Shown here piece after piece: positions 1-64,000 of a stretch of DNA of 64,000 nt; the stretch's first letter is position 1, and each line of letters starts with the position of its first letter. A model generated the notes under the pieces. It did not search any database. It saw only the letters and a program-made list of their open reading frames with translations, and was not told the DNA's origin. This DNA is from Hyphomicrobiales bacterium (lineage in GTDB: Bacteria > Pseudomonadota > Alphaproteobacteria > Rhizobiales > CAJQND01), in the NCBI GenBank assembly GCA_028285595.1, contig JANQOW010000053.1, positions 2,079-66,078 of the forward strand. Direction: 5' to 3'. A program made the translations under genes and the position numbers.

Positions 1-2
1 GG

Positions 3-335
3 CTACAAGCCCAGATTCATGCCGGGTGGAATGGGCAGTCCGGCCGTGGCTTCCTTCATCTTCTCAGCCACCGCCGCATCCATGGCTTTGCGCGCCTCGC
101 CGTGGGCGGCGATAATCAGGTCTTCCAGGACCTCTTTGTCATCTTCAGCAAACATGGACGGGTCGATCTCCAGCCCGCGCATTTCCCCCTTGCCGTTCAA
201 GGTCACGACGACCAGGCCGCCACCGGCTTTGCCCTCCACCAGGGTTTCCTCCAGCGCCGCCTGGGCATCCTGCATCTTGGACTGCATTTCCTGGGCCTGC
301 TTCATCAGCTTGCCAATATCGCCAAGGCCTTTCAT
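3..335 (-). CDS. ybaB: Nucleoid-associated protein YbaB/EbfC
   Basis: 110-aa ORF of typical YbaB size with the N-terminus MKGLGDIGKLMKQAQEMQSKMQ. It lies immediately downstream of dnaX, the conserved bacterial arrangement. Confidence 0.9.
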   Translation of the reverse strand: MKGLGDIGKLMKQAQEMQSKMQDAQAALEETLVEGKAGGGLVVVTLNGKGEMRGLEIDPSMFAEDDKEVLEDLIIAAHGEARKAMDAAVAEKMKEATAGLPIPPGMNLGL

Positions 336-344
336 CTGAGCTCC

Positions 345-2102
345 TTAAAGTTCGGTATCTGGATCATCGAGATTTTCCGCATCCAACGGCATATCGGAAA
401 GATCTCTCACATTTACAATCTTTGCCCCCGGGAAAGTCTCCAGCACGGCCTGAACCGACGGCGTTTCCTGTGCCTCGCGCAACAGGGTTTGCTCGCGAGC
501 ATCGCGTTGATGGGCAATTGTGGCCTCGCCCGCCTCATCGCTCACCGAAACCACCCAACGTGCGCCGGTCCACTGCTCGAGGCGGCGCATCAGTGCGTTG
601 GGAAGTCCGCGCGGTGCGTCGGGCTCCAGGGCAATCTCCAAACGGCCGGGCGCAAACCGCACCGGACGCACGTGGGTTTCAAGTTCGTGCTTCAGCTTAA
701 CGTCGCGCCGCTCACCCACCAGAGCCACCACATCGGCAAAACTTGAAAGCTCGGCAGAAGCGGGCGGAGGCCCCTCCGGGTTGGGGCCAGCGCCTGGGCC
801 CGGATCCGGCACCGGCGCGAGTTGCTGGGTGGCGCGCGCTTCAGTCATCGGTTCTGGCGGAGGCGGGGCCTGCTGTGGTGCGGGCGCGGCACCCGCCGGC
901 GCCCCCGATTGGGCCATGGTCTTTTTCACGGCGGCTTCCGGCGTTGGCAGATCCGCCACATAGGCCATGCGGATCAGCACCATTTCCGCCGCAGCTATGG
1001 GATTGGCCGCCACATTCACTTCAGGAATGCCCTTCAGCAGCATTTGCCAGGCCCGGGTGAGGATGGGCATGGAGAGGTTGTCGGCAAACGATTTGCCCTT
1101 ATCGCGCTCAGCCTGGGAATGCGCTGCATCGTTCAGCGCGTCCGGCACGATCTTTAGCCGTGTGACCCAGTGCACCAATTCGGCCAGATCACTCAAAACC
1201 GTCGCCGGATCAGCGCCCAGATCGTTCTGCTCTTTCATTTCCGCCAGCGCACCGGCAGCATCACCTTTCATCAGGCATTCGAACAGATCGATGATCCGCG
1301 CCCGGTCCACAAGGCCCAGCATCTCGCGAAGCTGGTCGGCCTTCACCTCAGCGCCGCCAAACGCAATCGCCTGATCCAGCAAGGACAGCCCATCGCGGAC
1401 GGATCCCTCTGAAGCCCGGGCGATCAAGGCCAGAGCTTCTTCTTCGGCCTTGGCATTTTCCTTTTCGGCAATCTTGCCGAAATGCTCCACCAACAGATCC
1501 GCGTCCAGCCGGCGCAGATCAAAGCGCTGACAGCGGGACAGAACCGTGACCGGGACTTTACGAATTTCTGTGGTGGCAAAAATGAATTTTACATGCTCCG
1601 GCGGCTCTTCCAGGGTCTTCAACAGCGCGTTGAAGGCCTGGCGCGAGAGCATGTGCACCTCATCGATAATGTAGATTTTGTAGCGGGCCGAGACCGGCTT
1701 ATAGCGCACGCTTTCAATGATCTCACGCACATCCTCAATCCCGGTGCGTGAGGCCGCGTCCATCTCAATCACATCCACATGATGAGATTCCAGGATGGCC
1801 TGACAGTGCAGCCCAAGCTCGGGCATCTCTATGCTGGGGCCGGCATCTTCAGCCCCCTCACGGGCATAGTTGAGCGCGCGGGCAATCAGGCGCGCTGTGG
1901 TGGTCTTACCGATCCCGCGCACGCCGGTCAGCATATAGGCTTGGGCAATCCTGTCGGTTTTGAAGGCATTGGAGAGGGTCTGAACCACCGGGTCCTGACC
2001 GATCAGGTCTTCAAAGGTTTGGGGGCGGTATTTGCGGGCCAGCACCCGGTAGGCGCCCGGCGCCTCGGCGTGCTGGGAGTTATCGCTGCTGTCGGAGGAC
2101 AA
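345..2102 (-). CDS. dnaX: DNA polymerase III subunit gamma/tau
   Basis: Clamp-loader motifs are present: YRVLARKYRPQTFEDLIGQ, Walker A GVRGIGKTTTAR, DEVHML and the sensor motif VLSRCQRF. The ORF-track start (2348) runs through an SRP RNA. There is no ATG between it and the conserved N-terminus, so the likely start is the in-frame TTG at 2102 (MSSDSSDNSQHAEAPGAYRVLARKYRP). The exact start is uncertain. Confidence 0.9.
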   Translation of the reverse strand: MSSDSSDNSQHAEAPGAYRVLARKYRPQTFEDLIGQDPVVQTLSNAFKTDRIAQAYMLTGVRGIGKTTTARLIARALNYAREGAEDAGPSIEMPELGLHCQAILESHHVDVIEMDAASRTGIEDVREIIESVRYKPVSARYKIYIIDEVHMLSRQAFNALLKTLEEPPEHVKFIFATTEIRKVPVTVLSRCQRFDLRRLDADLLVEHFGKIAEKENAKAEEEALALIARASEGSVRDGLSLLDQAIAFGGAEVKADQLREMLGLVDRARIIDLFECLMKGDAAGALAEMKEQNDLGADPATVLSDLAELVHWVTRLKIVPDALNDAAHSQAERDKGKSFADNLSMPILTRAWQMLLKGIPEVNVAANPIAAAEMVLIRMAYVADLPTPEAAVKKTMAQSGAPAGAAPAPQQAPPPPEPMTEARATQQLAPVPDPGPGAGPNPEGPPPASAELSSFADVVALVGERRDVKLKHELETHVRPVRFAPGRLEIALEPDAPRGLPNALMRRLEQWTGARWVVSVSDEAGEATIAHQRDAREQTLLREAQETPSVQAVLETFPGAKIVNVRDLSDMPLDAENLDDPDTEL

Positions 2103-2199
2103 TCGCCTAAGCCCTGAGGTCCCTGCCGGCCCCGGCCTTTGGCCCGGGCCGCTGTTTGCTCTGCCTGCTTCTTGGTGGCCCCGGCAGAGTTCTGCGTGA

Positions 2200-2300
2200 G
2201 GTGGGAGATTGGACAGGCAACCCGCGCCGAGCTCGTTAGGGCTGCTTCCTTCCGGATCTGACCCGATTGGCGAGAGACACGCCTGCCGCCAACCTCCCAA
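2200..2300 (-). ncRNA. ffs: Signal recognition particle RNA (small/4.5S type)
   Basis: The minus strand reads GGGAGGUUGGCGGCAGGC...GGUCAGAUCCGGAAGGAAGCAGCCCUAACGAGC...GCCUGUCCAAUCUCCCACC. It contains the universally conserved domain IV motif GGUCAG-UCCGGAAGGAAGCAGCC. The 5' GGGAGGUUGG pairs with the 3' CCAAUCUCCC. The location upstream of dnaX is the usual ffs position. Confidence 0.85.
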
Positions 2301-2424
2301 CAGCACTATATCAGATATGGCGCGCAAAAGAGCAAGTGTTTCGCGCAAGAGAAGTTACCATTGCGCACAATCAGCCCACGTGCCACGGTGACGCCCCTTC
2401 GGAACGAAACTCAAGTCCTACCTC

Positions 2425-3366
2425 ATGAGCACCAGCAAATTTGGCCAAAAGGTCATCACGTTCAATGGCGGAGTGATCGACCGCGTCGCCCCCCAACGCG
2501 CCGAGCCCGGCTATATAGAGGGCCTGGCGGCCTCAGACGCGGCCCGCACGATCTGTTTTGCCAACGACCGCGCTTTGATCGATGTTGAAGCAAACCCGCC
2601 CCGGGCCTGGCGGACGGTCAACGGCGCTATTGAGCGCAAAGAGCCGGTAAAGCGCATGCTATTGGGCCTGGAGCCGTCCGGCGACCCGCTGTTTGCCCAG
2701 TTCGTTGAGCATGATGAGGACGGCCGGCCCGCGGGCGATGTGCCCTCATCGGTGAAAGCCATCGATTTACGCAGCCTCGCCTCCCAGGACCTGGTGAGCG
2801 TGGAGGAGTTCGGCATGCTGGCCTACGCCCGTTCCATGCTGAACTGGCACGCCACCCACCAATTCTGTGCCTATTGCGGCGGGAAGACCCATATGGTCGA
2901 GGGCGGCGACCGGCGCAAATGCGAAGACTGCGGGCGCGAGCACTTCCCGCGCACCGATCCGGTGGTGATTATCGTTGTGTATCAGGGCGATCGCTGCCTT
3001 CTGGGGCGCAGCAAGAACTTTGTGGAGGGCATGTATTCGGCCCTTGCCGGGTTCATGGAGCCGGGCGAGACCCTGGAAGACGCAGCCCGGCGCGAGGTGC
3101 TTGAGGAAGCCGGCATTCATGTGGGCAAGGTAAGCTATGTCATGAGCCAGCCCTGGCCCTTTGTCTCATCGCTGATGATGGGCCTGTTGGGCGAGGCGTT
3201 GGATGACAAGATCGATATCGACCCCCATGAATTGGAAGATGCGCGCTGGTTCAGCCGCGATGAAGCGCAAAGCTTGCTGGACGGCACCCATCCGGACGGG
3301 CTGAAGGCCCCGAACCCCTTCGCCATCGCCCACCATCTGCTGCTGGCCTACTTGCAGAAGACGTGA
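2425..3366 (+). CDS. nudC: NAD+ diphosphatase (NADH pyrophosphatase), Nudix family
   Basis: Zinc ribbon CAYCGG...CEDCG, Nudix box GFMEPGETLEDAARREVLEEAGI and the NudC-specific SQPWPF motif are all present. Confidence 0.85.
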   Translation: MSTSKFGQKVITFNGGVIDRVAPQRAEPGYIEGLAASDAARTICFANDRALIDVEANPPRAWRTVNGAIERKEPVKRMLLGLEPSGDPLFAQFVEHDEDGRPAGDVPSSVKAIDLRSLASQDLVSVEEFGMLAYARSMLNWHATHQFCAYCGGKTHMVEGGDRRKCEDCGREHFPRTDPVVIIVVYQGDRCLLGRSKNFVEGMYSALAGFMEPGETLEDAARREVLEEAGIHVGKVSYVMSQPWPFVSSLMMGLLGEALDDKIDIDPHELEDARWFSRDEAQSLLDGTHPDGLKAPNPFAIAHHLLLAYLQKT

Positions 3367-3383
3367 GGGCGACCACAAACACT

Positions 3384-3472
3384 CGTCATCCCGGAATTTT
3401 GCACAAGCAAAATATCCGGGACCCAGAAGCAGCAGGGTGAGATCTGGCGCCTCTGGGTTCGCGGGAATGACG
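3384..3472. repeat. Structured intergenic element with nested inverted repeats (REP/MITE-like, or a bidirectional terminator)
   Basis: Outer arms are CGTCATCCCG (3384-3393) and CGGGAATGACG (3462-3472). Inner pairs are CCCGGAATTTT/AAAATATCCGGG and ACCCAGA (3421-3427)/TCTGGGT (3452-3458). It lies between the convergent genes nudC and pheA. Confidence 0.4.
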
Positions 3473-3492
3473 GGAAAGATCGTTCGCGAGGA

Positions 3493-4368
3493 CTAAACCC
3501 CGCCGTTCCGCTTCGCAGAATGCTCAATCCTGTAAGGGTGCGACTTATACACCCCTAGAATCTTCAGCTCCGCGGAGAAGAACGAGAGCTCTTCAAGCGC
3601 AAACTTCACGCCCCGATCATCTGGATGGCCTTCAATGTCGGCGTAAAACTGGGTGGCGAAGAACTCACCCTCAAGCTGATAGGATTCCAGCTTGGTCATG
3701 TTGACACCGTTGGTGGCAAACCCGCCCATGGCCTTATAGAGCGCGGCCGGCACGTTGCGCACTCTGAAGATGAACGTGGTCATCACCGGCGCGTCTTCCG
3801 GTTCCGCATCGTCCGGCGTGGTGGATAAGGTCACGAACCGGGTGGTGTTATGGTCCTCATCCTCAATATCTGCGCGCAGGGTCTTCAGCCCGTAAATTTC
3901 AGCGGCAAGTCCGGTCGCAATCACAGCTCGTGTGGGGTCCGGGTTTTCGGCGAGTTCCTTCGCCGCGCCGGCCGTGTCCACGGCCACAACCGCTTCCAGT
4001 CCCAGCTCGCGGATAATATCCCGGCACTGGCCAAGGGCGTGCACATGGCTGTGCACCGTCTTAATGGTCTCCAGGCTCGCCTCTTCGCAGGCCAGAAGCT
4101 GGTGGTGGATGCGCTGGAAATGCTCCGCAATGATGTATGTATTGGAGCCCGGCAGCAGATGGTGGATATCGGCCACGCGCCCGGCCACGGAATTCTCAAT
4201 GGGGATCATCGCCAAGTCCGCATCACCCGCTTTCAAGGTGGCAAAAGCATCCTCAAACGTGCGGCAGGCCACGTGCTCCCAATCAGGATAGCATTCGGTG
4301 CAGGCAATATGGGAATTGGCACCCAACTCGCCCTGAAATACGATTTTCTTGGCCGGTGCAGCGTTCAC
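3493..4368 (-). CDS. pheA: Prephenate dehydratase
   Basis: 291 aa. An N-terminal PDT domain (KIVFQGELGANSH) is followed by a C-terminal ACT regulatory domain (FIFRVRNVPAALYKAMGGFA). Confidence 0.9.
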   Translation of the reverse strand: MNAAPAKKIVFQGELGANSHIACTECYPDWEHVACRTFEDAFATLKAGDADLAMIPIENSVAGRVADIHHLLPGSNTYIIAEHFQRIHHQLLACEEASLETIKTVHSHVHALGQCRDIIRELGLEAVVAVDTAGAAKELAENPDPTRAVIATGLAAEIYGLKTLRADIEDEDHNTTRFVTLSTTPDDAEPEDAPVMTTFIFRVRNVPAALYKAMGGFATNGVNMTKLESYQLEGEFFATQFYADIEGHPDDRGVKFALEELSFFSAELKILGVYKSHPYRIEHSAKRNGGV

Positions 4369-4404
4369 AGCAGTGTCTTTCCTTTGTCGAGCGAGGCGGG
4401 CGCC

Positions 4405-5166
4405 TCATTGGGGTGAGGCCGCACTAGGTGCCAGAAGCGCGCGGGCGCGGTCAAGGTCGGCTGGTGTGTCCACCCCGAAAGGCACGGTGTCCACCAGAGC
4501 GACGGCGATTTTCATCCCATTGTCCAGCGCTCTGAGCTGTTCGAGCTTCTCGGTGTTCTCACGCGCGGACACCGGGAGGGACACAAACCGCTCCAATGCC
4601 TCGCGCCTGTACGCGTATATGCCGATATGATGCAGGTGCGGGCCGTCCCAATGCTCAGGCAAAACACGCACAAAGTCTTCCGCCAGGCTCACCGGCGCAT
4701 CCCCCTCAAACCGGGCAAGTGCCTTCACCACATTGGGGTTCCCCAGCTCTTCAGCATCATCAATGTGTGCCGCAAGGGTGGAAATATCCGCCTCCGTCTG
4801 CCGAAGCGCGCTTAAACAGGTGCGGATCGCTTCGGGGTCAATCGTGGGCAGATCGCCCTGCAGATTGACCACATAACGGTACACACCGCCCGGGTCCACG
4901 ATGTTGAGGGCCGCAGCGATCCGGTCAGACCCGGACGGCAGTGCCGGATCGGTCATGACCACTTCACCGTTGGCCATTTCCACCGCTTCAACCACTTCCG
5001 CGTCACAGGCCGCCACAACAACAGGGCCCACCTCAGCCGCTTCCCCGCGGCGCACGACGTGCACAATCATCGCGGTTCCGCCGATATCGGCCAGCGGTTT
5101 GTCCGGCAGCCGGGTGGAGGCCATGCGCGAAGGGATCAGCACAACTGTCTCGTCAAACACGCTCAT
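4405..5166 (-). CDS. kdsB: 3-deoxy-manno-octulosonate cytidylyltransferase
   Basis: 253 aa with the N-terminal motif LIPSRMASTRLPDKPLADIGG typical of CMP-KDO synthetase. Confidence 0.9.
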   Translation of the reverse strand: MSVFDETVVLIPSRMASTRLPDKPLADIGGTAMIVHVVRRGEAAEVGPVVVAACDAEVVEAVEMANGEVVMTDPALPSGSDRIAAALNIVDPGGVYRYVVNLQGDLPTIDPEAIRTCLSALRQTEADISTLAAHIDDAEELGNPNVVKALARFEGDAPVSLAEDFVRVLPEHWDGPHLHHIGIYAYRREALERFVSLPVSARENTEKLEQLRALDNGMKIAVALVDTVPFGVDTPADLDRARALLAPSAASPQ

Positions 5167-5354
5167 TTGAAAAAATCGGTCCGGGAGGCCATGGTTGGGA
5201 TAGTCAAAAAGACGCAGGCAAACTGCGCCAGCGCCGCTTATAAATGTTGCAAGGCGGCCATGAAAGCACTAGTTTTCGCCGAAATTTCCTGCGGGGGCCG
5301 TCCGATGTATTGGGGAGGGCGAGGCCTCGCGGCTTCCAGAGGGTGAACAGCGCG

Positions 5355-5906
5355 ATGATGGACAGCTTTGAGTTCAACAAGATTGCTGGGGCAATTCTGT
5401 TCAGTTTGCTCATTATATTGGGCTTAAGGGCCCTTGGCGAAACGGTGTTTCACGTGGCCGCACCGGAAAAACCCGGTTATGTGGTTGAGGTTGCAGAAGA
5501 GGGCACAAGTGCGGCACCGCAAGAGGTTGCCGAGGCAACCCCGCTGGCCCAACTGCTGGCCGCTGCAAACGTGGAAAAGGGCCAAAGAGGCTTTAGAAAG
5601 TGCTCAGCCTGCCACAAGGTGGATCAAGGCGCCGCGGGCGGCGTTGGCCCGAACCTTTATGGCATCGTGGGCAAGGCCAAGGGCGCGGTGGAAGGATTTG
5701 CCTACTCGAAAGCTCTGCTCGAAGCGGCCGAATCCAAAGGTCCCTGGACATACGAATCGCTAAACGAGTTCCTGATCAAACCGAAAGATTACATCCCGGG
5801 AACGAAAATGGCCTTTGCGGGTTTGAAGAAAGAGACCGACCGCGCCGACATGCTGGCCTATCTGAAGTCGATTTCGCCTGACGCTCCGGACTTTCCAACC
5901 GAATGA
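5355..5906 (+). CDS. Membrane-anchored class I cytochrome c (CycM-like)
   Basis: Heme-binding motif CSACH, a distal Met in GTKMAF, and an N-terminal TM helix AGAILFSLLIILGL. The ORF-track start at 5244 is probably an over-extension; MMDSFEF at 5355 is the likely start. Confidence 0.85.
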   Translation: MMDSFEFNKIAGAILFSLLIILGLRALGETVFHVAAPEKPGYVVEVAEEGTSAAPQEVAEATPLAQLLAAANVEKGQRGFRKCSACHKVDQGAAGGVGPNLYGIVGKAKGAVEGFAYSKALLEAAESKGPWTYESLNEFLIKPKDYIPGTKMAFAGLKKETDRADMLAYLKSISPDAPDFPTE

Positions 5907-5952
5907 TGCAAGTCCCATGGGCTGGCTGATCAAGCCAAGATGACAAAGATTT

Positions 5953-5986
5953 AACACCGGTGGACCTTCCGCCGGTGTTTTCATTT
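5953..5986 (+). terminator. Rho-independent terminator of the cytochrome c gene
   Basis: Stem AACACCGGTGG / CCGCCGGTGTT (one G-U pair), 5-nt loop, followed by TTTCATTT. Confidence 0.7.
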
Positions 5987-6036
5987 GTGGCATTAAGCGT
6001 ATCTAAGACGAAGCGTAAGCGAAGGATATCCGCCCC

Positions 6037-7902
6037 ATGGGACGTTACAGCCCCCGCACATCCGCCTCTACCCTGGCCGTCGCCGCCTTGCTCCTGGCCG
6101 GCGCATTGACCCCTTGGGCCCAGGCCAATGACAAAGTCTGGCGCCACGGCGCATCGCTCATCGACGGGGTGAAATACCCCAAAGACTTCAAACATTTCGA
6201 TTACGTCAATCCAACCGCACCAAAAGGCGGCTCGGTGCGGTTCGGCGCCACCGGCACCTTCGACACGCTGAACCCGATCCTGCCGAAAGGCAATCAGGCC
6301 ACCGGGTTGCGATTCACGTATGAGACCCTCATGACCCCGTCATTCGACGAGGTGAGCACCGAATATGGCCTATTGGCCGAAGCGCTGTCTTACCCGGAAG
6401 ACTATTCGTCGGTGACCTACCGGTTACGCAAAGAAGCCAGGTGGCACGATGGCAAGCCGATCACGCCTGAGGACGTGATCTGGTCGTTCAACACGATCAA
6501 AGAAATCGATGTACAACGCGCCTTCTACTACAAGCACGTGAAAACCGCTGAGAAGACCGGCGATCACGAAGTGACCTTCACCTTCGACCAAACCGGCAAC
6601 CGCGAATTGCCTCAGATCGTCGGGCAGCTCCTGGTTCTTCCCAAGCATTGGTGGGAAGGTACCGACGCCACCGGCAAGAAGCGCGATATCCGCGCCTCCA
6701 CGCTGGAGCCCCCGCTCGGCTCCGGTCCCTACCGGGTTTCCCGGGTCGACCCCGGCCGCTCCATCGCCTTCGAGCTGGTTAAGGATTATTGGGGCCGCGA
6801 TCTCAATGTGAATGTGGGCAAATACAATATTGCGGAGATCCGGTACGAGTACTTCCGCGACAACACCGCCCAGTTTGAGGCGTTCAAATCAGGTTCGCTT
6901 GATTGGCGCTCGGAGAATACCGCGCGCGTGTGGGCGACCCAGTACGAATTTCCGGCTGTGAAGAACAAACAGGTGGTTCGCAACACCTATGAGAACTCGT
7001 TCCGGACCAGCGGGGTTATGGTGGGCTTCATCCCAAATATGCGCCGGGAGAAGTTCCAGGATGTGCGCTTGCGGCAGGTCCTGGACCTTGCGTTTAACTT
7101 TGAAGAGATGAACCGCTCCATATTCTATGGCCAGTATGAGCGCATCGACAGCTATTTCTACGGCAGCAGCCTGGCGTCCGAAGGTTTGCCGGAAGGGCGG
7201 GAATTGGAAATTCTAAAAAGTTTGAAGAACCCGATCCCTGAAGAGGTTTTCACCACGGAGTTCAAGAATCCCACCGGCGCCAACCGCTCCGACGAGCGCA
7301 AGAACCGCCGTGCCGCCCTGCGCCTGCTCAAAGAAGCGGGTTATGAGATCAAAGACGGATTGGCAATTGATCCCAAAACCGGCCAACCGCTGACCATTGA
7401 GCTGTTGTTGAACGGTCCCACGTTTGAGGGCATCGCCCTGCGCTACCTCAACAGTTTGAAGCGCGTTGGCATCACCCTGAAACTCCGCGTGGTGGACAGC
7501 TCTCAGTTTATCGAGCGGGTCCGTAACCGCGAGTTTGACATGATGTATGCCGGCTGGGGCCAGTCGCTGTCTCTGGGCAACGAGCAGCTTGACTATTTCG
7601 GCTCCGATGCCGCCGACAAGCCCACCTCACGCAATTATGGCGGCATCAAAAATCCCGCCATCGATGAGCTGATTCAGCTCATCCTTAAAGCCAAGGACCG
7701 CAAGGAACTGGTGGCCATCAGCAAGGCGTATGACCGGGTTCTGTTGTGGAACCGCTATCTGATCCCCGGGTGGACCTTGCGGGCCTCGCGGATCGCCCGC
7801 TGGGACAAGTACGCCCACCCCGACCCGCTGCCGGAGTACGCCGTGGGGTTCCCAACGATCTGGTGGTACGACGAAGCCAAGGCGGCAAAGATCAAACAAT
7901 GA
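6037..7902 (+). CDS. yejA: ABC transporter substrate-binding protein, family 5 (YejA-like)
   Basis: 621 aa with a signal peptide (LAVAALLLAGALTPWAQA). Family-5 SBP features, with size and context upstream of yejB/E/F. Confidence 0.8.
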   Translation: MGRYSPRTSASTLAVAALLLAGALTPWAQANDKVWRHGASLIDGVKYPKDFKHFDYVNPTAPKGGSVRFGATGTFDTLNPILPKGNQATGLRFTYETLMTPSFDEVSTEYGLLAEALSYPEDYSSVTYRLRKEARWHDGKPITPEDVIWSFNTIKEIDVQRAFYYKHVKTAEKTGDHEVTFTFDQTGNRELPQIVGQLLVLPKHWWEGTDATGKKRDIRASTLEPPLGSGPYRVSRVDPGRSIAFELVKDYWGRDLNVNVGKYNIAEIRYEYFRDNTAQFEAFKSGSLDWRSENTARVWATQYEFPAVKNKQVVRNTYENSFRTSGVMVGFIPNMRREKFQDVRLRQVLDLAFNFEEMNRSIFYGQYERIDSYFYGSSLASEGLPEGRELEILKSLKNPIPEEVFTTEFKNPTGANRSDERKNRRAALRLLKEAGYEIKDGLAIDPKTGQPLTIELLLNGPTFEGIALRYLNSLKRVGITLKLRVVDSSQFIERVRNREFDMMYAGWGQSLSLGNEQLDYFGSDAADKPTSRNYGGIKNPAIDELIQLILKAKDRKELVAISKAYDRVLLWNRYLIPGWTLRASRIARWDKYAHPDPLPEYAVGFPTIWWYDEAKAAKIKQ

Positions 7903-9725
7903 TCAAACGGTCCCTGATAGGCGCGCTCGCCGCGCTCGCTCTCCTCGCAGCCCCCGCCGCGCAGGCCGAGCCCAGCCACGGCCTCTCGGCTTTCGGAGAT
8001 CTGAAATACCCTGCCGGGTTCACGCATTTTGACTATGTGAACCCGGACGCGCCCAAGGGCGGGCGCCTGTCCATGATCGGCACCTCTGCGCGGATCACGT
8101 TCAACAGCTTCAACTATTACATCCTGAAGGGCGATGCCGCCCAAGGTCTGCCCTTCCTGTTCGACACACTGATGGTGCGTGCCTGGGACGAGCCTGATGC
8201 GGTTTACGGTCTGGTGGCCGAAACCGCCGATGTGGCCGATGACGGCCTGTCGGTCACCTTTGCTCTGCGCAAAGAGGCGCGCTTTGCAGATGGAACGCCG
8301 GTGACGGCAGAGGATGTGGCCAACTCACTCACCCTGCTGAAAGAGAAGGGCGATCCGCGCATCGCTCTCCAGCTCACCAAGATCACCAAAGCAGAGGTTT
8401 TAGGCCCGCATGAGGTGCGTTTCGTCTTCGCCGAAGCCACGCGGGATCTGCCTTTGGTGGCAGCCACCAGCATCCCGGTGTTCTCCAAGGCCTATTACAC
8501 CGAGAACGATTTCGCCAAGACCACCCTGGAGCCCCCCTTGGGTTCAGGCCCTTACAAGATCACCGACTTCAAGCAGGGCCGCTACGTGACCTTTACCCGC
8601 CGGGACGATTACTGGGCCAGGGATCTGCCGGTGAACAAGGGCCAGTTCAATTTCGATGAACTGAGATACGAGTATTTCCGCGATCGCACGGCGCAGTTTG
8701 AAGCCTTGAAAGCCGGCGCTTTCGATCTGCGCGAAGAATTCACCTCCAAGGTCTGGGCCACTCAGTATGACATCCCGCCGGTGAATAAAGGCTGGCTGAA
8801 AACCGAAACCCTGCCCGATGAGCGCCCATCCGGTGCACAAGGCTATTTCATCAATATGCGCCGGGCCAAGTTTGCCGATCCGCGGGTGCGTGAAGCCATC
8901 GGGCTCGCGTTTGATTTTGAGTGGACCAACCGCAACCAGTTCTACGAGCTCTATAAGCGCACCCACTCCTTCTTCGAAAACTCTGCCATGAAGGCCGATG
9001 GCCCCCCGTCCGCTGCAGAGCTGAAGCTGCTGGAGCCCTTAAAGGATCAACTGCGCCCGGAAGTCTTTGAAGATCCCTTCATACCGCCGGTGTCCAACGG
9101 ATCTGGCCAAGACCGCAAACTGCTGCGCAAGGCCTCGCGGTTGCTGAAGGAGGCCGGCTGGGAGGTGAAGGACGGCAAACGGGTCAACGCCAACGGTGAG
9201 GTTCTGCAGATTGAGTTCCTCTCCTTCTCTCCCACCTTTGAGCGGATCGTGGGTCCCTATATCAAGAACCTGCGCATCCTCGGGATCGACGGCAAAATGC
9301 GCCTGGTGGATCCGGCCCAATATGAAAGCCGGCGCAAGTCGTTTGATTTCGACATCACCACCAGCCGTTTCATTGTGCGGCAGACGCCGGGGATCGAACT
9401 GGAAAACTATTTCGGCTCGGCCTCAGCAAAGATCAACGGCAGCTTGAACCTTTCGGGTATTTCCAGCCCGGCCATCGATGCTTTGGTGAACAAGGCGGTT
9501 AAGGCCAAGTCCCGCGATGAGCTCAACACAGCCGCTCGGGCTTTGGACCGGGTGCTCAGAGCAGAACATTTCTGGGTGCCCCACTGGTACAAGGCCTCTC
9601 ACAACATTGCCTATTGGGACAAGTTTTCCAGGCCCGAAACGAAGCCGCGTTTTAGCCGCGGCATTATCACCACTTGGTGGTACGATGAGGCCAAAGCGGC
9701 CAAGCTGAAAGCCGCCAGGAACTGA
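7899..9725 (+). CDS. yejA: ABC transporter substrate-binding protein, family 5 (second YejA-like paralogue)
   Basis: True start MIKRSLIGALAALALLAAPAAQA at 7899, in an ATGA overlap with the upstream yejA stop. It shares motifs with the first copy (FDYVNP.APKGG, LEPPLGSGPY, YEYFRD.TAQFEA). The ORF-track start at 7746 is rejected. Confidence 0.8.
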   Translation: MIKRSLIGALAALALLAAPAAQAEPSHGLSAFGDLKYPAGFTHFDYVNPDAPKGGRLSMIGTSARITFNSFNYYILKGDAAQGLPFLFDTLMVRAWDEPDAVYGLVAETADVADDGLSVTFALRKEARFADGTPVTAEDVANSLTLLKEKGDPRIALQLTKITKAEVLGPHEVRFVFAEATRDLPLVAATSIPVFSKAYYTENDFAKTTLEPPLGSGPYKITDFKQGRYVTFTRRDDYWARDLPVNKGQFNFDELRYEYFRDRTAQFEALKAGAFDLREEFTSKVWATQYDIPPVNKGWLKTETLPDERPSGAQGYFINMRRAKFADPRVREAIGLAFDFEWTNRNQFYELYKRTHSFFENSAMKADGPPSAAELKLLEPLKDQLRPEVFEDPFIPPVSNGSGQDRKLLRKASRLLKEAGWEVKDGKRVNANGEVLQIEFLSFSPTFERIVGPYIKNLRILGIDGKMRLVDPAQYESRRKSFDFDITTSRFIVRQTPGIELENYFGSASAKINGSLNLSGISSPAIDALVNKAVKAKSRDELNTAARALDRVLRAEHFWVPHWYKASHNIAYWDKFSRPETKPRFSRGIITTWWYDEAKAAKLKAARN

Positions 9726-9731
9726 TTTTAT

Positions 9732-10850
9732 ATGGGCGCCTATGTACTGAGACGTTTGCTGCTGATGATCCCGACCTTGCTCGGGATCATGTTGGTCAGC
9801 TTCGTCATCATCCAATTTGCTCCTGGCGGGCCGGTGGAGCGGGTGATTGCCCAGCTCACCGGAACGGATGTGGGTGCCACGGCCCGGGTGGGTGGCACGG
9901 CGGGGGGGGACTTGGGCGGCACCGGTCAGGCCCAGGGCCAATCGGCCGGCGATCAGGGTGGATCATCCAAATATCGCGGCGCCCAAGGCCTTGACCCGGA
10001 GTTCATTAAGCGGCTGGAGAAGCAATTCGGCTTCGACAAGCCGGCCCACGAACGCTTCTTCTTGATGCTCAAGAACTATCTCACCTTCAATTTCGGGGAG
10101 AGTTATTTCCGGGACATATCGGTCATTGATCTCATCATAGAGAAAATGCCGGTTTCCATATCCTTGGGGCTATGGATGACGCTTTTGTCCTATGGGGTTT
10201 CAATTCCTCTGGGCATTCGCAAAGCGGTGAAAGACGGCACCAGGTTCGACGTCTGGACCTCAGGGGTCATCGTGATTGGCTACGCTATTCCAGGCTTTCT
10301 GTTCGCGGTTCTGCTCATCGTGCTGTTTGCCGGCGGATCCTTCTGGGACATTTTCCCGCTTCGAGGGCTCACCTCTGATGGCTGGGAGCAAATGTCCTGG
10401 CCGGAGAAAATCGCAGACTATTTCTGGCACCTGGTTCTGCCTATTGTCTCCATGGCCATCGGCGCCTTTGCCACCTCAACCCTGCTCACCAAGAACTCCT
10501 TCCTGGATGAGATCCGCAAGCAATACGTTGTGACTGCCCGCTCCAAGGGCCTGTCTGAACGCCGCGTGCTCTACGGCCATGTGTTCCGCAATGCCATGCT
10601 GATCATCATTGCCGGCTTTCCCGGCGCCTTCATCGGTGCCTTCTTTGCCGGCTCATTCCTGATCGAAACCATATTCTCGCTGGATGGCCTGGGACTGCTC
10701 GGCTTTGAATCCATCGTGAACCGGGACTACCCGGTGGTCTTCGCCACGCTTTACATCTTCTCGATCATGGGCCTGATCGTCGGCCTGATTTCCGATCTCA
10801 CCTACACCTGGATCGATCCGAGGATCGATTTCGAAACCCGGGAGGTGTAG
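9732..10850 (+). CDS. yejB: ABC transporter permease YejB
   Basis: 372 aa, a multi-TM BPD_transp_1-type permease. A Gly-rich periplasmic insert and operon position match YejB. Confidence 0.85.
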   Translation: MGAYVLRRLLLMIPTLLGIMLVSFVIIQFAPGGPVERVIAQLTGTDVGATARVGGTAGGDLGGTGQAQGQSAGDQGGSSKYRGAQGLDPEFIKRLEKQFGFDKPAHERFFLMLKNYLTFNFGESYFRDISVIDLIIEKMPVSISLGLWMTLLSYGVSIPLGIRKAVKDGTRFDVWTSGVIVIGYAIPGFLFAVLLIVLFAGGSFWDIFPLRGLTSDGWEQMSWPEKIADYFWHLVLPIVSMAIGAFATSTLLTKNSFLDEIRKQYVVTARSKGLSERRVLYGHVFRNAMLIIIAGFPGAFIGAFFAGSFLIETIFSLDGLGLLGFESIVNRDYPVVFATLYIFSIMGLIVGLISDLTYTWIDPRIDFETREV

Positions 10851-10856
10851 GCCGCT

Positions 10857-12070
10857 ATGGACAAAAAGACCGACGAGACGATTGCCCCGACTGGAGGCCT
10901 CACCGCCGGCGCTGCAGCGCCTCTCCACGCCCAGCACGATGCGGGAGGCTGGCTCTCGCCCATCAACCAGCGCCGCTGGAACAATTTCAAAGCCAACAAG
11001 CGGGGCTATTGGTCATTGTGGATCTTTCTGATCCTGTTCTTCGTCTCCCTTTTCGCTGAGTTCATCGCGAACGACAAACCGCTCCTCATCAAGTATGACG
11101 GCGGCTACTACATGCCAGTGTTCAACACGTACGCGGAGACCACCTTCGGCGGCGAGTTTGAAACCGAAGCCGACTATCGCGACCCCTATGTGACCGAGCT
11201 CATCGCAGAGAAGGACGGCTGGATCGTCTGGGCGCCCATCCGCTATTCCTACAACACCGTGAACCTGGATTTCCCCGGCTACAAGATCGTCGATGGTGAA
11301 CGCAAAAAGGCCGGCTTCCCTGCGCCACCCACATGGCAGATTTCCGGCGACATCTGCCCCGGCACGGACGAACAAACCCAACGCTTCTGTCAGTTGAGCA
11401 ATTGGAACTGGCTGGGCACAGATGACCAGGGCCGCGATGTGGTGGCCCGGCTGATCTACGGCTTCCGCATTTCAGTGATGTTCGGTCTAATCCTGACCCT
11501 CATTTCGTCGGTGATCGGCGTGGCGGCCGGCGCGATCCAAGGCTATTTCGGCGGCTGGACCGACCTGATCTTCCAGCGGGTGATCGAGATCTGGACCTCT
11601 GTGCCCTCGCTCTATCTGCTGATCATCATTGCCGCGGTGATCGAGCCCAATTTCTGGATTCTGCTCGGCATCTTGCTTCTGTTCTCCTGGGTGGCCTTGG
11701 TGGGTGTGGTGCGCGCGGAGTTCCTGCGCGGGCGCAACTTTGAATATGTCAATGCGGCCCGCGCCCTCGGTGTCTCCAACCGCGTCATCATGTTCAAGCA
11801 CTTGTTGCCCAATGCCATGGTGGCCACCCTCACGTTCATGCCGTTCATCCTGAACGGTTCCATCACCACGCTCACATCGCTCGATTTCTTGGGCTTCGGC
11901 CTGCCGCCCGGTTCCCCCTCGCTCGGCGAGCTGCTGTCACAGGGCAAGAACAACCTCCAAGCCCCGTGGCTCGGTATCTCCGGCTTTATGGTGATCGCCA
12001 CAATGCTCTCGCTGCTCATCTTCGTAGGTGAAGCCGTGCGCGATGCGCTGGATCCCAGAAAGACCTTCGT

Positions 12071-12074
<4 letters not shown>
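10857..12074 (+). CDS. yejE: ABC transporter permease YejE
   Basis: 405-aa multi-TM permease with a large periplasmic loop after TM1. It overlaps the yejF start (ATGA). Confidence 0.85.
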
Positions 12075-13699
<1,625 letters not shown>

Positions 13700-13708
13700 G
13701 TTTTGCAC

Positions 13709-14653
13709 ATGGCCGTTCTTTTCGTTCTGAACCGATACAATGCGTCCGACTGGGCCGACATGATGCGCGAACGCGCGCCCGATCTGGACATTCGCTTGTG
13801 GCCGGACGATGTGGGCAACCCCGAGGACATCCGGTTCATCGTCGCCTGGAACCCGCCTGAGGGCGAGCTGGCCAAGTTTCCCAATCTGGAGGTCATCTTC
13901 TCCATGGGGGCGGGCGTGGATCACCTGATGAAGGATCCCGCTCTGCCCAAGGTGCCCGTGGTGCGGGTTGTGGCTGGAGACCTCACCAAGCGCATGACCG
14001 AATATGTGGTGATGAACGTGCTGCTGCACCACCGCCGCGTTGCCCTCTATGACAGCCAGCAGAAGGCGCGCGCATGGACCGAGCGCAGTCAGCCCGCAGC
14101 CAATGAGGTCAGGGTCGGCATCATGGGCTTCGGCGTGTTGGGTCAGGATTGCGGCATTCTCCTGCGCGATCTTGGGTTCCATGTGGCCGGTTGGAGCAAT
14201 GGCCGCAAGCACGTTGAGGGCATCGAAAGCTTCGCCGGCGGTGCGGAGCTCGACGCTTTTCTCGGCCGCACCGACATCTTGGTCTCGCTGCTGCCTCACA
14301 CGCCGGATACGGACCGCATGCTGAACGCGTCTCTCTTTGCCAAGCTGCCTCAGGATGGCGCGCTGGAGGGACCGTTCCTGATCAATGCCGGCCGGGGCAA
14401 AGTTCAATGCGATGCAGACATCCTGGCCGCCCTGAATGACGGCACGCTCAAGGGCGCCTCGCTGGATGTGTTTGAAGAAGAGCCCTTGCCTGCAGACAGT
14501 CCACTCTGGGCCCACCCCCAACTGGTGCTCACTCCCCATGTGGCGGCAGAGTCCTCGCCGGTCGCGATTAACGACTACATCCTCGATCAACTTCGCGGCT
14601 ATGAACTTGGCGAACCCTTGTCTAATGTGGTGAATGCCGAGCGCGGCTACTGA
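13709..14653 (+). CDS. D-isomer-specific 2-hydroxyacid dehydrogenase (glyoxylate/hydroxypyruvate reductase A-like)
   Basis: NAD-binding segment GIMGFGVLGQ and the catalytic-domain segment LTPHVAAES. The ORF-track start at 13703 is TTG; the ATG at 13709 is preferred. Confidence 0.8.
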   Translation: MAVLFVLNRYNASDWADMMRERAPDLDIRLWPDDVGNPEDIRFIVAWNPPEGELAKFPNLEVIFSMGAGVDHLMKDPALPKVPVVRVVAGDLTKRMTEYVVMNVLLHHRRVALYDSQQKARAWTERSQPAANEVRVGIMGFGVLGQDCGILLRDLGFHVAGWSNGRKHVEGIESFAGGAELDAFLGRTDILVSLLPHTPDTDRMLNASLFAKLPQDGALEGPFLINAGRGKVQCDADILAALNDGTLKGASLDVFEEEPLPADSPLWAHPQLVLTPHVAAESSPVAINDYILDQLRGYELGEPLSNVVNAERGY

Positions 14654-14690
14654 GCAACGCCGTCTACGCCAAAAGAGATCTTTAAGCGCC

Positions 14691-15713
14691 ATGTCGCAAA
14701 ATCCCGTCTTCGTCGAAGCCACCCGTGGTGGCTTTGTTGAAAGCCAGCATCGCGGGGCGTTTGCCGTGGTGGGCCCGGGCGGCGACTTGGTCGCCTCCTT
14801 AGGCGACATTGAGCGCCCGGTCTTTCCCCGCTCTGCCATCAAAGCGTTCCAGGCCCTGCCCGTTGTTGAGAGCGGTGCAGCTGACAAATTTGGCTTCACC
14901 CCTGAGGAGATCGCCCTTTGCTGCGCCTCTCACGGCGGCGAGCCCCGCCACACGGAAACAGCTCAGCGCATGCTCGAGAAGGTGGGGCTCAGCGCAGATC
15001 ATCTGGAGTGCGGCGGCCACTGGCCCACCCACCAGCACACCACCAACCGGATGCTGTCGAGAGATCAACGTTTCGACCAGCTTCACAACAACTGCTCGGG
15101 CAAACATGCCGGCATGATTGCGCTTGCCGTGCAGTTGGGTGTCGAGCCGGCCGGATACATTTCAGTGGGCCATGCCGTGCAGCAAGCGGTCAAGAACACC
15201 ATTGAGACCATGTGTGAGACAGACCTCAGCACAGCCCCCATGGGCATTGACGGCTGTTCCGTGCCCACCTGGGCGTTCCCTCTGCGCAACATGGCCCTTG
15301 GCTTTGCAAAGCTGGCAGATGGACCGGAGCTTTCTGAAACCTCACGTGCCGCTGCAGACCGAATCGTCGAGGCCGTCCGCGAGCACCCGTTCATGGTGGC
15401 CGGAACCGCACGGGTCTGCACGCTGCTGATGGAGAACGTTCCCCGGGCCTTCGTGAAAGTGGGGGCGGAAGGGGTTTATTGCGCCGCCATTCCCCATGCC
15501 GGACTTGGCGTCGCGCTAAAGTGCGACAGCGGCTCCTCCGAGGCGGCGGAAATCTCCATTGCCAGCGTGCTCTGCGCCCTGCCGGTTTGGACGAACGCAG
15601 AGCGCGAGGCGCTCTTAGGGTTCACGTCACGGCCCCTGCGCAACCGCCGCAACACCGAAGTGGGCACCCTGCGCCGGGCCCCGGCGTTGGCCGATCTCTC
15701 CATTGAAATCTGA
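14691..15713 (+). CDS. Asparaginase II family protein (PF06089-like)
   Basis: About 340 aa. The N-terminus VEATRGGFVESQHRG and the CSGKHAGM motif are typical of the thermolabile rhizobial-type asparaginase family. Start taken at ATG 14691. Confidence 0.7.
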   Translation: MSQNPVFVEATRGGFVESQHRGAFAVVGPGGDLVASLGDIERPVFPRSAIKAFQALPVVESGAADKFGFTPEEIALCCASHGGEPRHTETAQRMLEKVGLSADHLECGGHWPTHQHTTNRMLSRDQRFDQLHNNCSGKHAGMIALAVQLGVEPAGYISVGHAVQQAVKNTIETMCETDLSTAPMGIDGCSVPTWAFPLRNMALGFAKLADGPELSETSRAAADRIVEAVREHPFMVAGTARVCTLLMENVPRAFVKVGAEGVYCAAIPHAGLGVALKCDSGSSEAAEISIASVLCALPVWTNAEREALLGFTSRPLRNRRNTEVGTLRRAPALADLSIEI

Positions 15714-15789
15714 GCTGAACGCCGTTTGCGGCACGCAACTGCCGCTCTTGCGCCTTTGCAATCGGCTTTCGAGACCCTATTTTTCCCTT

Positions 15790-16419
15790 ATGGAACTGGC
15801 CCCGGCAGAAACATATGATTTCAAGCGCACCGGCGGCGGCGTGCTGCTCATCGCCTGCGGGGCTTTGGCGCGCGAGATCATTCAGCTCATAGAGCTCAAC
15901 AGTTGGCGCCATTTCGACGTCACTTGCCTGCCCGCCAAATGGCACAACACACCAGATCTCATCCCGGAAGGGGTGCGCGGCAAGATCCGCGAGGCTAAGG
16001 GCAAGTATGAGAAAATCTATGTGCTCTACGCTGACTGCGGCACAGGAGGCCTGCTTGATAAGGTCTTGGAGGAAGAAGGCGGCGTGGAGCGCATTGGCGG
16101 GCCCCACTGCTATTCCTTCTTCTCCGGCAATGCCCTGTTTGAGGCGCGGGGCGACGAGGACATGCGCGCGTTCTTCCTAACGGACTATCTGGCCCAGCAC
16201 TTTGACAAGCTGATCTGGGAAGGCTTCGGCATCGACCGGCACCCGGACATGGTGTCCTTCGTCTTCGGTAACTATGAAAAGCTGATCTATCTGGCCCAGG
16301 CCCCTACGGACGCCTTGAAGGAAAAGGCCGAGGCCGCCGCCAACAAACTGGGACTGGCTTACGAGTACCGCGAAACCGGCTATGGCGATCTGGAAACGTT
16401 TATGCGGTCGGCGGGGTAG
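15790..16419 (+). CDS. DUF1638 domain-containing protein
   Basis: About 209 aa with LIACGALAREI...LPAKWHNTPDLIP...LYADCGTGGLLD, the pattern I associate with DUF1638. ORF-track start 15703 is TTG; ATG 15790 is preferred. Confidence 0.6.
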   Translation: MELAPAETYDFKRTGGGVLLIACGALAREIIQLIELNSWRHFDVTCLPAKWHNTPDLIPEGVRGKIREAKGKYEKIYVLYADCGTGGLLDKVLEEEGGVERIGGPHCYSFFSGNALFEARGDEDMRAFFLTDYLAQHFDKLIWEGFGIDRHPDMVSFVFGNYEKLIYLAQAPTDALKEKAEAAANKLGLAYEYRETGYGDLETFMRSAG

Positions 16420-16424
16420 GTGTC

Positions 16425-17069
16425 TTATCCAGACCCCAGCGCCGCCTTGATCAGCGCTTTCGCCTCACCGGAATCCCATTCCGCCGGCCCAAGCAACCGG
16501 CCGATCTCGCGCCCTTCGCGGTCAATCAGCAAAGTCGCCGGCAAGCCGATCACGCCAAGCTTCTGCAGCGCATCGCTGGTCTGATCCACATAAAGGCCGA
16601 GAGATGAAGCCCCGACTTCCTCCAAGAATTTGGCGGACGCTGAAAGCCCTTTGCGGTCCACACTCAGAGCCACCACCTCAAACTGATCACCGCCGAATTC
16701 CTGCTGCAGCCGGTTGATCGACGGCATCTCGTGGCGGCAGGGCGCGCACCAGGTGGCCCACAGATTGAGCATCACCACCCGGCCCTTCCAATCGGACATC
16801 TTCATGGGCTGGTCTTTGCCATCCTTGAAGGGAATATCCGGAACCGCGGGCAGGTCCGCCTTCACCACAAAGTTCTTCATCTGGCCGGTGGCCAGCGCCT
16901 TGGTCACTGCGCTGGAGCTGCCCGCTGCCGGGGCGCTTGCCGTCTGCGGAGTTTCCTTTTCGCCGCCCATAAACATTGAAGCAGCCAGTGCGGCAATCAC
17001 CGCACCAATCAGAACCGGCACCAGAAGACGGTTGCGGGTGGCCTGATTTTCCTTGTCTTTTTCTGTCAT
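16425..17069 (-). CDS. tlpA: Thiol:disulfide interchange protein, TlpA/ResA-type periplasmic thioredoxin
   Basis: Redox motif WATWCAPCRHEMP and an N-terminal membrane anchor (LLVPVLIGAVIAALAAS). The start MTEKDKEN at 17069 is verified in frame; ORF-track start 17312 is rejected because it overlaps argH. Confidence 0.85.
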   Translation of the reverse strand: MTEKDKENQATRNRLLVPVLIGAVIAALAASMFMGGEKETPQTASAPAAGSSSAVTKALATGQMKNFVVKADLPAVPDIPFKDGKDQPMKMSDWKGRVVMLNLWATWCAPCRHEMPSINRLQQEFGGDQFEVVALSVDRKGLSASAKFLEEVGASSLGLYVDQTSDALQKLGVIGLPATLLIDREGREIGRLLGPAEWDSGEAKALIKAALGSG

Positions 17070-17115
17070 AGGAACGATTAGGTGTCTTTCATTGCTTTGC
17101 CCGGGATAGAGCACG

Positions 17116-18498
17116 ATGACCAACAGAATGTGGGGCGGACGCTTCTCCGCCGGCCCCGACGAAATCATGACCGAAATCAATGCCTCCATTGATTTCGACA
17201 AACGTTTTGCCGCGCAGGATATAGCAGGCTCGCTGGCCCATTGCGACATGCTGGCGGCCACCGGCATCATCTCTGAGGCCGATGCAGCAGAAATTAGGCA
17301 GGGGCTGGCCACAATCCAAACTGAAATTGATCAAGGCACGTTCACGTTTTCGCGGGCTCTGGAGGATATTCACATGAATATCGAAGCCCGGTTGGCCGAA
17401 TTGATCGGCCCGGCGGCGGGCCGCCTCCATACCGCGCGATCACGCAACGACCAGGTGGCCACCGATTTCCGGCTTTATGTGCGCGATGTGCTGGACACCT
17501 TCGATGGGCAGGTCAAGCAACTCCAGCTTGCCCTTGTGGCCAAGGCTGAAGCCCATGCGGACACCATCATGCCGGGGTTCACCCACCTGCAGTCTGCCCA
17601 GCCGGTGACGTTTGGCCACCACTGCCTGGCCTATGTGGAAATGTTTGCCCGCGACCGGGCCAGACTGGCCGATGCCCGCGGGCGCCTCAATCAATCCCCG
17701 CTGGGCGCAGCGGCCCTAGCCGGCACCTCGTTCCCCATCGACCGAGAGATGACCGCAAAAGCGCTTGGCTTCGACGGCCCGGCCCGCAACTCGCTTGATG
17801 CGGTATCAGATCGGGATTTCGTCCTGGAAACCCTGGCCGCAGCGAGCATTTGCGCCACCCATCTGTCGCGACTGGCAGAGGAACTGGTGATTTGGTGCAC
17901 CGCGCAGTTCAGGTTCGTCAAACTCTCCGACAAGTTCTCAACCGGCTCCTCCATCATGCCTCAGAAGCGCAATCCGGATGCCGCAGAGCTGGTCCGCGCC
18001 AAGGTGGGCCGCATCCTGGGGGCCCTCAACGCGTTGATTGTGGTGATGAAAGGCCTCCCGCTGACCTATTCCAAGGACATGCAGGAAGACAAAGAGCCGG
18101 CCTTCGATGCCTTTGACAGCCTGTCACTGGCCCTGGCCGCCATGACCGGAATGGTGAGCGATCTGGAACCACAGAAGGACACCATGCATGCCGCCGCCTC
18201 GTCCGGCTATTCCACCGCAACCGACCTCGCCGACTGGTTGGTGCGGGTGCTGGGTCTGCCGTTCCGCGAAGCCCATCACGTGACCGGCGCCATTGTGGCC
18301 TTGGCGGAAGAGAAGGCCTGCGGCCTGGACGCGCTGGATCTGGCGGATATGCAATCCGTGCACGCAGAGATCACAGAGGACGTATTCTCTGTTCTCAGCG
18401 TGGAAAACTCCGTGGCGTCGCGCACCTGTTTTGGCGGCACCGCGCCAGACAATGTGAGAGACCAGGTAAAATTCTGGCAAGACGCCTTAAGGGACTGA
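17116..18498 (+). CDS. argH: Argininosuccinate lyase
   Basis: 460 aa with the fumarate-lyase signature [12 protein letters not shown] and the N-terminus MWGGRFS. Confidence 0.95.
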
Positions 18499-18576
18499 CT
18501 CAGAGGCTATTTTGCGCTAGAAGATGAGTGAGTTTCGCGTGCTGGGGCGCCAACGCGCCCGTCGGGAGAGGATAAC

Positions 18577-18747
18577 GTGCGGCTGACACGGTTTGCCATA
18601 CTAGCTCTAATGCTTGCTGCCCTGGGGCTGACGGCCTGCGGGCGCGCGGGCCCACTCGAGCCGCCACCGGGCTATGAGAAGGACGAGGATGACACCACCA
18701 TCCTGGATCCGCTTATCGATCCGGATGGTCCGAAACCCTCCAACTAA
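18577..18747 (+). CDS. lptM: Small lipoprotein, LptM/YifL-like (56 aa)
   Basis: Absent from the ORF track (<60 aa, GTG start). SD GGGAGAGG precedes the GTG. Translation: MRLTRFAILALMLAALGLTA|CGRAGPLEPPPGYEKDEDD..., with lipobox LTAC followed by CG-x-x-GPL-x-PP as in E. coli LptM (CGLKGPLYFPP). 171 nt in frame to TAA at 18745-18747, directly upstream of lysA. Confidence 0.65.
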   Translation: MRLTRFAILALMLAALGLTACGRAGPLEPPPGYEKDEDDTTILDPLIDPDGPKPSN

Positions 18748-18750
18748 GCC

Positions 18751-20016
18751 ATGCATCATTTCGATTATCTGAACGGCACACTCCATGCCGAAGGCGTCAG
18801 CCTTGCTCGCATCGCAGAAGAGGTGGGCACCCCGTTCTATTGCTATTCCAGCGCCACTCTGGAGCGCCACTTCAAGGTGTTCGACGAAGCCTTTGAGGGC
18901 GTCGACCGCATGGTCTGCTACTCGCCCAAGGCCAATTCGAATTTGGCTGTGATGAAGACCCTAACCGATCTGGGCGCCGGTGCCGATGTGGTCTCAGAAG
19001 GTGAGCTGCACCGGGCACTCGCGGTGGGGATCGATCCGGCAAAAATCGTCTTTTCCGGCGTCGGCAAGACGGCCGCAGAGATGCGCTTTGCCTTGGAGAT
19101 CGGCATTGCCTGCTTCAACGTGGAATCAGAACCTGAGCTTGAGCTGCTCTCCAAAGTGGCGTCCGGTATGGGGATCGAGGCTCCCGTATCCATCCGTGTG
19201 AACCCGGACGTGGATGCCGGCACCCACGAGAAGATCACAACTGGCCTGGCGCACAACAAGTTCGGGATTTCCTACACCCGGGCCGAAGAGGTCTATGCCC
19301 GCGCCGCCGCCCTGCCAGGCATTAAGATCACCGGCGTGGACATGCATATTGGCAGTCAGATCACGGATCTGGAGCCGTTTTCCAAAGCTTACAGCCTGAT
19401 GGCCGAGCTGGTGCACACCTTGCGCGCTGCTGGCCACACCATTGACCATCTCGATCTGGGCGGCGGTCTCGGCATTCCCTATCGCGGCACCAATGACATC
19501 CCGCCTCATCCGGATGAATACGCCGCGATGGTCAAGCGCACCGTGGGCGATCTTGGCTGCAAGCTGGTGTTTGAGCCGGGCCGCATGATTTCGGGCAATG
19601 CAGGTATCCTGGTGACCAAGATCATCTATGCCAAGCCTGCCCAAGACCGTACGTTCCTGATCGCGGATGCCGCCATGAACGATCTCATCCGGCCAACGCT
19701 CTATGATGCGTTTCACGAGATTTGGCCGGTAGATCATAAGCTTAAGGACGCACCTCCCGTGACGGGCGATCTTGTGGGTCCCGTCTGCGAGAGCGGCGAT
19801 TACATCGCGCGCGACCGAGACCTCCCCGACGCCAAGGCCGGTCAGCTCCTGGCAATCCTATCTGCCGGCGCCTATGGGGCGGTGCAGGCAGGGACCTACA
19901 ATACCCGCCTTCTGGTCCCCGAGGTGATGGTCAAAAACGATCAATATGCGGTGGTCCGCCCCCGGCAAACCTATGAAGAGCTGATCGGCCTCGATAAACT
20001 CGCCGCCTGGCAGTAG
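18751..20016 (+). CDS. lysA: Diaminopimelate decarboxylase
   Basis: 421 aa with the PLP-lysine region YSPKANSN and the CESGD motif. Confidence 0.95.
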   Translation: MHHFDYLNGTLHAEGVSLARIAEEVGTPFYCYSSATLERHFKVFDEAFEGVDRMVCYSPKANSNLAVMKTLTDLGAGADVVSEGELHRALAVGIDPAKIVFSGVGKTAAEMRFALEIGIACFNVESEPELELLSKVASGMGIEAPVSIRVNPDVDAGTHEKITTGLAHNKFGISYTRAEEVYARAAALPGIKITGVDMHIGSQITDLEPFSKAYSLMAELVHTLRAAGHTIDHLDLGGGLGIPYRGTNDIPPHPDEYAAMVKRTVGDLGCKLVFEPGRMISGNAGILVTKIIYAKPAQDRTFLIADAAMNDLIRPTLYDAFHEIWPVDHKLKDAPPVTGDLVGPVCESGDYIARDRDLPDAKAGQLLAILSAGAYGAVQAGTYNTRLLVPEVMVKNDQYAVVRPRQTYEELIGLDKLAAWQ

Positions 20017-20120
20017 AAAAATCAATACGGAACAATCGCTTAACGCCGTCACGAAACAGTGAGGCAAAGCACCGCTATTCCTGTCGAATTGCTGTCAAAT
20101 CGTGCTAGTATCTTCAGGCA

Positions 20121-22700
20121 ATGAACCTGAAGCGCACACCGGTCAGCATCGACCAGAAGTTGGACGCAAAAATCTCCAGGGCCAGGCTTGTCCTGCTCTG
20201 GGAACACTTCTGGACGGCCTCCTTCCCCCTCGTCTGCGTAATTGGCGTGTTCGCTCTGGCCGCCGTCTCCGGCGCCCTGGAGCTGTTGCCGCGCGAAGTG
20301 CATTATGTCGCTCTCGGCGGCTTCCTGATCGCTGTTGGCGTTGCCTTACGCCCGCTGTTCTCATTGCGCATGCCGGATCGCGATGAAGCCCTGCGCCGCA
20401 TCGAGGCGGTCTCCGGCGTGCCGCACCAGCCGGCTACTTCCTATCGCGACACCATTGCCGGCGCCCCCAAAGACCCCGCCGCCCGAACTTTGTGGGCCGC
20501 GCACAAGGACCGCTTGGCGAAGCTCATTTCAGCGCTCAAATCCGGCTGGCCCAGATCGGCCCTCGCCGAAAAGGACCCCTTTGGCCTGCGCTATGGTCTG
20601 GTGATGGCCATTGGCGCCTTTTTCGTTTTGAATGGGGGCGACTGGTCCGACCGCGTTCAGCGCGCCGTGGTGCCGGCCAGCAAGGTCAACGTTGCCCTTT
20701 TTATGGATGCCTGGATTGCACCCCCCGCTTACACAGGTAAGGCACCTGTATTCTTGGCCCGCGGGTCTGCATCGCGCGATTCCATTGAAGATAAGGCCCC
20801 GGAAAACTTCAAGGTCGCTGCCAACAGCGAACTCGTGGTTCGCCTGAATGGCGCGTTTACCCCGGTTGCCCGGGTCGAGGCCAGCGGCAGCGGACAGCCA
20901 CCGGAAAACTCAGAGCATTCTTTCAAATCAACAAATCCGACCGCCACGCCGGATGAGACCAATCCGGGCGCCAGCGAATTGCGCCTCAGCTTGAACCGGC
21001 CACAAAATGTGTCGGTCATTGAAGACGGCAAAGTGATCGCGTCCTGGAACTTCACGCTGATCGCGGACAACAAACCCGAGGTCAAGATCTCCGGTCTGGG
21101 TCAAACAGCCGATGGCACTCTCCGTTTCGATTACGAAGCCTCCGACGATTACGGCGTGCGCGATATCACAACCACATTCAGCCTGTCATCGGAGGAGAAG
21201 GGCAAGAACAATCTGGCCATGAACCAGAAGCTCTTCCCGCCACCCAACTTCGCGGTGGATCTTCCCCGGGTGGACCCGAAAAAGACCGATGGCAAAGTGT
21301 TCCGCGACCTGAGCGCCCACCCCTGGGCCGGCATGAAGGTTGAGATGCGGGTCACGGCCAGGGATGCCGGCGGCCAGTCCAGCGACCATGAAGGCGCCCC
21401 GGAACTCATGACCCTGCCTGAGCGGGTGTTCACCGAACCTCTGGCGCGTGCAATCGTGGAGCAACGCAAGGCCCTGATCAGCAACACCGACGATGCTGCA
21501 CTGGTCTCCCGGGTTCTGGAAGGCTTCACCATCTACCCCAAAGACATGCTGACCCAGAGCGGAGTTTTCCTAGGCATTCGCCTCGCCAACCGTCTTCTGG
21601 TGCGGGCGGAGAAAGACGAACAGTTCCGCGATGTGGTGGATCTTCTCTGGGAAATCGCCCTGACCGTGGAAGACGGCAATCTGTCTGACGCAGAGCGCCA
21701 ACTGCGCAAACTGCGCCGGGAACTGGCCAAAGCTCTGTCCGAAAACGCGCCGCAGGAGCGCATTGCTGAGCTCATGAACAAAATGCGCGAAGCAATGGAC
21801 CGCTACATGCGCGAAATGGCCAAGCAGATGCAGCGCAACATGCGCGAAGGAAAGATGGAGCGGTTCCAGGGCCGCCCAGACCAAATGATCTCCAGCCGCG
21901 ATCTGCAAAAGATGATGGATCAGATCGAGAAGCTGGCGCGTTCCGGCAATCACGATGCCGCCCAGAAGCTCTTGTCGGAGCTGGAGCGCCTGATGGAGAA
22001 CATGCGCCCGGGCATGGCTCAACAGGCCCCGCAGCGCGACACTCCAACCTCCCGCGCCTTGCAGGATCTGGCTGATCTGATGCGCCGACAACAGGATCTG
22101 ATGGATCAGACCTTCCGCATGCAGGACGGCCAGCAACAACGTGGTCAGCAGCAACAGCAAGGCCGCAATGGCGAGCGCTATGAGGATCAGCAAGGCCAGT
22201 CCGGCCGCTCCCAGGGACTATCGCGCCAGCAAGGTGCGTTGGGGGACGTGTTGCGCGAGTTGATGGAGTCCTTACGCGATCGCGGCGTAAACCCACCTGG
22301 CTCCTTGGGCGAGGCTCAAGGCGAGATGCGCGGCGCAGAGGGTGCCTTGAAGGACGGTGACCGCAGCACGGCGCTCGGAAAACAGGGCGAAGCGTTGAGC
22401 AAGCTGCGCCAGGGCATGCAAAATATGGCCCAGGAAATGATGCGCCAGGGCACCGGCAATCAAGGCAATTACGGCCGCCATGAAGAAGGCCGTGAGGGCG
22501 GCGATGATTTCGACCCGCTGGGCCGGCCGGCTCCAACAACCGGCGAACAGCAGGGCCCCCGCAAAGACATGGTGCCGTCGGAAGCCGCCGTGGAGCGCGC
22601 CCGCGAAATTCTCCGTGCCTTGCGTGACCGCTATTCGGACCCGCAACGTCCGAAGATTGAGCTGGATTATCTGGAGCGCTTGCTGCGCAACATTTACTGA
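20121..22700 (+). CDS. TIGR02302/DUF4175 family membrane protein (alphaproteobacterial low-complexity protein)
   Basis: 859 aa. N-terminal TM helices are followed by a long soluble part ending in a Gln/Arg/Met-rich low-complexity coiled region (QDGQQQRGQQQQQGRNG). The position after lysA is typical in Alphaproteobacteria. Confidence 0.7.
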   Translation: MNLKRTPVSIDQKLDAKISRARLVLLWEHFWTASFPLVCVIGVFALAAVSGALELLPREVHYVALGGFLIAVGVALRPLFSLRMPDRDEALRRIEAVSGVPHQPATSYRDTIAGAPKDPAARTLWAAHKDRLAKLISALKSGWPRSALAEKDPFGLRYGLVMAIGAFFVLNGGDWSDRVQRAVVPASKVNVALFMDAWIAPPAYTGKAPVFLARGSASRDSIEDKAPENFKVAANSELVVRLNGAFTPVARVEASGSGQPPENSEHSFKSTNPTATPDETNPGASELRLSLNRPQNVSVIEDGKVIASWNFTLIADNKPEVKISGLGQTADGTLRFDYEASDDYGVRDITTTFSLSSEEKGKNNLAMNQKLFPPPNFAVDLPRVDPKKTDGKVFRDLSAHPWAGMKVEMRVTARDAGGQSSDHEGAPELMTLPERVFTEPLARAIVEQRKALISNTDDAALVSRVLEGFTIYPKDMLTQSGVFLGIRLANRLLVRAEKDEQFRDVVDLLWEIALTVEDGNLSDAERQLRKLRRELAKALSENAPQERIAELMNKMREAMDRYMREMAKQMQRNMREGKMERFQGRPDQMISSRDLQKMMDQIEKLARSGNHDAAQKLLSELERLMENMRPGMAQQAPQRDTPTSRALQDLADLMRRQQDLMDQTFRMQDGQQQRGQQQQQGRNGERYEDQQGQSGRSQGLSRQQGALGDVLRELMESLRDRGVNPPGSLGEAQGEMRGAEGALKDGDRSTALGKQGEALSKLRQGMQNMAQEMMRQGTGNQGNYGRHEEGREGGDDFDPLGRPAPTTGEQQGPRKDMVPSEAAVERAREILRALRDRYSDPQRPKIELDYLERLLRNIY

Positions 22701-22796
22701 GCCGCGCCATCCATATCTGTGCCCCCATGGCCAGCCGGATTGGTCATCTTCGCGGCACTCTCCTCTTGCCCACACTCAATGATAAACTCCACCGCC

Positions 22797-24236
22797 ATGT
22801 CCAAGGTCCTCATCGTCGTTTTTGATGCCCTCCGCCCGGAGTTTGTGCGCCCGGACCTCATGCCCAACCTGTGCGCGCTTTCAGAGCGCGGCACGCGTTT
22901 TGTGAACAGCCGCTCCACTTACCCCACCGAAACCCGTGTGAACCAAACGGCCGTGCTCACCGGTTGCATGCCGCGCAAGCATGGCATCGTGGGCAACCGC
23001 TTCCCCGAGCCGGAAATCGCGCCAGGCGAAGTCGTCAACACCGGCGCGGACGCCGAGATCGCAAAAGCATTCGCGCAAGCCCCAGGCGGCCTCATCCAGA
23101 TGCCAACGATGGGCGAACGCCTGGCTGCCGCAGACCGCACCTTTGCATCTCTCAGCGCAGGCACTCCGGGAGGGGGACGCCTGATCAACCATCGAGCCGA
23201 AGGCCATGGCACTTTCCGCCTGGCCATGCGCTGTCCTGAGGCAGCCAGGCCGGACAACGCGCTTGAAGAGATCATCAGGCGCATTGGCCCCATGCCGGAC
23301 TATATCTTGCCGGCAACAGATTGGATCACATGGGCAGTGGACGCCTATCTGGACTATGTGGCGCGCGATATCGATCCCGACGTGATGTTGCTCTGGCTGT
23401 GTGAGCCAGATGAAAGCTTCCACTTCCTGGGGATCGGGCACGAGGGGTCATGGGCAACGATCCGAACCGCCGACACCCAGTTCGGACGCATATTGGAGAC
23501 CCACGATAAGGCTCTGAAGGCCGGTGAGGTGCATATCATCGCCCTGTCGGACCACGGCCAGATATCCCTCGCAGAAGAGCCCCTGGATCTGCCGGCCCGC
23601 TTGACCGAGGCAGGGTTCGCGACAGCCAGAACTCCCGGCCCAGAGACAGATTTCACGGTGGTCGTAGGAAATGCGGGCGGCATATGGGCCAGCCCGGCTG
23701 CAAAACCCAAGGTGCCGGATTTGGTGGAGTGGCTCATGAGCCAGGACTGGTGCGGCCCGCTGTTCACAGCCGAAGGGGCGGGCGGGACACTGACCAACGC
23801 GGAGATTTGCTGCGACCACAAAAGAGCCCCCGATATCAGCCTGATCCTGCGCAGCGACGATGCTCCCAACGCCTGGCAGATTGCCGGCACCACCCGCCAT
23901 GATGCCCCCTATCCTGTGGGCGGCGGTTGCCATGGCGGTCTGAGCGCCCACGAGTTGCAGAATGTGCTGGTGCTCGCCGGGGCGCAGATTTCGGCCGGAG
24001 CACAGGCCGCAGCGCCGGCAGGCAACATAGATGTGCTCCCAACGGTTCTGCATCTGTTGGGTCTGCCCGCGGCCGATGGTCTGGATGGCAGGATCCTCGC
24101 CGAGGCGCTGATCGGCGATCACCCCGAACCTCCAAAGACCAGCAAGCACACCCTGTTGGCACCCAACGGTCAAACCCACCTGTCGGTCACCGACTACGGC
24201 CCTCAGCGCTATCTCAACAAGGCATGGGCGCCTTAG
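22797..24236 (+). CDS. Nucleotide pyrophosphatase/phosphodiesterase family protein (alkaline phosphatase superfamily)
   Basis: N-terminus VLIVVFDALRPEF and nucleophile region YPTETRVNQTAVLTGCMPRKHGIVGN. The start is ambiguous (ATG 22779 or 22797); ORF-track start 22719 is unlikely. Confidence 0.7.
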   Translation: MSKVLIVVFDALRPEFVRPDLMPNLCALSERGTRFVNSRSTYPTETRVNQTAVLTGCMPRKHGIVGNRFPEPEIAPGEVVNTGADAEIAKAFAQAPGGLIQMPTMGERLAAADRTFASLSAGTPGGGRLINHRAEGHGTFRLAMRCPEAARPDNALEEIIRRIGPMPDYILPATDWITWAVDAYLDYVARDIDPDVMLLWLCEPDESFHFLGIGHEGSWATIRTADTQFGRILETHDKALKAGEVHIIALSDHGQISLAEEPLDLPARLTEAGFATARTPGPETDFTVVVGNAGGIWASPAAKPKVPDLVEWLMSQDWCGPLFTAEGAGGTLTNAEICCDHKRAPDISLILRSDDAPNAWQIAGTTRHDAPYPVGGGCHGGLSAHELQNVLVLAGAQISAGAQAAAPAGNIDVLPTVLHLLGLPAADGLDGRILAEALIGDHPEPPKTSKHTLLAPNGQTHLSVTDYGPQRYLNKAWAP

Positions 24237-24307
24237 CAGAATTCAGGTGCGTGGGCACCGTTTTCCCCCTAACGTCAGTGCTGCATTGAGGGTATGGACT
24301 CGGCCTA

Positions 24308-25471
24308 ATGACTGACGCGTTGGACAACACCATCACAATTCTTGAACGCCTGGTGAGCTTTGACAGTATCTCCGGTAAGCCGACCCACGGCATCGTTGGC
24401 TACATTCAGGACTATCTCTCAAGCCAGGGCGTTGAAAGCACACTGAGCTACGATGACGCCGGAGAGCGCGCCAACGTGTTCGCCACAATCGGCCCTGAAA
24501 CCGACGGCGGTGTTGTGTTGAACGGCCACACGGATGTGGTCCCCGTGGCGGGGCAGAACTGGAATTCAGACCCCTTCAAACTCACCCGCGACGGCACGAG
24601 GCTGCACGGTCGCGGTTCGGTGGATATGAAAGGGTTTTTGGCCTGTGTCCTGGGCGCCGTGCCCACCTTTCAGGCGGCAGGCCTGAACAAGCCGATCCAT
24701 ATGGCCTTCTCCTATGATGAGGAAACCGGTGGCTATGGAATGCCCGTTCTCCTGGAGCACATGGCCGGCAAGGCCTTCCGTCCGGCGGTGGTCATTGTGG
24801 GTGAACCTACGGAGATGAAGATCATTACCGGCCACAAGGGCGGCTATGAGATGCGCACCGAGATCACCGGCTTTGAGGTGCATTCATGCGATCCCTCTAA
24901 GGGGGTGAATGCCATCTCCGCGGCCATGAAGCTGATCTCGAAGATAGAGGAGATCGGCGCACGCTTCGCGGCAAACCCCTATCCCGGCTCACCCTACGAC
25001 CCACCCCACACCACCTTGAACGTAGGCATTATTGAAGGCGGCGCGGCCCGCAATGCCACGGCTGGATGGTGCAATTTCGATTGGGAGTTCCGCCCGATGC
25101 CCGGCGAAAACGGCGATGAAGTGGTGGACGAGTTGAAAGCTTACGCGGAAACAGAATTGCTGCCCCCCATGAAAGCGGTGAACGGGGCCGCTGCGATCAA
25201 CATCATCACCGAAAGCCCCGTCCCACCGCTCAACGACGCCAATGCGGCAGAAGCGGCTGCCTTTGTCAGCGAGGTCACGGGGCTCAACAGCCAGGGTGTT
25301 GTCTCCTTTGGCACCGATGCGGGCTATTTCAGCGGCGCCGGTTTCTCTACCGTGGTGTTTGGCCCCGGCAGCATCACGCGCGCGCATCAACCCAATGAGT
25401 ACATAGAGACGGGCGAGCTGGCTCAAGGTCTCGATTTCATGACAAAGATCGCACAGCGCCTCTCCCGGTGA
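24308..25471 (+). CDS. M20 family deacylase (acetylornithine deacetylase ArgE-like)
   Basis: Motifs LNGHTDVVP, HGRGSVDMKG, SYDEETGG and a C-terminal HQPNEY are typical of the ArgE/DapE M20 family. The substrate is not inferable. Confidence 0.8.
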   Translation: MTDALDNTITILERLVSFDSISGKPTHGIVGYIQDYLSSQGVESTLSYDDAGERANVFATIGPETDGGVVLNGHTDVVPVAGQNWNSDPFKLTRDGTRLHGRGSVDMKGFLACVLGAVPTFQAAGLNKPIHMAFSYDEETGGYGMPVLLEHMAGKAFRPAVVIVGEPTEMKIITGHKGGYEMRTEITGFEVHSCDPSKGVNAISAAMKLISKIEEIGARFAANPYPGSPYDPPHTTLNVGIIEGGAARNATAGWCNFDWEFRPMPGENGDEVVDELKAYAETELLPPMKAVNGAAAINIITESPVPPLNDANAAEAAAFVSEVTGLNSQGVVSFGTDAGYFSGAGFSTVVFGPGSITRAHQPNEYIETGELAQGLDFMTKIAQRLSR

Positions 25472-25492
25472 GACGGCAAAGGAGCTTGCAGC

Positions 25493-26671
25493 ATGGCCTT
25501 TCAAAAAGCCTTCTCTCCAGCGGAATTCCAACGCCGGGTCACAGACGTGAAACGGCGCATGGACGAGAGTGGATTTGACCTTTTGATCTGCCAGGATCCG
25601 GCCAATATGGGCTGGCTCACCGGTTTTGACGGCTGGTCGTTCTACACTCCGCAAGCGGTCGTAGTGCACGCCGAAGAAGCCTGGCCCATCTGGTTCGGCC
25701 GCGCTCAGGATGCCAAGTCAGCCCACATCACCACCGATCTTCCCGCCCCCAACATTATCGGTTTCTCCGAACCCCTAGTGCACCACGCCACGGAGCACCC
25801 GTTTGACGAGTTGTGTGCCCTCATCATTGACCGCGGATGGGGAAACGCCCGCATCGGGGTGGACTTTGATGCGCATTACTACACCGCCAGAGCCCACCAG
25901 CACCTGGTGACCGGCCTACCCAACGCCAAGATCTCAGACAATCGCGAGCTGGTGAACTGGGCGCGCCTGGTGAAATCGCCGGCCGAACTCGCCTATATGC
26001 GCGAAGCCGGGCGCATCATCACCGACACCATGAACAATGCCCTAGCCAAACTGGCTCCGGGCGTGCGCCAGTACGAGGTGATCGCCGACGTCTATCATGA
26101 CCAGATTACCGGTTTTGAGGGCAAGTTCGGCGACTATACCAGCCTCTGCCCTCTCATTCAGGTGCGCGAAGGCACCAGCACACCTCACCTCACCTGGACC
26201 GACGAGCCCTTGCCCGACAGCGGCCTTGTGGTCATGGAACTGGGCGCCGCCCGGCGTCACTATCATGCCCCCCTCACCCGCACCGCGCATATCGGCAAGC
26301 CTCCGGACCAGATGGTGAAACTCACCGACGTGATCATCGAGGGCGGTGACCGGGCGCTCGAAGCAGCCAAACCCGGCGCCACGTGCGAAGAGGTGGAGGC
26401 TCTCTGGCAGTCGATATTGAACCGCAACGGCTTTGAGAAGCCCAGCCGCGTGGGCTATTCCATCGGCCTCAACTATCCCCCTGACTGGGGCGAGCGGACG
26501 GCAAGTTTGAGGGCCGGTGACAAGACGGTGCTTGAAGCAGGCATGTGCTTTCACTTCCAGTCAGGGGTGTGGCTGGATGATTTTGGAGCGGCCATTTCCG
26601 AGCCCTTCATCGTCACCGAGCAGGGCGGAGAACGGATCTCTGACGTGGTGCGGGAACTGGTTGTTCTCTAG
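25493..26671 (+). CDS. M24 family hydrolase (creatinase/Xaa-Pro peptidase fold; ectoine hydrolase DoeA-like)
   Basis: 392 aa with a creatinase-type N-domain plus pita-bread domain. The N-terminal segment DPANMGWLTGFDGWSFY resembles DoeA-type proteins as I recall them. SD AAAGGAG lies upstream. Confidence 0.75.
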   Translation: MAFQKAFSPAEFQRRVTDVKRRMDESGFDLLICQDPANMGWLTGFDGWSFYTPQAVVVHAEEAWPIWFGRAQDAKSAHITTDLPAPNIIGFSEPLVHHATEHPFDELCALIIDRGWGNARIGVDFDAHYYTARAHQHLVTGLPNAKISDNRELVNWARLVKSPAELAYMREAGRIITDTMNNALAKLAPGVRQYEVIADVYHDQITGFEGKFGDYTSLCPLIQVREGTSTPHLTWTDEPLPDSGLVVMELGAARRHYHAPLTRTAHIGKPPDQMVKLTDVIIEGGDRALEAAKPGATCEEVEALWQSILNRNGFEKPSRVGYSIGLNYPPDWGERTASLRAGDKTVLEAGMCFHFQSGVWLDDFGAAISEPFIVTEQGGERISDVVRELVVL

Positions 26672-26677
26672 GCCACC

Positions 26678-27892
26678 CTAGGCCACCGCGCGGGCGAGAG
26701 CACACTGCGACCACAGCTCGCTCAGAGCGTTCACCAAAGCATCAATGTCTTCGTCAGTATGCATGGGCGAAGGCGTAATGCGCAGCCGCTCGGTGCCCTT
26801 GGGCACGGTCGGATAGTTGATGGGCTGCACGTAGATCCCGGCATTTTCCAAGAGCCAGTCGGTGATCCACTTACACTTCACCGGATCGCCCACGATCACC
26901 GGAACAATGTGGCTCTCGTTGGCCATATAGGGAATGGCTTGCTCATCCAGGCGCCGGCGCAAGATGGCCACACGCTCACGCTGAGCCAGACGCTCGGTGT
27001 TTGAGGTTTTCAGATGGCGGATCGACGCCAATGCGCCCGCAGCCACAGAGGGCGGCAGCGCGGTGGTGAAAATGAAACCTGATGCAAACGAACGCACAAA
27101 ATCGCAGATGGTCTTGGACGCGGCAATGTAGCCCCCCATCACGCCGAACGCCTTGCCAAGCGTGCCTTCGATCACATCAAGGCGGTGCATCAAGCCTTCG
27201 CGTTCCGCAATCCCGCCGCCGCGCGGTCCGTAGAGGCCAACCGCATGCACTTCATCGAGATAGGTCATGGCTCCATGGGCTTCAGCCACATCGCAGAACT
27301 CGGCTATCGGCCCAATATCCCCATCCATGGAGTAGACGCTTTCAAAGGCGACGATTTTCGGGCGTTCAGGAGCGATTTCAGCAAGTTTGCGGTTCAGATC
27401 CTCAGGGTCGTTGTGCTTGAACACATGCTTTTCCGCACGCGAATGGCGGATGCCCTCAATCATCGAGGCATGGTTGCCTGCATCAGAGAGCACAACGCAA
27501 CCGGGCAGCCGCGAGGCGAGCGTTCCCAGGGAGGCCCAGTTGGATACGTAGCCTGAAGTGAATATCAGGGCGGCTTCCTTACCATGCAGGTCAGCCAATT
27601 CGGCCTCCAGCTCCACGTGGTAATGGTTGGTGCCGGAGATGTTACGGGTCCCACCCGCACCAGCACCGCAGCGCTCAATAGCCGTCTTCATGGCGCCGAT
27701 AACGTCCGGGTGTTGTCCCATGCCCAGATAGTCGTTGGAGCACCACACGGTCACTTCACAGGTGCCGCCGCCATCGTGTCGGGTGGCACGCGGAAAACTG
27801 CCGCGCACCCGCTCAAGATCAGCAAAAACCCTATAGTTTCCGTCATCCCGCAACTGATTCAGTTGGGCGGACATCTCTTTATCGTAGTTCAT
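26678..27892 (-). CDS. hemA: 5-aminolevulinate synthase
   Basis: 404 aa with the N-terminus ...[15 protein letters not shown] and the PLP-lysine motif GTLGKAFG, of the alpha-oxoamine synthase family. Confidence 0.95.
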
Positions 27893-28129
27893 CTTATCGT
27901 CACCATCGACGCCATCTTACACCTACCGGTTTACACCGAATATGACTTACGTCACACGGCCTGCCAATGGGACAAATTGTTATCCTGCTCGGTGCGTTAA
28001 GCAGAGCGGCACCGGCAATGGACAGCAACCGTACGTCAGAATGGCGGAGCACCTTGATTCTTGCCGGTCGTCTGTGCAAGCTTAAGACACAAGCTGCCGG
28101 TCGAGCAGAAAAAGCGGAGGAGGAACCCC

Positions 28130-29077
28130 ATGAAAAGATTTCTATCCATTGTTGGTGCTTGCGCACTCGGACTAGCCTTAAGCCATGCCGCATCAGCCCA
28201 GGACAACTGGTATCCTTCCAAGTTTGGCAAGGATGATCAGGCCGGGCGTTCGAATCTGATGACGCCGGACCGCACGAAAGCGGCCATGCAGTACATCAAG
28301 GAAGGCAAGGTCCTCTCGCTTGCCCGCACCTATTCTGCCAAGATGCCATTGTTCGGGCATCGGGTTTTTGCGGTGCGCGGAACGGGTGGGCTAGCCGGCG
28401 GACCGTTGGGCGACAACCAGGTCACGTGGATGGATGACACTCTGACTGCGGAAATCGGCCAGGTCGGCACGCAGTTTGATGGCCTTGGCCACATCGGCAT
28501 CGGCAACAAGTTCTACAACGGTATCGCTGCGTCGGACGTGTTCGGCACCACCGGCATGAAGAAGCTTGGCATGGAACACATCAAGCCGTTCTTCACCAAG
28601 GGTATCCTGATCGATATGGTCTTGTACAAAGGCGCGCCAATGGATGGCGGCCAGGAAATCCGCGTCGAGGACATTGAAGGCGCACTGAAAAAGCAGGGCA
28701 TGAGTGCAGACTCAATCGGCGAAGGCGATGTGGTCATGTTCCACACCGGCTGGGTGCGCCACTGGATCAAGGACAACGCGACCTACAACGGTGCTGTGCC
28801 GGGCGTCGGTATCCAAGCTGGACGCTGGCTTGCAGAGAAAGGTGTCGCGGTCGTAGGGTCAGATACGTGGCCGGTCGAAGTGGTTCCCAATCCGAACCCC
28901 AAGCAGGTCTTCCCTGTGCACCAGATCTTCATTACCCAAAACGGCATGTTCATTCATGAGAACGCGGCGACGGAGCGTCTCGCCGAAGCCAAGGTTTATG
29001 AGTTCGCCTACATCTTCAACCCGTTGGCGGTGGAAGGTGGTACCGGTTCTCCGGGCAACGCTCTGGCGGCCTACTGA
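28130..29077 (+). CDS. Secreted cyclase family protein (kynurenine formamidase-like fold)
   Basis: Signal peptide MKRFLSIVGACALGLALSHAASA after SD GGAGGAGG. The motifs GTQFDGLGH and GSDTW are typical of the putative cyclase family PF04199. ORF-track start 28061 is rejected. Confidence 0.7.
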   Translation: MKRFLSIVGACALGLALSHAASAQDNWYPSKFGKDDQAGRSNLMTPDRTKAAMQYIKEGKVLSLARTYSAKMPLFGHRVFAVRGTGGLAGGPLGDNQVTWMDDTLTAEIGQVGTQFDGLGHIGIGNKFYNGIAASDVFGTTGMKKLGMEHIKPFFTKGILIDMVLYKGAPMDGGQEIRVEDIEGALKKQGMSADSIGEGDVVMFHTGWVRHWIKDNATYNGAVPGVGIQAGRWLAEKGVAVVGSDTWPVEVVPNPNPKQVFPVHQIFITQNGMFIHENAATERLAEAKVYEFAYIFNPLAVEGGTGSPGNALAAY

Positions 29078-29094
29078 CACCGATCATAACACTT

Positions 29095-29124
29095 GTTCCG
29101 TCCGGCTTTCCGGCCGGGCGGAAC
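29095..29124. terminator. GC-rich hairpin between convergent genes
   Basis: GTTCCGTCCGGC / GCCGGGCGGAAC inverted repeat (one G-U pair). There is no clear T-tract on either side. Confidence 0.35.
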
Positions 29125-29144
29125 CCAGTTGCTCCCCGCGGCTA

Positions 29145-30305
29145 TCATTGAGCCAGCATGTCCACCAAGCGGGACATGAAAGCTTCTCCCTTGCGGAACT
29201 GATCGACAGTTATGAACTCATTGGGTTGATGCGCCTGGGCAATATCGCCTGGGCCGCACACCACAACAGAGTACCCGCGCTCCTGAAACTGGCCAGCCTC
29301 AGTGCCGTAGCTGACGACATTGGTGCCATTGTCACCAGTGAGCTGCCGGGCGAGCGCTTCTGCTGACCCGTCCTGCTCGGGAACCAGGCCGGGCACGTCG
29401 AACTCAGGCACTTTGTGAATGCCGGCTTCTGAGTTGATCGCTTTCATCTCAGCTTCCAGTTCAGCGATCTTTGCCTCAAACCGTCTGACCCAATCTTCGG
29501 CATGCTCTCCGGGCACGATCCGGAACTCAAGCTGGAAACGGCAATCCTTGGCGGTGATATTGTGCGCCGTGCCGCCAGAAATCTGGCCCACATGCAGCGT
29601 GGTGTAGGGCGGCACAAAATCAGCCGCCAGAGGGCTGGGCGCCTTGGCGGCGTTCTCGGCATTCACCTGATTGGCCCAGTCAATCAACTTGGCCGCCATC
29701 ATGATGGCGCTGACGCCAGTATGAACCAGCGAAGAATGCACCTCGAAGCCTCGAAAATGCATTTCATAACCTATGCTGCCCTTGTGCCCTGTGACCACCT
29801 TCATCATGGACGGCTCGCCCACAAGCACTGTATCGGCACGGGGCAAACCTCTAGACACCATATGGTCGATCATGGGTGGTGCGCCGGTACACCCGACCTC
29901 TTCATCATAGCTGAGGGCAATCTGAAGAGGCCGCTTGATATCGCGCTCCAAGGCGAGTGGCACGGCGGCAAGCGCCAGGGCATCAAACCCTTTCATGTCG
30001 CATGTGCCGCGCCCGTGAAGTTTGCCGTCACGCTCGATCACCTGGAACGGATCGGTGTCCCAATTCTGTCCTTCAATCGGTACGACATCTGTATGCCCGG
30101 ACAGAACCACGCCCCCATCCACCTCCGGACCCACATGAGCATAAAGGGCCGCCTTTGTCCCATCCGCGTTGGGGACGCGAATGGATGGGATGTCAAAGCT
30201 GTTAAGATAGGTCTCGACGAAATCGACCAGTTCCAGATTGGAGTCTGAGCTGACGGTAGGAAACGCAACCAGCTCGTCTAACAGTTCACGCGCAGTCAAA
30301 TTCAT
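29145..30305 (-). CDS. M20 family deacylase (second ArgE-like paralogue)
   Basis: Same motif set as 24308-25471 (LSGHTDVVP, HGRGTCDMKG, SYDEEVG, HQPNEF). Identity between the two is roughly 40-50% by eye. Confidence 0.8.
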   Translation of the reverse strand: MNLTARELLDELVAFPTVSSDSNLELVDFVETYLNSFDIPSIRVPNADGTKAALYAHVGPEVDGGVVLSGHTDVVPIEGQNWDTDPFQVIERDGKLHGRGTCDMKGFDALALAAVPLALERDIKRPLQIALSYDEEVGCTGAPPMIDHMVSRGLPRADTVLVGEPSMMKVVTGHKGSIGYEMHFRGFEVHSSLVHTGVSAIMMAAKLIDWANQVNAENAAKAPSPLAADFVPPYTTLHVGQISGGTAHNITAKDCRFQLEFRIVPGEHAEDWVRRFEAKIAELEAEMKAINSEAGIHKVPEFDVPGLVPEQDGSAEALARQLTGDNGTNVVSYGTEAGQFQERGYSVVVCGPGDIAQAHQPNEFITVDQFRKGEAFMSRLVDMLAQ

Positions 30306-30416
30306 GGATCATCTTCGTTGAAAGCCCATAGACTGCCTGTTGTAACTCCGATCACGCGATGGCTTCCAGTCTGAAAATCGTCGAGCCTTGATCTTTCCGT
30401 ATCGCGGCCTTCTCCG

Positions 30417-31580
30417 TTACTCCGGAACAATCTCACCCGGCAGAGAATTGACCGTCATGGTCTCGCCGGGCCGGAAGTGAACAACGGACCGGATCGATTT
30501 TCCAGCCTTTAGAAGATCAAAGGCGGTGTTAATCTGGCTATGGGTCATATTGTGCGTGATGTAGGGATCAACACTGAAGTCACCGCGCATCCACTCATCA
30601 ACCATTCCCGGCAACTCGCTGCGGCCCAGCACTCCGCCAAACGCAGTACCGCGCCAGACCCGCCCCGTGACCAGTTGGAACGGTCTTGTGGAGATTTCCT
30701 GGCCGGCGCCCGCAACGCCGATGACGGTGCACTCGCCCCAACCTTTGTGGCAAGCCTCAAGCGCGGAACGCATCAGCTCCACATTCCCGACCGCCTCGAA
30801 GGTGTAATCCAGACCGCCACCTGTCATCTCTACAAGCACATCCTGGATCGGCGCATCATAGTCCTTGGGATTGATGCACTCCGTGGCGCCCAATGCTTTT
30901 GCCAGCAGGAATTTTTCCGGGTTGATATCGATCCCGATAATCTTGGAGGCGCCATTCATAACGGCACCCTGAATGACCGCCATTCCCACAGCACCCAGCC
31001 CGAACACCGCCACGCTGGCACCGGCTTCCACCTTGGCCGTATTTCGCACCGCGCCCATTCCGGTGGGCACGGCGCAGCCCATAACCGATGCTTTGGCGAG
31101 CGGTGCTTCCTTGGAGATCTTGGCAACAGAGATTTCAGGCAGCACGGTGTATTCGCTGAACGTGCTGGTGCCCATATAGTGCAGGATCTGCTTGCCCTTG
31201 TAAGAGAACCGGGAGGTCCCATCCGGCATCACTCCCGCACCTTGGGTCTGCCGGATGGTTTGGCACAAATTGGTTTTGCCCGACTTAATGTAGGGGCAAT
31301 CCGGATCCTCCGGGACGTAAAGAGGGATCACATGGTCTCCGGGCACCACGGACGTGACGCCTTTGCCCACTTCCTCAACCACCCCGCATCCTTCATGGCC
31401 CAGGATGCAGGGGAACAGGCCCTCCGGGTCTTCCCCGGATAAAGTGAATACGTCGGTGTGGCAAAGACTGGTCGTTACAATTCGGACCAGAACTTCTCCC
31501 TCCTTGGGGCCTTCAAGATCGATTTCCTCGATCTCCAGTGGACGGTTCGGTTCCCAGGCAATTGCAGCACGCGTTTTCAT
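30417..31580 (-). CDS. Class III-type Zn-dependent alcohol dehydrogenase (S-(hydroxymethyl)glutathione dehydrogenase-like) with a degenerate structural-zinc lobe
   Basis: Collinear with FrmA/ADH5-type enzymes ([22 protein letters not shown]..., [26 protein letters not shown]). Catalytic Zn ligands are retained. The structural-Zn motif CGECxFCx7C is replaced by DPDCPYIx7C. Confidence 0.85.
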
Positions 31581-31609
31581 GGCGAATCTCTCCCATTTTC
31601 ATTGAATGT

Positions 31610-32257
31610 TTAGTGAAGGGTCTCCTGGCTCGCCGATCCTTCAGGATCAGCAACGGGATCGAGGACCGCCACCAGCCGCGTTTCGCCAGTGCCTTCAATC
31701 GGCGGCGAGCGGTGCAGGAGGTTGGCCCCCGACCCTTCGGGCCAGAGGGAACCGCGCAGGAGGATCGGGGATCCCGTGGGCACGGTGTAAATCCGCTGAG
31801 GCGTCCCGGTTTCGGTTGAGAAGCCGTACTGCGTGCCAGTCCCCCGATAGGTGCAGATCAGGCGCGCGGAAACAGCATCTTTATGGAACTTTCGGCAAGC
31901 ATTGCTCGCAACCACGTCCAGGCGCAGCAGCAAATGCTCAACACGCATCAACTCAGCGAAGATATGGGCCAGGGCGGCAATATCATCAATCAACAGAGCC
32001 CGCTCAGCGCAGTCCGGTGTTTTGCATATCTCGCAAATATGAGACGCCGCATCCCGCACGTTTTCAGGCCGCAGGATCAATCGGGCCGACGGCAGATGTT
32101 CCGGCGCCAGCGCATCGATCCAGCTCTGAAAGGTGCGCAACGGTTGGCGAGGCCAGATGGCGGCGGCGCAATCCACACTGTGGATCACCGACAAGCCCTC
32201 AGGCGACTGCGCGACGGCGACCGCAGCTTCGGTGTCCACCTGCCCAACGAGCGTCAT
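31610..32257 (-). CDS. DUF1826 domain-containing protein
   Basis: 215 aa. The segment [24 protein letters not shown] matches my recollection of the DUF1826 signature. ATGA overlap with the stop of the upstream GTPase. Confidence 0.55.
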
Positions 32258-33471
32258 GCGGCCGTCTCAACGCGGCGCCAAGCCGGGAAAGGGTCCGGCA
32301 AGTCTGGCAGATTGTCCATGCCGTATGCCTCATCCTCAGGCACCAGAGCTGCATCCAACCGCGCTTTCAAAGCCGGCCAGTCGATGCCGGCTCCGATGAA
32401 AACAATTTCCTGACGCCGGTCGCCCCACGGTTCCTGCCAGTGAGCGGCCATGTTGGCACGCGCACTGGGGTCATCGGGCCATCGGTCTTTGGGTACTGCG
32501 GCCCACCAGGGCCCTAACGGCTGGACAGAAGACAGAGCACCTGCGAGGGAGTATTCGAGCGCCCAGTCCGGCTGGGAGGAGATCCAGAAATGCCCCTTCG
32601 AGCGGATCACACCCGGCATCGGGCCGTTCACCAGAGCGTGAATCTTCTCTGGATGAAACGGTTGCTGTGCCCGGTAGACGTAACTGGTAACTCCATACTC
32701 CTCTGTCTCCGGCGTATGATCTGCAAAGCCATAGAGCTCTTTGACCCACATGGGGTACCCATGCGCTTTATCGAAGTCGAACAGCCCAGTATCCAGAACG
32801 CGGTCGGCCGGCACGTTCGAATGGTTGGTCTCTATGATCTCCGCATCGGCGTTCAAGCTCCGGATAATCTTGCGCGCGGCATCGACCTGATGAGGCTCGG
32901 CGTCGTCAACCTTGTTCAAGATCACCACATCGGCAAACTCAATCTGATCGGTAAGCAGGTGCACCAGCGTGCGCTCATCTTCCTCGCCCATGGTCTCGCC
33001 GCGATCCTGCAGGAAATCGTGGCTGGAAAAGTCCTTGAGCAGGTTCACCGCGTCTACCACCGTGACCATCGTGTCCAGGCGGGCAACATCCGACAGGCTC
33101 TCCCCGTTCTCATCGCGGAACTCAAAGGTCGCTGCAACGGGCAAGGGCTCTGAAATGCCTGTCGACTCGATTAGCAGGTAGTCAAAGCGCCCCTCGGCGG
33201 CCAGACGCCGAACCTCGGCCAAAAGGTCATCTCTCAGGGTGCAACAGATGCAGCCGTTGGACATCTCTACCAGGGTCTCATCGGTTCGGCTGAGTTCTGT
33301 GTCCGCCCGAACCAGATCGGCATCGATGTTCACTTCCGACATGTCGTTGACAATGACCGCAACGCGGCGCCCTTCCCGGTTATTGAGGACGCGGTTCAAA
33401 AGGGTCGTCTTACCCGCACCGAGAAATCCAGACAGAACGGTGACAGGAAGTCGTTTTTCTGACGTATTCAT
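32254..33471 (-). CDS. zigA: G3E-family (COG0523) metallochaperone GTPase, ZigA/YeiR-like
   Basis: P-loop [12 protein letters not shown], metal-binding [10 protein letters not shown] (CxCC), ESTGISEP and the NKVD motif. The long C-terminal CobW_C-type extension gives 405 aa. Confidence 0.85.
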
Positions 33472-33585
33472 TGAGGCCTCGTTGATGGATAATCTTGATT
33501 GCGCGCGTCAATTGGATCACGCATTGCATTTCCTGGCAGTTCCTCCCCGCCCGTCGGCCAGGGAGCCATGCGCTTCAATTCGGCG

Positions 33586-33609
33586 AAAATTGTTACGTTA
33601 TAACATCAC
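33586..33609 (-). promoter_or_regulatory. Candidate Zur box in the zigA promoter region
   Basis: AAAAT-TGTTACGTTATAACA-TCAC, a 7-1-7 dyad resembling the enterobacterial Zur consensus GAAATGTTATAWTATAACATTTC. It contains the perfect palindrome GTTATAAC. It lies about 120-135 nt upstream of the zigA ATG and overlaps a possible -10 (TATAAC on the minus strand). Confidence 0.5.
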
Positions 33610-33686
33610 TTTTCTCAAGTGAATTCTTGAGATAATCCCGCGCAAACCCATCATGTGGATCGGGACAACAGACACAAAGGGATAGC

Positions 33687-33717
33687 GCGCTGAACGAGGT
33701 GCTCGCCCGTTCAGCGC
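33687..33717 (-). terminator. Hairpin terminator downstream of the Fe-ADH gene
   Basis: Perfect 10-bp inverted repeat GCGCTGAACG / CGTTCAGCGC with an 11-nt loop. On the minus strand it is followed by GCTATCCCTTTGTGT. Confidence 0.55.
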
Positions 33718-33757
33718 TTGGAGACGATAGAATGTACGCCTTGCTTGGCTCTGGTGG

Positions 33758-34888
33758 TTAGAGCGCCTCGTGATAGAGCCGCTCATAGTCTTCGGCCGTC
33801 GCCTCACGCGGATTGGTGCGATGGGCGAGGTCAGCCAGCGCATGGTCAATGCATGGCGCAATCATGGCCTCTTCGACACCCATCTCCGACAGGCTCTTCG
33901 GCATACCGATCGACTGGTTCATGCGCTCAATCTCGGCGGCCAGATCTGCACCGGGTGCAAGGCCCATCGCCGTCCGCAGGCGTTCGTACTTCTCAGCCGG
34001 AGCGGACCCCTCGTTGAAGCGCAAAACGGACGGCAATAGCACGGCGTTTAGCGTGCCGTGATGCAGTCGCGGTTCAGAAAGACGGCCCAACGCATGGCTC
34101 ATCGCATGCACTGCGCCAAGTCCCTTCGGGAATGCCAGCGCACCTTCCGTGGAGGCCATCATCATTTCCCATCGCGCAGTGCGGTCAGAGCCTTCATGCA
34201 CAGCCCGCTCAAGATGCCGCCATCCACGCCACAGCCCATCAAGCGCGACACCGTCCGCCGGTGGGTTCACACTCGGCGAGAGATATCCTTCGATACAGTG
34301 GGTAATCGCATCCATGCCGGTGCCCGCTGTGATGGCGGAGGGAAGCCCAAGCGTCAGCTCAGGATCACATACGGCCGCGATCGGCACGAAACGTGGACCG
34401 CCAAAGGCAATCTTTCTTCCATCATTCAGCACAATAACAAAGCCGACGGATACCTCCGACCCGGTTCCCGATGTGGTTGGTACCGCCACAACAGGCGCAA
34501 TATCTTTCACATGGCGGTTGCCGCCGGCAAGCGGGTCGTATGTTGCCAGTTCACCGCCGCTCCCTGCCAGAAGCGCCACGCCCTTACCCAGATCCATGGC
34601 CGAACCGCCACCCAGACCCAGGACACCATCACAATCGGCGGCCTTGTAGACCTCAAGCGCTGCAACGGTTGCTTCCTCGGTCGGGTTCCCGGGGGTTTCG
34701 TCATAAACTGCCGCAGAGACAGCATCCCCCAGCACGTCTTTGACCGTATCGAGAATGCCGGCAGCCACAACGCCCTTATCGGTCGTGATCAGTGGTCGTT
34801 GCACCCCGGCACGCGAAAGCACCTTTGGCAGCATCTGCACGGCGCCAAAATCAAAATGTGTGGTTGTCAGATAAGTAAGTAACGCCAA
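33758..34888 (-). CDS. Iron-containing (group III) alcohol dehydrogenase
   Basis: 376 aa with the GGGS motif (LGLGGGSAMD) and metal-binding His cluster (AVHAMSHALG...HHG). Confidence 0.85.
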   Translation of the reverse strand: MALLTYLTTTHFDFGAVQMLPKVLSRAGVQRPLITTDKGVVAAGILDTVKDVLGDAVSAAVYDETPGNPTEEATVAALEVYKAADCDGVLGLGGGSAMDLGKGVALLAGSGGELATYDPLAGGNRHVKDIAPVVAVPTTSGTGSEVSVGFVIVLNDGRKIAFGGPRFVPIAAVCDPELTLGLPSAITAGTGMDAITHCIEGYLSPSVNPPADGVALDGLWRGWRHLERAVHEGSDRTARWEMMMASTEGALAFPKGLGAVHAMSHALGRLSEPRLHHGTLNAVLLPSVLRFNEGSAPAEKYERLRTAMGLAPGADLAAEIERMNQSIGMPKSLSEMGVEEAMIAPCIDHALADLAHRTNPREATAEDYERLYHEAL

Positions 34889-35117
34889 AGCCGCCTCCTA
34901 AAACCGTCGCACCATTGCGACACTCCGTGCTAACGCGCCACATCGCCGCCCAACGCACGGCGCCAAGTATGATCAAAGCAGCAGGACGTGGCAAGGTGTG
35001 GAACACTGCCGGGAGAGCCCGCAGCCTGCGCAGGATGTCGCATAGTTTTATCACAAGGGGTGGTGGCCGGAACGTCCGCAGCCTAAAGTGCACGGAAAAG
35101 AAGGAAGAGAGCCAGCT

Positions 35118-36356
35118 ATGTCAGAAAATCCCATCTTGTTCCGCAACGCAACACTCCTCGATGGCCGAGCGGACGAGGCCCTTTCAGATCATGATGTCCT
35201 GGTCGCGGACGGCAAGATCCAGGATGTCACCGCCTCGCGGCTCTCCACATCCGGTGCGGAGGTTGTGGATCTGGCAGGCAAGACATTGATGCCGGGCCTG
35301 ATTGACTGCCACGTCCATGTGATCGCGACCGATATCAACCTCACCGCAAACACCGAACTGCCCAACAGCCTGGTGTCTGTGCGTGCGGCAAAGCTCATGA
35401 ACGACATGTTGATGAGAGGCTTCACTACCGTGCGTGATCTGGGGGGCGCGGATATCGGCCTTAAGATGGCGGTTGAAGAAGGCAGCATCATCGGGCCGCG
35501 TCTGATCATTTGCGGCAAAGCCCTCTCTCAAACCGGCGGGCATACGGACTATCGCGGCCGTTTCCATCATCGCAGCATCGACTATTACAGCGATAGGGTT
35601 GGTGCTCTTGGCCGGGTTGTTGATGGTGTGGATGAGTTGCGCCGCGTTGCACGCGAAGAGATCATGGGCGGGGCTGAGTTCATCAAGCTCATGGCAAATG
35701 GAGGCGTTTCTTCGCCAACGGACCCAATCGCGTTCCTCGGATTCTCCCGCGATGAGATGAAGGCGGCGGTTGAGGAGGCCCATAACCATCAAACATATGT
35801 GGCCGCTCATCTCTACACCGATGAAGGCATCAGACGCGCTCTTGAGTGCGGGGTGATCTCCGTGGAGCACGGCAATCTCATTAAGCCTGACACTGCCAAG
35901 TTTCTGAAAGAGAGTGGCGCCTTCGTGGTGCCAACCAATATTGCTTATAACGCCCTGGCAAAGGTCGGCGCGGACCTTGGATTGCCGCCGGAATCGGTTG
36001 CCAAGATTGAAGATGTGCGCAGTGCCGGTCTCAAAGCCTTAGAAACGCTCGCAGATGCCGACGTAATGATGGCCTATGGCAGCGACCTTTTGGGCGGCAT
36101 GCATCCTTACCAGTCAGATGAGTTCATCCTGCGCTCTCGCTACTTGCCGGCAATGGAAGTTGTGCGGTCCGCGACGATCTACGCTGCAAAAGCCGTACGC
36201 GCTGAAGGTGAGATCGGGAGCATTGAGAAGGATGCCCACGCCGACTTGATCGTCGTGGACGGTGACCCACTCGCCGACCTCTCGCTGCTCACCGGTCAAG
36301 GAAAGCACCTACCGGTGATCATGAAAGGTGGAGCATTTGTGAAGCGCGAACTTTAG
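35118..36356 (+). CDS. Amidohydrolase family protein (metal-dependent hydrolase)
   Basis: Metal-binding motif PGLIDCHVHV, later His/Asp ligands (VAAHLY, VEHG, YGSD). ORF-track start 35088 is GTG; ATG 35118 is preferred. Confidence 0.8.
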   Translation: MSENPILFRNATLLDGRADEALSDHDVLVADGKIQDVTASRLSTSGAEVVDLAGKTLMPGLIDCHVHVIATDINLTANTELPNSLVSVRAAKLMNDMLMRGFTTVRDLGGADIGLKMAVEEGSIIGPRLIICGKALSQTGGHTDYRGRFHHRSIDYYSDRVGALGRVVDGVDELRRVAREEIMGGAEFIKLMANGGVSSPTDPIAFLGFSRDEMKAAVEEAHNHQTYVAAHLYTDEGIRRALECGVISVEHGNLIKPDTAKFLKESGAFVVPTNIAYNALAKVGADLGLPPESVAKIEDVRSAGLKALETLADADVMMAYGSDLLGGMHPYQSDEFILRSRYLPAMEVVRSATIYAAKAVRAEGEIGSIEKDAHADLIVVDGDPLADLSLLTGQGKHLPVIMKGGAFVKREL

Positions 36357-36382
36357 GAGCGCCGAGTTCGACGCTTAACCGC

Positions 36383-36754
36383 TCAGAAGCCGTCTGCTTT
36401 GTGGCCCAGAAAGACCTTGGTCACATCCTCAACCACATCCCAGGTGACGCGGCGACCGTCACGCGACAAGATACTGTCTCCAGGTCGCAGGTCGTAAATC
36501 TGACCATCAGTGTGATCGGTAAGGCGGCAGTGACCAGACAGGATCGTCATCAACTCATCACCCTGTTCAGTGCAGTCAACAACGCCTTTCGTGCAGCGCC
36601 AGATGCCAAACCGCACGGTGTGTCCCGGCCCCCCAAAGTCGAACCGTCCAGATGCGCGTGGCGTGCCTTCCTTGATTTGATAGTCCGAATCCGGGTTGTC
36701 AAACGGCCAATCGTCCAACTGGCCAACATCATCACCTGGCTTGTACATAAACAT
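36383..36754 (-). CDS. Cupin domain protein (DUF861/EutQ-like)
   Basis: About 123-aa single cupin barrel (FGIWRCTKG...DELMTILSGHCRLTD...PGDSIL). Preferred start is MFMYKPGDD at 36754, preceded by GGAG. The ATG at 36784 lacks an SD. Confidence 0.65.
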   Translation of the reverse strand: MFMYKPGDDVGQLDDWPFDNPDSDYQIKEGTPRASGRFDFGGPGHTVRFGIWRCTKGVVDCTEQGDELMTILSGHCRLTDHTDGQIYDLRPGDSILSRDGRRVTWDVVEDVTKVFLGHKADGF

Positions 36755-36961
36755 TGGGGTTCTCCAGATGCCGCTGTCGTCCATTGGGCTGGAACCGGCG
36801 ACAAAACTTTGTGTGGTTAAGCTCTTGCAGGGCCGTTAGGGTCCTCGGGAAGCGGATAACCTGAACCGACCGGTGACGCAACCTACCCAGGCGATGAGCA
36901 TCCGGCGTGACGCTTGTGCCGGTACATGTAGGCCGTTGCAATCACATTGAGGAACCGAGCG

Positions 36962-37609
36962 ATGAACCACGACCAGCAGCCCCAAGACAAATTCTCAAGA
37001 CTTCACGACGCACTCTGGGAGGCCATCGGCTCCCAGAACGCCAGGTTTCAGGAATTCCCAGTTGAGCAGCCAGAGTTCTCACCGGTTGAAGAAGGCTATT
37101 CCGACGCAAAAGTGGGCGACGATTTTCCCGTCATGAAGCACCTTGACGAGGCGCTTAAGATCGCCGGCGAGCATGGGTTCAAGAAGATCGCAGATGCCTT
37201 TGCGGAGGTCTCAGGCGAATTGCCCTGGTCGCAAAACCCTCGCTACACGGAAGCCAATGGCGGGTTGAACCTCTTGAACGGCTATGCCTATGCGAGCCTT
37301 TCTGGCCCTGAAGGGCCCATCAAGTGCATCGCACCGCGTGGAGGCTTCTACCTGATGGGCCCGGATGTGTTCTATCCAGACCATAACCACGCCCCAAGAG
37401 AGGCATATCTGGTGATGACGCCCGGGGTCGAGTGGCGTTTGGATAAGGGTGATTGGTTCCAGGTCGAGCCGGGTGATGTGATCTACCACTCCCCCTGGCA
37501 AATGCATGCCATGCGTTCAGCGGGCAACCCTGTCTTGGCCTACGCAGTTTGGCTTGAGCCCGGCAATCGCCTTGATATTCAGTGGAGCGAAGACCGCGAA
37601 AGCGCCTAG
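36962..37609 (+). CDS. Cupin protein resembling the DMSP-lyase family (DddL/DddQ-type motif)
   Basis: Cupin metal motifs YPDHNHAPREAYLV and PGDVIYHSPWQMHAMRS in a roughly 215-aa protein. ATG 36962 is preceded by GAGGAA; ORF-track start 36947 is TTG. The family call is tentative. Confidence 0.45.
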   Translation: MNHDQQPQDKFSRLHDALWEAIGSQNARFQEFPVEQPEFSPVEEGYSDAKVGDDFPVMKHLDEALKIAGEHGFKKIADAFAEVSGELPWSQNPRYTEANGGLNLLNGYAYASLSGPEGPIKCIAPRGGFYLMGPDVFYPDHNHAPREAYLVMTPGVEWRLDKGDWFQVEPGDVIYHSPWQMHAMRSAGNPVLAYAVWLEPGNRLDIQWSEDRESA

Positions 37610-37995
37610 GCCGGCGCCGCTGCACTTACATCAATCTCGATCACGAGCGCCGGATCGAACAAGGAAACGATGACGCCCGTGACGGCACAATGCATATGCT
37701 CGCCCAAATGACGGATCCGGGCCTCGCGGCTGAGCGGCAGATTATCGCGATCGGTCAGATGCATCTTGAGCCGCACAAGATTGTCGGTGGTCATGCCGAC
37801 ACCTTCCAGAAAGCCCGCCACGTTCTTCCAGGCTTGATTGATTTGTGCTGCAGGGTCCTCAAGCAGTTCACCGTCCTTGGTCACTCCAATGATGCCGGAA
37901 GAGAAGACCAGGCGCTCAGATGGGCCCACCTCAACCGCGTTATAGTAGAGCCCAATTGGAGAATAAATCTGCTCGGGATCGAATTTTCTAATCAT
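37606..37995 (-). CDS. RidA/YjgF/TdcF family (reactive enamine/imine deaminase)
   Basis: 129 aa; MIRKFDPEQIYSPIGLYYNAVEV...VFSSGIIG...IEIDV is typical of the family. The ATG at 37995 is preceded by GAGGGG, 7 nt after the upstream stop. Confidence 0.85.
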   Translation of the reverse strand: MIRKFDPEQIYSPIGLYYNAVEVGPSERLVFSSGIIGVTKDGELLEDPAAQINQAWKNVAGFLEGVGMTTDNLVRLKMHLTDRDNLPLSREARIRHLGEHMHCAVTGVIVSLFDPALVIEIDVSAAAPA

Positions 37996-38002
37996 GAGCC
38001 CC

Positions 38003-39406
38003 TCACGTCCTGACGGGTGACATGCCTTTAAGTGCCGCATTGAACTCGGCGAGGGACGACATCTCATCCAACCTAAGAACAGCCTGCAGCGTTTGTTCCA
38101 AGTTTTCGTCAGAGATGTCCAGATTCAATGAGGCCGTCTCTCTGAATTTCTCCTCAAACTGGGCGCGCACAAGATCACGACCAGGAGCGCCTGTCCACAG
38201 GCCAACGCTCGCACTGGCCCGCCGGCCATCCTTCATGACCACCTCAACCGTGTCCGGGTCCTGCGGATCAACATTGATCTCAGGTCGCCGCGGTTGTCTG
38301 GTCGACACATCGACCCTCCCCGCGAGAGCCAAAATATCCTCACGCTGAACCGCTGCGTCACTGAAATCGGCAATCCGGTTGGCACCGGTGACCAGCCCGA
38401 GCGCGACGCAATAGGCCGTGCTGAAGAGGGCCTCCGTGCGGTCTTTGGGCACACCAAAAGGCAAGATGGCGAGGTGGAAGTCCGGCAGCGATGCCGAAGC
38501 GCTCGCAACATCGTCTGCAGACTTGATACCCAACTTGCCATGAAGCTCAATCGAACAATCGACGGATCGGTGCGTATAGCCACAGGATGGATAAACCTTG
38601 GCGCCAAGACCGAACTCTACAATAGCCCAGGGATCGCCCAACTTTGCTAGGGCCCCTTCGAAATTGGCTTTCCCTCGCGGCACCAAAAGGGTTCGAAAAC
38701 TGACATCACCGTCGAGCGCGCCCGTATAAGCAGTAGCACCGGACCGCCCCAGGCTGGCCGCCACGAGCCCGGTCTTGGCCGAGAACCCTGCGTGCAGGGG
38801 TTTGGCCGATGTGCCGAACTGGCTGACATAGCCTGAGCCAAGCGATGTGGTCAGCGAAAGCGCAGCCGCCACTGCACGTGAGTCCAACCCCCAAAGCCTG
38901 CAAACCGCAGCAGTGGCGCCGAAACTGTCCAGCGTGCTCGTCGTGTGCCAGCCAAGATTGTAATGGCCCATATTGACCGCTTCACCGAGACGGAAGATCA
39001 CCTCAAGTCCGACCAGATACGCGTCCAACAGGGCCATACCCGGCACATCCTCCCCAAGCTGATGAGAGGCTGCCAAAACGGCCGGCACCAATACGGCACT
39101 TGCATGATCATTGGCTTGGAGAGTGTAGTCGTCCAGATCATAAGCATGGGCGGCCGCTCCATTCGCCATCGCGGCCCACGGCGGCGGCAGACTGTGTTCC
39201 GTGCCATACACCGGCGCCGTGCCGGCACCCCAATCCTGTGCCGCTGCTATGGCCGCCTGGGGGGCAACCGCATTCGTTCCAAGAAGCATGCATCCGATCG
39301 TATCCAAAAACGCGCACTTTGCGCGTTCGATCGCGCCTGCGGGGTGCTGCACAGAGCTCACACTCGTAACGAACTTTGCAAGCGTGTCGATCGCCACTTC
39401 AGACAT
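38003..39406 (-). CDS. MmgE/PrpD family protein (copy 1)
   Basis: 467 aa; LDTIGCMLLG, AHAYDLDD, GWHTTST and KPLHAG are family hallmarks. Start MSEVAIDTLAKF at 39406. Confidence 0.85.
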   Translation of the reverse strand: MSEVAIDTLAKFVTSVSSVQHPAGAIERAKCAFLDTIGCMLLGTNAVAPQAAIAAAQDWGAGTAPVYGTEHSLPPPWAAMANGAAAHAYDLDDYTLQANDHASAVLVPAVLAASHQLGEDVPGMALLDAYLVGLEVIFRLGEAVNMGHYNLGWHTTSTLDSFGATAAVCRLWGLDSRAVAAALSLTTSLGSGYVSQFGTSAKPLHAGFSAKTGLVAASLGRSGATAYTGALDGDVSFRTLLVPRGKANFEGALAKLGDPWAIVEFGLGAKVYPSCGYTHRSVDCSIELHGKLGIKSADDVASASASLPDFHLAILPFGVPKDRTEALFSTAYCVALGLVTGANRIADFSDAAVQREDILALAGRVDVSTRQPRRPEINVDPQDPDTVEVVMKDGRRASASVGLWTGAPGRDLVRAQFEEKFRETASLNLDISDENLEQTLQAVLRLDEMSSLAEFNAALKGMSPVRT

Positions 39407-39420
39407 AACGGCTCTGCACC

Positions 39421-41460
39421 TCACAAAACACGGCAAAGCCGGTTGGCTTCAAGCAGTGCGGCGTGGATGTTGCGCTGGGCAACAGCATCGCCAATGCGGT
39501 AGAGCTGGTACGACCCTTCCGTATTCTCGCCCTCCGGCTGCGGTTCCAACTGCACGAGCGCTTCAACATCGAGATCACCGAGGTTTCTGGATCCTGCAGA
39601 CAGGTCGTGAAACGGCCCATCGGCGGGAACAGTGCAGGTTTCAACGATAACTTGATCGAACCGCCGTTCCACAATGGTTCGCGAAAAGTCGTTCCACAAG
39701 CTGGCAACCAGCAAATTGCCGTCGCGTCGAACCCCCTTAAGGCGGTGGTTGGGCGTTAAGGTCGCGCCGTTATTGTAGAGGTTCCGCAGGTAGACCGGGA
39801 TGTTCTGGCCACCAATGTTCAGTCCCACTTGCAGATCGGGGGTCACAATCTCAACGTTCGCCCCGTTGGAGGCAAGCCAGTCGGCGGTTGCAACGGCTCC
39901 ATGGTTGCCGGTCTCATCATAGACAAGGACATTTTCACCAGGGCCCGTCTCGCCGGACAAAACCTCCCAGGTTGAGACGGTGAGCTCTCCACCGCCATTC
40001 TCCAATTGAGCATCCGGCACACCTCCGGTGGCAACCACCACCACATCGGTCTGCTCATCCAGCGCTTCAGGCCCTTCCACATAGCGGTTCAGGTGGACCG
40101 CTACGCCCAACACCTCCAGTTCTTGCGCCAACCAGTCGGCAATGCCGATCATATCCTTCCGCCAACCGGCCCGCGCAGCCAGCACAATCTGCCCACCCAG
40201 CCTGGCACCTGCCTCATAGAGGGTGACCTTGTGCCCTCTCAACGCGGCCACCCGGGCAGCTTCCATGCCACCTGGTCCCCCGCCGATAACAACCACCTTC
40301 TTTTGCGCATCGGCCTTCGCAATCTCATGAGGCAACCAACCGTCCCGGCCGGTTGAGACATTGTGGACGCAAAGCGTCTCTCCACCGGCGTAAATACGGT
40401 CGATGCAGTAACCAGCCCCGACGCAGGGCCGAATGCGGGCTTCCTCGCCGCGCATCAATTTGGACACAAGGTGGGGGTCGGCCATATGAGGTCGCGTGAG
40501 GCCCGCCATATCCACGTACCCCTCGGCTATGGCCCAATCTGCCGTGGCCGGATCAGACAGACGTGCGGCTTGGAACACAGGCAAAGCGCTCGCCTCTTTA
40601 ACTCTGCGGGCCAGTTCCACATATGGAGCGGCCTTGTAGGCCATGCCTGGGAACGTCTCGGCAAGCCCGTGGAGCGAACCGCCGTAGGCGCCGTTGATGT
40701 TGAGAAAATCCATTGAGCCGTGTGCACCGATCATCCGAGCAAGTTCGACCCCCTCCTCTGACGGCATGCCGTTCTCATTGGTTTCATCAGCCGCGAAACG
40801 GACGCCGACAATAAAGTCGTCACCAACGCGCGCGCGAACCGCCTCCATGACCTCAATCAGAAACCGCGCCCTGTTCTCCAATTCGCCCCCGTAATCATCC
40901 GTTCGCGCATTTGACAGGGGAGAGAGATATTGCCCCAAGAGATGAGTGGTCGCCAAAATCTCGCATCCATCCAAGCCGCCCTCACGACACCTCAACGCGG
41001 CTTCGGCAAAATCCTTGACGATGCGGGCGATGTCGTGTGTCGACATTTCGCGGGGCACGGAGTGATGAGCCGGGTCGCGGATAACGCTTGGCCCGATGGT
41101 TGGGAGCCAGTCTCCCGCAGCCCACCCGGTGCGCCGGCCCATGTGTGTGATCTGGCACATGAGACCTGCGCCATGTTGGTGGACCCGCTGGGCGAATTCA
41201 CGGAAGACCGGGATAATGCTGTCATCGCCCACATAGATTTGGCCGTAGATGGATCCGGAATCCCTGCTGATGTTGGATGACCCACCAAACATGGTCAGTC
41301 CGATGCCACCCTTTGCCTTCTCCTCATGGTAGGCCTGATAGCGCTCACCAGGTTTGCCGGCCTCCGCATAGCCGGGCGCATGCGCAGTTGAGACCACGCG
41401 GTTCTTAAAGGTGCGCCCGCGGATTGTGATTGGAGACAACAGGTTTTTGTAAGCGCTCAT
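39421..41460 (-). CDS. FMN (OYE-like TIM barrel) plus FAD/NAD(P)-binding two-domain oxidoreductase, N-methylproline demethylase (StcD)-like
   Basis: 679 aa. An N-terminal OYE barrel (FKNRVVSTAH, ERYQAYHEEKAKGGIGLTM, DDYGG) is followed by the Cys cluster RPCVGAGYC...LCVHN. The second domain carries VVVIGGGPGGMEAARVAALRGHKVTLYE. Confidence 0.8.
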   Translation of the reverse strand: MSAYKNLLSPITIRGRTFKNRVVSTAHAPGYAEAGKPGERYQAYHEEKAKGGIGLTMFGGSSNISRDSGSIYGQIYVGDDSIIPVFREFAQRVHQHGAGLMCQITHMGRRTGWAAGDWLPTIGPSVIRDPAHHSVPREMSTHDIARIVKDFAEAALRCREGGLDGCEILATTHLLGQYLSPLSNARTDDYGGELENRARFLIEVMEAVRARVGDDFIVGVRFAADETNENGMPSEEGVELARMIGAHGSMDFLNINGAYGGSLHGLAETFPGMAYKAAPYVELARRVKEASALPVFQAARLSDPATADWAIAEGYVDMAGLTRPHMADPHLVSKLMRGEEARIRPCVGAGYCIDRIYAGGETLCVHNVSTGRDGWLPHEIAKADAQKKVVVIGGGPGGMEAARVAALRGHKVTLYEAGARLGGQIVLAARAGWRKDMIGIADWLAQELEVLGVAVHLNRYVEGPEALDEQTDVVVVATGGVPDAQLENGGGELTVSTWEVLSGETGPGENVLVYDETGNHGAVATADWLASNGANVEIVTPDLQVGLNIGGQNIPVYLRNLYNNGATLTPNHRLKGVRRDGNLLVASLWNDFSRTIVERRFDQVIVETCTVPADGPFHDLSAGSRNLGDLDVEALVQLEPQPEGENTEGSYQLYRIGDAVAQRNIHAALLEANRLCRVL

Positions 41461-42749
41461 TTAGATCTCCCAGCATTGCTCCACACATCGCGGGCGCGAA
41501 AAACAACATCCGCAAAAGGCAAAAACCAGGGACTTCCCCGATGCCACCATCGATTGGGAAACCCTGTCTTAGTGAACGCCGTCTCTCCGTCGCGGTCCCC
41601 GGCCATCAACAGGGCTGCTTTGTGGCCCAGATAGGGTGCCATGGCATTGCCGCTGCCGGAGTAACCCATGGCATGCCAAACGCCATCTTCTTTGCCGACA
41701 TGGGGCAGGAAGTCGAAGGTGAACCCGGTTCTGCCGCGCCAACTATGAGAGAATCCGACGCCTTTCAGTTCGGGAAAGATCTGCGTCATCAACCCTCGCA
41801 GCTCAGATTGTGCAATAGACTCAGGGGCATTGAACAGAGCCGCACGCCCACCGAACACAAGCCGTGTCCCATCTGGTGATGCCCGGTAATAGCAATGTCG
41901 TTCCCGGCTCTCCGCCACCATGCGCCCTCCTGGCAGGAGATCTTTGATCCGGTTCTCGCCGAGAGGCTCGGTGACAACAATGAAGCTCGGGATCGGAACA
42001 ATGCGCCGCTTCAGTGTCGAAAGGTGAGATGGGGTATAGCCGTTTGTGGCCACCAACACCTCGCCGGCGCGGACCCTTCCGCGGGGCGTATCGATGACAA
42101 CTCCCGCATCTGCCTGCTGCACACTTGTGACCGGCGTGTGCCCTTGGACCAGTGCGCCGGCGCGCTGGGCAGCGTTCAGAATACCTTGCACCCATTTGGC
42201 CGGATTCAGTCCACCATGCCTTGGAAAAACGATGCCGCCCGAATAGAGATCGCTGTTGACCTCGTCGCGCTGACGGGATTTCGGCACCATCTCCGCTTCA
42301 AGCGGGATCAACGATTGTAGGCGCTCAAGCCCCCGTGCCGAACTCTCATATTCCGATGGATGCCAGAGGCCGCGAAATCTTCCGGTCTCCGCGAAATCAC
42401 AGTCAATCTCTTCTTCGGCGATGAGGTCCTTGACGAAGTTGGTGGCGTTCAGATGTGCTTCTGTCAGCAGATCAAGGGCCGTCGCCTTACCGAACCGTGC
42501 CTCCATGTCGTCGATAGACATGCGATGCCCCCCACCGATCATCCCGCCATTGCGGGAACTTGCACCGATGCCAGGCGCTTCGGCGTCGAGAACCAGAACC
42601 GCTTTACCTTTCTTTGCCAATGTCCGCGCAGCGGAGAGGCCCGTCAGGCCGGCCCCAACGATCACAAAGTCAATGTCCTGCGGCAACGGGGCCTCTTTGG
42701 GCGACGTTGGCTCCCCTGCATCGTCCCACCAGTAGGGTTCAAATTTCAT
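41457..42749 (-). CDS. FAD-dependent oxidoreductase (DAO family; amine/amino-acid oxidase or dehydrogenase type)
   Basis: 430 aa with the dinucleotide fold DFVIVGAGLTGLSAARTLAKKGKAVLVLD. ATGA overlap with the downstream gene. Start MKFEPYWWDD at 42749 is verified in frame. Confidence 0.85.
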   Translation of the reverse strand: MKFEPYWWDDAGEPTSPKEAPLPQDIDFVIVGAGLTGLSAARTLAKKGKAVLVLDAEAPGIGASSRNGGMIGGGHRMSIDDMEARFGKATALDLLTEAHLNATNFVKDLIAEEEIDCDFAETGRFRGLWHPSEYESSARGLERLQSLIPLEAEMVPKSRQRDEVNSDLYSGGIVFPRHGGLNPAKWVQGILNAAQRAGALVQGHTPVTSVQQADAGVVIDTPRGRVRAGEVLVATNGYTPSHLSTLKRRIVPIPSFIVVTEPLGENRIKDLLPGGRMVAESRERHCYYRASPDGTRLVFGGRAALFNAPESIAQSELRGLMTQIFPELKGVGFSHSWRGRTGFTFDFLPHVGKEDGVWHAMGYSGSGNAMAPYLGHKAALLMAGDRDGETAFTKTGFPNRWWHRGSPWFLPFADVVFRARDVWSNAGRSK

Positions 42750-44262
42750 CGTTGCCGATTTCACGTGAGCGGCGCTCCACAAATGCGTTCAAAGCTTCCG
42801 CGCGATCTGCTTCCAGGTTTGGTGCTTCGTAGGCCGCCAACATTTCCTTCCACTTGGCGTTGGCGCGGATAGCGGTATCGGGCGAACCATCAGCCTCCCA
42901 GAACTCATAGGGTCTCCAGTCTGACAGAATGGGAGCGTGAAAGGCCGTCTGATACCGGGCCATTGTGTGCGAAGACCCCAGGAAATGCCCGCCGGGGCCA
43001 ACTTCTTCAATGGCGGCAATCGCTTCCTCTGCATCGCTGAAGTCAATACGGCCACTGAGAGCCCCCATCATCCCGATCATTTCCGCATCAATGATCGTCT
43101 TTTCAAAACCTGTGGTAAGGCCGGCCTCCATCCAACCGTGCGCATGATAGACGCAATGCGCCCCGCACAGCACACCAGCCCACAAGGAGAACATTGTTTC
43201 ATATGCGCCCTGGGCGTCCGGGGCATTGGAGCTGGAGCCCAGCATGAGGCGTTGGGGAAGCTTATAGCGGCGGGCCATCTGACCGTTCGACAATGTACCG
43301 GTGACGGTTTCCGGCACACCCATGGCCGGGGCGCCGGACTTCATGTCGATCGGGGTGGTCAACACACCATAAAAGCAAGGAGCACCGGCGCGCACCATCT
43401 GAAGAAAGGCAATGACACCAATGGCCTCGGCATTACATTGGATGAGACTTCCAGATAGCGTTATCGGCGACATCGCTCCGGCAAAGGCGACGGGCGAAAT
43501 GACGTTCGCCTGGCCGTTCGCAGCCATTTCCATCGCACCTTCCAGCAGCGGTTCATCTACAACCAAGGGGGAGTTCACGGAGATACTGGCATGCAGTCGG
43601 GGCTCGGCTGCGAGTTCATCACGGGTTATGCCGTGGGCAAGTGCGGTCATCTCCAGACTATCGCGCACACGCGTTTCGCCGATCGCATAGACACGGGTCA
43701 CCTTGTCGGACAGCGTCTGCCACGAGCGCATGCTTGTCAGATGACGGGTGTTGACGGGAGTGTCGATCGGCTCGACCGGATGGCCGGAATGGAAGGCACA
43801 CGTTGGGATCATTTGGTTGAGTTTGACCAGATCCTCGAAGTCCTTTTGCGTTCCGGGGCGGCGGCCGCGATCCATGTCCAGCACGTTCGGCGCAGAAGAC
43901 GCTGAACCGAAGTGAATATCGCCGCACCCAAAGTGGAGATCGTGAGCACGATTGCGCGCCCGCATGGTGAATTCTGACGGCGCCAAAGCCAGGAAGTGTT
44001 CCACCACTTCTGGCGGAAAACGGGCGATGCCCGTCTCCCGATCAACCGCGCAGCCATTGGCCTCCAGGATAGGCCAGCTCCTCTCCGCCATAAACTTCAG
44101 CCCAATGCGCTCAAGAACCTGAAGCGAGAGTGCGTGAACTCTTTCTTCTTCTTCTGCGGTAAGCAAGTCGATCGGCGCATAGGGCCGCTGAATGGGCTTG
44201 AACGTCGGCGCCTCCGCAGGGGCTACCTCTTTGGTTCTGCGCCCTTGCCGTCGGGCAGACAT
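42739..44262 (-). CDS. MttB (trimethylamine methyltransferase) superfamily protein, non-pyrrolysine type (copy 1)
   Basis: About 507-aa uninterrupted ORF with an Arg/Lys-rich N-terminus, then LTAEEEERVHALSLQVLERIGLKF, and the C-terminus GPGGHFLGSSHTMARY. ATG 44262 is preceded by GGAGG. Confidence 0.85.
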   Translation of the reverse strand: MSARRQGRRTKEVAPAEAPTFKPIQRPYAPIDLLTAEEEERVHALSLQVLERIGLKFMAERSWPILEANGCAVDRETGIARFPPEVVEHFLALAPSEFTMRARNRAHDLHFGCGDIHFGSASSAPNVLDMDRGRRPGTQKDFEDLVKLNQMIPTCAFHSGHPVEPIDTPVNTRHLTSMRSWQTLSDKVTRVYAIGETRVRDSLEMTALAHGITRDELAAEPRLHASISVNSPLVVDEPLLEGAMEMAANGQANVISPVAFAGAMSPITLSGSLIQCNAEAIGVIAFLQMVRAGAPCFYGVLTTPIDMKSGAPAMGVPETVTGTLSNGQMARRYKLPQRLMLGSSSNAPDAQGAYETMFSLWAGVLCGAHCVYHAHGWMEAGLTTGFEKTIIDAEMIGMMGALSGRIDFSDAEEAIAAIEEVGPGGHFLGSSHTMARYQTAFHAPILSDWRPYEFWEADGSPDTAIRANAKWKEMLAAYEAPNLEADRAEALNAFVERRSREIGNDEI

Positions 44263-44325
44263 GAGAGACCTCCAAGCATGTAATCGCTGAACACTAGGCC
44301 TTTCAGTCCATGCTATCACCTGATA

Positions 44326-45279
44326 TTGTATAATTTCAGATATAACAGTTTCGCATACCTTGCTGTGAGATTTGCCGACTTACAAACGTTTATCGATGTC
44401 ATAGAGCATGGCGGCATGACCCAGGCGGCCGCCATTAACGGCGTCTCACAACCAGGGATCAGCAGGTCAATACGAGATCTTGAGACGCGTATGCGCGCGA
44501 CGTTGTTGCGCCGCACCGGGCGCGGCGTGGAGTTGACCCCTGCTGGTATGGAGTTTCTCGCCTTTGCAAAATCCAGCCTAAGCGCGCTCGAAGACGCCAA
44601 ATCAAGGATAATGGAGGTTTCCGGCAACATTCCCGAGAGGTTGCACATTGCCATTCCGGACCGGCTTGGGTCTGTGGTGTACCCGGTCCTCTATCGCCAA
44701 TTCATGCTGGAGCTTCCCGAAGTTGCGGTTGCCGCCACAGAGACCCTAACGGCGGATATGATTGACGGCATTAACGCAGGGCGCGTGGACTTGTCAGTCT
44801 CCTATCTGCCGACGATCCCTGGGGCCTACGGTGGCGAACCCGCCTTTCGCGAGAGCCTCTATTTGGTGGAGAGAAAGACCAAAACGGTCAGCAAGGACGT
44901 CACCGTCTCCCTTGCCGATGTCGCTAAGCAACCTTTTCTTCTGAACCACCAGGGCAGCGCCTACCATCGCCTCATAGATGCCGCGTTCTCAGCAGCCGGG
45001 CACAAGCTGATCGTCGCCAGAGAGTTTGAAACAGCAGAGAGCTTGCTTGCATTTGCATGCGAAGGTGAAGGCGTGACGATCCTTCCTTACAGCAACTTTC
45101 GCACGGAGGCGCAGCGCGGCGACGTTATAGGGCGGCTCATAACTGACCCGGGGATTGAGCGAAATGTCTACGTTCACGCCGGGCGACACTTGGACAACCG
45201 CACCGCAAACCTCGCCCGCGGCATCATTCTGCGCTGTCTCAATGAGATCGCCGAAAGCGTCCGCTGGTCGCCCATGTAA
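44326..45279 (+). CDS. LysR family transcriptional regulator (divergent from the MttB operon)
   Basis: HTH LQTFIDVIEHGGMTQAAAINGVSQPGISRSIRDLE plus a LysR substrate-binding domain. The start is uncertain: 44326 is TTG, and an in-frame GTG at 44365 gives a more typical N-terminus. Confidence 0.85.
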   Translation: MYNFRYNSFAYLAVRFADLQTFIDVIEHGGMTQAAAINGVSQPGISRSIRDLETRMRATLLRRTGRGVELTPAGMEFLAFAKSSLSALEDAKSRIMEVSGNIPERLHIAIPDRLGSVVYPVLYRQFMLELPEVAVAATETLTADMIDGINAGRVDLSVSYLPTIPGAYGGEPAFRESLYLVERKTKTVSKDVTVSLADVAKQPFLLNHQGSAYHRLIDAAFSAAGHKLIVAREFETAESLLAFACEGEGVTILPYSNFRTEAQRGDVIGRLITDPGIERNVYVHAGRHLDNRTANLARGIILRCLNEIAESVRWSPM

Positions 45280-45376
45280 ACCGCGCTGACGGAGCTGAAT
45301 GGACAGTGATGTCTTGACTTGGCGCCTCCGTCAACGGACATAGCTTTTCGACAGTCCTTTCAGAAAGACACAAAAC

Positions 45377-46384
45377 ATGGCTCGCAACACGCAGGTTGTC
45401 CTTAGAAACAGGCCGGGCACCCGGCTCGCCGAGACCGATGTTGAATTGGTTGAGCGCGATATACCGGAACTTGGAGAAAATGAGTTTCTTGTTGAGAGCA
45501 AATATGTGTCGATCGACTTTGCCATGCGGGGCTGGATGGCAGCGGGCCGGTCCTATGTCCCCACCCTTGATCTCGGCGCGGTGGTGCGCGGCTGTTCGGC
45601 AGGAACCGTTATCTCATCGCATAACGAGAGCTTTCCTGAGGGCGCTCAGGTTTGCGGCATGCTCGGCGTTCAAAGCCATGCCATCAGTGACGGAACAGGT
45701 GTCTACACAGTTAACCCGGAGCAAGCTTCGTTAAAACGTTGGGCGGGCGGCCTAGGGCCGACCACTGCCCTAACCGCCTATCTCGGGCTTCTCCATGCGG
45801 GCCGACCAGAACAGGACGACACCGTATTCGTCTCCGGGGCCACCGGGGCCGTTGGCTCATTGGTCGGGCAAATGGCAAAGCTCAAGAAATGCCGTGCAGT
45901 GGGCACGGCCGGCAACGCGGCCAAATGTGATTTTGTTGTGAGCGAGTACGGATTCGATGCGTGCGTCGATTACACAGCAGACACTCTTGCAGATCAGATT
46001 GCGGAGGCGTGCCCGGACCGCATTGACGTGCTTTTTGAAAATGTGGGCGGTGCCCTGTTTGATACCAGCCTGTTGCAGATGAACACGTTCGGGAGAGTTG
46101 TCCTGTGCGGCTTCACATCGGACCGCACCGCGCCGGAGCCTTATGGAGTGAAGAACCTCCGCGCGGTGCTGATGGAGCGGCTCACCATGTTGGGGTTCAT
46201 CTTGTTTGAGTATGCCGACGGGTATCAAACCGCGGCGGATGATATCGGGGCCTGGTTTGCTGACGGAAAACTGACATTGCAAGGGGATGAAGAAGTGTAT
46301 CCGGGGGGCTTGCCGGCGTTCGCCTCCGCACTGAACCGGGTGCTGGATGGACAAAACACCGGGAAGGTCATTTTGGAGATTTAG
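45377..46384 (+). CDS. NADP-dependent oxidoreductase, medium-chain dehydrogenase/reductase family (YncB/CurA/alkenal reductase-like)
   Basis: 335 aa with the cofactor motif VSGATGAVGSLVGQMAK and no catalytic Zn ligands. Confidence 0.8.
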   Translation: MARNTQVVLRNRPGTRLAETDVELVERDIPELGENEFLVESKYVSIDFAMRGWMAAGRSYVPTLDLGAVVRGCSAGTVISSHNESFPEGAQVCGMLGVQSHAISDGTGVYTVNPEQASLKRWAGGLGPTTALTAYLGLLHAGRPEQDDTVFVSGATGAVGSLVGQMAKLKKCRAVGTAGNAAKCDFVVSEYGFDACVDYTADTLADQIAEACPDRIDVLFENVGGALFDTSLLQMNTFGRVVLCGFTSDRTAPEPYGVKNLRAVLMERLTMLGFILFEYADGYQTAADDIGAWFADGKLTLQGDEEVYPGGLPAFASALNRVLDGQNTGKVILEI

Positions 46385-47298
46385 GACTCTCGCAGCCACC
46401 TGGCCCGGTCGCTGTTCTCAACAAAAGCCTGTTTGATCAGGGCGATGGTGTGACGCACCAATGGGTTTGCCGCAGTGGAGCTGCCAGCAACCGATATGCC
46501 GCGGGTAATGGTAGGCTCAATGATCTTGCGAGCGACGAGTTCGCCATTTTCGACCTCTTCCCAAAGATTGCTGTAAGGCAGAATGGTGAGCCCTTCCCCT
46601 TGAGCGGCAAAAGACACATGGGCATGGATCGTTTCCAGCTCGCGCGCCACAATTGGCTCGTGGCCGGCCTTGCGCATGCTGTCTTCGATCAGCCCTCTAT
46701 AGTGTGCGGGCCTTGACTGCAGCAAAAGAGGATAGGAGGCGACCTCTGCCATCGTCATTGCGGTCGCGTCTGTGCCCAAAAGGGCGCTTGAGCCGAAAGC
46801 GTAGAGTTCTTCATGGCCCAGTTCCTCTGAGGCTAGGTTGGGCGGCTCAGGCGGCGTGTAAAACACACCCACATCCATCTCACGGGCCGCAAGCATGTCT
46901 TGGGTCTGGATGTTCAGGTTTTCAAAGACATGGATCGACGCGTTGGGAAACGCGTTTGAAAAACTCGTGACCAGCGGAGCCATGATCAGACGTCCGACCC
47001 GCATCGGTATGGACACATTTAATGCACCGACCTCGGTGCCACGGAGTTGTTCGGCGCACTCCAGCAACTGATCGTACTCCAAGATCACTGAAGATGCCTG
47101 CTGCAGAAACACCTCTCCGGCCTTGGAAGGCTTTACGCCCCGCCCTGTTCGCTCAAACAGCTTGACCCCATGCGTCTCCTCAAGGTCCCGCACGATCCGG
47201 CTGAGAGATGCTTGGGCAACACCCAAACGAGACGCGGCCAGCGAAATGGATCCCGCCTGCTCAACGGCCAACAACATCTGCAGGTGCCTGATCTTCAT
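46381..47298 (-). CDS. LysR family transcriptional regulator (divergent from the second MttB gene)
   Basis: HTH MKIRHLQMLLAVEQAGSISLAASRLGVAQASLSRIVRDLE. The C-terminal region (TILPYSN...RW) is paralogous to the regulator at 44326-45279. Confidence 0.9.
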   Translation of the reverse strand: MKIRHLQMLLAVEQAGSISLAASRLGVAQASLSRIVRDLEETHGVKLFERTGRGVKPSKAGEVFLQQASSVILEYDQLLECAEQLRGTEVGALNVSIPMRVGRLIMAPLVTSFSNAFPNASIHVFENLNIQTQDMLAAREMDVGVFYTPPEPPNLASEELGHEELYAFGSSALLGTDATAMTMAEVASYPLLLQSRPAHYRGLIEDSMRKAGHEPIVARELETIHAHVSFAAQGEGLTILPYSNLWEEVENGELVARKIIEPTITRGISVAGSSTAANPLVRHTIALIKQAFVENSDRARWLRES

Positions 47299-47439
47299 GT
47301 TGCCTCATCATGCTCAACCGGCCTGATATTACAATAATGTTATAGCTGATGCTCTGTTTTTGTGGCTTGTTCAAACCCTGCCGGCGCTATTCGATGGTCG
47401 TGGGAATTTCGGCCTACATGCCCCTTTAAGAGGAGTGGA

Positions 47440-48981
47440 ATGGGACCTGCGATCCGATCTAAACGCACCCGGCGCCGGCGCGACGCTCTTGCAGACCGTG
47501 AGCACAGCGCTCCGGTGGAAATGCCGTCAAGGCACGGTCTTCCGCCGGCTGAAGTTCTGACCGCAGAGCAAATCGAAGATGTTCATGCTTACTCAACGCG
47601 CCTTCTTGAGGAGGTGGGCATTGAGTTTATGCTCCCAGCCGCCTGGGATATCCTGGAAGCGAACGGTGCAAAGGTCGATCGCGACAGCGGCATGGTCAAA
47701 ATGGATCGTGGGCTGGTTGAGCACTGGGTCTCTAAGGCTCCGAGCACGTTTGACTTAAAGGCGCGCGAGAGCTCTCGCGATATCAGCTTTGGCGGAAAAG
47801 AGATTGCCTATGGTTCGGTCGCCAGCGCGCCGAATGCCTTGGATGCGGAACGCAGACGCACCGTAGGCAGTCAGTCCAGTTTCCGTGACTTGCTCAAGTT
47901 AAGCCACACCCTCAGCACCTGTTCCTTCTTCTCAGGTTATCCCGTCGAGCCGATAGACCTTCCGGTAAACACGCGCCATCTGGATTGCTACGCTGATCTC
48001 CTCACGCTGACGGACAAGCCGTTCAGGATTTATGCAATCGGTGAGACCCGGGTGACAGACGCGCTCGATATGGTTTGCCTTGGCCACGGGATCAACCGCG
48101 ACGAACTAAGAGAAGCACCGCGCCTCATCACAAACCTCAACGTAAACTCGCCTCTACGCGTTGATGCACCTTTGCTCGAGGGCGCAATGGAGATGGCCAG
48201 AAACGGTCAGATCGTCGTCGTCACGCCAGTGGCGTTTTCCGGAGCCATGACACCGATCACTCTGTCCGGAACCCTGATTCAGTTTAATGCAGAGTGCCTT
48301 GCCACGATCGCGTTCCTCCAGATGGTCCGTGCCGGTGCGCCGGTTATGTATGGCACGGTGTTCGCGAACGTGGACATGAAGTCCGGCGCACCGATCCTCG
48401 GGTCCGCTGAAATGAGCACAGGCATGATCGCCACCGGCCAACTCGCGCGGCGCTATGGCATTCCCATGCGGGGCTTTCTTGGATCATCCTCCAAGGCGCC
48501 TGATGCTCAAGCTGCCTATGAGACAATGATCTGCTTGTGGGCCAACGTCTTGGCTGGCGTGCACTGCGTGTTCCACGCTCACGGCCTTTTGGATACCGGC
48601 TTGATTGCCTCGTACGAAAAAGCCGTCCTGGATTCTGACCTGATTGGAATGATGCAGGTTGTCTCTCCAACCGTTGACTTTTCAGATCTCGACGAAGCGT
48701 TCGATGCCATTAAGACCGTCGGTCCCGGCGGACACTTCCTGGGAGCAGACCACACCATGGCGCGGTACAAGACGGCGTTCCACACTCCGCTCCTTTCCGA
48801 TTGGCGGGCATACGAGTTTTGGGAAAGCGACGGCGCAAAAGACACCGCCGTTCGAGCGACCGAAAAGTGGAAGGAGTTGCTTGATAGCTATGTGCCGCCG
48901 GATCTTCCCGCCGGCCGAGCTGAGGCCCTTGAGGAATTCGTCATCCGGCGCAAGCAGGAAATCGGAGACATGGACATATAA
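47440..48981 (+). CDS. MttB superfamily protein, non-pyrrolysine type (copy 2)
   Basis: Collinear with copy 1, roughly 60% identity by eye, sharing blocks such as YAIGETRV, PLLEGAMEMA, FLQMVRAGAP, DMKSGAP and GPGGHFLG. ATG 47440 is preceded by AAGAGGAG; ORF-track start 47362 is rejected. Confidence 0.85.
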   Translation: MGPAIRSKRTRRRRDALADREHSAPVEMPSRHGLPPAEVLTAEQIEDVHAYSTRLLEEVGIEFMLPAAWDILEANGAKVDRDSGMVKMDRGLVEHWVSKAPSTFDLKARESSRDISFGGKEIAYGSVASAPNALDAERRRTVGSQSSFRDLLKLSHTLSTCSFFSGYPVEPIDLPVNTRHLDCYADLLTLTDKPFRIYAIGETRVTDALDMVCLGHGINRDELREAPRLITNLNVNSPLRVDAPLLEGAMEMARNGQIVVVTPVAFSGAMTPITLSGTLIQFNAECLATIAFLQMVRAGAPVMYGTVFANVDMKSGAPILGSAEMSTGMIATGQLARRYGIPMRGFLGSSSKAPDAQAAYETMICLWANVLAGVHCVFHAHGLLDTGLIASYEKAVLDSDLIGMMQVVSPTVDFSDLDEAFDAIKTVGPGGHFLGADHTMARYKTAFHTPLLSDWRAYEFWESDGAKDTAVRATEKWKELLDSYVPPDLPAGRAEALEEFVIRRKQEIGDMDI

Positions 48982-48982
48982 G

Positions 48983-50386
48983 ATGGCATTGGCCTTGGAC
49001 GCAGAACCGATTGGCCAGACGGCAATCCGCACATTGGCGGCGTTTATCGCCAATGCACCGCGCAGGTACGGACCGGTGGCGCGTGAGCGGTCGCGGTTTG
49101 CCATTCTGGATACGGTCGGATGTATGATTTTCGGTCAATCGAGCCCGGAAGCTCAAGCTGCGTTCGCATCGGTTTCCGGTTGGGGGACAGGTCCTGCAAT
49201 GGTGGTTGGCAAAGACGTTGGATTGCCGCCACCTTGGGCTGCTTTCGTGAACGCCACCGCGGCACATGCGCTTGACTATGATGATTGGGACGATCCATCC
49301 CTGGTCCACACCAGCGCGGTGTTGCTACCTGCCATACTCGCCGTTGCAACGGAGCGGGAAGCAGATGGCGCAGACGTTTTAGACGCACATATTGTTGGCG
49401 TTGAGACGCTGCTGCGGATCGGAGAGGCCGTTAACCCAAGCCACTACTGGAACGGATGGCACGCAACATCAACGATCGGTGCCATTGGCGCAGCGGCTGC
49501 CGTGTCACGGATGTTGGCGCTTGATGAAGATCAGACAGCAAATGCCCTGTCCATCGCAACCAGCATGGCCGGTGGCTATGTCAGCCAATTTGGCACCATG
49601 ACAAAGCCCATGCATGCAGGTTTTGCCGCCAAAGCAGGAGTTTTCGCCGCTGCTTTGGCCAAAGCAGGCACCAGTGCCCAAGAAGCCGCGCTCGATGGCC
49701 CGGTGAGCTTCAGAAGCACAACCGCCAACGTGGATCAGGAGGCATTTTTCACAGCTTTCGGAAAGCTGGGAACACCGTGGGCGATCGAAGAGTATGGGAT
49801 GCACATCAAGCTTTACCCCTCTTGCGGCGGCACGCACCGGGTTATCGAAGCCGCGCTCATGCTAAGAAAAGACAACCAAATCGATCCCAGCCGGATTCGG
49901 GATATCGAAGTGAATGTGCCTGAGTTCCTCATCGAGCTTCTCCCCTACAAAGTCCCGAACACCCGCCCGGAAGCACTCTTCAGTTTGCCTTATTGCGCAG
50001 CGGCAGCATTGATGTGGGGAAAAGTGGGGATCGACGAGTTCAGCGATGACGCAATCAACGATGGCACCGTCCGCGCTATATCAGCCCGGGTTCGCCTAAC
50101 AACACGCGCGTTCAACTATCAGACCCACCTCTTTGTGAAGGGCAATTTCGACGTCGTCACTGTTACCACCGAAGACGGACGCACGTTCAGCGCCTCGATC
50201 GACATTCCGTACGGCGCACCGCCGAGATTTGCAGATCAAGAGACCGTTGAGCGGAAATTCATGGATTGCGCGCGCCGGGGTCTGCCGGAAGATCAAGCCA
50301 CACAGATCATGGAGTTGCTGCGCGCACCTGCAGCCCAGTGGGCTCCCTCAGATCTCTGTAACCGCATGACACCTCTTCAAAGCTAA
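48983..50386 (+). CDS. MmgE/PrpD family protein (copy 2)
   Basis: 467 aa. The ATG lies 1 nt after the mttB-2 stop (TAA G ATG), in frame with ORF-track 48659. It shares LDTVGCM, AHALDYDD, GWHATST and KPMHAG with copy 1. Confidence 0.85.
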   Translation: MALALDAEPIGQTAIRTLAAFIANAPRRYGPVARERSRFAILDTVGCMIFGQSSPEAQAAFASVSGWGTGPAMVVGKDVGLPPPWAAFVNATAAHALDYDDWDDPSLVHTSAVLLPAILAVATEREADGADVLDAHIVGVETLLRIGEAVNPSHYWNGWHATSTIGAIGAAAAVSRMLALDEDQTANALSIATSMAGGYVSQFGTMTKPMHAGFAAKAGVFAAALAKAGTSAQEAALDGPVSFRSTTANVDQEAFFTAFGKLGTPWAIEEYGMHIKLYPSCGGTHRVIEAALMLRKDNQIDPSRIRDIEVNVPEFLIELLPYKVPNTRPEALFSLPYCAAAALMWGKVGIDEFSDDAINDGTVRAISARVRLTTRAFNYQTHLFVKGNFDVVTVTTEDGRTFSASIDIPYGAPPRFADQETVERKFMDCARRGLPEDQATQIMELLRAPAAQWAPSDLCNRMTPLQS

Positions 50387-50420
50387 GCCAGAACTCCAGA
50401 ATGAATGAAAGGGAGAATTT

Positions 50421-52070
50421 ATGACAAAGAAACCTGAGAAAACCGCACAAGTAGGCGACAAAATTGTCTTCGGCTCCATGCCAGATGCCGACAAAGAGTT
50501 TGTGGTCGATGCCCTGAAAAAAGGAGCCACGCGCCGCCAAGTGATGGGTTGGTTGATGGCCATGGGCGCAACCATTGGTGCAGCCGGCTCCATCGTAACA
50601 AGCGCGACCGAAGCCATCGCCGCCACGCCCAAGAAAGGCGGCAAGATTCGTATGGCGTGGGACCAACATGGACCGGGCGACACCCTGGATCCGGCCGGTT
50701 ACCTCAACACATTGGACTATTGCCGCGGACGCATGATGTACAACAGTCTCGTGCGCTTCAATGATGACCTGACGGTGCGCGGCGAGTTGGCCACTTCGTT
50801 TGAAGCCAGTCCCGATGCCAAAACCTGGACGTTCAAGATCCGCAAGGATGTGGAATGGCATGATGGCAGCAAGCTAACGGCAGACGATGTTGTCTACTCC
50901 ATGATGCGCCATGTGGGAGAAGATTCAAAATCGGCCGTCAAGGTTCTCTCCTCTCCAGTGAAAGAGTGGAAGAAAATCGACGAAGAAACCGTACAGGCAA
51001 CGTGCCACCAGGGCTTTGCAGAATTGCCGGTTGTGCTGGCCACATTCCACTTCAAGGTCATCAAAGACGGCACGACCGATTTCACAAATCCGACCGGCAC
51101 CGGCCCGTTCAAACTCAAGGAGTTCAAGCCTGGCATTCGGGCGGTGCATGTGCGCAATGACAATTACTGGAACGACGAGGCCGGACCATATGTGGACGAG
51201 ATCGAGTCATTCGGCGTTACAGATTCGGTTGCGCGTGTGAACGCACTCCTGTCTGGGGATCTGAACATGATGGGCAATCTCGATCCCAAGGCTATTGCCC
51301 AGGTGGAGCAGACCGATGGCGTAGAAGTCTTCGAGGTGCCCTCGGGTCGGTATCCCTCGATCACTTGCATGGTGGATCGCGAGCCCGGCAACAATCCAGA
51401 CTTCGTCCTTGGTTTGAAACACCTCCAGCGGCGGGACCGTGTTCTCAAAGTCGTCCAAAAGGGCAAGGGCAGCATCGGCAACGACCAGCCCATCGGCGAG
51501 CCCTATGGTGCAGGCTATTGCAAGGACCAGGTGATCAGGCCGTACGATCCTGAGAAGGCCAAGTTTCACCTCAAAAAGTCCGGCATTACGAGCGCTGAGG
51601 TGAATGTCGCAGAGATCTATCCGGGTATGACCGATATCTGCCTCATGCTGCAGCGCGAGTGCGCCAAGGTTGGGTTCGAACTCAAGATCAAGAAAGTCCC
51701 GAATGACGGGTACTGGGGTGCGGTCTGGATGAAGACGCCCATGAACGTGGTGGCTTGGAACATGCGTCCAAGTGCAACCATCATGATGGGTTTGGCGTAC
51801 AAATCCGACGCCAAATGGAACGAAACCGGATGGAAGAACGAGCGGTTCGACCAACTCCACACCATGGCGGTGGCAGAACTTGATGAGAGCAAGAAGTACG
51901 AGATGCTGTGCGAGATGCAGAAACTGATCTCCGATTATTCGGGCTCTCTTGTCCCCACAACCGCCAGCTACGTGGACGGCATCTCATCCAAAGTTAAGGG
52001 CATGCCCCGCGTGTCTCTTGCCGCCCTGGGTGGAATGGAGTGGCCGGAGTTTGTCTGGCTTGACTCATAA
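50421..52070 (+). CDS. ABC transporter substrate-binding protein, family 5, with a Tat-type signal
   Basis: 549 aa. Twin-arginine motif GATRRQVMGWLMAMGATIGAAG...AIA after a long n-region. SD AAAGGGAG. No permease or ATPase gene is adjacent. Confidence 0.85.
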   Translation: MTKKPEKTAQVGDKIVFGSMPDADKEFVVDALKKGATRRQVMGWLMAMGATIGAAGSIVTSATEAIAATPKKGGKIRMAWDQHGPGDTLDPAGYLNTLDYCRGRMMYNSLVRFNDDLTVRGELATSFEASPDAKTWTFKIRKDVEWHDGSKLTADDVVYSMMRHVGEDSKSAVKVLSSPVKEWKKIDEETVQATCHQGFAELPVVLATFHFKVIKDGTTDFTNPTGTGPFKLKEFKPGIRAVHVRNDNYWNDEAGPYVDEIESFGVTDSVARVNALLSGDLNMMGNLDPKAIAQVEQTDGVEVFEVPSGRYPSITCMVDREPGNNPDFVLGLKHLQRRDRVLKVVQKGKGSIGNDQPIGEPYGAGYCKDQVIRPYDPEKAKFHLKKSGITSAEVNVAEIYPGMTDICLMLQRECAKVGFELKIKKVPNDGYWGAVWMKTPMNVVAWNMRPSATIMMGLAYKSDAKWNETGWKNERFDQLHTMAVAELDESKKYEMLCEMQKLISDYSGSLVPTTASYVDGISSKVKGMPRVSLAALGGMEWPEFVWLDS

Positions 52071-52080
52071 ACCAAGCAAA

Positions 52081-52125
52081 AGCCGCCGCATGGTTTCGGA
52101 CATCGTTTCCAGCCGTGCGGCGGCT
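52081..52125. terminator. Hairpin between convergent genes
   Basis: AGCCGCCGCATGG / CCGTGCGGCGGCT (13-bp stem, one G-U pair) with a 19-nt loop and no obvious U-tract. Confidence 0.35.
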
Positions 52126-52171
52126 CACAGAACACGCCCGCCCTACCGCGGCAGTCGACCAGAATAAACGC

Positions 52172-53371
52172 TCAAAGGGCACCTTGACTTCGCAGCTCTG
52201 CGATATCGGCCGAGGTGTATCCTAAATCTGCCAGCACCTCTTCGGTATGTTCACCAAGTTCCGGTGGCGCTGCGCGAATTTCCGGTCCATCCGTGTCGGA
52301 CATGAACGCCGCCACCGCGGGCTTGTAAACGCCGTCTTTTGCATGCGTGCTGGAGAACTGGCCAATAGCTGACCGGCTGGCAATCTGATCGCTCTCCAAC
52401 GCCTCATTAAGGGTACGGACCCGTGCCGCGGGGAGACCCGCCTCAATCAAGATCAATTCCCACTCATCGGCCGACTTGGTTTTCAGGATCTCGATCAGCA
52501 CCTCTTCATCTTGCTTACGGCGGGCAACCATATCCGGTGTTCGCAGGCTCTCCACCTCTTTGGCCAGATCTGATCGGCCAAGCGCCGTCCAAAGCTTGGC
52601 GTATTGGGCGGGTGTGGCAGCGCCAATCATCAAAATCGCGTCTGCCGTTTCATATCCCCCATAGCCGGCAAAGGGTATGCGTGCATATTTCGTGCGGCCA
52701 GGGGTTCTGCCCGTTGTGTTTGTATTAAAGACACCAGAAGACATCATCATCAGGGCCGCATCCAACATGGCCACATCCAGGTGCTGTCCTTCGCCCGTGC
52801 GCTCACGTCGCAATAGCGCAGACGATATTGCGAACGCTGCCTGTGCACCTGTGCCATAGTCCAGCACAGGCGGACCGACCAGAACAGCATCTCCGTCGGC
52901 AGGGCCGGTTTGCAACATCATTCCGGAGTAAGCCTGGATTGTGTTGTCGAACGCGGCATGCGCCCGTTTTGGCCCGGTCTGCCCAAACCCGGTCAGCGAG
53001 CAGTAAATGATGTCGGGCTTTAGTGCTTTGATATCCTCGTATCCGAGCCCCAAGGCGGCAAGTTTTCCAGAGCGGAAGTTCTCAACAATCACGTCCGCAG
53101 TTACAGCCAGTTTCTTGAAAACCTGTCGCCCGGCCTCAGACTTCAGGTTCAACGTGATGGCGCGTTTGTTCGCCCCCTGGGACTGGAAATGAGAACCCAT
53201 CATTGCCGCGTTCAGGTCCCCCACGGCACCGATCTCGCGGTTCATGTCAAAGGCATCTTCATGCTCGATCTTAATCACATCCGCCCCCAAAACAGCCAAC
53301 TGGTAGGTGGAAAACGGTCCGGCCAGCACATGCGTTAGATCAAGAACCCGAATACCTTCAAATGCCTGCAT
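52172..53371 (-). CDS. CoA-transferase family III (CaiB/BaiF)
   Basis: 399 aa; the N-terminus FEGIRVLDLTHVLAGPFSTYQLAVLGADVIKIE is the family hallmark. Confidence 0.85.
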   Translation of the reverse strand: MQAFEGIRVLDLTHVLAGPFSTYQLAVLGADVIKIEHEDAFDMNREIGAVGDLNAAMMGSHFQSQGANKRAITLNLKSEAGRQVFKKLAVTADVIVENFRSGKLAALGLGYEDIKALKPDIIYCSLTGFGQTGPKRAHAAFDNTIQAYSGMMLQTGPADGDAVLVGPPVLDYGTGAQAAFAISSALLRRERTGEGQHLDVAMLDAALMMMSSGVFNTNTTGRTPGRTKYARIPFAGYGGYETADAILMIGAATPAQYAKLWTALGRSDLAKEVESLRTPDMVARRKQDEEVLIEILKTKSADEWELILIEAGLPAARVRTLNEALESDQIASRSAIGQFSSTHAKDGVYKPAVAAFMSDTDGPEIRAAPPELGEHTEEVLADLGYTSADIAELRSQGAL

Positions 53372-53588
53372 GTGACCCTAATCTCCCTTGCTGTTCGGCG
53401 CACCTGAACCATAAGACGGACGTGATCCGGTTACCACCTTACTGTGATCGTGTACACTTGCTCATCACGCCACAAGTCGCGCCGCGGAATAAACATACCT
53501 GGGCTGGACGGATGGGCTTGGAGGGCTGAGCGCAAAATCACCGAAGCCGACTAGAAGAAACCGGACGATCGTGGTCTAAAGAGAGCGC

Positions 53589-54767
53589 ATGCACGACATA
53601 CAAAACCAGGCTCCGCCGCGTGGCGCATTAGCTGCACTGGGTGGTGGCTACTTCACACTGGCCGTTGCGTCCTTGTCTGTGGTGGGCCTGCTTGGTCACA
53701 TGTCCGACGGGCTGGGGGTGAGCAAATCCGACATTGCTTATCTCGTGACGGCGTTCGCACTCACCTACGCGCTCGCCGCACCCACACTTCAGATACTGGT
53801 TGGCGACTTGGATCGGCGCACACTGATTCTCGTTGGGTTGTGCACGATCGCAGCAGGTGCAGTTACAAATGCTGCTGCGTGGACGTATGAGATCGCGCTA
53901 GCTGGCCGCTGCATCATGGCCATCGGCGCCTCGGTCGTTGGACCGATGGCGTCGGCGGCCGGAGCTGCGCTTGTCGCTGCCGAACGCCGCGGGGCTGCGC
54001 TTGGAACCGTCTTCGCAGGCTTTACGATTGCCACGGTCACCGGAGTACCTCTTACAGCCTTTTCCGGCGACATGATCGGCTGGCGTGCAACGATGGTGTT
54101 GATCGCAGGGCTAGCGCTCACCATTGCGCTGGCAGTGGCGGCAACCGTTCCCAGCGGAAGCCGAGGCACAAGATCGGACTTTCACTCCGTGGCCAACGCA
54201 TTGACCGGCAAAAGAACCGGCTTGGCGCTCGTGGTCACACTCTTTCAGATGGCCGGGCAGTTTGTGACGTTCGCCGTAATTGCGGCTTACATGGTCGACC
54301 GGTTCGCTCTAACGGAAAGTTCCGTTCCACTCATCCTGTTCTTGTTTGGTGTTGGCGGTATCGTTGGGAACGTGATTGCCACACGCTTGGTTGACGCCAT
54401 GGGACCTGAGCGGTTGATACAGAACAGCCTCTTGATCACAGCGGCGATCCTGCTGATGCTCCAATTTGCGCCGGCTAATGCTGTTGTTGGAGTATCACTG
54501 ATGTTCGGCTGGTCGATTGCCGGAATGCTGATTTACGCACCGCAGCAGGCACGTTTGGTGGCGCTTGCGCCAGAATCGGGGAACCTGCTCCTCGCCCTGA
54601 ACGCGTCGATGCTTTATGCGGGCATGGCAGGTGGGGCGCTGTTGTCAGGTATACTCTACCAAGCCACCGGGGCCGAATACCTTGCGCTGGGGTCCTCTCT
54701 CCTCATGCTCATGGGAACCGGGGCGTTCTTGCTTTCCCGTCGTTTTGCGGAACAGCGTGTGCGGTGA
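53589..54767 (+). CDS. MFS transporter
   Basis: 392 aa, roughly 12 predicted hydrophobic helices, typical MFS_1 size. Confidence 0.8.
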   Translation: MHDIQNQAPPRGALAALGGGYFTLAVASLSVVGLLGHMSDGLGVSKSDIAYLVTAFALTYALAAPTLQILVGDLDRRTLILVGLCTIAAGAVTNAAAWTYEIALAGRCIMAIGASVVGPMASAAGAALVAAERRGAALGTVFAGFTIATVTGVPLTAFSGDMIGWRATMVLIAGLALTIALAVAATVPSGSRGTRSDFHSVANALTGKRTGLALVVTLFQMAGQFVTFAVIAAYMVDRFALTESSVPLILFLFGVGGIVGNVIATRLVDAMGPERLIQNSLLITAAILLMLQFAPANAVVGVSLMFGWSIAGMLIYAPQQARLVALAPESGNLLLALNASMLYAGMAGGALLSGILYQATGAEYLALGSSLLMLMGTGAFLLSRRFAEQRVR

Positions 54768-54805
54768 CAACGCTTCTCCATCCAGGGAATTACAGTAGGA
54801 AACCG

Positions 54806-55846
54806 ATGACCAACACATCCGCTATCGAGCTGCAGGCGCATCTGCATCATCAGTACTTTCTCGGGTTGCAGCTTATGGTCGCTGTCGAAGAAGGCCGTGA
54901 GGTAATCGGAGACTGGATGTTTCGCCTGTTTCGCCGACAACATGAAGAGAAGTTCCTCTCCAGCTTTCAAAAGCTTGGTCTCAGCGATTTACCCGACGCG
55001 GTTGCTTGCGCAAAATACCATGCTCTGTCCAATGGTGTGGGTGGTGTGCGGGTCGAATACATGGAAGAGACTGAGCAGAAAGCGTGGGTCCGCTTTCGAT
55101 ATCCCAGATGGATGTATGACGGGCCAGCGATCTGCGGCGTCCCCGTTGAAGCAAGCCGAGGTTTCCTGAAGGGCTGGTATGCGCAGAACGGGGTTTCACT
55201 GCAAAATCCGCGGTTGGGATTTGTTTGTGTGTCGGAAGATATGACCGGGCAGTTTGGGCTCTGCGGTTATTTTAAAGAGTTCGACCACGCCCTTACGCCG
55301 GATGAACGGTTGCAGTTTGCGCCCCACGAGAGACCACCCCCGTTCGACCCCGCAAACCAGCCCGAACCTCCAATCGAACAGTGGACTGACGCGCGCCTGG
55401 CAAAGGCCAATCGCAACTATGCCATGGAGTATTGCCGCAATGGCATTCCGGAACTCATCGGCGTGGTAGGGCCCGAGCGCGCATTGGAGATCAGCAAGCG
55501 GGCGGCTCGCCTCACCGGATTGCAGCACTATCAAAAAATGGCACAGAGCGTTGAGTGCGTGGATGGAGATGCATCCGACGCCGCAAGGTTTTTGGCCATT
55601 GCGTTTGAGGGAATGGGCGATGAGGCCGAACTTGACTTCGGCGCCGACGGGTTAAGCGCAACAGTAAACCAGCGCGGGCTTCGCATTGTGCGTGGGATGA
55701 CGGGCGAGGAGCGTCACATCGTGCTGGCCTCATGGATCGAACTTTGGCGCGGGGCCGTGAGCTCACAAAGATCGTTCATTGATGTCGCCGTCGAACATCT
55801 TGAAGATGCGCTCATCTGGCGCTTATCGCCAAGCAGTCCCGTTTAG
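54806..55846 (+). CDS. Hypothetical protein (no family recognised)
   Basis: A 346-aa ORF from ATG 54806, preceded by AGGA. An alternative GTG at 54764 would overlap the MFS stop as GTGA. Residue composition looks like a real coding region in this GC-rich genome. No motif I can assign. Confidence 0.55.
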   Translation: MTNTSAIELQAHLHHQYFLGLQLMVAVEEGREVIGDWMFRLFRRQHEEKFLSSFQKLGLSDLPDAVACAKYHALSNGVGGVRVEYMEETEQKAWVRFRYPRWMYDGPAICGVPVEASRGFLKGWYAQNGVSLQNPRLGFVCVSEDMTGQFGLCGYFKEFDHALTPDERLQFAPHERPPPFDPANQPEPPIEQWTDARLAKANRNYAMEYCRNGIPELIGVVGPERALEISKRAARLTGLQHYQKMAQSVECVDGDASDAARFLAIAFEGMGDEAELDFGADGLSATVNQRGLRIVRGMTGEERHIVLASWIELWRGAVSSQRSFIDVAVEHLEDALIWRLSPSSPV

Positions 55847-55871
55847 TTTGCTGAGGAACAAAGCCCAGGGA

Positions 55872-56528
55872 TTACGCCGCAGCCTCGCTGGCGATCTGTT
55901 GAAGCACATGGGTGTAATTCTCAACGCCCTGTGCGCCGCTTATGAGGAATCGCTTTTCAAAGATCATCGCCGGAACGCCCTGAATGCCGCGTGACACCCA
56001 AAACTGTTCCGCCTCTCTCACCGGTTGTGCATACCGCTCTTCTTCCAAAACCCGCACCGCTTCTTTCCGGTCAAGACCAATATCGCCGGCACTCGCGGCC
56101 AAAACCTTCGGGTCGTTCAGATCGCGCCGGTGAGTGAAGAAGGCAGCGAAGAGGGCCAATTTCGCCTCGTGGGCAAGAGATAGGGTCCCCGCCCAATGAA
56201 TCAGTTGATGCGCGCGGAAGGTGTTCACCATCCGCATGTCGTCGGCATAGTTGAATGCAAATCCAAGCTCGGCCCCAAGCGCTGTCAGATTGGCCCGAGC
56301 TCTCTTGCTGCCCTCCGGTGTGGTCCCGTACTTTTCCGCCAGATGTTCCCTCAGGTTCTCGCCCTCCTGAGCCATTTGCGGGTTAAGTTCAAACGGATGC
56401 CAGTGGACATCGAGCGCAAGGGAGACTTCACGCGATGCGGCAGCCAGCTGATAATACCCAATCGCGCACCAGGGGCACACAACGTCAGAAACAATATCGA
56501 CACGGACGGCGCTCGGATTTGTGCTCAT
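55872..56528 (-). CDS. DsbA family oxidoreductase (FrnE / 2-hydroxychromene-2-carboxylate isomerase-like)
   Basis: N-terminus VDIVSDVVCPWCAIGY (CPWC redox motif) with no signal peptide. Start ATG 56528 is verified. Confidence 0.8.
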   Translation of the reverse strand: MSTNPSAVRVDIVSDVVCPWCAIGYYQLAAASREVSLALDVHWHPFELNPQMAQEGENLREHLAEKYGTTPEGSKRARANLTALGAELGFAFNYADDMRMVNTFRAHQLIHWAGTLSLAHEAKLALFAAFFTHRRDLNDPKVLAASAGDIGLDRKEAVRVLEEERYAQPVREAEQFWVSRGIQGVPAMIFEKRFLISGAQGVENYTHVLQQIASEAAA

Positions 56529-56717
56529 GTAAACAATCCTCGTTCTCGCCCTGTTTCGTTTACACCGATCCACCTAAAGTGGGTGGCCGAGATACACAGG
56601 ACCGTTGTCTTAGGAGCATAACTTGGTGTTTAGGGTACCAATGTCAATCAGTTTACTTTTTGTAACCTACCATCACCCGTGCGGCGAAAACATTAGGATT
56701 GAAACGGAAGCAAACCA

Positions 56718-57599
56718 GTGAACGATAATCTGCTGAGAGTGAAGCCGTCCCCGATACCCCCAATCAGTCCGGTGCCGGAATATCTCGTGGACGAGGCGTT
56801 GGCCGCCGTCTACGACGACACAAAATCGGTCCTGCAAGTGCCGTGGATGGGTGTTGTCACCATGGCCTTTGCTCATTATCGGACCTTCTATGAGACCTTG
56901 TGGACAGGGCTGCGAGAGCTGGCCGGCAGCAGAGAGTTCATCACTGCCTGCAGCACTTTAAGGCAAGCGGCTGAGCAAGAGGCCGGCGGACTTGGTGCCG
57001 GCCAGCTTTCTGAGAAACTGGGCGCTCACGGATTTGCTGACCGCGAACTCTCCGAGATCCGCGAGCAGATCGAAATTTTCTCCCATGGCAACATGCCCTA
57101 TCTGCTCATCGCCACAGCCGCCCGTTTGCTATTGGAGGGGCACGAGCTCTCCGCCGAGAGCAAAGTCACCCCGCTCAGACAACACCACGGGCCATCGACC
57201 CAAAGCCGACTGACATTGATAGAAGCACATCATGCGGATGCGCCCACGCGGGCTGTCTATGAGGAGGTCAAGGCCACGCTCGGGCTTCCCTTCGTCAATA
57301 CGGATTACCGCGCCTTGGCGCGCTGGCCGAGTTATTTCGCAATGGCCTGGAGCGATCTTCGCCCGAAAATCGCAACGGCCAGATATCGTACCGCTCTCGA
57401 CAACGTTCACAACGTTGCCACCAGCCTCATGCAGGAGACGCCAAATCCCGGACAGCTTACCCCGGAGAAACTGCGCGCTGCCGCCGCACAGGACGGCGAC
57501 CTTGATGAAATTGTCAGCGTCGTTCAGTTGTTCCAATGGCTGCTGCCGGGCCTCGTGGTGAACGTTGCCTACTTCCGCGCGCAACTCCGCCAGAGCTGA
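56718..57599 (+). CDS. DehI-like (halocarboxylic acid dehalogenase group I fold) protein, tentative
   Basis: 293 aa with a GTG start. An internal duplication is offset about 150 aa: AVYDDTKSVLQVPWMGVVTMAFAHYRTFYETLWTGLRE versus AVYEEVKATLGLPFVNTDYRALARWPSYFAMAWSDLRP. This matches the two-repeat architecture of the DehI family as I recall it. Confidence 0.45.
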   Translation: MNDNLLRVKPSPIPPISPVPEYLVDEALAAVYDDTKSVLQVPWMGVVTMAFAHYRTFYETLWTGLRELAGSREFITACSTLRQAAEQEAGGLGAGQLSEKLGAHGFADRELSEIREQIEIFSHGNMPYLLIATAARLLLEGHELSAESKVTPLRQHHGPSTQSRLTLIEAHHADAPTRAVYEEVKATLGLPFVNTDYRALARWPSYFAMAWSDLRPKIATARYRTALDNVHNVATSLMQETPNPGQLTPEKLRAAAAQDGDLDEIVSVVQLFQWLLPGLVVNVAYFRAQLRQS

Positions 57600-57655
57600 C
57601 ATCACGCTCACCACACCCAATCCAGCTCAGTCCCTCGCTTGCAGCTTTCGCTGAC

Positions 57656-59254
57656 CTACGTAAACGCCATATGCCTCACAACCGGCAGGTGACCATCTTT
57701 TTGGAGATCTGCAATCTTACTTTGCAGCGCCTTGTCCTCTTCGGAAACGCGATCGTGATGGCGTAGATGATCGGTCCATGATGCCTCGAGCCATGTTTCC
57801 ACGAAGCGCTGCCCATTCTCCACATCGCGCACCAATGTCCAGCGAAATGCACCGTTACGCTTGCGCGCCAAGCGAAGCTGCTTCATGAGCTCAAGAAACG
57901 AAGACTGTTTGTCCGCCGCAACGCTGTACTCCACTTGGATCATGATCGGCCCGCCAAACTCCTCTGCCTCAGCATCCAGAATTGGTTGAGGCCAATGCAT
58001 GGAAGGGGCAAGGTCAAGAGCCTCACCAAGATTGAGCCTCGCTCGCCACACAAGTGGGATCAGGAGAACGGCGCCCGTTGCCGCAATGAGCAGACTTGAG
58101 CTGATGCCGTAGAGCTCAGCCACCTGGCCCCAGATGAGGCTACCGGCAGACATGGCCCCGAAAAAGACAGTCAGGAAAAAGGAAAGACCGCGTGCTCTGA
58201 CCCAGTCCGGCAGAGCGGTTTGAGCCGAGACGTGAAGGCTTGACAGCACAGCGATCCACGAGAGGCCTGCGAGTGCAGACGCGCCAACCGCGAGCACTTG
58301 GTTGTCCACCAGGGCAAAGATGGCCAGCACGACGGCCGTACCGAGCGTGCCGCCAACCACTGTTCTATCTGCACCCAAGCGCTTCTTGAGGGTGGGCAAG
58401 ACCAATGCTCCCAGTACGGCACCGGCACCAACGGATCCGAGCAATATGCCATAAAGCGTTGGTCCGCCGGACAGAGTTTGCCGGGCGACAAGCGGCAGGA
58501 GCGCCCAATAAGCGCTTGCAAACAGAAAGAACGCAGCGGCCCGGATAAGAGTTGAGCGCATTGGCCCGCTGTTCGAAACATAGCGCCATCCGGCCACGAT
58601 AGCATTGCCAACACGCTCGGATGGAAGGGTCCGCTCTGGCGCTGCCGGCGGTTTCCACCAGAGCAACGCAGCAATAATCACGGCGAAACTTAGGGCGTTC
58701 AGTGCAAACGGTGCCCAGACCCCAATCGCAACGATGAGGGAGCCAGCCAACGCCGGTCCGATTGCACGGCTCACATTGATCCCTGCCGAATTGAGCGAGA
58801 TGGCCGCAGAAAGGTCTGATCGCGGCACCAGAGAAGGCACGATCGCTTGCCACGCCGGCGCCATGAACGCAGCCGCGCTCCCCAACAAGAATGTGAAGCC
58901 GATCAGCAATGCCGGCGTCATCAGGTCTAGTGAGACCAGTATCGCCAGGGACCCAGCGGCAGATGCCGCGAACAGGTTGATACAGATGAGCAGACGGCGT
59001 CTGTCGAGGATGTCTGCGAGCGCGCCGGCGAGCAAGGCAAACAGAAAGACCGGAAGCGTCGTCGCGGCTTGAACACCTGCCACGGCAACCGGAGAGCTAG
59101 ACAGTTCGGTCATCAGCCAGCCGGCGCCCACATCATGCATCCACGTGCCCACGTTTGAGATCACTGTGGCGACCCAGAGGACAGCAAAGGCACGGTGCCC
59201 GAACGGAGACCAGGGCGATGGTTTTGCAGGCACAGTCTGACCGGCTGCCGTCAT
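57656..59254 (-). CDS. MFS transporter (MFS_3/EntS-like) with a C-terminal soluble ~110-aa extension
   Basis: N-terminus FGHRAFAVLWVATVISNVGTWMHDVGAGWLM and roughly 12 helices. The soluble tail (IMIQVEYSV...FVETWLEASWTDHLRHH) resembles an ABM/dimeric alpha-beta barrel domain. ATG 59254 is verified; ORF-track start 59464 is rejected. Confidence 0.8.
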   Translation of the reverse strand: MTAAGQTVPAKPSPWSPFGHRAFAVLWVATVISNVGTWMHDVGAGWLMTELSSSPVAVAGVQAATTLPVFLFALLAGALADILDRRRLLICINLFAASAAGSLAILVSLDLMTPALLIGFTFLLGSAAAFMAPAWQAIVPSLVPRSDLSAAISLNSAGINVSRAIGPALAGSLIVAIGVWAPFALNALSFAVIIAALLWWKPPAAPERTLPSERVGNAIVAGWRYVSNSGPMRSTLIRAAAFFLFASAYWALLPLVARQTLSGGPTLYGILLGSVGAGAVLGALVLPTLKKRLGADRTVVGGTLGTAVVLAIFALVDNQVLAVGASALAGLSWIAVLSSLHVSAQTALPDWVRARGLSFFLTVFFGAMSAGSLIWGQVAELYGISSSLLIAATGAVLLIPLVWRARLNLGEALDLAPSMHWPQPILDAEAEEFGGPIMIQVEYSVAADKQSSFLELMKQLRLARKRNGAFRWTLVRDVENGQRFVETWLEASWTDHLRHHDRVSEEDKALQSKIADLQKDGHLPVVRHMAFT

Positions 59255-59255
59255 A

Positions 59256-60104
59256 CTACTGCTCCAAGCTCGACACGGGTTGGACCCGCGATGTGAGTGT
59301 GACGCGCAACCCGGGCACGAGCGTGCCGTCAGGATTGGGGAACTCCCCCCAGACCGTAATGCCGCCAGCTCTCTCTTCGATACGTGCGCTTTCATAAAGG
59401 GCCCGTCCGGCTTGAGGATAGATTTCGCCGGACGGCAGACGAAGACCGAGCTCGATTCTATCAAACAGCTCAGTTATGGACTTAACACCGGCAACCTGAA
59501 GCGCGCGCTGACGGTCCGCATAGCTCACGGTGTAGGACACCAGCACCGGATCAAGCGTGTTCATCTCCATCAGAACAGTGCCCCCCTCGGCTTCAACATA
59601 TGCACCTTGTGAAACGCGCACAGGTCCAACCGTTCCGGTTATGGGGGATCGTACCTGTGTTCTGGCTAAAGCGAGTTCCGCCTTTTTTAGGTTCGCCCAT
59701 GCACGGTCTCTTGCGGCCCTAGCGATTGCTGCCCCGAGCTGGAGATCGCGGGCCGCAGCCTTGGTTGCTGCACCTGTGCTCGCAAGCCGTTGCCGTCTCT
59801 CGGCACTCTCCTCAGCTTGCGCTTGGCGCGCCTCTGCTTCGCTCAGCGCTGCCTTGGCGATGGCAAGCTCGATCTCCGCGTCGGTGTCCTCTAGCGAAGC
59901 CAAAAGCTCCCCTGCCCGGACGCGTTGCCCCGGCTTAACATGGATGCGCTGGACGACACCATCAATTTGATTGGCAACCTGCACCGTCTGGCGCGGCGCA
60001 ATCACGCCATCGAAGGTGAATTCGGCAGCAGCCGCGGCCATGCTGAAGACTGCAAATGCAAGGATCGAGAGCGCGGCGCCGCCTATGGTTCGACGAAGTT
60101 TCAT
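59256..60104 (-). CDS. Periplasmic adaptor (HlyD/membrane fusion protein family), short form
   Basis: Signal/anchor sequence, a lipoyl-like hairpin (VQRIHVKPGQRVRAGELLASLED), a short coiled coil and a beta-barrel domain. Its stop lies 1 nt before the MFS start. Confidence 0.75.
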   Translation of the reverse strand: MKLRRTIGGAALSILAFAVFSMAAAAAEFTFDGVIAPRQTVQVANQIDGVVQRIHVKPGQRVRAGELLASLEDTDAEIELAIAKAALSEAEARQAQAEESAERRQRLASTGAATKAAARDLQLGAAIARAARDRAWANLKKAELALARTQVRSPITGTVGPVRVSQGAYVEAEGGTVLMEMNTLDPVLVSYTVSYADRQRALQVAGVKSITELFDRIELGLRLPSGEIYPQAGRALYESARIEERAGGITVWGEFPNPDGTLVPGLRVTLTSRVQPVSSLEQ

Positions 60105-61837
60105 TCTGCGGCGATCGCGTTGTCCCGGCCACCCGGCACACCAGGAGCCCCAAACACAGGCACCGGTGACCAGTCCGGCAGCTCCGGCAATGCCGCGGGC
60201 GCATGAGCTGCAAAAGCTCCTTTTGCGTGGACGATATGTCCGCCGCTTAAAGTCAAATCGGCGGAGATATCGGCAATCTCATCCTCCGCGACTGTGAAAT
60301 AGTCACGGTCAAGCACGGCTATATCTGCAAATTGTCCTGGCTTGATCTGCCCCTTAAGCCCGGCTTCGCGACTGAACCACGCACCAGCAGCGGTCCAGTG
60401 ATGAAGCGCTTCCTCCCGGCTTAACCGATTTTCACTTCCCCAGATCACGTCGCCTCCACGGCCCTTACCCGAAACCGCCCAATGGATCGCCAGCCAGGGG
60501 TTATAAGAAGACACCCGTGTAGCATCTGTCCCAGCGGCCAACGGTACACCCGAGGCGATCATCTTGCGCACAGGCATAACCTCACGCAGCGCGGCTTCAC
60601 CATACCGATCGCGATAGGCCGTCGCTTGGAAAGCGATGCGGTTCTGGTAGGAAATGCCTCCACCCAGCCGAGCGACCCAGTCCATAGTGCTTTCCGAGAT
60701 GGTCTCACCATGGTCGAAGATCCAGTTGAGATCTTCAAGCCCCTTATCGCGGCCCACCTCCTCCAATACGGTCAGAAGGCGATGTGCGCTCTCCTCATAA
60801 GTACAGTGGAAGCGGATTGGCCAACGGTTATCCAACAGGAACTCCAAAACGGGGCGCAGGTCATCTTCCATGCGCTTGGGCAACTCCGGCCGAGGGTATG
60901 AAAAGTCCTCAAAGTCATAGGCCGAGGCCACCAGCATCTCGCCGGCACCAACACATTTAAGATAGTGATTGCCTTCATCGGGTTTCACAATGTCATTCCA
61001 GCGCTTGAAATCGTCGAGCTCGAGGAGCGGACGCTGCGCAAAGAGCTGGTAGCCGATCCGCACGGTCTGCTCGCCGCGCTTGTTCAGCTCCGTGATAACG
61101 CCATAGTCATCCGGATAGTTCAGGAAGCCGCCTGCACAATCAAGCGCCGACGTCAGACCTAGACCGTTCAGCGCGCGGAAATAATGCTTGGTGGAGAGGA
61201 TCTGCTGCTCCATGTCCAGCTTGGGCGCCATATCGAGCAGCGCGTAGAGCGGTTGAGCATTCGGTCGCGCCATGGCCAGACCGGTAGGATTGCCCTGGTC
61301 ATCGCGCTCCAGGCGACCTGAAACAAACGGTTCGTAGAAATGCTTGTCGATCCCAAGCGCCCGCAACGCAGCTTTGTTCAGCCAAGCCCGATCATAGAGA
61401 TGCAGCACGTAGACCGGCACCTCCGGGGAAACGGCGTTTATCTCATCAAGCGTCGGCAAGCGCTTCTCCGCAAACTGGTCTGCCGACCAGCCGCCCACCA
61501 CCCGGATCCACTGGCCTGCGGGGGTCCGTTGAGCCTGGGCCTTCAGCATAGCCAATCCGTCCGCCAGCGAGGGCACATGGTCCCAGCGCAATTCCATGGC
61601 GAAGTTGTTGCCCTGGCGGATGATGTGGGTGTGACTGTCGATCAAGCCTGGAATGACGCGCTGGCCCGCCAGATCTATCGTCTTTGCGCCCGAGCCAGCC
61701 TTGTCCATAACCTCCCGATCTGTGCCAACGGCCTCAACCAACCCGTCCCGGATGGCAATGGCTTGTGCATGTGGAGAGTCCGGGTCCATGGTGCTGATGC
61801 GTCCATTGTACAAAATGAGATCCGGGTCGTCGCTCAT
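60101..61837 (-). CDS. Amidohydrolase_3 (YtcJ-like) family metal-dependent hydrolase
   Basis: 578 aa with ILYNGRISTMD...VIPGLIDSHTHI and a C-terminal AGTDA. ATGA overlap with the adaptor gene. Confidence 0.8.
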   Translation of the reverse strand: MSDDPDLILYNGRISTMDPDSPHAQAIAIRDGLVEAVGTDREVMDKAGSGAKTIDLAGQRVIPGLIDSHTHIIRQGNNFAMELRWDHVPSLADGLAMLKAQAQRTPAGQWIRVVGGWSADQFAEKRLPTLDEINAVSPEVPVYVLHLYDRAWLNKAALRALGIDKHFYEPFVSGRLERDDQGNPTGLAMARPNAQPLYALLDMAPKLDMEQQILSTKHYFRALNGLGLTSALDCAGGFLNYPDDYGVITELNKRGEQTVRIGYQLFAQRPLLELDDFKRWNDIVKPDEGNHYLKCVGAGEMLVASAYDFEDFSYPRPELPKRMEDDLRPVLEFLLDNRWPIRFHCTYEESAHRLLTVLEEVGRDKGLEDLNWIFDHGETISESTMDWVARLGGGISYQNRIAFQATAYRDRYGEAALREVMPVRKMIASGVPLAAGTDATRVSSYNPWLAIHWAVSGKGRGGDVIWGSENRLSREEALHHWTAAGAWFSREAGLKGQIKPGQFADIAVLDRDYFTVAEDEIADISADLTLSGGHIVHAKGAFAAHAPAALPELPDWSPVPVFGAPGVPGGRDNAIAAE

Positions 61838-61923
61838 GGTCGGGCTCCCGCTGGGTGTGTGAGAATTGGATGCGGAGGGCCAACCGGTGCGCTTGCGGCA
61901 CGCCGGCTGGCGTCGGTCGGGTT

Positions 61924-62604
61924 TTATGCGGCCTTTGCGGGCTCAAGCATCGGACCATGTTCGATGCGCTCAGGCGCTTTATGGACCATGGTGTAGGCGT
62001 AATCGACGCCCATGCCATAGGCGCCGGAGTGTTCGCGAACGATATCCATGACCGCATCATAGGTGTCGCGACGCGCCCAATCGCGCTGCCATTCCAAGAG
62101 CACTTGTTGCCACGTCACCGGCACCACGCCAGCTTGGATCATCCGTTGCATGGCAAAGTCATGCGCCTCAACGGAAGTTCCACCGGAAGCATCGGCCACC
62201 ATATAGATCTCATAGCCCCCACCCAGCATGGCGGAGAAGGCGAATGAGTTGTTGCACACTTCGGTCCAAAGACCGGACACGATGATTTTCTTGCGTCCGT
62301 TCTGGGCCAAGGCATCGCGCACCTTCTGGTCGTCCCACGAGTTCATGGACGTGCGCTCCAGAATAGGGGCTTCCGGAAACACCGAGAGCAATTCAGGGTA
62401 GGTGTGGCCGGAGAAGCTCTCGGTCTCCACGGTGGTAATTGTTGTCGGGATGTTGAAGACCTGGGCAGACTTTGCCAGAGCCACAGTATTGTTCTTCAGG
62501 GTTTGTCGGTCGATCGACTGAACACCAAAAGCCATTTGCGGCTGGTGGTCGATAAAGATCAGTTGGCAGTTCTCAGGGGTCAGCAGCTCGAGTTTCTCGC
62601 TCAT
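61924..62604 (-). CDS. Isochorismatase family cysteine hydrolase (YcaC-like)
   Basis: N-terminus LIFIDHQPQMAF and the nucleophile region GLWTEVC. ATG 62604 is preceded by GGAG. Confidence 0.85.
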   Translation of the reverse strand: MSEKLELLTPENCQLIFIDHQPQMAFGVQSIDRQTLKNNTVALAKSAQVFNIPTTITTVETESFSGHTYPELLSVFPEAPILERTSMNSWDDQKVRDALAQNGRKKIIVSGLWTEVCNNSFAFSAMLGGGYEIYMVADASGGTSVEAHDFAMQRMIQAGVVPVTWQQVLLEWQRDWARRDTYDAVMDIVREHSGAYGMGVDYAYTMVHKAPERIEHGPMLEPAKAA

Positions 62605-62729
62605 ATTTATCTCCAATCGAGGTCTTAGAGGCCAAAACGGCCAGGCAGAATGCGTTTGTCGTGATACCCAGCTAGGTGTGATCCAGCCTCCGGATCCACA
62701 AACGATTAGTTCTTGTTCTGAGGCTTAGG

Positions 62730-63671
62730 TCAGCTAAGGCTTAAGAAGTCCGGAAGCGCACTTTCGGCGATCTCGGCTTCTTGCTTGATCCACTCAAGGA
62801 ACGCTTCGATGGCCGGTGTTTCTTCGGCACCCGCCTCGCACACCGCATAGTAATTGAGATCCAAATCGAAGCTCGGACCAAACGGGCAGATCAACCGTCC
62901 AGCCTGTAGATCGTTTGCAGCCAAACCCACGCGGCCAAGCAGAACACCTGATCCGCCAACCGCAGCATCTATTGCCTGATCGCTATAGGAACTGAAACGA
63001 GTGCCACGATTAGCACCGGCAGGATCCAGACCGGCGCTGGCAAACCAGTCCGCCCAAGAGGGGATGTTTTGAAACCACGTCGTCAGGCTTTCATCGTGGA
63101 TGAGTGGAGCCCGCTGAATGTCCTCAGTAGAGCGCAACGCCAAGCGGTCCGCCAGCCCGGGGCTGACCATCGGAACAAGCCGTTCGGAGTTAAGCCAAAC
63201 CGCGTGGAGATTGCGGTCTGGCTGATTGCCGAATCTCAAGGCGATGTGCGGTCCCGTCGCGCTGAGCGTTTCAATGTCGAAACTGGCATCGATTTGAACA
63301 GCAATGTCTGGATACACATCATGAAACCGGGACAGTCTCGGCGCCAGGCACTTGGTGGCCAAAGGACCGCTGCACGTGATGGACAATGTTTCGCTCTCCG
63401 GGGCACGCACGGCTTCCACCGCCACGCGCATCTTCATGAAGGCTTCCGTTAAGCCGCTCTGAAGCCGGCGCCCCTCTCGCGTGAGCGCAACTGATCTTGC
63501 CCCCCGATTGAAGAGGGGCACTCTGAGATCATCTTCAAGCGCCCTGATCTGCTGGCTGACGGCAGCCGGGGTTACGGCCAACTCGTCTGCGGCAGACTTG
63601 AACGATGCGTGGCGGGCTGCGGCCTCAAAAGCGCGCAGCGCATTTAGCGGGGGAAGACGGCGGAGCGGCAT
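62730..63671 (-). CDS. LysR family transcriptional regulator (GcvA-like)
   Basis: HTH LPPLNALRAFEAAARHASFKSAADELAVTPAAVSQQIRALE. Confidence 0.9.
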   Translation of the reverse strand: MPLRRLPPLNALRAFEAAARHASFKSAADELAVTPAAVSQQIRALEDDLRVPLFNRGARSVALTREGRRLQSGLTEAFMKMRVAVEAVRAPESETLSITCSGPLATKCLAPRLSRFHDVYPDIAVQIDASFDIETLSATGPHIALRFGNQPDRNLHAVWLNSERLVPMVSPGLADRLALRSTEDIQRAPLIHDESLTTWFQNIPSWADWFASAGLDPAGANRGTRFSSYSDQAIDAAVGGSGVLLGRVGLAANDLQAGRLICPFGPSFDLDLNYYAVCEAGAEETPAIEAFLEWIKQEAEIAESALPDFLSLS

Positions 63672-63751
63672 GGCGCTTTCTTCTACTACTCAATGTGTTG
63701 CGCGTCGGGGCAGCGAGGTAGCACCACCCCGCGCACAACATGTTTGCTCGG

Positions 63752-64000
63752 TTAATAGGGCAGATCGAAAAGCAGGAACTCGGTGCTGTCCTGTGTTGAA
63801 AAGGTCAGCTCACCGGGCTCGCTAAAGGACAGGGCATCTCCTGCAATAAGGGTTTCCTCACCCACATTGAGCGATCCGGAGATCACCTGAACCCAGACCC
63901 CGCGCCCGTCCGCCACTTGATGGCGAACCAGCGCATCACCTGACAGGGCAGACGCATAGAGTTCCACATCCTGGTGAATTGTCACCGATCCATCACGGCC
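63752..64000 (-). CDS. Pirin family protein, C-terminal part (truncated by the window edge)
   Basis: The C-terminal cupin HQDVELYASAL...RGVWVQVISGSLNV...GDALSF...EFLLFDLPY is typical of pirin/YhhW. The reading frame continues to the window end. Confidence 0.75.
   Translation of the reverse strand, partial: GRDGSVTIHQDVELYASALSGDALVRHQVADGRGVWVQVISGSLNVGEETLIAGDALSFSEPGELTFSTQDSTEFLLFDLPY

Follow-up and report, generated by a model that had tools for sequence, protein, structure and literature searches.

Two anciently diverged, probably LysR-controlled modules linking MttB-superfamily methyltransferases and MmgE/PrpD-family enzymes in a Hyphomicrobiales bacterium

Results and discussion

Sequence comparison indicates that one gene module, probably catabolic and LysR-controlled, is present in the window, the whole stretch of 64,000 nucleotides analysed here, as a pair of paralogues of ancient divergence (type 1 and type 2). 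The ancestral module consisted of a LysR gene divergent from MttB, a probable StcD-like FMN/Fe-S amine demethylase and PrpD, in that order, and the evidence fits a pathway shared by MttB and PrpD, with no proven complex between them. A first-pass annotation had reported that a LysR/MttB/PrpD module occurs twice; this was borne out, and all six genes (two MttB, two PrpD and two LysR) were assigned by Pfam. The features of the two modules and their surroundings are as follows.

36947-37609, plus strand: DddQ-like cupin (Pfam DMSP_lyase, PF16867, 131 bits)
37606-37995, minus strand: RidA family (Ribonuc_L-PSP, Pfam), last gene of the module-1 operon
38003-39406, minus strand: PrpD-1, MmgE/PrpD family, IDS-epimerase/IRG1 branch, clade A (Pfam MmgE_PrpD_N, 171 bits; MmgE_PrpD_C, 87 bits)
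39421-41460, minus strand: StcD/HpbA-like FMN (OYE), Fe-S and NAD(P)-binding flavoprotein (Oxidored_FMN PF00724, Pyr_redox_2 PF07992)
41457-42749, minus strand: DAO-family FAD amine/amino-acid oxidoreductase (PF01266, 199 bits)
42739-44262, minus strand: MttB-1, non-pyrrolysine MttB-superfamily methyltransferase, clade A (PF06253, 552 bits)
44336-44347, minus strand: putative operator core TGTTATATCTGA between LysR-1 and MttB-1, one of two matches in the window
44365-45279, plus strand: LysR-1, divergent LysR-type regulator, revised start (Pfam HTH_1, LysR_substrate)
45377-46384, plus strand: MDR NADPH ene-reductase, CurA/LTB4-dehydrogenase type, module-2 accessory (ADH_N_2, ADH_zinc_N)
46381-47298, minus strand: LysR-2, divergent LysR-type regulator (Pfam HTH_1, LysR_substrate)
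47338-47349, plus strand: putative operator core TGTTATAGCTGA between LysR-2 and MttB-2, the other match in the window
47440-48981, plus strand: MttB-2, non-pyrrolysine MttB-superfamily methyltransferase, clade B (PF06253, 556 bits)
48983-50386, plus strand: PrpD-2, MmgE/PrpD family, clade B (Pfam MmgE_PrpD_N, 191 bits; MmgE_PrpD_C, 113 bits)
50421-52070, plus strand: family-5 (Dpp/Opp/opine-type) solute-binding protein without adjacent permease genes (PF00496)
52172-53371, minus strand: class III CoA-transferase, convergent with module 2 (PF02515, 342 bits)

Organization of the two modules

Module 1 forms a tight five-gene operon in the order MttB-1, DAO, OYE/Fe-S flavoprotein, PrpD-1 and RidA. 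MttB-1 is preceded by GGAGG 7 nt ahead of its ATG at 44262, the in-frame ATG of the DAO gene at 42749 gives an 11-nt overlap with the end of MttB-1, and the in-frame ATG of RidA at 37995 lies 7 nt past the PrpD-1 stop and follows GAGGGG. In module 2, MttB-2 has the ribosome-binding site AAGAGGAG at its start at 47440, and PrpD-2 begins 1 nt past the MttB-2 stop; the TAA-G-ATG junction was confirmed at 48979-48985.

BLASTP gave 58% identity over 490 residues for the MttB pair, estimated by eye at about 60% in the first-pass annotation, and 43% over 429 residues (E = 4e-104) for the PrpD pair, estimated at 40-45%. The C-terminal blocks noted in the LysR pair lie within an alignment of 31% identity over 301 residues (E = 4e-46), which includes the TILPYSN block and the C-terminal RW; the two regulators are specifically related to each other (146 bits, versus at most 44 bits for the third LysR of the window). 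The view that regulator and enzymes were duplicated together as one unit, long ago and not as a recent repeat, was supported, as was retention of the MttB-PrpD pairing in both copies. The start of LysR-1 had been placed at TTG 44326; GTG 44365 is most likely instead, because the orthologues begin at MRFADL and the alignment with LysR-2 begins there.

Both LysR genes are transcribed divergently from the MttB operons, with an AT-rich putative operator. The 12-mer TGTTATANCTGA occurs twice in the 64 kb, compared with 0.2 occurrences expected, and each copy precedes an MttB start by 75-100 nt and is oriented towards it. The core on the MttB-1 side is embedded in a block conserved in type-1 orthologues (GTTATNTCTGAAATTATA..CAGGTGA), and that on the MttB-2 side is identical in sequence in locus L001. 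Since the 12-mer was found at the two MttB promoters only, the duplicated unit would have included the operator. Type 1 and type 2 modules are adjacent in only one lineage (the window, L001 and L015); in the other genomes, the ±10 kb retrieved around each locus contain a single module type, and the arrangement is therefore no demonstration of an inverted duplication in place.

Recurrence of the pairing and co-divergence of its genes

Close PrpD relatives were found just downstream of MttB at about 20 non-redundant loci in MAGs of uncultured Rhodospirillales, Hyphomicrobiales and Rhodobacteraceae, with one clear exception; the pairing is therefore not restricted to one genome and extends over several alphaproteobacterial orders. 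We found no paper mentioning it in the literature searched, in agreement with the first-pass annotation, which considered it undescribed. PrpD was present within 5 kb at 9 of the 11 informative genome loci found via MttB. PrpD-2 homologues followed MttB in seven of ten contexts looked up (identities of 100, 56, 53, 51, 46, 46 and 43%), and an eighth homologue (65%) followed a flavoprotein gene at which the contig ended. All PrpD-1 orthologues (57-79% identity) are located downstream of MttB and the flavoprotein; the MttB-1 orthologues share 74-88% identity. A metagenome scan revealed MttB or the flavoprotein upstream of every PrpD match of at least about 470 bits with a usable upstream flank (10/10). 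Minimal clusters of MttB and PrpD only were present at L016, L021 and L022, and at L004 the two genes are 1.8 kb apart, with PrpD on the opposite strand. Lone MttB relatives occur at L009 and L012. L106 contains a clade-A-like PrpD without MttB nearby, which counts against the explanation preferred below.

The trees of MttB, PrpD, the flavoprotein and LysR revealed the same two clades (A and B) in all four families, indicating that the whole unit diverged together. Congruence of the MttB and PrpD trees, a check proposed earlier, was evident from this common split and from the distance correlation (r = 0.94; 0 of 5000 Mantel permutations were as high). The other correlations were 0.95 for MttB-OYE, 0.93 for PrpD-OYE and 0.68-0.70 for LysR. 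Shared species history contributes to all these values, including that for MttB-PrpD. In the neighbour-joining tree, a PrpD group unlinked to MttB was placed between clades A and B, which also speaks against the preferred explanation.

A 679-residue flavoprotein is encoded between MttB and PrpD at most loci, including the type-2 orthologues, and has co-diverged with them. The unit thus comprises at least LysR, MttB, the flavoprotein and PrpD, and the abutment of MttB-2 and PrpD-2 is derived, not ancestral; the two genes abut because copy 2 has lost its own flavoprotein gene in this genome. Copy 2 may depend on the flavoprotein of copy 1. The first-pass annotation had argued from the pairing that MttB and PrpD work together. 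A shared pathway fits the data, but translational coupling in copy 2 is no argument for a two-protein complex.

Comparison of active-site residues

The PF06253 TIM barrel is full length in MttB-1 and MttB-2 (profile positions 2-500 of 500), and both reading frames are uninterrupted, with no in-frame UAG (pyrrolysine) codon. Both scored 292-300 bits with the TIGR02369 trimeth_pyl equivalog, under its cut-off of 525. Their closest PDB matches were 4YYC from S. meliloti and MtgB (2QNE/9YCE), at 292-312 bits. Residues of MtgB were mapped onto MttB-2 by motif in a HMMER alignment. The carboxylate ligands R312 and H348 of MtgB correspond to R344 and H379 of MttB-2 and are invariant in 22 of 22 PrpD-linked MttBs. 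In the same 22 proteins, the cation-pi residues Y97 and F356 of MtgB are replaced by A/S/G (position 128) and G/A (position 387). With both of these residues replaced, glycine betaine is unlikely to be the substrate. The predicted substrate-pocket residues are nearly identical in clades A and B.

No corrinoid-protein or pterin-methyltransferase gene (B12-binding, Pterin_bind) was found among the window ORFs scanned (64 kb) or in the Pfam-annotated neighbourhoods fetched, so cobalamin dependence of the methyl transfer by MttB-1 and MttB-2 is inferred by analogy. Up to seven pfam06253 paralogues of Ruegeria pomeroyi are proposed to share a single, separately encoded MtgC/MtgD core (PMC12478193). 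The window also contains a DUF1638 gene at 15703-16419.

The closest PDB matches of PrpD-2 were B. subtilis 'IRG1' (7BRA, 207 bits) and IDS epimerase (198 bits). The latter is the nearest characterised relative and has the PSC (P-S-C) motif in common with PrpD-2, as a distant homologue and not an orthologue. All MmgE/PrpD substrates known so far contain a C4-dicarboxylate, and the dicarboxylate-binding and acid-base residues of Pa MSI are H88, E91, H102, Y148, H152, K202 and K266 (PMC12290011). This set maps to H95, D98, H109, Y155, H160, K208 and K276 of PrpD, which are kept in 77-97 of 97 homologues; position 98 is D in 77 and E in 20. Since all residues that bind a succinate-like dicarboxylate are kept, the most likely reaction of the PrpD-like enzyme is an epimerisation or an elimination on such a skeleton. 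Assignment of PrpD-1 and PrpD-2 as 2-methylcitrate dehydratase proper was rejected: scores were 27-47 bits against cut-offs of 458-950 (for PrpD-1 with the equivalogs, 27-37 bits against 575-950), and 1SZQ matched only with E = 1.6e-9. No methylcitrate synthase or lyase gene (prpB/prpC context) was found among the window ORFs scanned.

Amine oxidoreductases and accessory genes

The flavoprotein (GGGPGG motif at 393) is probably a tertiary-amine N-demethylase. It shares 46-50% identity with rhizobial plasmid proteins, one of which is annotated as N-methylproline demethylase (ATN37458.1; 556 bits, 46% identity; annotation similarity-based) and has the three-Cys motif RPCVGAxYC in common with it. 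Matches to FadH (239 bits) and TMADH (175 bits) were weaker. The DAO protein fell far under the cut-offs of its closest NCBIfam models, L-pipecolate oxidase and aminophosphonate oxidoreductase. A DAO gene is also present at L007, L008, L011, L023, L036 and L044, and a RidA match lies downstream of PrpD at L007 as well. At L022, an MttB-PrpD pair without a flavoprotein gene is followed at a distance of about 1.3 kb by a gene on the other strand for a DMGDH-like demethylase (DAO-FAO_M-GCV_T).

The MDR reductase gene, which separates LysR-1 from LysR-2, is part of module 2 and adjoins LysR2/MttB2 at L001-L004, L026, L016, L103 and L104; it scored 289 bits with the CurA model (cut-off 440). The family-5 solute-binding protein gene recurs near type-2 modules at L001-L004, L018, L027, L103 and L104. 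The class III CoA-transferase, a possible accessory gene, recurs at L018-L020, L027 and L001, and at L023 as a DddD-like double-domain protein of 822 residues. The DddQ-like cupin family recurs within or beside MttB-PrpD clusters at L017, L018-L020, L027 and L028; the closest PDB matches of the window cupin were DddQ structures, at only 51 bits.

Proposed pathway and alternative explanations

Reading function from homology and gene context, we propose with middling confidence that the module serves the catabolism of an acidic N-methylated (quaternary) amine, with demethylation by MttB, nitrogen removal by the flavoprotein, DAO and RidA, and stereo-inversion by PrpD. We infer the following chemical steps. 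The divergent LysR would bind the shared operator and switch on the operon. MttB would remove the first methyl group of the quaternary nitrogen, which would reach tetrahydrofolate by way of a cobalamin protein; by family and by the aerobic Ruegeria system, the acceptors would be a shared MtgC/MtgD-type core elsewhere in the genome. The StcD/HpbA-like FMN/Fe-S flavoprotein would take the next methyl group oxidatively, as homology and context suggest, and DAO, where present, would oxidise the remaining secondary amine, with hydrolysis of the resulting imine by RidA. The PrpD-like enzyme, the invariant partner of MttB, would bind the succinate-like C4-dicarboxylate portion and form an enolate. 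It would most likely invert a stereocentre, allowing both isomers to enter the pathway, in the manner of HpbD for proline betaines, IDS epimerase and methylsuccinate isomerase; the main alternative for this step is amine elimination. More tentatively, MttB-PrpD modules might constitute a route for a class of marine or soil betaines so far unrecognised as bacterial substrates, namely a succinate-like (aspartate-type) acidic quaternary amine. PrpD would then have an activity new to the MmgE/PrpD family, as a betaine/N-methyl-amino-acid epimerase or an amine-eliminating lyase, coupled to cobalamin-dependent demethylation in aerobes. Against our proposal, no abundant natural betaine built on a succinate skeleton is known to us, and L104 contains an enolase-superfamily (MR_MLE) gene that is a candidate alternative epimerase.

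The same pathway with PrpD as a C-N lyase, in effect a deaminating analogue of 2-methylcitrate dehydratase, seems to us unlikely but deserving of real weight. MttB would yield a tertiary amine, PrpD would take the proton beside the carboxylate and expel dimethylamine (or trimethylamine), and the unsaturated dicarboxylate (fumarate, mesaconate) would be CoA-activated and reduced, with the flavoprotein and DAO acting on the released methylamines or in a side branch. The MmgE/PrpD family does include a beta-eliminating dehydratase and has a common enolate mechanism, the DddQ-like cupin belongs to a family of beta-eliminating lyases, and clusters of MttB and PrpD only are known. The class III CoA-transferase (nearest models succinate-glutarate and mesaconate CoA-transferases), the AMP-binding ligase and the CurA-type ene-reductase that recur, together with the cupin, are easier to reconcile with an unsaturated-acid intermediate than with a simple epimerase. 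However, these accessory genes differ from locus to locus, the nearest characterised PrpD relatives are an epimerase and an isomerase, with the dehydratase at only 27-47 bits, and the flavoprotein resembles N-methyl amino-acid demethylases far more closely than it does trimethylamine dehydrogenase.

To a DMSP-related sulfonium, instead of an ammonium, as the module substrate we assign a low probability. The recurrent cupins, the marine setting, the recurrent class III CoA-transferases and the DddD-like double CoA-transferase adjoining the L023 cluster would suit it, but the cupin resembles DddQ only remotely, every non-pyrrolysine MttB member characterised so far acts on quaternary amines, and the proteins inherited together with MttB are amine oxidoreductases (the StcD-like flavoprotein, DAO and, at L022, the DMGDH-like protein). 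A physical complex, one of the two readings offered in the first-pass annotation, in which PrpD would be structural or substrate-delivering and possibly substitute for the missing corrinoid partner, is likewise of low probability. The flavoprotein gene intervenes at most loci, PrpD is on the other strand at L004, no MttB-PrpD fusion occurs among the best 120 PrpD homologues, the fully conserved catalytic residues argue for an enzyme, the PrpD fold has no known cobalamin site, and unlinked MtgC/MtgD cores are documented in aerobic marine bacteria. These observations stand against the 1-nt spacing here, a 4-nt overlap at L021, the invariant co-occurrence and co-divergence of the two proteins and the lack of a nearby corrinoid gene. 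Transposase or integrase genes adjoin some loci, which would suit a fortuitous adjacency or a mobile block of unrelated genes; we give this hardly any credence, because at least three alphaproteobacterial orders keep the pairing amid varying flanking genes, the operon is tightly packed, four gene families co-diverge and the operator is common to both copies.

Comparison with known systems

Among characterised MmgE/PrpD members (iminodisuccinate epimerase, 2HP0; (S)-(R)-methylsuccinate isomerase, PMC12290011; cis-aconitate decarboxylase; 2-methylcitrate dehydratase), both Pfam domains and all C4-dicarboxylate-binding and acid/base residues are found as in the window PrpDs. In contrast, the window PrpDs reach no equivalog model and lie in a context without prpBC and without itaconate genes except the CoA-transferase, and no characterised member is known to share its locus with a methyltransferase gene or to take an N-methylated amine as substrate. 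The MtpB/MtcB/MtyB/MthB systems of Eubacterium limosum likewise have several substrate-specific MttB paralogues per genome, which feed one corrinoid protein, as proposed for the modules of the window. They differ in being anaerobic, clustered with corrinoid, MtqA and RamQ genes, and without PrpD-like or flavoprotein partners.

Compared with the MtgBCD systems (Desulfitobacterium hafniense MtgB/C/A; aerobic Ruegeria pomeroyi MtgB/MtgC/MtgD, PNAS 2025, PMC12478193), MttB-1 and MttB-2 are alike in being full-length pfam06253 proteins without pyrrolysine that keep the MtgB carboxylate ligands. The pfam06253 genes also lack adjacent genes for corrinoid and pterin subunits, a feature in common with Ruegeria. 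The two cation-pi residues are both replaced in the window proteins, however, and the operon differs in holding the PrpD-like enzyme and the StcD-like flavoprotein.

The catabolism of proline and hydroxyproline betaines (Paracoccus denitrificans hpb; Sinorhizobium meliloti stc) has in common with the window a LysR regulator, a stereo-inverting enzyme, a quaternary-nitrogen demethylase and a flavin demethylase; the hydroxyproline betaine branch contains a DAO-type dehydrogenase in addition. The proposed pathway parallels the proline betaine route, with its LysR regulator, its racemase and its first demethylase, followed by a flavin N-methyl demethylase (PMC3950512). Whereas the first demethylase of those systems is a Rieske oxygenase and the stereo-inverting enzyme is the enolase-superfamily HpbD, the window has an MttB-type demethylase and a candidate stereo-inverting enzyme of the MmgE/PrpD fold, whose residues indicate a dicarboxylate substrate, unlike proline betaine.

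Gene content and layout of the two modules

The first-pass annotation had recognised two copies of a LysR, MttB and MmgE/PrpD module, and all six of its gene identities were borne out by Pfam. The principal genes, together with three nearby genes for which no link to the modules was seen, are as follows.

42739-44262, minus strand: MttB-1, full-length PF06253 (Pfam, 552 bits)
47440-48981, plus strand: MttB-2, full-length PF06253 (Pfam, 556 bits)
38003-39406, minus strand: PrpD-1, both MmgE/PrpD domains (Pfam)
48983-50386, plus strand: PrpD-2, both MmgE/PrpD domains (Pfam)
36947-37609, plus strand: cupin of the Pfam DMSP_lyase family, convergent with the 3' end of module 1 and distantly DddQ-like (51 bits)
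32254-33471, minus strand: CobW/COG0523-type GTPase (no link seen)
54764-55846, plus strand: 360-aa ORF, no Pfam match (no link seen)
56718-57599, plus strand: DehI-like haloacid dehalogenase homologue (no link seen)

LysR-1 and LysR-2 each contained an HTH_1 and a LysR_substrate domain. The identities estimated by eye were close to those obtained with BLASTP, which gave 58% for the MttB pair (about 60% by eye), 43% for the PrpD pair (40-45% by eye) and 31% for the LysR pair, whose alignment takes in the TILPYSN block and C-terminal RW that had been noted as shared. The similarity of the two regulators was specific, as they scored 146 bits against each other and the third LysR of the window scored at most 44 bits against either.

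Module 1 was found to be a tight five-gene minus-strand operon composed of MttB-1, a DAO-family FAD oxidoreductase (start ATG 42749, overlapping MttB-1 by 11 nt), a 679-aa flavoprotein of the OYE/Fe-S/NAD(P)-binding type, PrpD-1 and a RidA-family protein (start ATG 37995, 7 nt past the PrpD-1 stop). In module 2, LysR-2 was divergent from MttB-2, which was followed by PrpD-2 and a family-5 solute-binding protein; this module was convergent with a class III CoA-transferase gene, and a CurA-type MDR ene-reductase gene adjoined LysR-2. The MttB-2/PrpD-2 junction, TAA-G-ATG, was confirmed in the sequence, and a good ribosome-binding site was present at the proposed MttB-2 start. The start previously assigned to LysR-1 (TTG 44326) falls within the conserved operator region; judging from the orthologues and LysR-2, translation probably begins at GTG 44365. 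NCBIfam equivalog models gave no assignment for any module protein, and the remainder of the window held ordinary chromosomal content (dnaX, argH, lysA, DUF4175 and ABC transporters).

The putative operator core TGTTATANCTGA, a 12-mer common to both LysR/MttB intergenic regions, occurred twice in the window against 0.2 expected occurrences. Each copy was located 75-100 nt upstream of an MttB start, pointed towards MttB and lay inside a block conserved among orthologues. Judged by sequence, the promoters of the two modules are homologous. Scans of the window for promoters and terminators revealed nothing above the shuffled background.

The family-5 binding protein gene after PrpD-2 (50421-52070, plus strand) had no permease or ATPase genes alongside; 37 kb upstream, at 6037-13699 (plus strand), the window encodes a Dpp-type transporter that is complete and has two binding proteins in tandem, 43% identical to each other, and this transporter could be its partner.

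MttB-PrpD pairing in other genomes

The pairing of MttB with PrpD extended beyond this genome, with linkage at about 20 non-redundant loci in total. A scan of species-representative genomes with both MttB sequences yielded 14 loci; every one was in a MAG of the Alphaproteobacteria (Rhodospirillales, Hyphomicrobiales, Rhodobacteraceae and unclassified Pseudomonadota), and of the 11 with sufficient flanking sequence, nine had a PrpD homologue within 5 kb of MttB. No PrpD homologue was found within 5 kb of the MttB genes of L009 and L012, and the neighbours of these stand-alone relatives were uninformative. Among PrpD-2 homologues, those with 100, 56, 53, 51, 46, 46 and 43% identity were each encoded downstream of an MttB gene, one with 65% identity followed a flavoprotein gene at which the contig ended, and three with 42-46% identity did not follow MttB, one of them coming instead after a gamma-butyrobetaine-hydroxylase-like gene. 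A metagenome scan with a PrpD alignment returned 79 loci. All 10 matches that reached about 470 bits with PrpD-1 or PrpD-2 and had usable upstream sequence were preceded by MttB or the flavoprotein; weaker homologues mostly lacked MttB and often lay beside CoA-transferases. There was one clear exception within the close clades, locus L106, where a PrpD-1-like protein (9001-10392, 552 bits) is encoded after secA in a 3.1-Mb genome with no MttB within 9 kb. PrpD relatives unlinked to MttB (L029, L037 and L041) had only MFS, TPP enzyme and tRNA synthetase genes as Pfam neighbours, which were silent on function.

Several loci showed further arrangements. At L021 (6621-10392), a ComA (phosphosulfolactate synthase family) gene precedes a very distant MttB (118 bits to MttB-1), which a clade-B-like PrpD follows with a 4-nt overlap; because the partner here is so distant, the PrpD partnership may reach other MttB subfamilies. 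At L023, an 822-aa double class III CoA-transferase of DddD-like architecture (486-2954, minus strand) is encoded at the flank of the type-1 module, and a second, very divergent PrpD paralogue (10524-11957, plus strand) follows in tandem. The homologue P0069 (JGI 3300050821), 42% identical to PrpD-2, is encoded directly after a TauD / gamma-butyrobetaine-hydroxylase-like gene in a cluster with CoA-transferase, HpcH lyase, enoyl-CoA hydratase and thiolase genes, and this context is a further tie of the PrpD family to quaternary-amine chemistry, here without MttB. The DMSP_lyase-family cupin recurred inside or beside MttB-PrpD clusters in three arrangements (the window, L017, L018-L020, L027 and L028); its real substrate may be the compound degraded by the module, not DMSP.

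The module occurred almost only in uncultured genomes. A megablast of the region against plasmids gave no match, and the best plasmid matches to the PrpD-1 protein were Bradyrhizobium proteins of only 35% identity; the module is therefore not evident on plasmids of cultured strains.

Co-divergence and age of the duplication

Neighbour-joining analysis revealed that the MttB-linked PrpD proteins form two clades, A with PrpD-1 and B with PrpD-2, and the MttB tree showed an identical split with identical membership, the congruence proposed as a check for co-duplication. Pairwise distances of MttB and PrpD were strongly correlated over 18 non-redundant loci (r = 0.94, reached by none of 5000 Mantel permutations) and within the clades (r = 0.89 and 0.93). 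Similar values were obtained over 14 loci for the flavoprotein against MttB (r = 0.95) and against PrpD (r = 0.93), and the values for LysR against MttB or PrpD over 16 loci were 0.68-0.70. Shared species history must account for part of this correlation, but not for the concordant A/B split in four families.

Identity of each window protein to its orthologues and to its window paralogue
MttB-1: orthologues 74-88%, paralogue 58%
PrpD-1: orthologues 57-79%, paralogue 43%
MttB-2: orthologues 58-92%, paralogue 58%
PrpD-2: orthologues 51-84%, paralogue 43%

Orthologues of each copy in other orders were closer than the two window copies are to each other. Together with the low paralogue identity, this upheld the earlier view of an old duplication of the whole unit, and a recent in-place inverted duplication was rejected, since the copies share only 31-58% identity and each has closer orthologues elsewhere. 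The two modules were adjacent only in one lineage (the window, L001 and L015); in the other genomes, the ±10 kb fetched held a single module type. We conclude that the duplication is ancient and that the modules may have come to lie side by side secondarily.

The flavoprotein and the ancestral gene order

Most loci of both clades had the order LysR, divergent MttB, flavoprotein, PrpD; the flavoprotein was absent from copy 2 of the window and its near relatives and from L016, L017, L021 and L022. The direct abutment of MttB-2 and PrpD-2 noted in the first-pass annotation is thus real but derived, because a flavoprotein gene intervenes in most loci; the ancestral unit included this third enzyme.

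The flavoprotein (39421-41460, minus strand) shared 46-50% identity with plasmid-encoded rhizobial proteins. One of these, from Rhizobium, is annotated as an N-methylproline demethylase and has the three-cysteine motif RPCVGAxYC in common with the flavoprotein. The flavoprotein scored only 239 bits against 2,4-dienoyl-CoA reductase and 175 bits against trimethylamine dehydrogenase. At L022, about 1.3 kb downstream of the MttB-PrpD pair, the opposite strand carries a gene for a DMGDH-like demethylase (DAO-FAO_M-GCV_T), an observation that fits a role of the flavoprotein as an N-demethylase. A FadH-type enoyl reductase is less likely in view of the identity, the shared motif and the presence of this demethylase gene at L022, where the flavoprotein gene is absent. 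The Fe-S region of the flavoprotein (residues 346-364) contains only three cysteines (RPCVGAGYC-x11-C), a motif kept in 14 orthologues; the Fe-S motif of FadH and TMADH is C-x2-C-x2-C-x11-12-C.

Active sites of MttB and PrpD

The best solved relatives of the MttB proteins were S. meliloti 4YYC and the glycine betaine methyltransferase MtgB. The MtgB active site binds the quaternary nitrogen through Y97 and F356 and the carboxylate through R312 and H348 (PMC13080624). The Arg and His were kept in 22 of 22 PrpD-linked MttBs, and both aromatic positions were occupied by small residues in these sequences, which predicts an acidic quaternary amine and a pocket larger than, or different from, that for glycine betaine. 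Glycine betaine itself was rejected as the substrate, as the cation-pi residues are not conserved. The pocket residues were nearly identical between clades A and B.

No gene for a corrinoid-binding or pterin-binding methyltransferase was present among the window ORFs scanned. In Ruegeria pomeroyi, the cobalamin protein MtgC and the pterin methyltransferase MtgD are encoded apart and are essential for glycine betaine demethylation, and a 2025 study left open the substrates of up to seven pfam06253 paralogues per genome (PMC12478193). By analogy, the best reading of MttB-1 and MttB-2 is as a further two substrate modules of this kind. The sole window gene with a possible tie to the cobalamin side of MttB chemistry was a DUF1638 gene (15703-16419, plus strand), the last in a Dpp-like ABC / 2-hydroxyacid dehydrogenase / asparaginase II operon. 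The DUF1638 protein of R. pomeroyi is a predicted helper in cobalamin recharging for the MtgBCD methyltransferase.

The PrpD-like proteins scored far below 2-methylcitrate dehydratase models, and this activity was rejected because the equivalog models fail and no prpBC genes were found among the ORFs scanned. To our knowledge, only four reactions have been characterised in the MmgE/PrpD family. The nearest solved relatives were a B. subtilis protein of unproven function, iminodisuccinate epimerase and cis-aconitate decarboxylase. A 2025 study found that a C4-dicarboxylate is common to all known substrates and that the residues for binding and acid/base chemistry occur throughout the family (PMC12290011). 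In PrpD-2 their counterparts are H95, D98, H109, Y155, H160, K208 and K276, which were conserved in 77-97 of 97 homologues, with position 98 being D in 77 and E in 20.

Proposed pathway and comparison with known systems

Many MttB/MtgB-like paralogues of unassigned substrate are encoded in aerobic Alphaproteobacteria of marine and soil habitats. Our analysis links one well-defined MttB subfamily with fixed partner enzymes and with a LysR regulator and operator dedicated to it, and predicts an N-methylated, acidic, probably dicarboxylate substrate other than glycine betaine. We infer all chemical steps as follows: MttB would carry out the first demethylation, handing the methyl on to the cobalamin/folate core; the flavoprotein would carry out the second; the DAO-family and RidA-family proteins would oxidise the amine and hydrolyse the imine; and PrpD would act on a succinate-like skeleton to invert one of its stereocentres.

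The leading alternative has PrpD acting as an amine-eliminating lyase, a model that better accounts for the recurrence of genes for a CoA-transferase, an AMP-ligase, an ene-reductase and a DddQ-like cupin. At L104, a type-2 module has an enolase-superfamily (MR_MLE) gene (1428-2540, plus strand) next to its SBP5 and MDR genes; MR_MLE is the family of the known betaine epimerase HpbD, and if the L104 protein is the epimerase, the PrpD-like enzyme there would need a role other than stereocentre inversion. The two proteins might instead form a physical MttB-PrpD complex, the substrate might be a sulfonium compound, or the two genes might be adjacent by chance; each of these is less likely.

With PrpD read as the inverting enzyme or as a lyase, a new MmgE/PrpD-family activity is likely, and the module probably conceals a new substrate together with it. 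If true, this would widen the part that cobalamin is known to play in turning over methylated nitrogen compounds. The gene families are all known, and betaine catabolic operons under LysR control are a known type of system; the gene combination is not described in the searchable literature, where a search for MttB paired with PrpD/MmgE returned no relevant paper. In logic, the module comes closest to the proline-betaine pathway of Paracoccus, in which a LysR regulator is combined with a racemase, a first demethylase and a flavin N-methyl demethylase (PMC3950512). In contrast to that pathway, we propose that the module uses MttB in place of the Rieske oxygenase and a PrpD-fold enzyme in place of the enolase-fold racemase.

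Follow-up and report, generated by a model that had tools for sequence, protein, structure and literature searches.

Several described cobalamin-dependent methyltransferase systems resemble the locus considered here. Ruegeria pomeroyi has as many as seven PF06253 genes, none linked to the single MtgC (SPO2160), MtgD (SPO1863), RamA (SPO2041), and DUF1638 (SPO2162) genes, and its mtgC and mtgD mutants no longer grow on glycine betaine and are auxotrophic for methionine (PMC12478193). Hyphomicrobiales typically carry mtgBCD, according to Mausz et al. 2025 (PMC12478193). Across alphaproteobacteria, the occurrence of DUF1638 follows that of a RamA-like activase (Price et al. 2018, PMC5764234); in Phaeobacter inhibens, both are reactivation proteins of the three-part methionine synthase, and genetics ties DUF1638 to the stand-alone B12-binding protein of that enzyme (PMC5764234). 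A remote hub for several alphaproteobacterial MttB paralogues has thus been in print since 2018, and again in 2025 (PMC5764234, PMC12478193); partners missing from the side of an MttB gene pose no new question. The substrate pocket is also well described: in the glycine betaine methyltransferase MtgB, the aromatic pair Tyr97 and Phe356 binds the trimethylammonium group through cation-pi contacts, and Arg312 and His348 are ligands of the substrate carboxylate (PMC13080624). Arg312 is conserved throughout the characterised MttB family members.

The window, by which we mean the whole 64-kb stretch of DNA that was analysed, carries two MttB-superfamily genes together with the following features.

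15790..16419, + strand: DUF1638 protein (PF07796, E 3e-26; ATG start confirmed; intact)
37606..37995, - strand: RidA/YjgF-family protein, last gene of the MttB1 operon (PF01042; gene call on the Logan contig)
38003..39406, - strand: MmgE/PrpD-family protein 1, PrpD_1 (PF03972 and PF19305)
39421..41460, - strand: FadH/TMADH-family FMN and FAD/NAD(P) flavoprotein (Oxidored_FMN and Pyr_redox)
41457..42764, - strand: FAD-dependent amine or amino-acid oxidase, DAO family (PF01266, E 1.5e-58)
42739..44262, - strand: MttB1, non-pyrrolysine MttB-superfamily methyltransferase (PF06253, E 9e-166)
44416..45279, + strand: LysR-type regulator, divergent from MttB1 (HTH_1 and LysR_substrate)
45377..46384, + strand: quinone-oxidoreductase-like medium-chain dehydrogenase, MttB2-type module (ADH_N_2 and ADH_zinc_N)
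46381..47298, - strand: LysR-type regulator, divergent from MttB2 (HTH_1 and LysR_substrate)
47440..48981, + strand: MttB2, second non-pyrrolysine MttB-superfamily methyltransferase, paralogue of MttB1 (PF06253, E 6e-167)
48983..50386, + strand: MmgE/PrpD-family protein 2 (PF03972 and PF19305)
50421..52070, + strand: family-5 periplasmic solute-binding protein, SBP5 (SBP_bac_5, E 1.5e-64)

Both MttB proteins are full-length members of the superfamily, matching the MTTB TIM-barrel profile over positions 2-500 of 500 in the Pfam scan (552 and 556 bits), and they align with each other without gaps at 58% identity. Their likely starts are 44262 (MttB1) and 47440 (MttB2), not the GTG codons that the coordinates of an earlier, sequence-only reading of this DNA would imply; these starts agree with gene calls on an independent Logan contig, on which the MttB2 call is identical. 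Both reading frames are uninterrupted, with zero internal stops, and therefore hold no pyrrolysine codon. Assignment as trimethylamine methyltransferase MttB sensu stricto was rejected, given the lack of an in-frame UAG and scores of 292 bits (MttB1) and 300 bits (MttB2) against TIGR02369, the pyrrolysine-type trimethylamine enzyme, for which the cut-off is 525 bits. The nearest solved structures to MttB1 are 4YYC, 2QNE, and 9YCE, and MttB1 is predicted to be a substrate:corrinoid methyltransferase (MT1). The two genes belong to an uncharacterised clade, a detail that is new here; literature searches on this clade found no characterised member.

The sequence-only reading had claimed that both paralogues lack a corrinoid protein, an activase, and a methyl-acceptor methyltransferase in the window, and Pfam scans and six-frame seed searches confirm this claim. 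Among ~58 ORFs, which take up essentially all of the coding space of the 64-kb window, Pfam scans found no PF02310/PF02607 (B12-binding), Pterin_bind, MtrH, or RACo/RamA match; tblastn of the six-frame window with MtgC, MtgD, MtgE, RamA, and MetF2 seeds from related loci returned nothing better than E 0.2; the best match of a three-sequence MtgC HMM (--max) to the window was no better than E 2; and an Rfam search of the window found no cobalamin riboswitch. The separation extends beyond this genome. Corrinoid genes are absent within 10 kb of MttB in 9/9 clade loci examined, and thus separation, as in R. pomeroyi, appears to be the stable, normal state of the clade. The missing partners are ordinary because aerobic alphaproteobacteria usually share one partner set, encoded elsewhere, among several MttB enzymes. 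The premise that MttB normally sits beside its partners is valid for anaerobes; it fails in aerobic alphaproteobacteria, in which dispersal is common. As for the two explanations then on offer, partners that are shared and encoded elsewhere are strongly supported by the genetics and proteomics of R. pomeroyi and P. inhibens (PMC12478193, PMC5764234) and by the comparative loci, whereas a different acceptor or chemistry has gained no positive support.

One dispersed piece of the machinery appears to lie within the window itself. The DUF1638 gene is located where the sequence-only reading had put it, next to asparaginase II, a TlpA-like thioredoxin, argH, and lysA, but it is no chance companion of these housekeeping genes: orthologues 50-73% identical to the window protein lie immediately downstream of MtgC, recognised as a B12-binding_2 plus B12-binding protein, in five related loci (L012, L017, L018, L019, and L032). 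L017 is a complete cluster, MtgE-MtgC-DUF1638-MetF2 (MTHFR)-MtgD (Pterin_bind)-RamA (RACo), and the pterin-binding MT2 and the RamA/RACo activase occur in the hub clusters of both L017 and L032. Because of this orthology, we read the window DUF1638 as a putative dispersed component or marker of a cobalamin hub that would serve the split methionine synthase as well as enzymes of the MttB family. Four related MAGs have also kept an intact DUF1638 in the same syntenic context, and none of these relatives has hub genes within 10 kb of it. On the closed Aestuariivirgaceae chromosome OZ244154.1, MtgC and MtgE are found at 3.47 Mb (L035) and DUF1638 and MetF2 at 3.52 Mb (L013); hub genes can thus be unlinked in one genome, here by ~50 kb. 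Within this order, MtgC-type proteins are conserved and have an extremely wide distribution: 8000/8000 candidates have E<=1e-40, and the best 120 are at least 87% identical.

The immediate neighbours of the MttB genes tell of a conserved module. A LysR regulator, a FadH/TMADH-like flavoprotein, and an MmgE/PrpD protein are linked to MttB1/2 clade members in every case, and six other assemblies keep the same module with MttB orthologues that are 75-88% identical, which indicates purifying selection. The flavoprotein (nearest solved structures 1PS9, 6QKG, and TMADH) and MmgE/PrpD protein 1 (nearest solved structures, iminodisuccinate epimerase and bacterial IRG1-like proteins) are conserved partners of the clade: orthologues of the former, 63-87% identical, immediately follow MttB in L003, L022, L023, L025, L027, L028, and L034, and in L003, L022, and L027 the flavoprotein is followed in turn by an orthologue of the latter. 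The LysR on the MttB1 side has orthologues, 55-70% identical, divergent from MttB1 orthologues in five loci. Other genes are more variable. The DAO-family oxidase, whose gene overlaps the MttB1 stop by 26 nt and for which the top NCBIfam hit, L-pipecolate oxidase, is weak, is found at L022 and L028 among the orthologous loci and missing from L003, L025, and L027; the RidA/YjgF-family gene is not conserved at orthologous loci. On the MttB2 side, L034 offers a matching arrangement, with a LysR 50% identical to the window's and divergent from the MttB2 orthologue, a medium-chain dehydrogenase homologue (45% identical) placed as in the window with respect to LysR and MttB, a PrpD 62% identical to MmgE/PrpD protein 2, and an SBP5 33% identical to that of the window, which is likely the uptake component of the MttB2 module. 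MmgE/PrpD protein 2 itself begins 1 nt past the MttB2 stop and is 43% identical to PrpD_1; both MttB operons are tightly packed, with junctions of 1-26 nt.

What, then, might these enzymes methylate from? The positions Y97/R312/H348/F356 of MtgB correspond to S122/R338/H373/G381 in MttB1 and to A128/R344/H379/G387 in MttB2. Thus, both carboxylate ligands are present (Arg338/His373 and Arg344/His379), and across the clade the Arg is kept in 126/126 homologues and the His in 125/126. The cation-pi aromatics are both replaced, by Ser/Ala and by Gly, in 124/126 clade members, and for this reason the substrate class is not certain; with Ser122/Gly381 and Ala128/Gly387 in place of the aromatic pair, identification of MttB1 or MttB2 as the glycine betaine methyltransferase MtgB was rejected. 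We take an acidic quaternary amine, though not glycine betaine, to be the probable substrate.

Taken together, MttB1 and MttB2 are very probably substrate-specific MT1 modules within a three-component, cobalamin-dependent methyltransferase system whose genes are dispersed. Each would bind its acidic quaternary amine, not glycine betaine, and present one N-methyl group to the Co(I) of a small MtgC-type corrinoid protein, which would be encoded elsewhere in the genome and be common to other MttB paralogues and probably to methionine synthesis too. A pterin-binding MtgD would then hand the methyl group to tetrahydrofolate, and oxidised cobalamin would be re-reduced by a RamA/RACo-type activase together with DUF1638, the window copy (15790-16419) being one scattered hub member. 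The LysR regulators, flavoprotein, DAO oxidase, MmgE/PrpD proteins, RidA protein, and SBP5 may provide substrate-specific regulation, uptake, and processing of the demethylated product. We infer that this genome carries MtgC, MtgD, and RamA and that MttB1 and MttB2 use them.

Could the clade instead have dispensed with the corrinoid, transferring methyl groups directly to tetrahydrofolate, a thiol, or another acceptor, or acting by a different chemistry on something other than a quaternary amine? The lost aromatics, the nine loci free of corrinoid genes, the invariable company of a flavoprotein and an MmgE/PrpD protein rather than methyl-transfer proteins, and the empty literature on the clade would all fit such an enzyme. 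However, all MttB-superfamily enzymes characterised so far methylate a corrinoid (PMC13080624, PMC8604678); the Arg and His that bind the carboxylate are still in place; unlinked R. pomeroyi MttB paralogues are already known to need a remote MtgC (PMC12478193); and the hub marker DUF1638 is present in the window itself. We regard a corrinoid-free clade as very unlikely. Much more likely, at roughly even odds, is a milder version in which the corrinoid mechanism is kept and the module represents a catabolic route, not yet described, for an acidic quaternary amine that is not glycine betaine, an MmgE/PrpD enzyme having a new role in it.

Two further explanations accept the chemistry and dispute the whereabouts of the partners. 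The source is a MAG in which the hub is presumed, and the hub might have been lost or never binned, leaving both MttB genes as inactive or decaying orphans. Yet both genes are intact and full length in tight operons, selection on the module is evident in the six other assemblies, and DUF1638, which co-occurs with a RamA-like activase in alphaproteobacteria (PMC5764234), is intact and syntenic in four related MAGs; this orphan reading is thus very improbable. Alternatively, MttB1 and MttB2 lie on a 78,191-bp NCBI contig, which leaves ~14 kb outside the 64-kb window where linked partners might be encoded. Partners there would be separated from the MttB genes by 15-38 kb or more, too far for a common operon, and the syntenic relatives have no hub genes near DUF1638, making this a slim prospect. 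The preferred reading, a shared hub encoded elsewhere, has two consequences for annotation: an MttB gene with no neighbouring corrinoid protein should not be taken as cobalamin-independent, and a lone DUF1638 gene is a useful flag for a cobalamin hub. The residual interest lies in the LysR, MttB, flavoprotein, and MmgE/PrpD module, which is found widely among Hyphomicrobiales-like bacteria of sea and soil and whose substrate, once identified, would place one more cobalamin-dependent osmolyte sink in the nitrogen and C1 cycles of both habitats.

Comparison with known systems places the locus among both anaerobic and aerobic relatives. Desulfitobacterium hafniense MtgB (PDB 2QNE, 9YCE) belongs to the same fold family as MttB1 (E 2e-75) and shares Arg312 and His348, but its Tyr97 becomes Ser or Ala and its Phe356 Gly in MttB1/MttB2, and unlike them it adjoins its own corrinoid protein, DSY3155. 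The closest solved structure is the putative trimethylamine methyltransferase 4YYC of Sinorhizobium meliloti (E 1e-85 to 6e-92), also from an aerobic alphaproteobacterium and likewise without an assigned substrate, although it is only ~40% identical, has a Tyr where MtgB has Tyr97, and differs in gene neighbourhood; an MttB copy on S. meliloti pSymA (~40% identical to MttB1, and possibly not the 4YYC protein) has no adjacent corrinoid genes. In Eubacterium limosum, the paralogues MtpB, MtcB, MtyB, and MthB are substrate-specific MT1 enzymes that share one corrinoid protein and one MT2, each being specific for a different acidic quaternary amine, with Arg312 conserved as in MttB1/MttB2. E. limosum differs from the organism here in being an anaerobic acetogen and in its accessory genes; we know of no FadH/TMADH-like flavoprotein or MmgE/PrpD partner in it. 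P. inhibens is alike in that DUF1638 is tied to a B12-binding protein and the RamA-like activase is encoded elsewhere in the genome (PMC5764234), but its DUF1638 gene adjoins the B12-binding gene, whereas in the window and the four syntenic MAGs it lies beside asparaginase II and tlpA-argH-lysA. The MtgBCD(E) system of R. pomeroyi DSS-3 differs in that the enzymes implicated are glycine betaine methyltransferases, whereas MttB1/MttB2 have neither MtgB aromatic, in that the flavoprotein and MmgE/PrpD module is not described there, and in that our genome is an uncultured Hyphomicrobiales-like MAG with a presumed hub. It is nonetheless alike in being an aerobic alphaproteobacterial system with several PF06253 paralogues that do not adjoin MtgC, MtgD, RamA, or DUF1638 (PMC12478193), and its methyl group passes to tetrahydrofolate (PMC12478193), the same acceptor that we propose here.

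Both methyltransferase genes of the window are full-length members of the MttB superfamily by Pfam, with start codons that agree with the genes called on a separate Logan assembly of this sequence:

42739-44262, minus strand: MttB1, full-length MttB-superfamily gene
47440-48981, plus strand: MttB2, full-length MttB-superfamily gene

The GTG starts implied by the earlier coordinates are likely over-extended for both genes. The two proteins align without gaps at 58% identity, neither gene contains an internal stop codon, and against the pyrrolysine-type trimethylamine enzyme model they score 292-300 bits, compared with a cut-off of 525 bits. Because internal stop codons are absent and the scores are sub-threshold, we assign MttB1 and MttB2 by sequence to the non-pyrrolysine part of the superfamily. 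In a plasmid collection, no close MttB1 orthologue was found; the best match was 43% identical.

The sequence-only reading had claimed that the window holds no corrinoid protein, methyltransferase or activase to serve these enzymes, and this is borne out by three kinds of search. Pfam finds no B12-binding, pterin-binding, MtrH or RACo/RamA domain in the approximately 58 ORFs of the window; tblastn of the six-frame window with MtgC, MtgE, MtgD, RamA and MetF2 proteins of related loci as seeds yields no match below E 0.2; and with an MtgC HMM built from three sequences, filters off, no window match falls below E 2. Additionally, no cobalamin riboswitch was found in the window with Rfam, the sole match being an SRP RNA.

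One gene name could be mistaken for a sign of cobalamin metabolism:

31610-33471, minus strand: CobW-named COG0523 GTPase and DUF1826 protein, an adjoining pair

This candidate was ruled out, as the COG0523 protein is paired with DUF1826 and no cob genes lie nearby. The COG0523-DUF1826 pairing is usually zinc-related, not cobalamin-related.

Where, then, might the partners be? In the aerobic alphaproteobacterium Ruegeria pomeroyi, glycine betaine induces PF06253 (MttB-superfamily) proteins, and the corrinoid protein MtgC (SPO2160), the pterin-binding methyltransferase MtgD (SPO1863), the activase RamA (SPO2041) and a DUF1638 protein (SPO2162) are encoded at other genome sites (Mausz et al. 2025, PMC12478193). 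MtgC and MtgD are also used there for methionine synthesis, such that mtgC and mtgD mutants lose both functions, and a single hub has been proposed to serve all the PF06253 paralogues of a genome, which can number as many as seven; the named carriers of mtgBCD include Hyphomicrobiales (PMC12478193). For Phaeobacter inhibens, fitness data showed that the split methionine synthase is served by two proteins, one RamA-like and the other DUF1638 (Price et al. 2018, PMC5764234). The sequence-only reading had left two options, partners that are encoded elsewhere and shared, or a different methyl acceptor or chemistry. Given the R. pomeroyi and P. inhibens work (PMC12478193, PMC5764234), the first is the published norm for such organisms; the second gains no positive support, and we regard a corrinoid-independent mechanism for the MttB1/2 clade as very improbable. 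In the nine loci examined for this clade, corrinoid genes are absent from the 10 kb around MttB.

The DUF1638 gene that had been placed at 15790-16419 is indeed there (PF07796 match, plus strand). A scan of genome contigs with the DUF1638 of the window gives uncultured MAGs labeled 'Pseudomonadota', 'Alphaproteobacteria' or 'Hyphomicrobiales' as the nearest species representatives. With its nearest relatives of Hyphomicrobiales type, a Rhodobacterales origin of the window, to which the DMSP-lyase gene and the GC content might point, was rejected. The gene order around DUF1638 is shared by four of these MAGs (L007-L010) and reads Opp-type ABC transporter, 2-hydroxyacid dehydrogenase, asparaginase II, DUF1638, tlpA, argH and lysA. 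Since the L010 proteins of this block are 95-98% identical to those of the window, that MAG is near species level. In the window, positions 6037-16419 (plus strand) hold a co-directional run comprising a tandem pair of SBP_bac_5 genes together with an Opp/Dpp-type ABC transporter, a D-2-hydroxyacid dehydrogenase, asparaginase II and DUF1638, a block kept in three related MAGs (L007-L009).

In more distant relatives (L012, L017, L018, L019, L032), the DUF1638 orthologue, 50-73% identical, lies directly downstream of a protein of 232-271 residues with B12-binding_2 and B12-binding domains. For example, Rhizobium albus (L017) has a contiguous hub of betaine-binding protein, MtgE (homocysteine S-methyltransferase), MtgC, DUF1638, an MTHFR-like protein, MtgD (Pterin_bind) and RamA (Fer2-RACo), and locus L032 reads MtgC, DUF1638, MtgD, RamA, MttB. 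The closed Aestuariivirgaceae chromosome OZ244154.1 carries two such groups, each with its own MttB paralogue: MtgE and MtgC at 3.47 Mb (L035), and DUF1638 and MetF2 at 3.52 Mb (L013); thus, hub genes can be about 50 kb apart in one genome. MtgC-type proteins are also very common and strongly conserved: all 8000 candidates reach E<=1e-40, and each of the best 120 shares at least 87% identity with the seed. One candidate MtgC (P0243) was set aside for the window genome because it derives from another sample. Since its orthologues follow MtgC, hub genes are dispersed in OZ244154.1 and MtgC-type proteins are common, the DUF1638 gene of the window is best read as a relocated hub member and a marker for the rest of the hub. 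We infer that the MtgC/MtgD/RamA hub is very probably present in this genome, of which the window, taken from the 78,191-bp NCBI contig of a MAG, was the only part read for hub genes. When the MttB1, MtgC and DUF1638 match lists were compared, no large contig of the MttB1/2 clade (5.58, 2.26, 5.05 and 7.6 Mb) was shared; the lists overlap only in other lineages, on contigs of 3,862,100, 1,292,340, 25,825 and 5,972 bp.

The neighborhood of MttB1 and MttB2 is itself conserved. Six related loci (L003, L022, L023, L025, L027 and L028) have MttB1 orthologues, 75-88% identical, and share a module in the order divergent LysR, MttB, sometimes a DAO-family oxidase, a 679-residue FadH/TMADH-family flavoprotein and an MmgE/PrpD-family protein. 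An MttB2 orthologue (69% identical) in L034, a closed 7.6-Mb genome on ERZ21867824 ctg123374l, sits with a family-5 solute-binding protein, a quinone-oxidoreductase-like dehydrogenase, a divergent LysR, a flavoprotein and MmgE/PrpD, and in L004 a 72%-identical MttB relative has LysR and MmgE/PrpD to one side, with a DMSP-lyase-family cupin flanking it opposite. In the window, the two modules adjoin back to back and span 37.6-52.1 kb, junctions inside each operon being 1-26 nt, and the modules (37606-52070) are paralogous, PrpD_1 and PrpD_2 being 43% and LysR_1 and LysR_2 31% identical. The MttB2 module of the window has no flavoprotein of its own, whereas the MttB2-type module of L034 has a FadH/TMADH-like one; the flavoprotein is either common to both window modules or was lost from the MttB2 module. 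In the library searched, the literature on MttB with PrpD, and on the PrpD family with betaine and demethylase, gave no linking paper.

Several further genes adjoin these modules. A DMSP-lyase-family cupin (36947-37609, plus strand; PF16867, E 4e-38) lies just past the MttB1 operon, and the PF16867 cupin of L004 (11573-12148) is directly downstream of the 72%-identical MttB, such that the MttB-cupin association recurs. An EutQ-like Cupin_3 protein (36383-36784, minus strand) is also near the MttB1 operon, and on the Aestuariivirgaceae chromosome (L035, 13446-13829) a Cupin_3 protein is directly downstream of the MttB paralogue adjoining MtgC. Two genes lie just downstream of the MttB2 module: at 52172-53371 (minus strand) a family III CoA-transferase, CaiB/Frc-like, with succinate-glutarate and mesaconate CoA-transferases as its best matches, and at 56718-57599 (plus strand) a homologue of DehI-like halocarboxylic acid dehalogenases. 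In L003, a closed 5.58-Mb relative on ERZ25067590 ctg30538, a second, distant MttB paralogue (5686-7203) adjoins the MttB1 orthologue and is grouped with SRPBCC, arylmalonate-decarboxylase-family and dimethylglycine-dehydrogenase-like proteins, a distinct module without corrinoid genes.

What substrate might these enzymes demethylate? In D. hafniense MtgB, the residues that bind glycine betaine have been defined experimentally: Tyr97 and Phe356 provide cation-pi contacts, and Arg312 and His348 bind the carboxylate; Arg312 is kept in all characterised family members, all of which act on acidic quaternary amines (PMC13080624). Alignments with the MtgB structure 9YCE give the following correspondence.

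MtgB substrate-site residues and their counterparts
MtgB Tyr97: MttB1 Ser122, MttB2 Ala128
MtgB Arg312: MttB1 Arg338, MttB2 Arg344
MtgB His348: MttB1 His373, MttB2 His379
MtgB Phe356: MttB1 Gly381, MttB2 Gly387

This S/A-R-H-G pattern occurs in 124 of 126 homologues at no less than 54% identity. Because the Arg and His are kept within this pattern, and Arg312 is common to enzymes of acidic quaternary amines, the substrate is most likely an acidic betaine other than glycine betaine, and probably a bulkier one.

Purely by analogy with known betaine pathways, we infer a possible route in which MttB would move the first methyl group to cobalamin, the flavoprotein would remove or process the next, the DAO oxidase and RidA would handle the resulting secondary amine or imine, and the MmgE/PrpD protein, which among solved structures comes closest to IRG1-like proteins and iminodisuccinate epimerase, would epimerise, decarboxylate or dehydrate an intermediate. 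By structure comparison, the flavoprotein belongs to a family with trimethylamine and histamine dehydrogenases among its members; the protein could equally be an ene-reductase. TMADH has Cys30, the covalent FMN-binding residue, and the full 4Fe-4S motif C-x2-C-x2/3-C...C of FadH/TMADH, whereas the window flavoprotein (39421-41460, minus strand) has Ala at Cys30 and at the second cluster Cys, reading CVGAGYC...C, which makes its cluster type and reaction class uncertain.

Elsewhere in the window, the SRP RNA (bacterial small type, RF00169, 55 bits; 2201-2297, minus strand) falls in the extra 5' sequence of the longest dnaX ORF (345-2348), and the true dnaX start is therefore downstream of about position 2200. 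A 346-residue ORF (54806-55846, plus strand), flanked by genes for an MFS transporter and a DsbA-like protein, is called on the Logan contig as well; Pfam gives it no match even at E 0.01.

The new element is a modest one: a clade of uncharacterised MttB enzymes that is marked by its own active-site signature and by conserved pairing with a flavoprotein and an MmgE/PrpD protein. The lack of adjacent partners is a puzzle already solved in principle. Just as the PF06253 genes of R. pomeroyi stand apart from its hub genes, MttB1 and MttB2 stand in the window without hub partners beside them, which makes this a split system of the ordinary, already known type.
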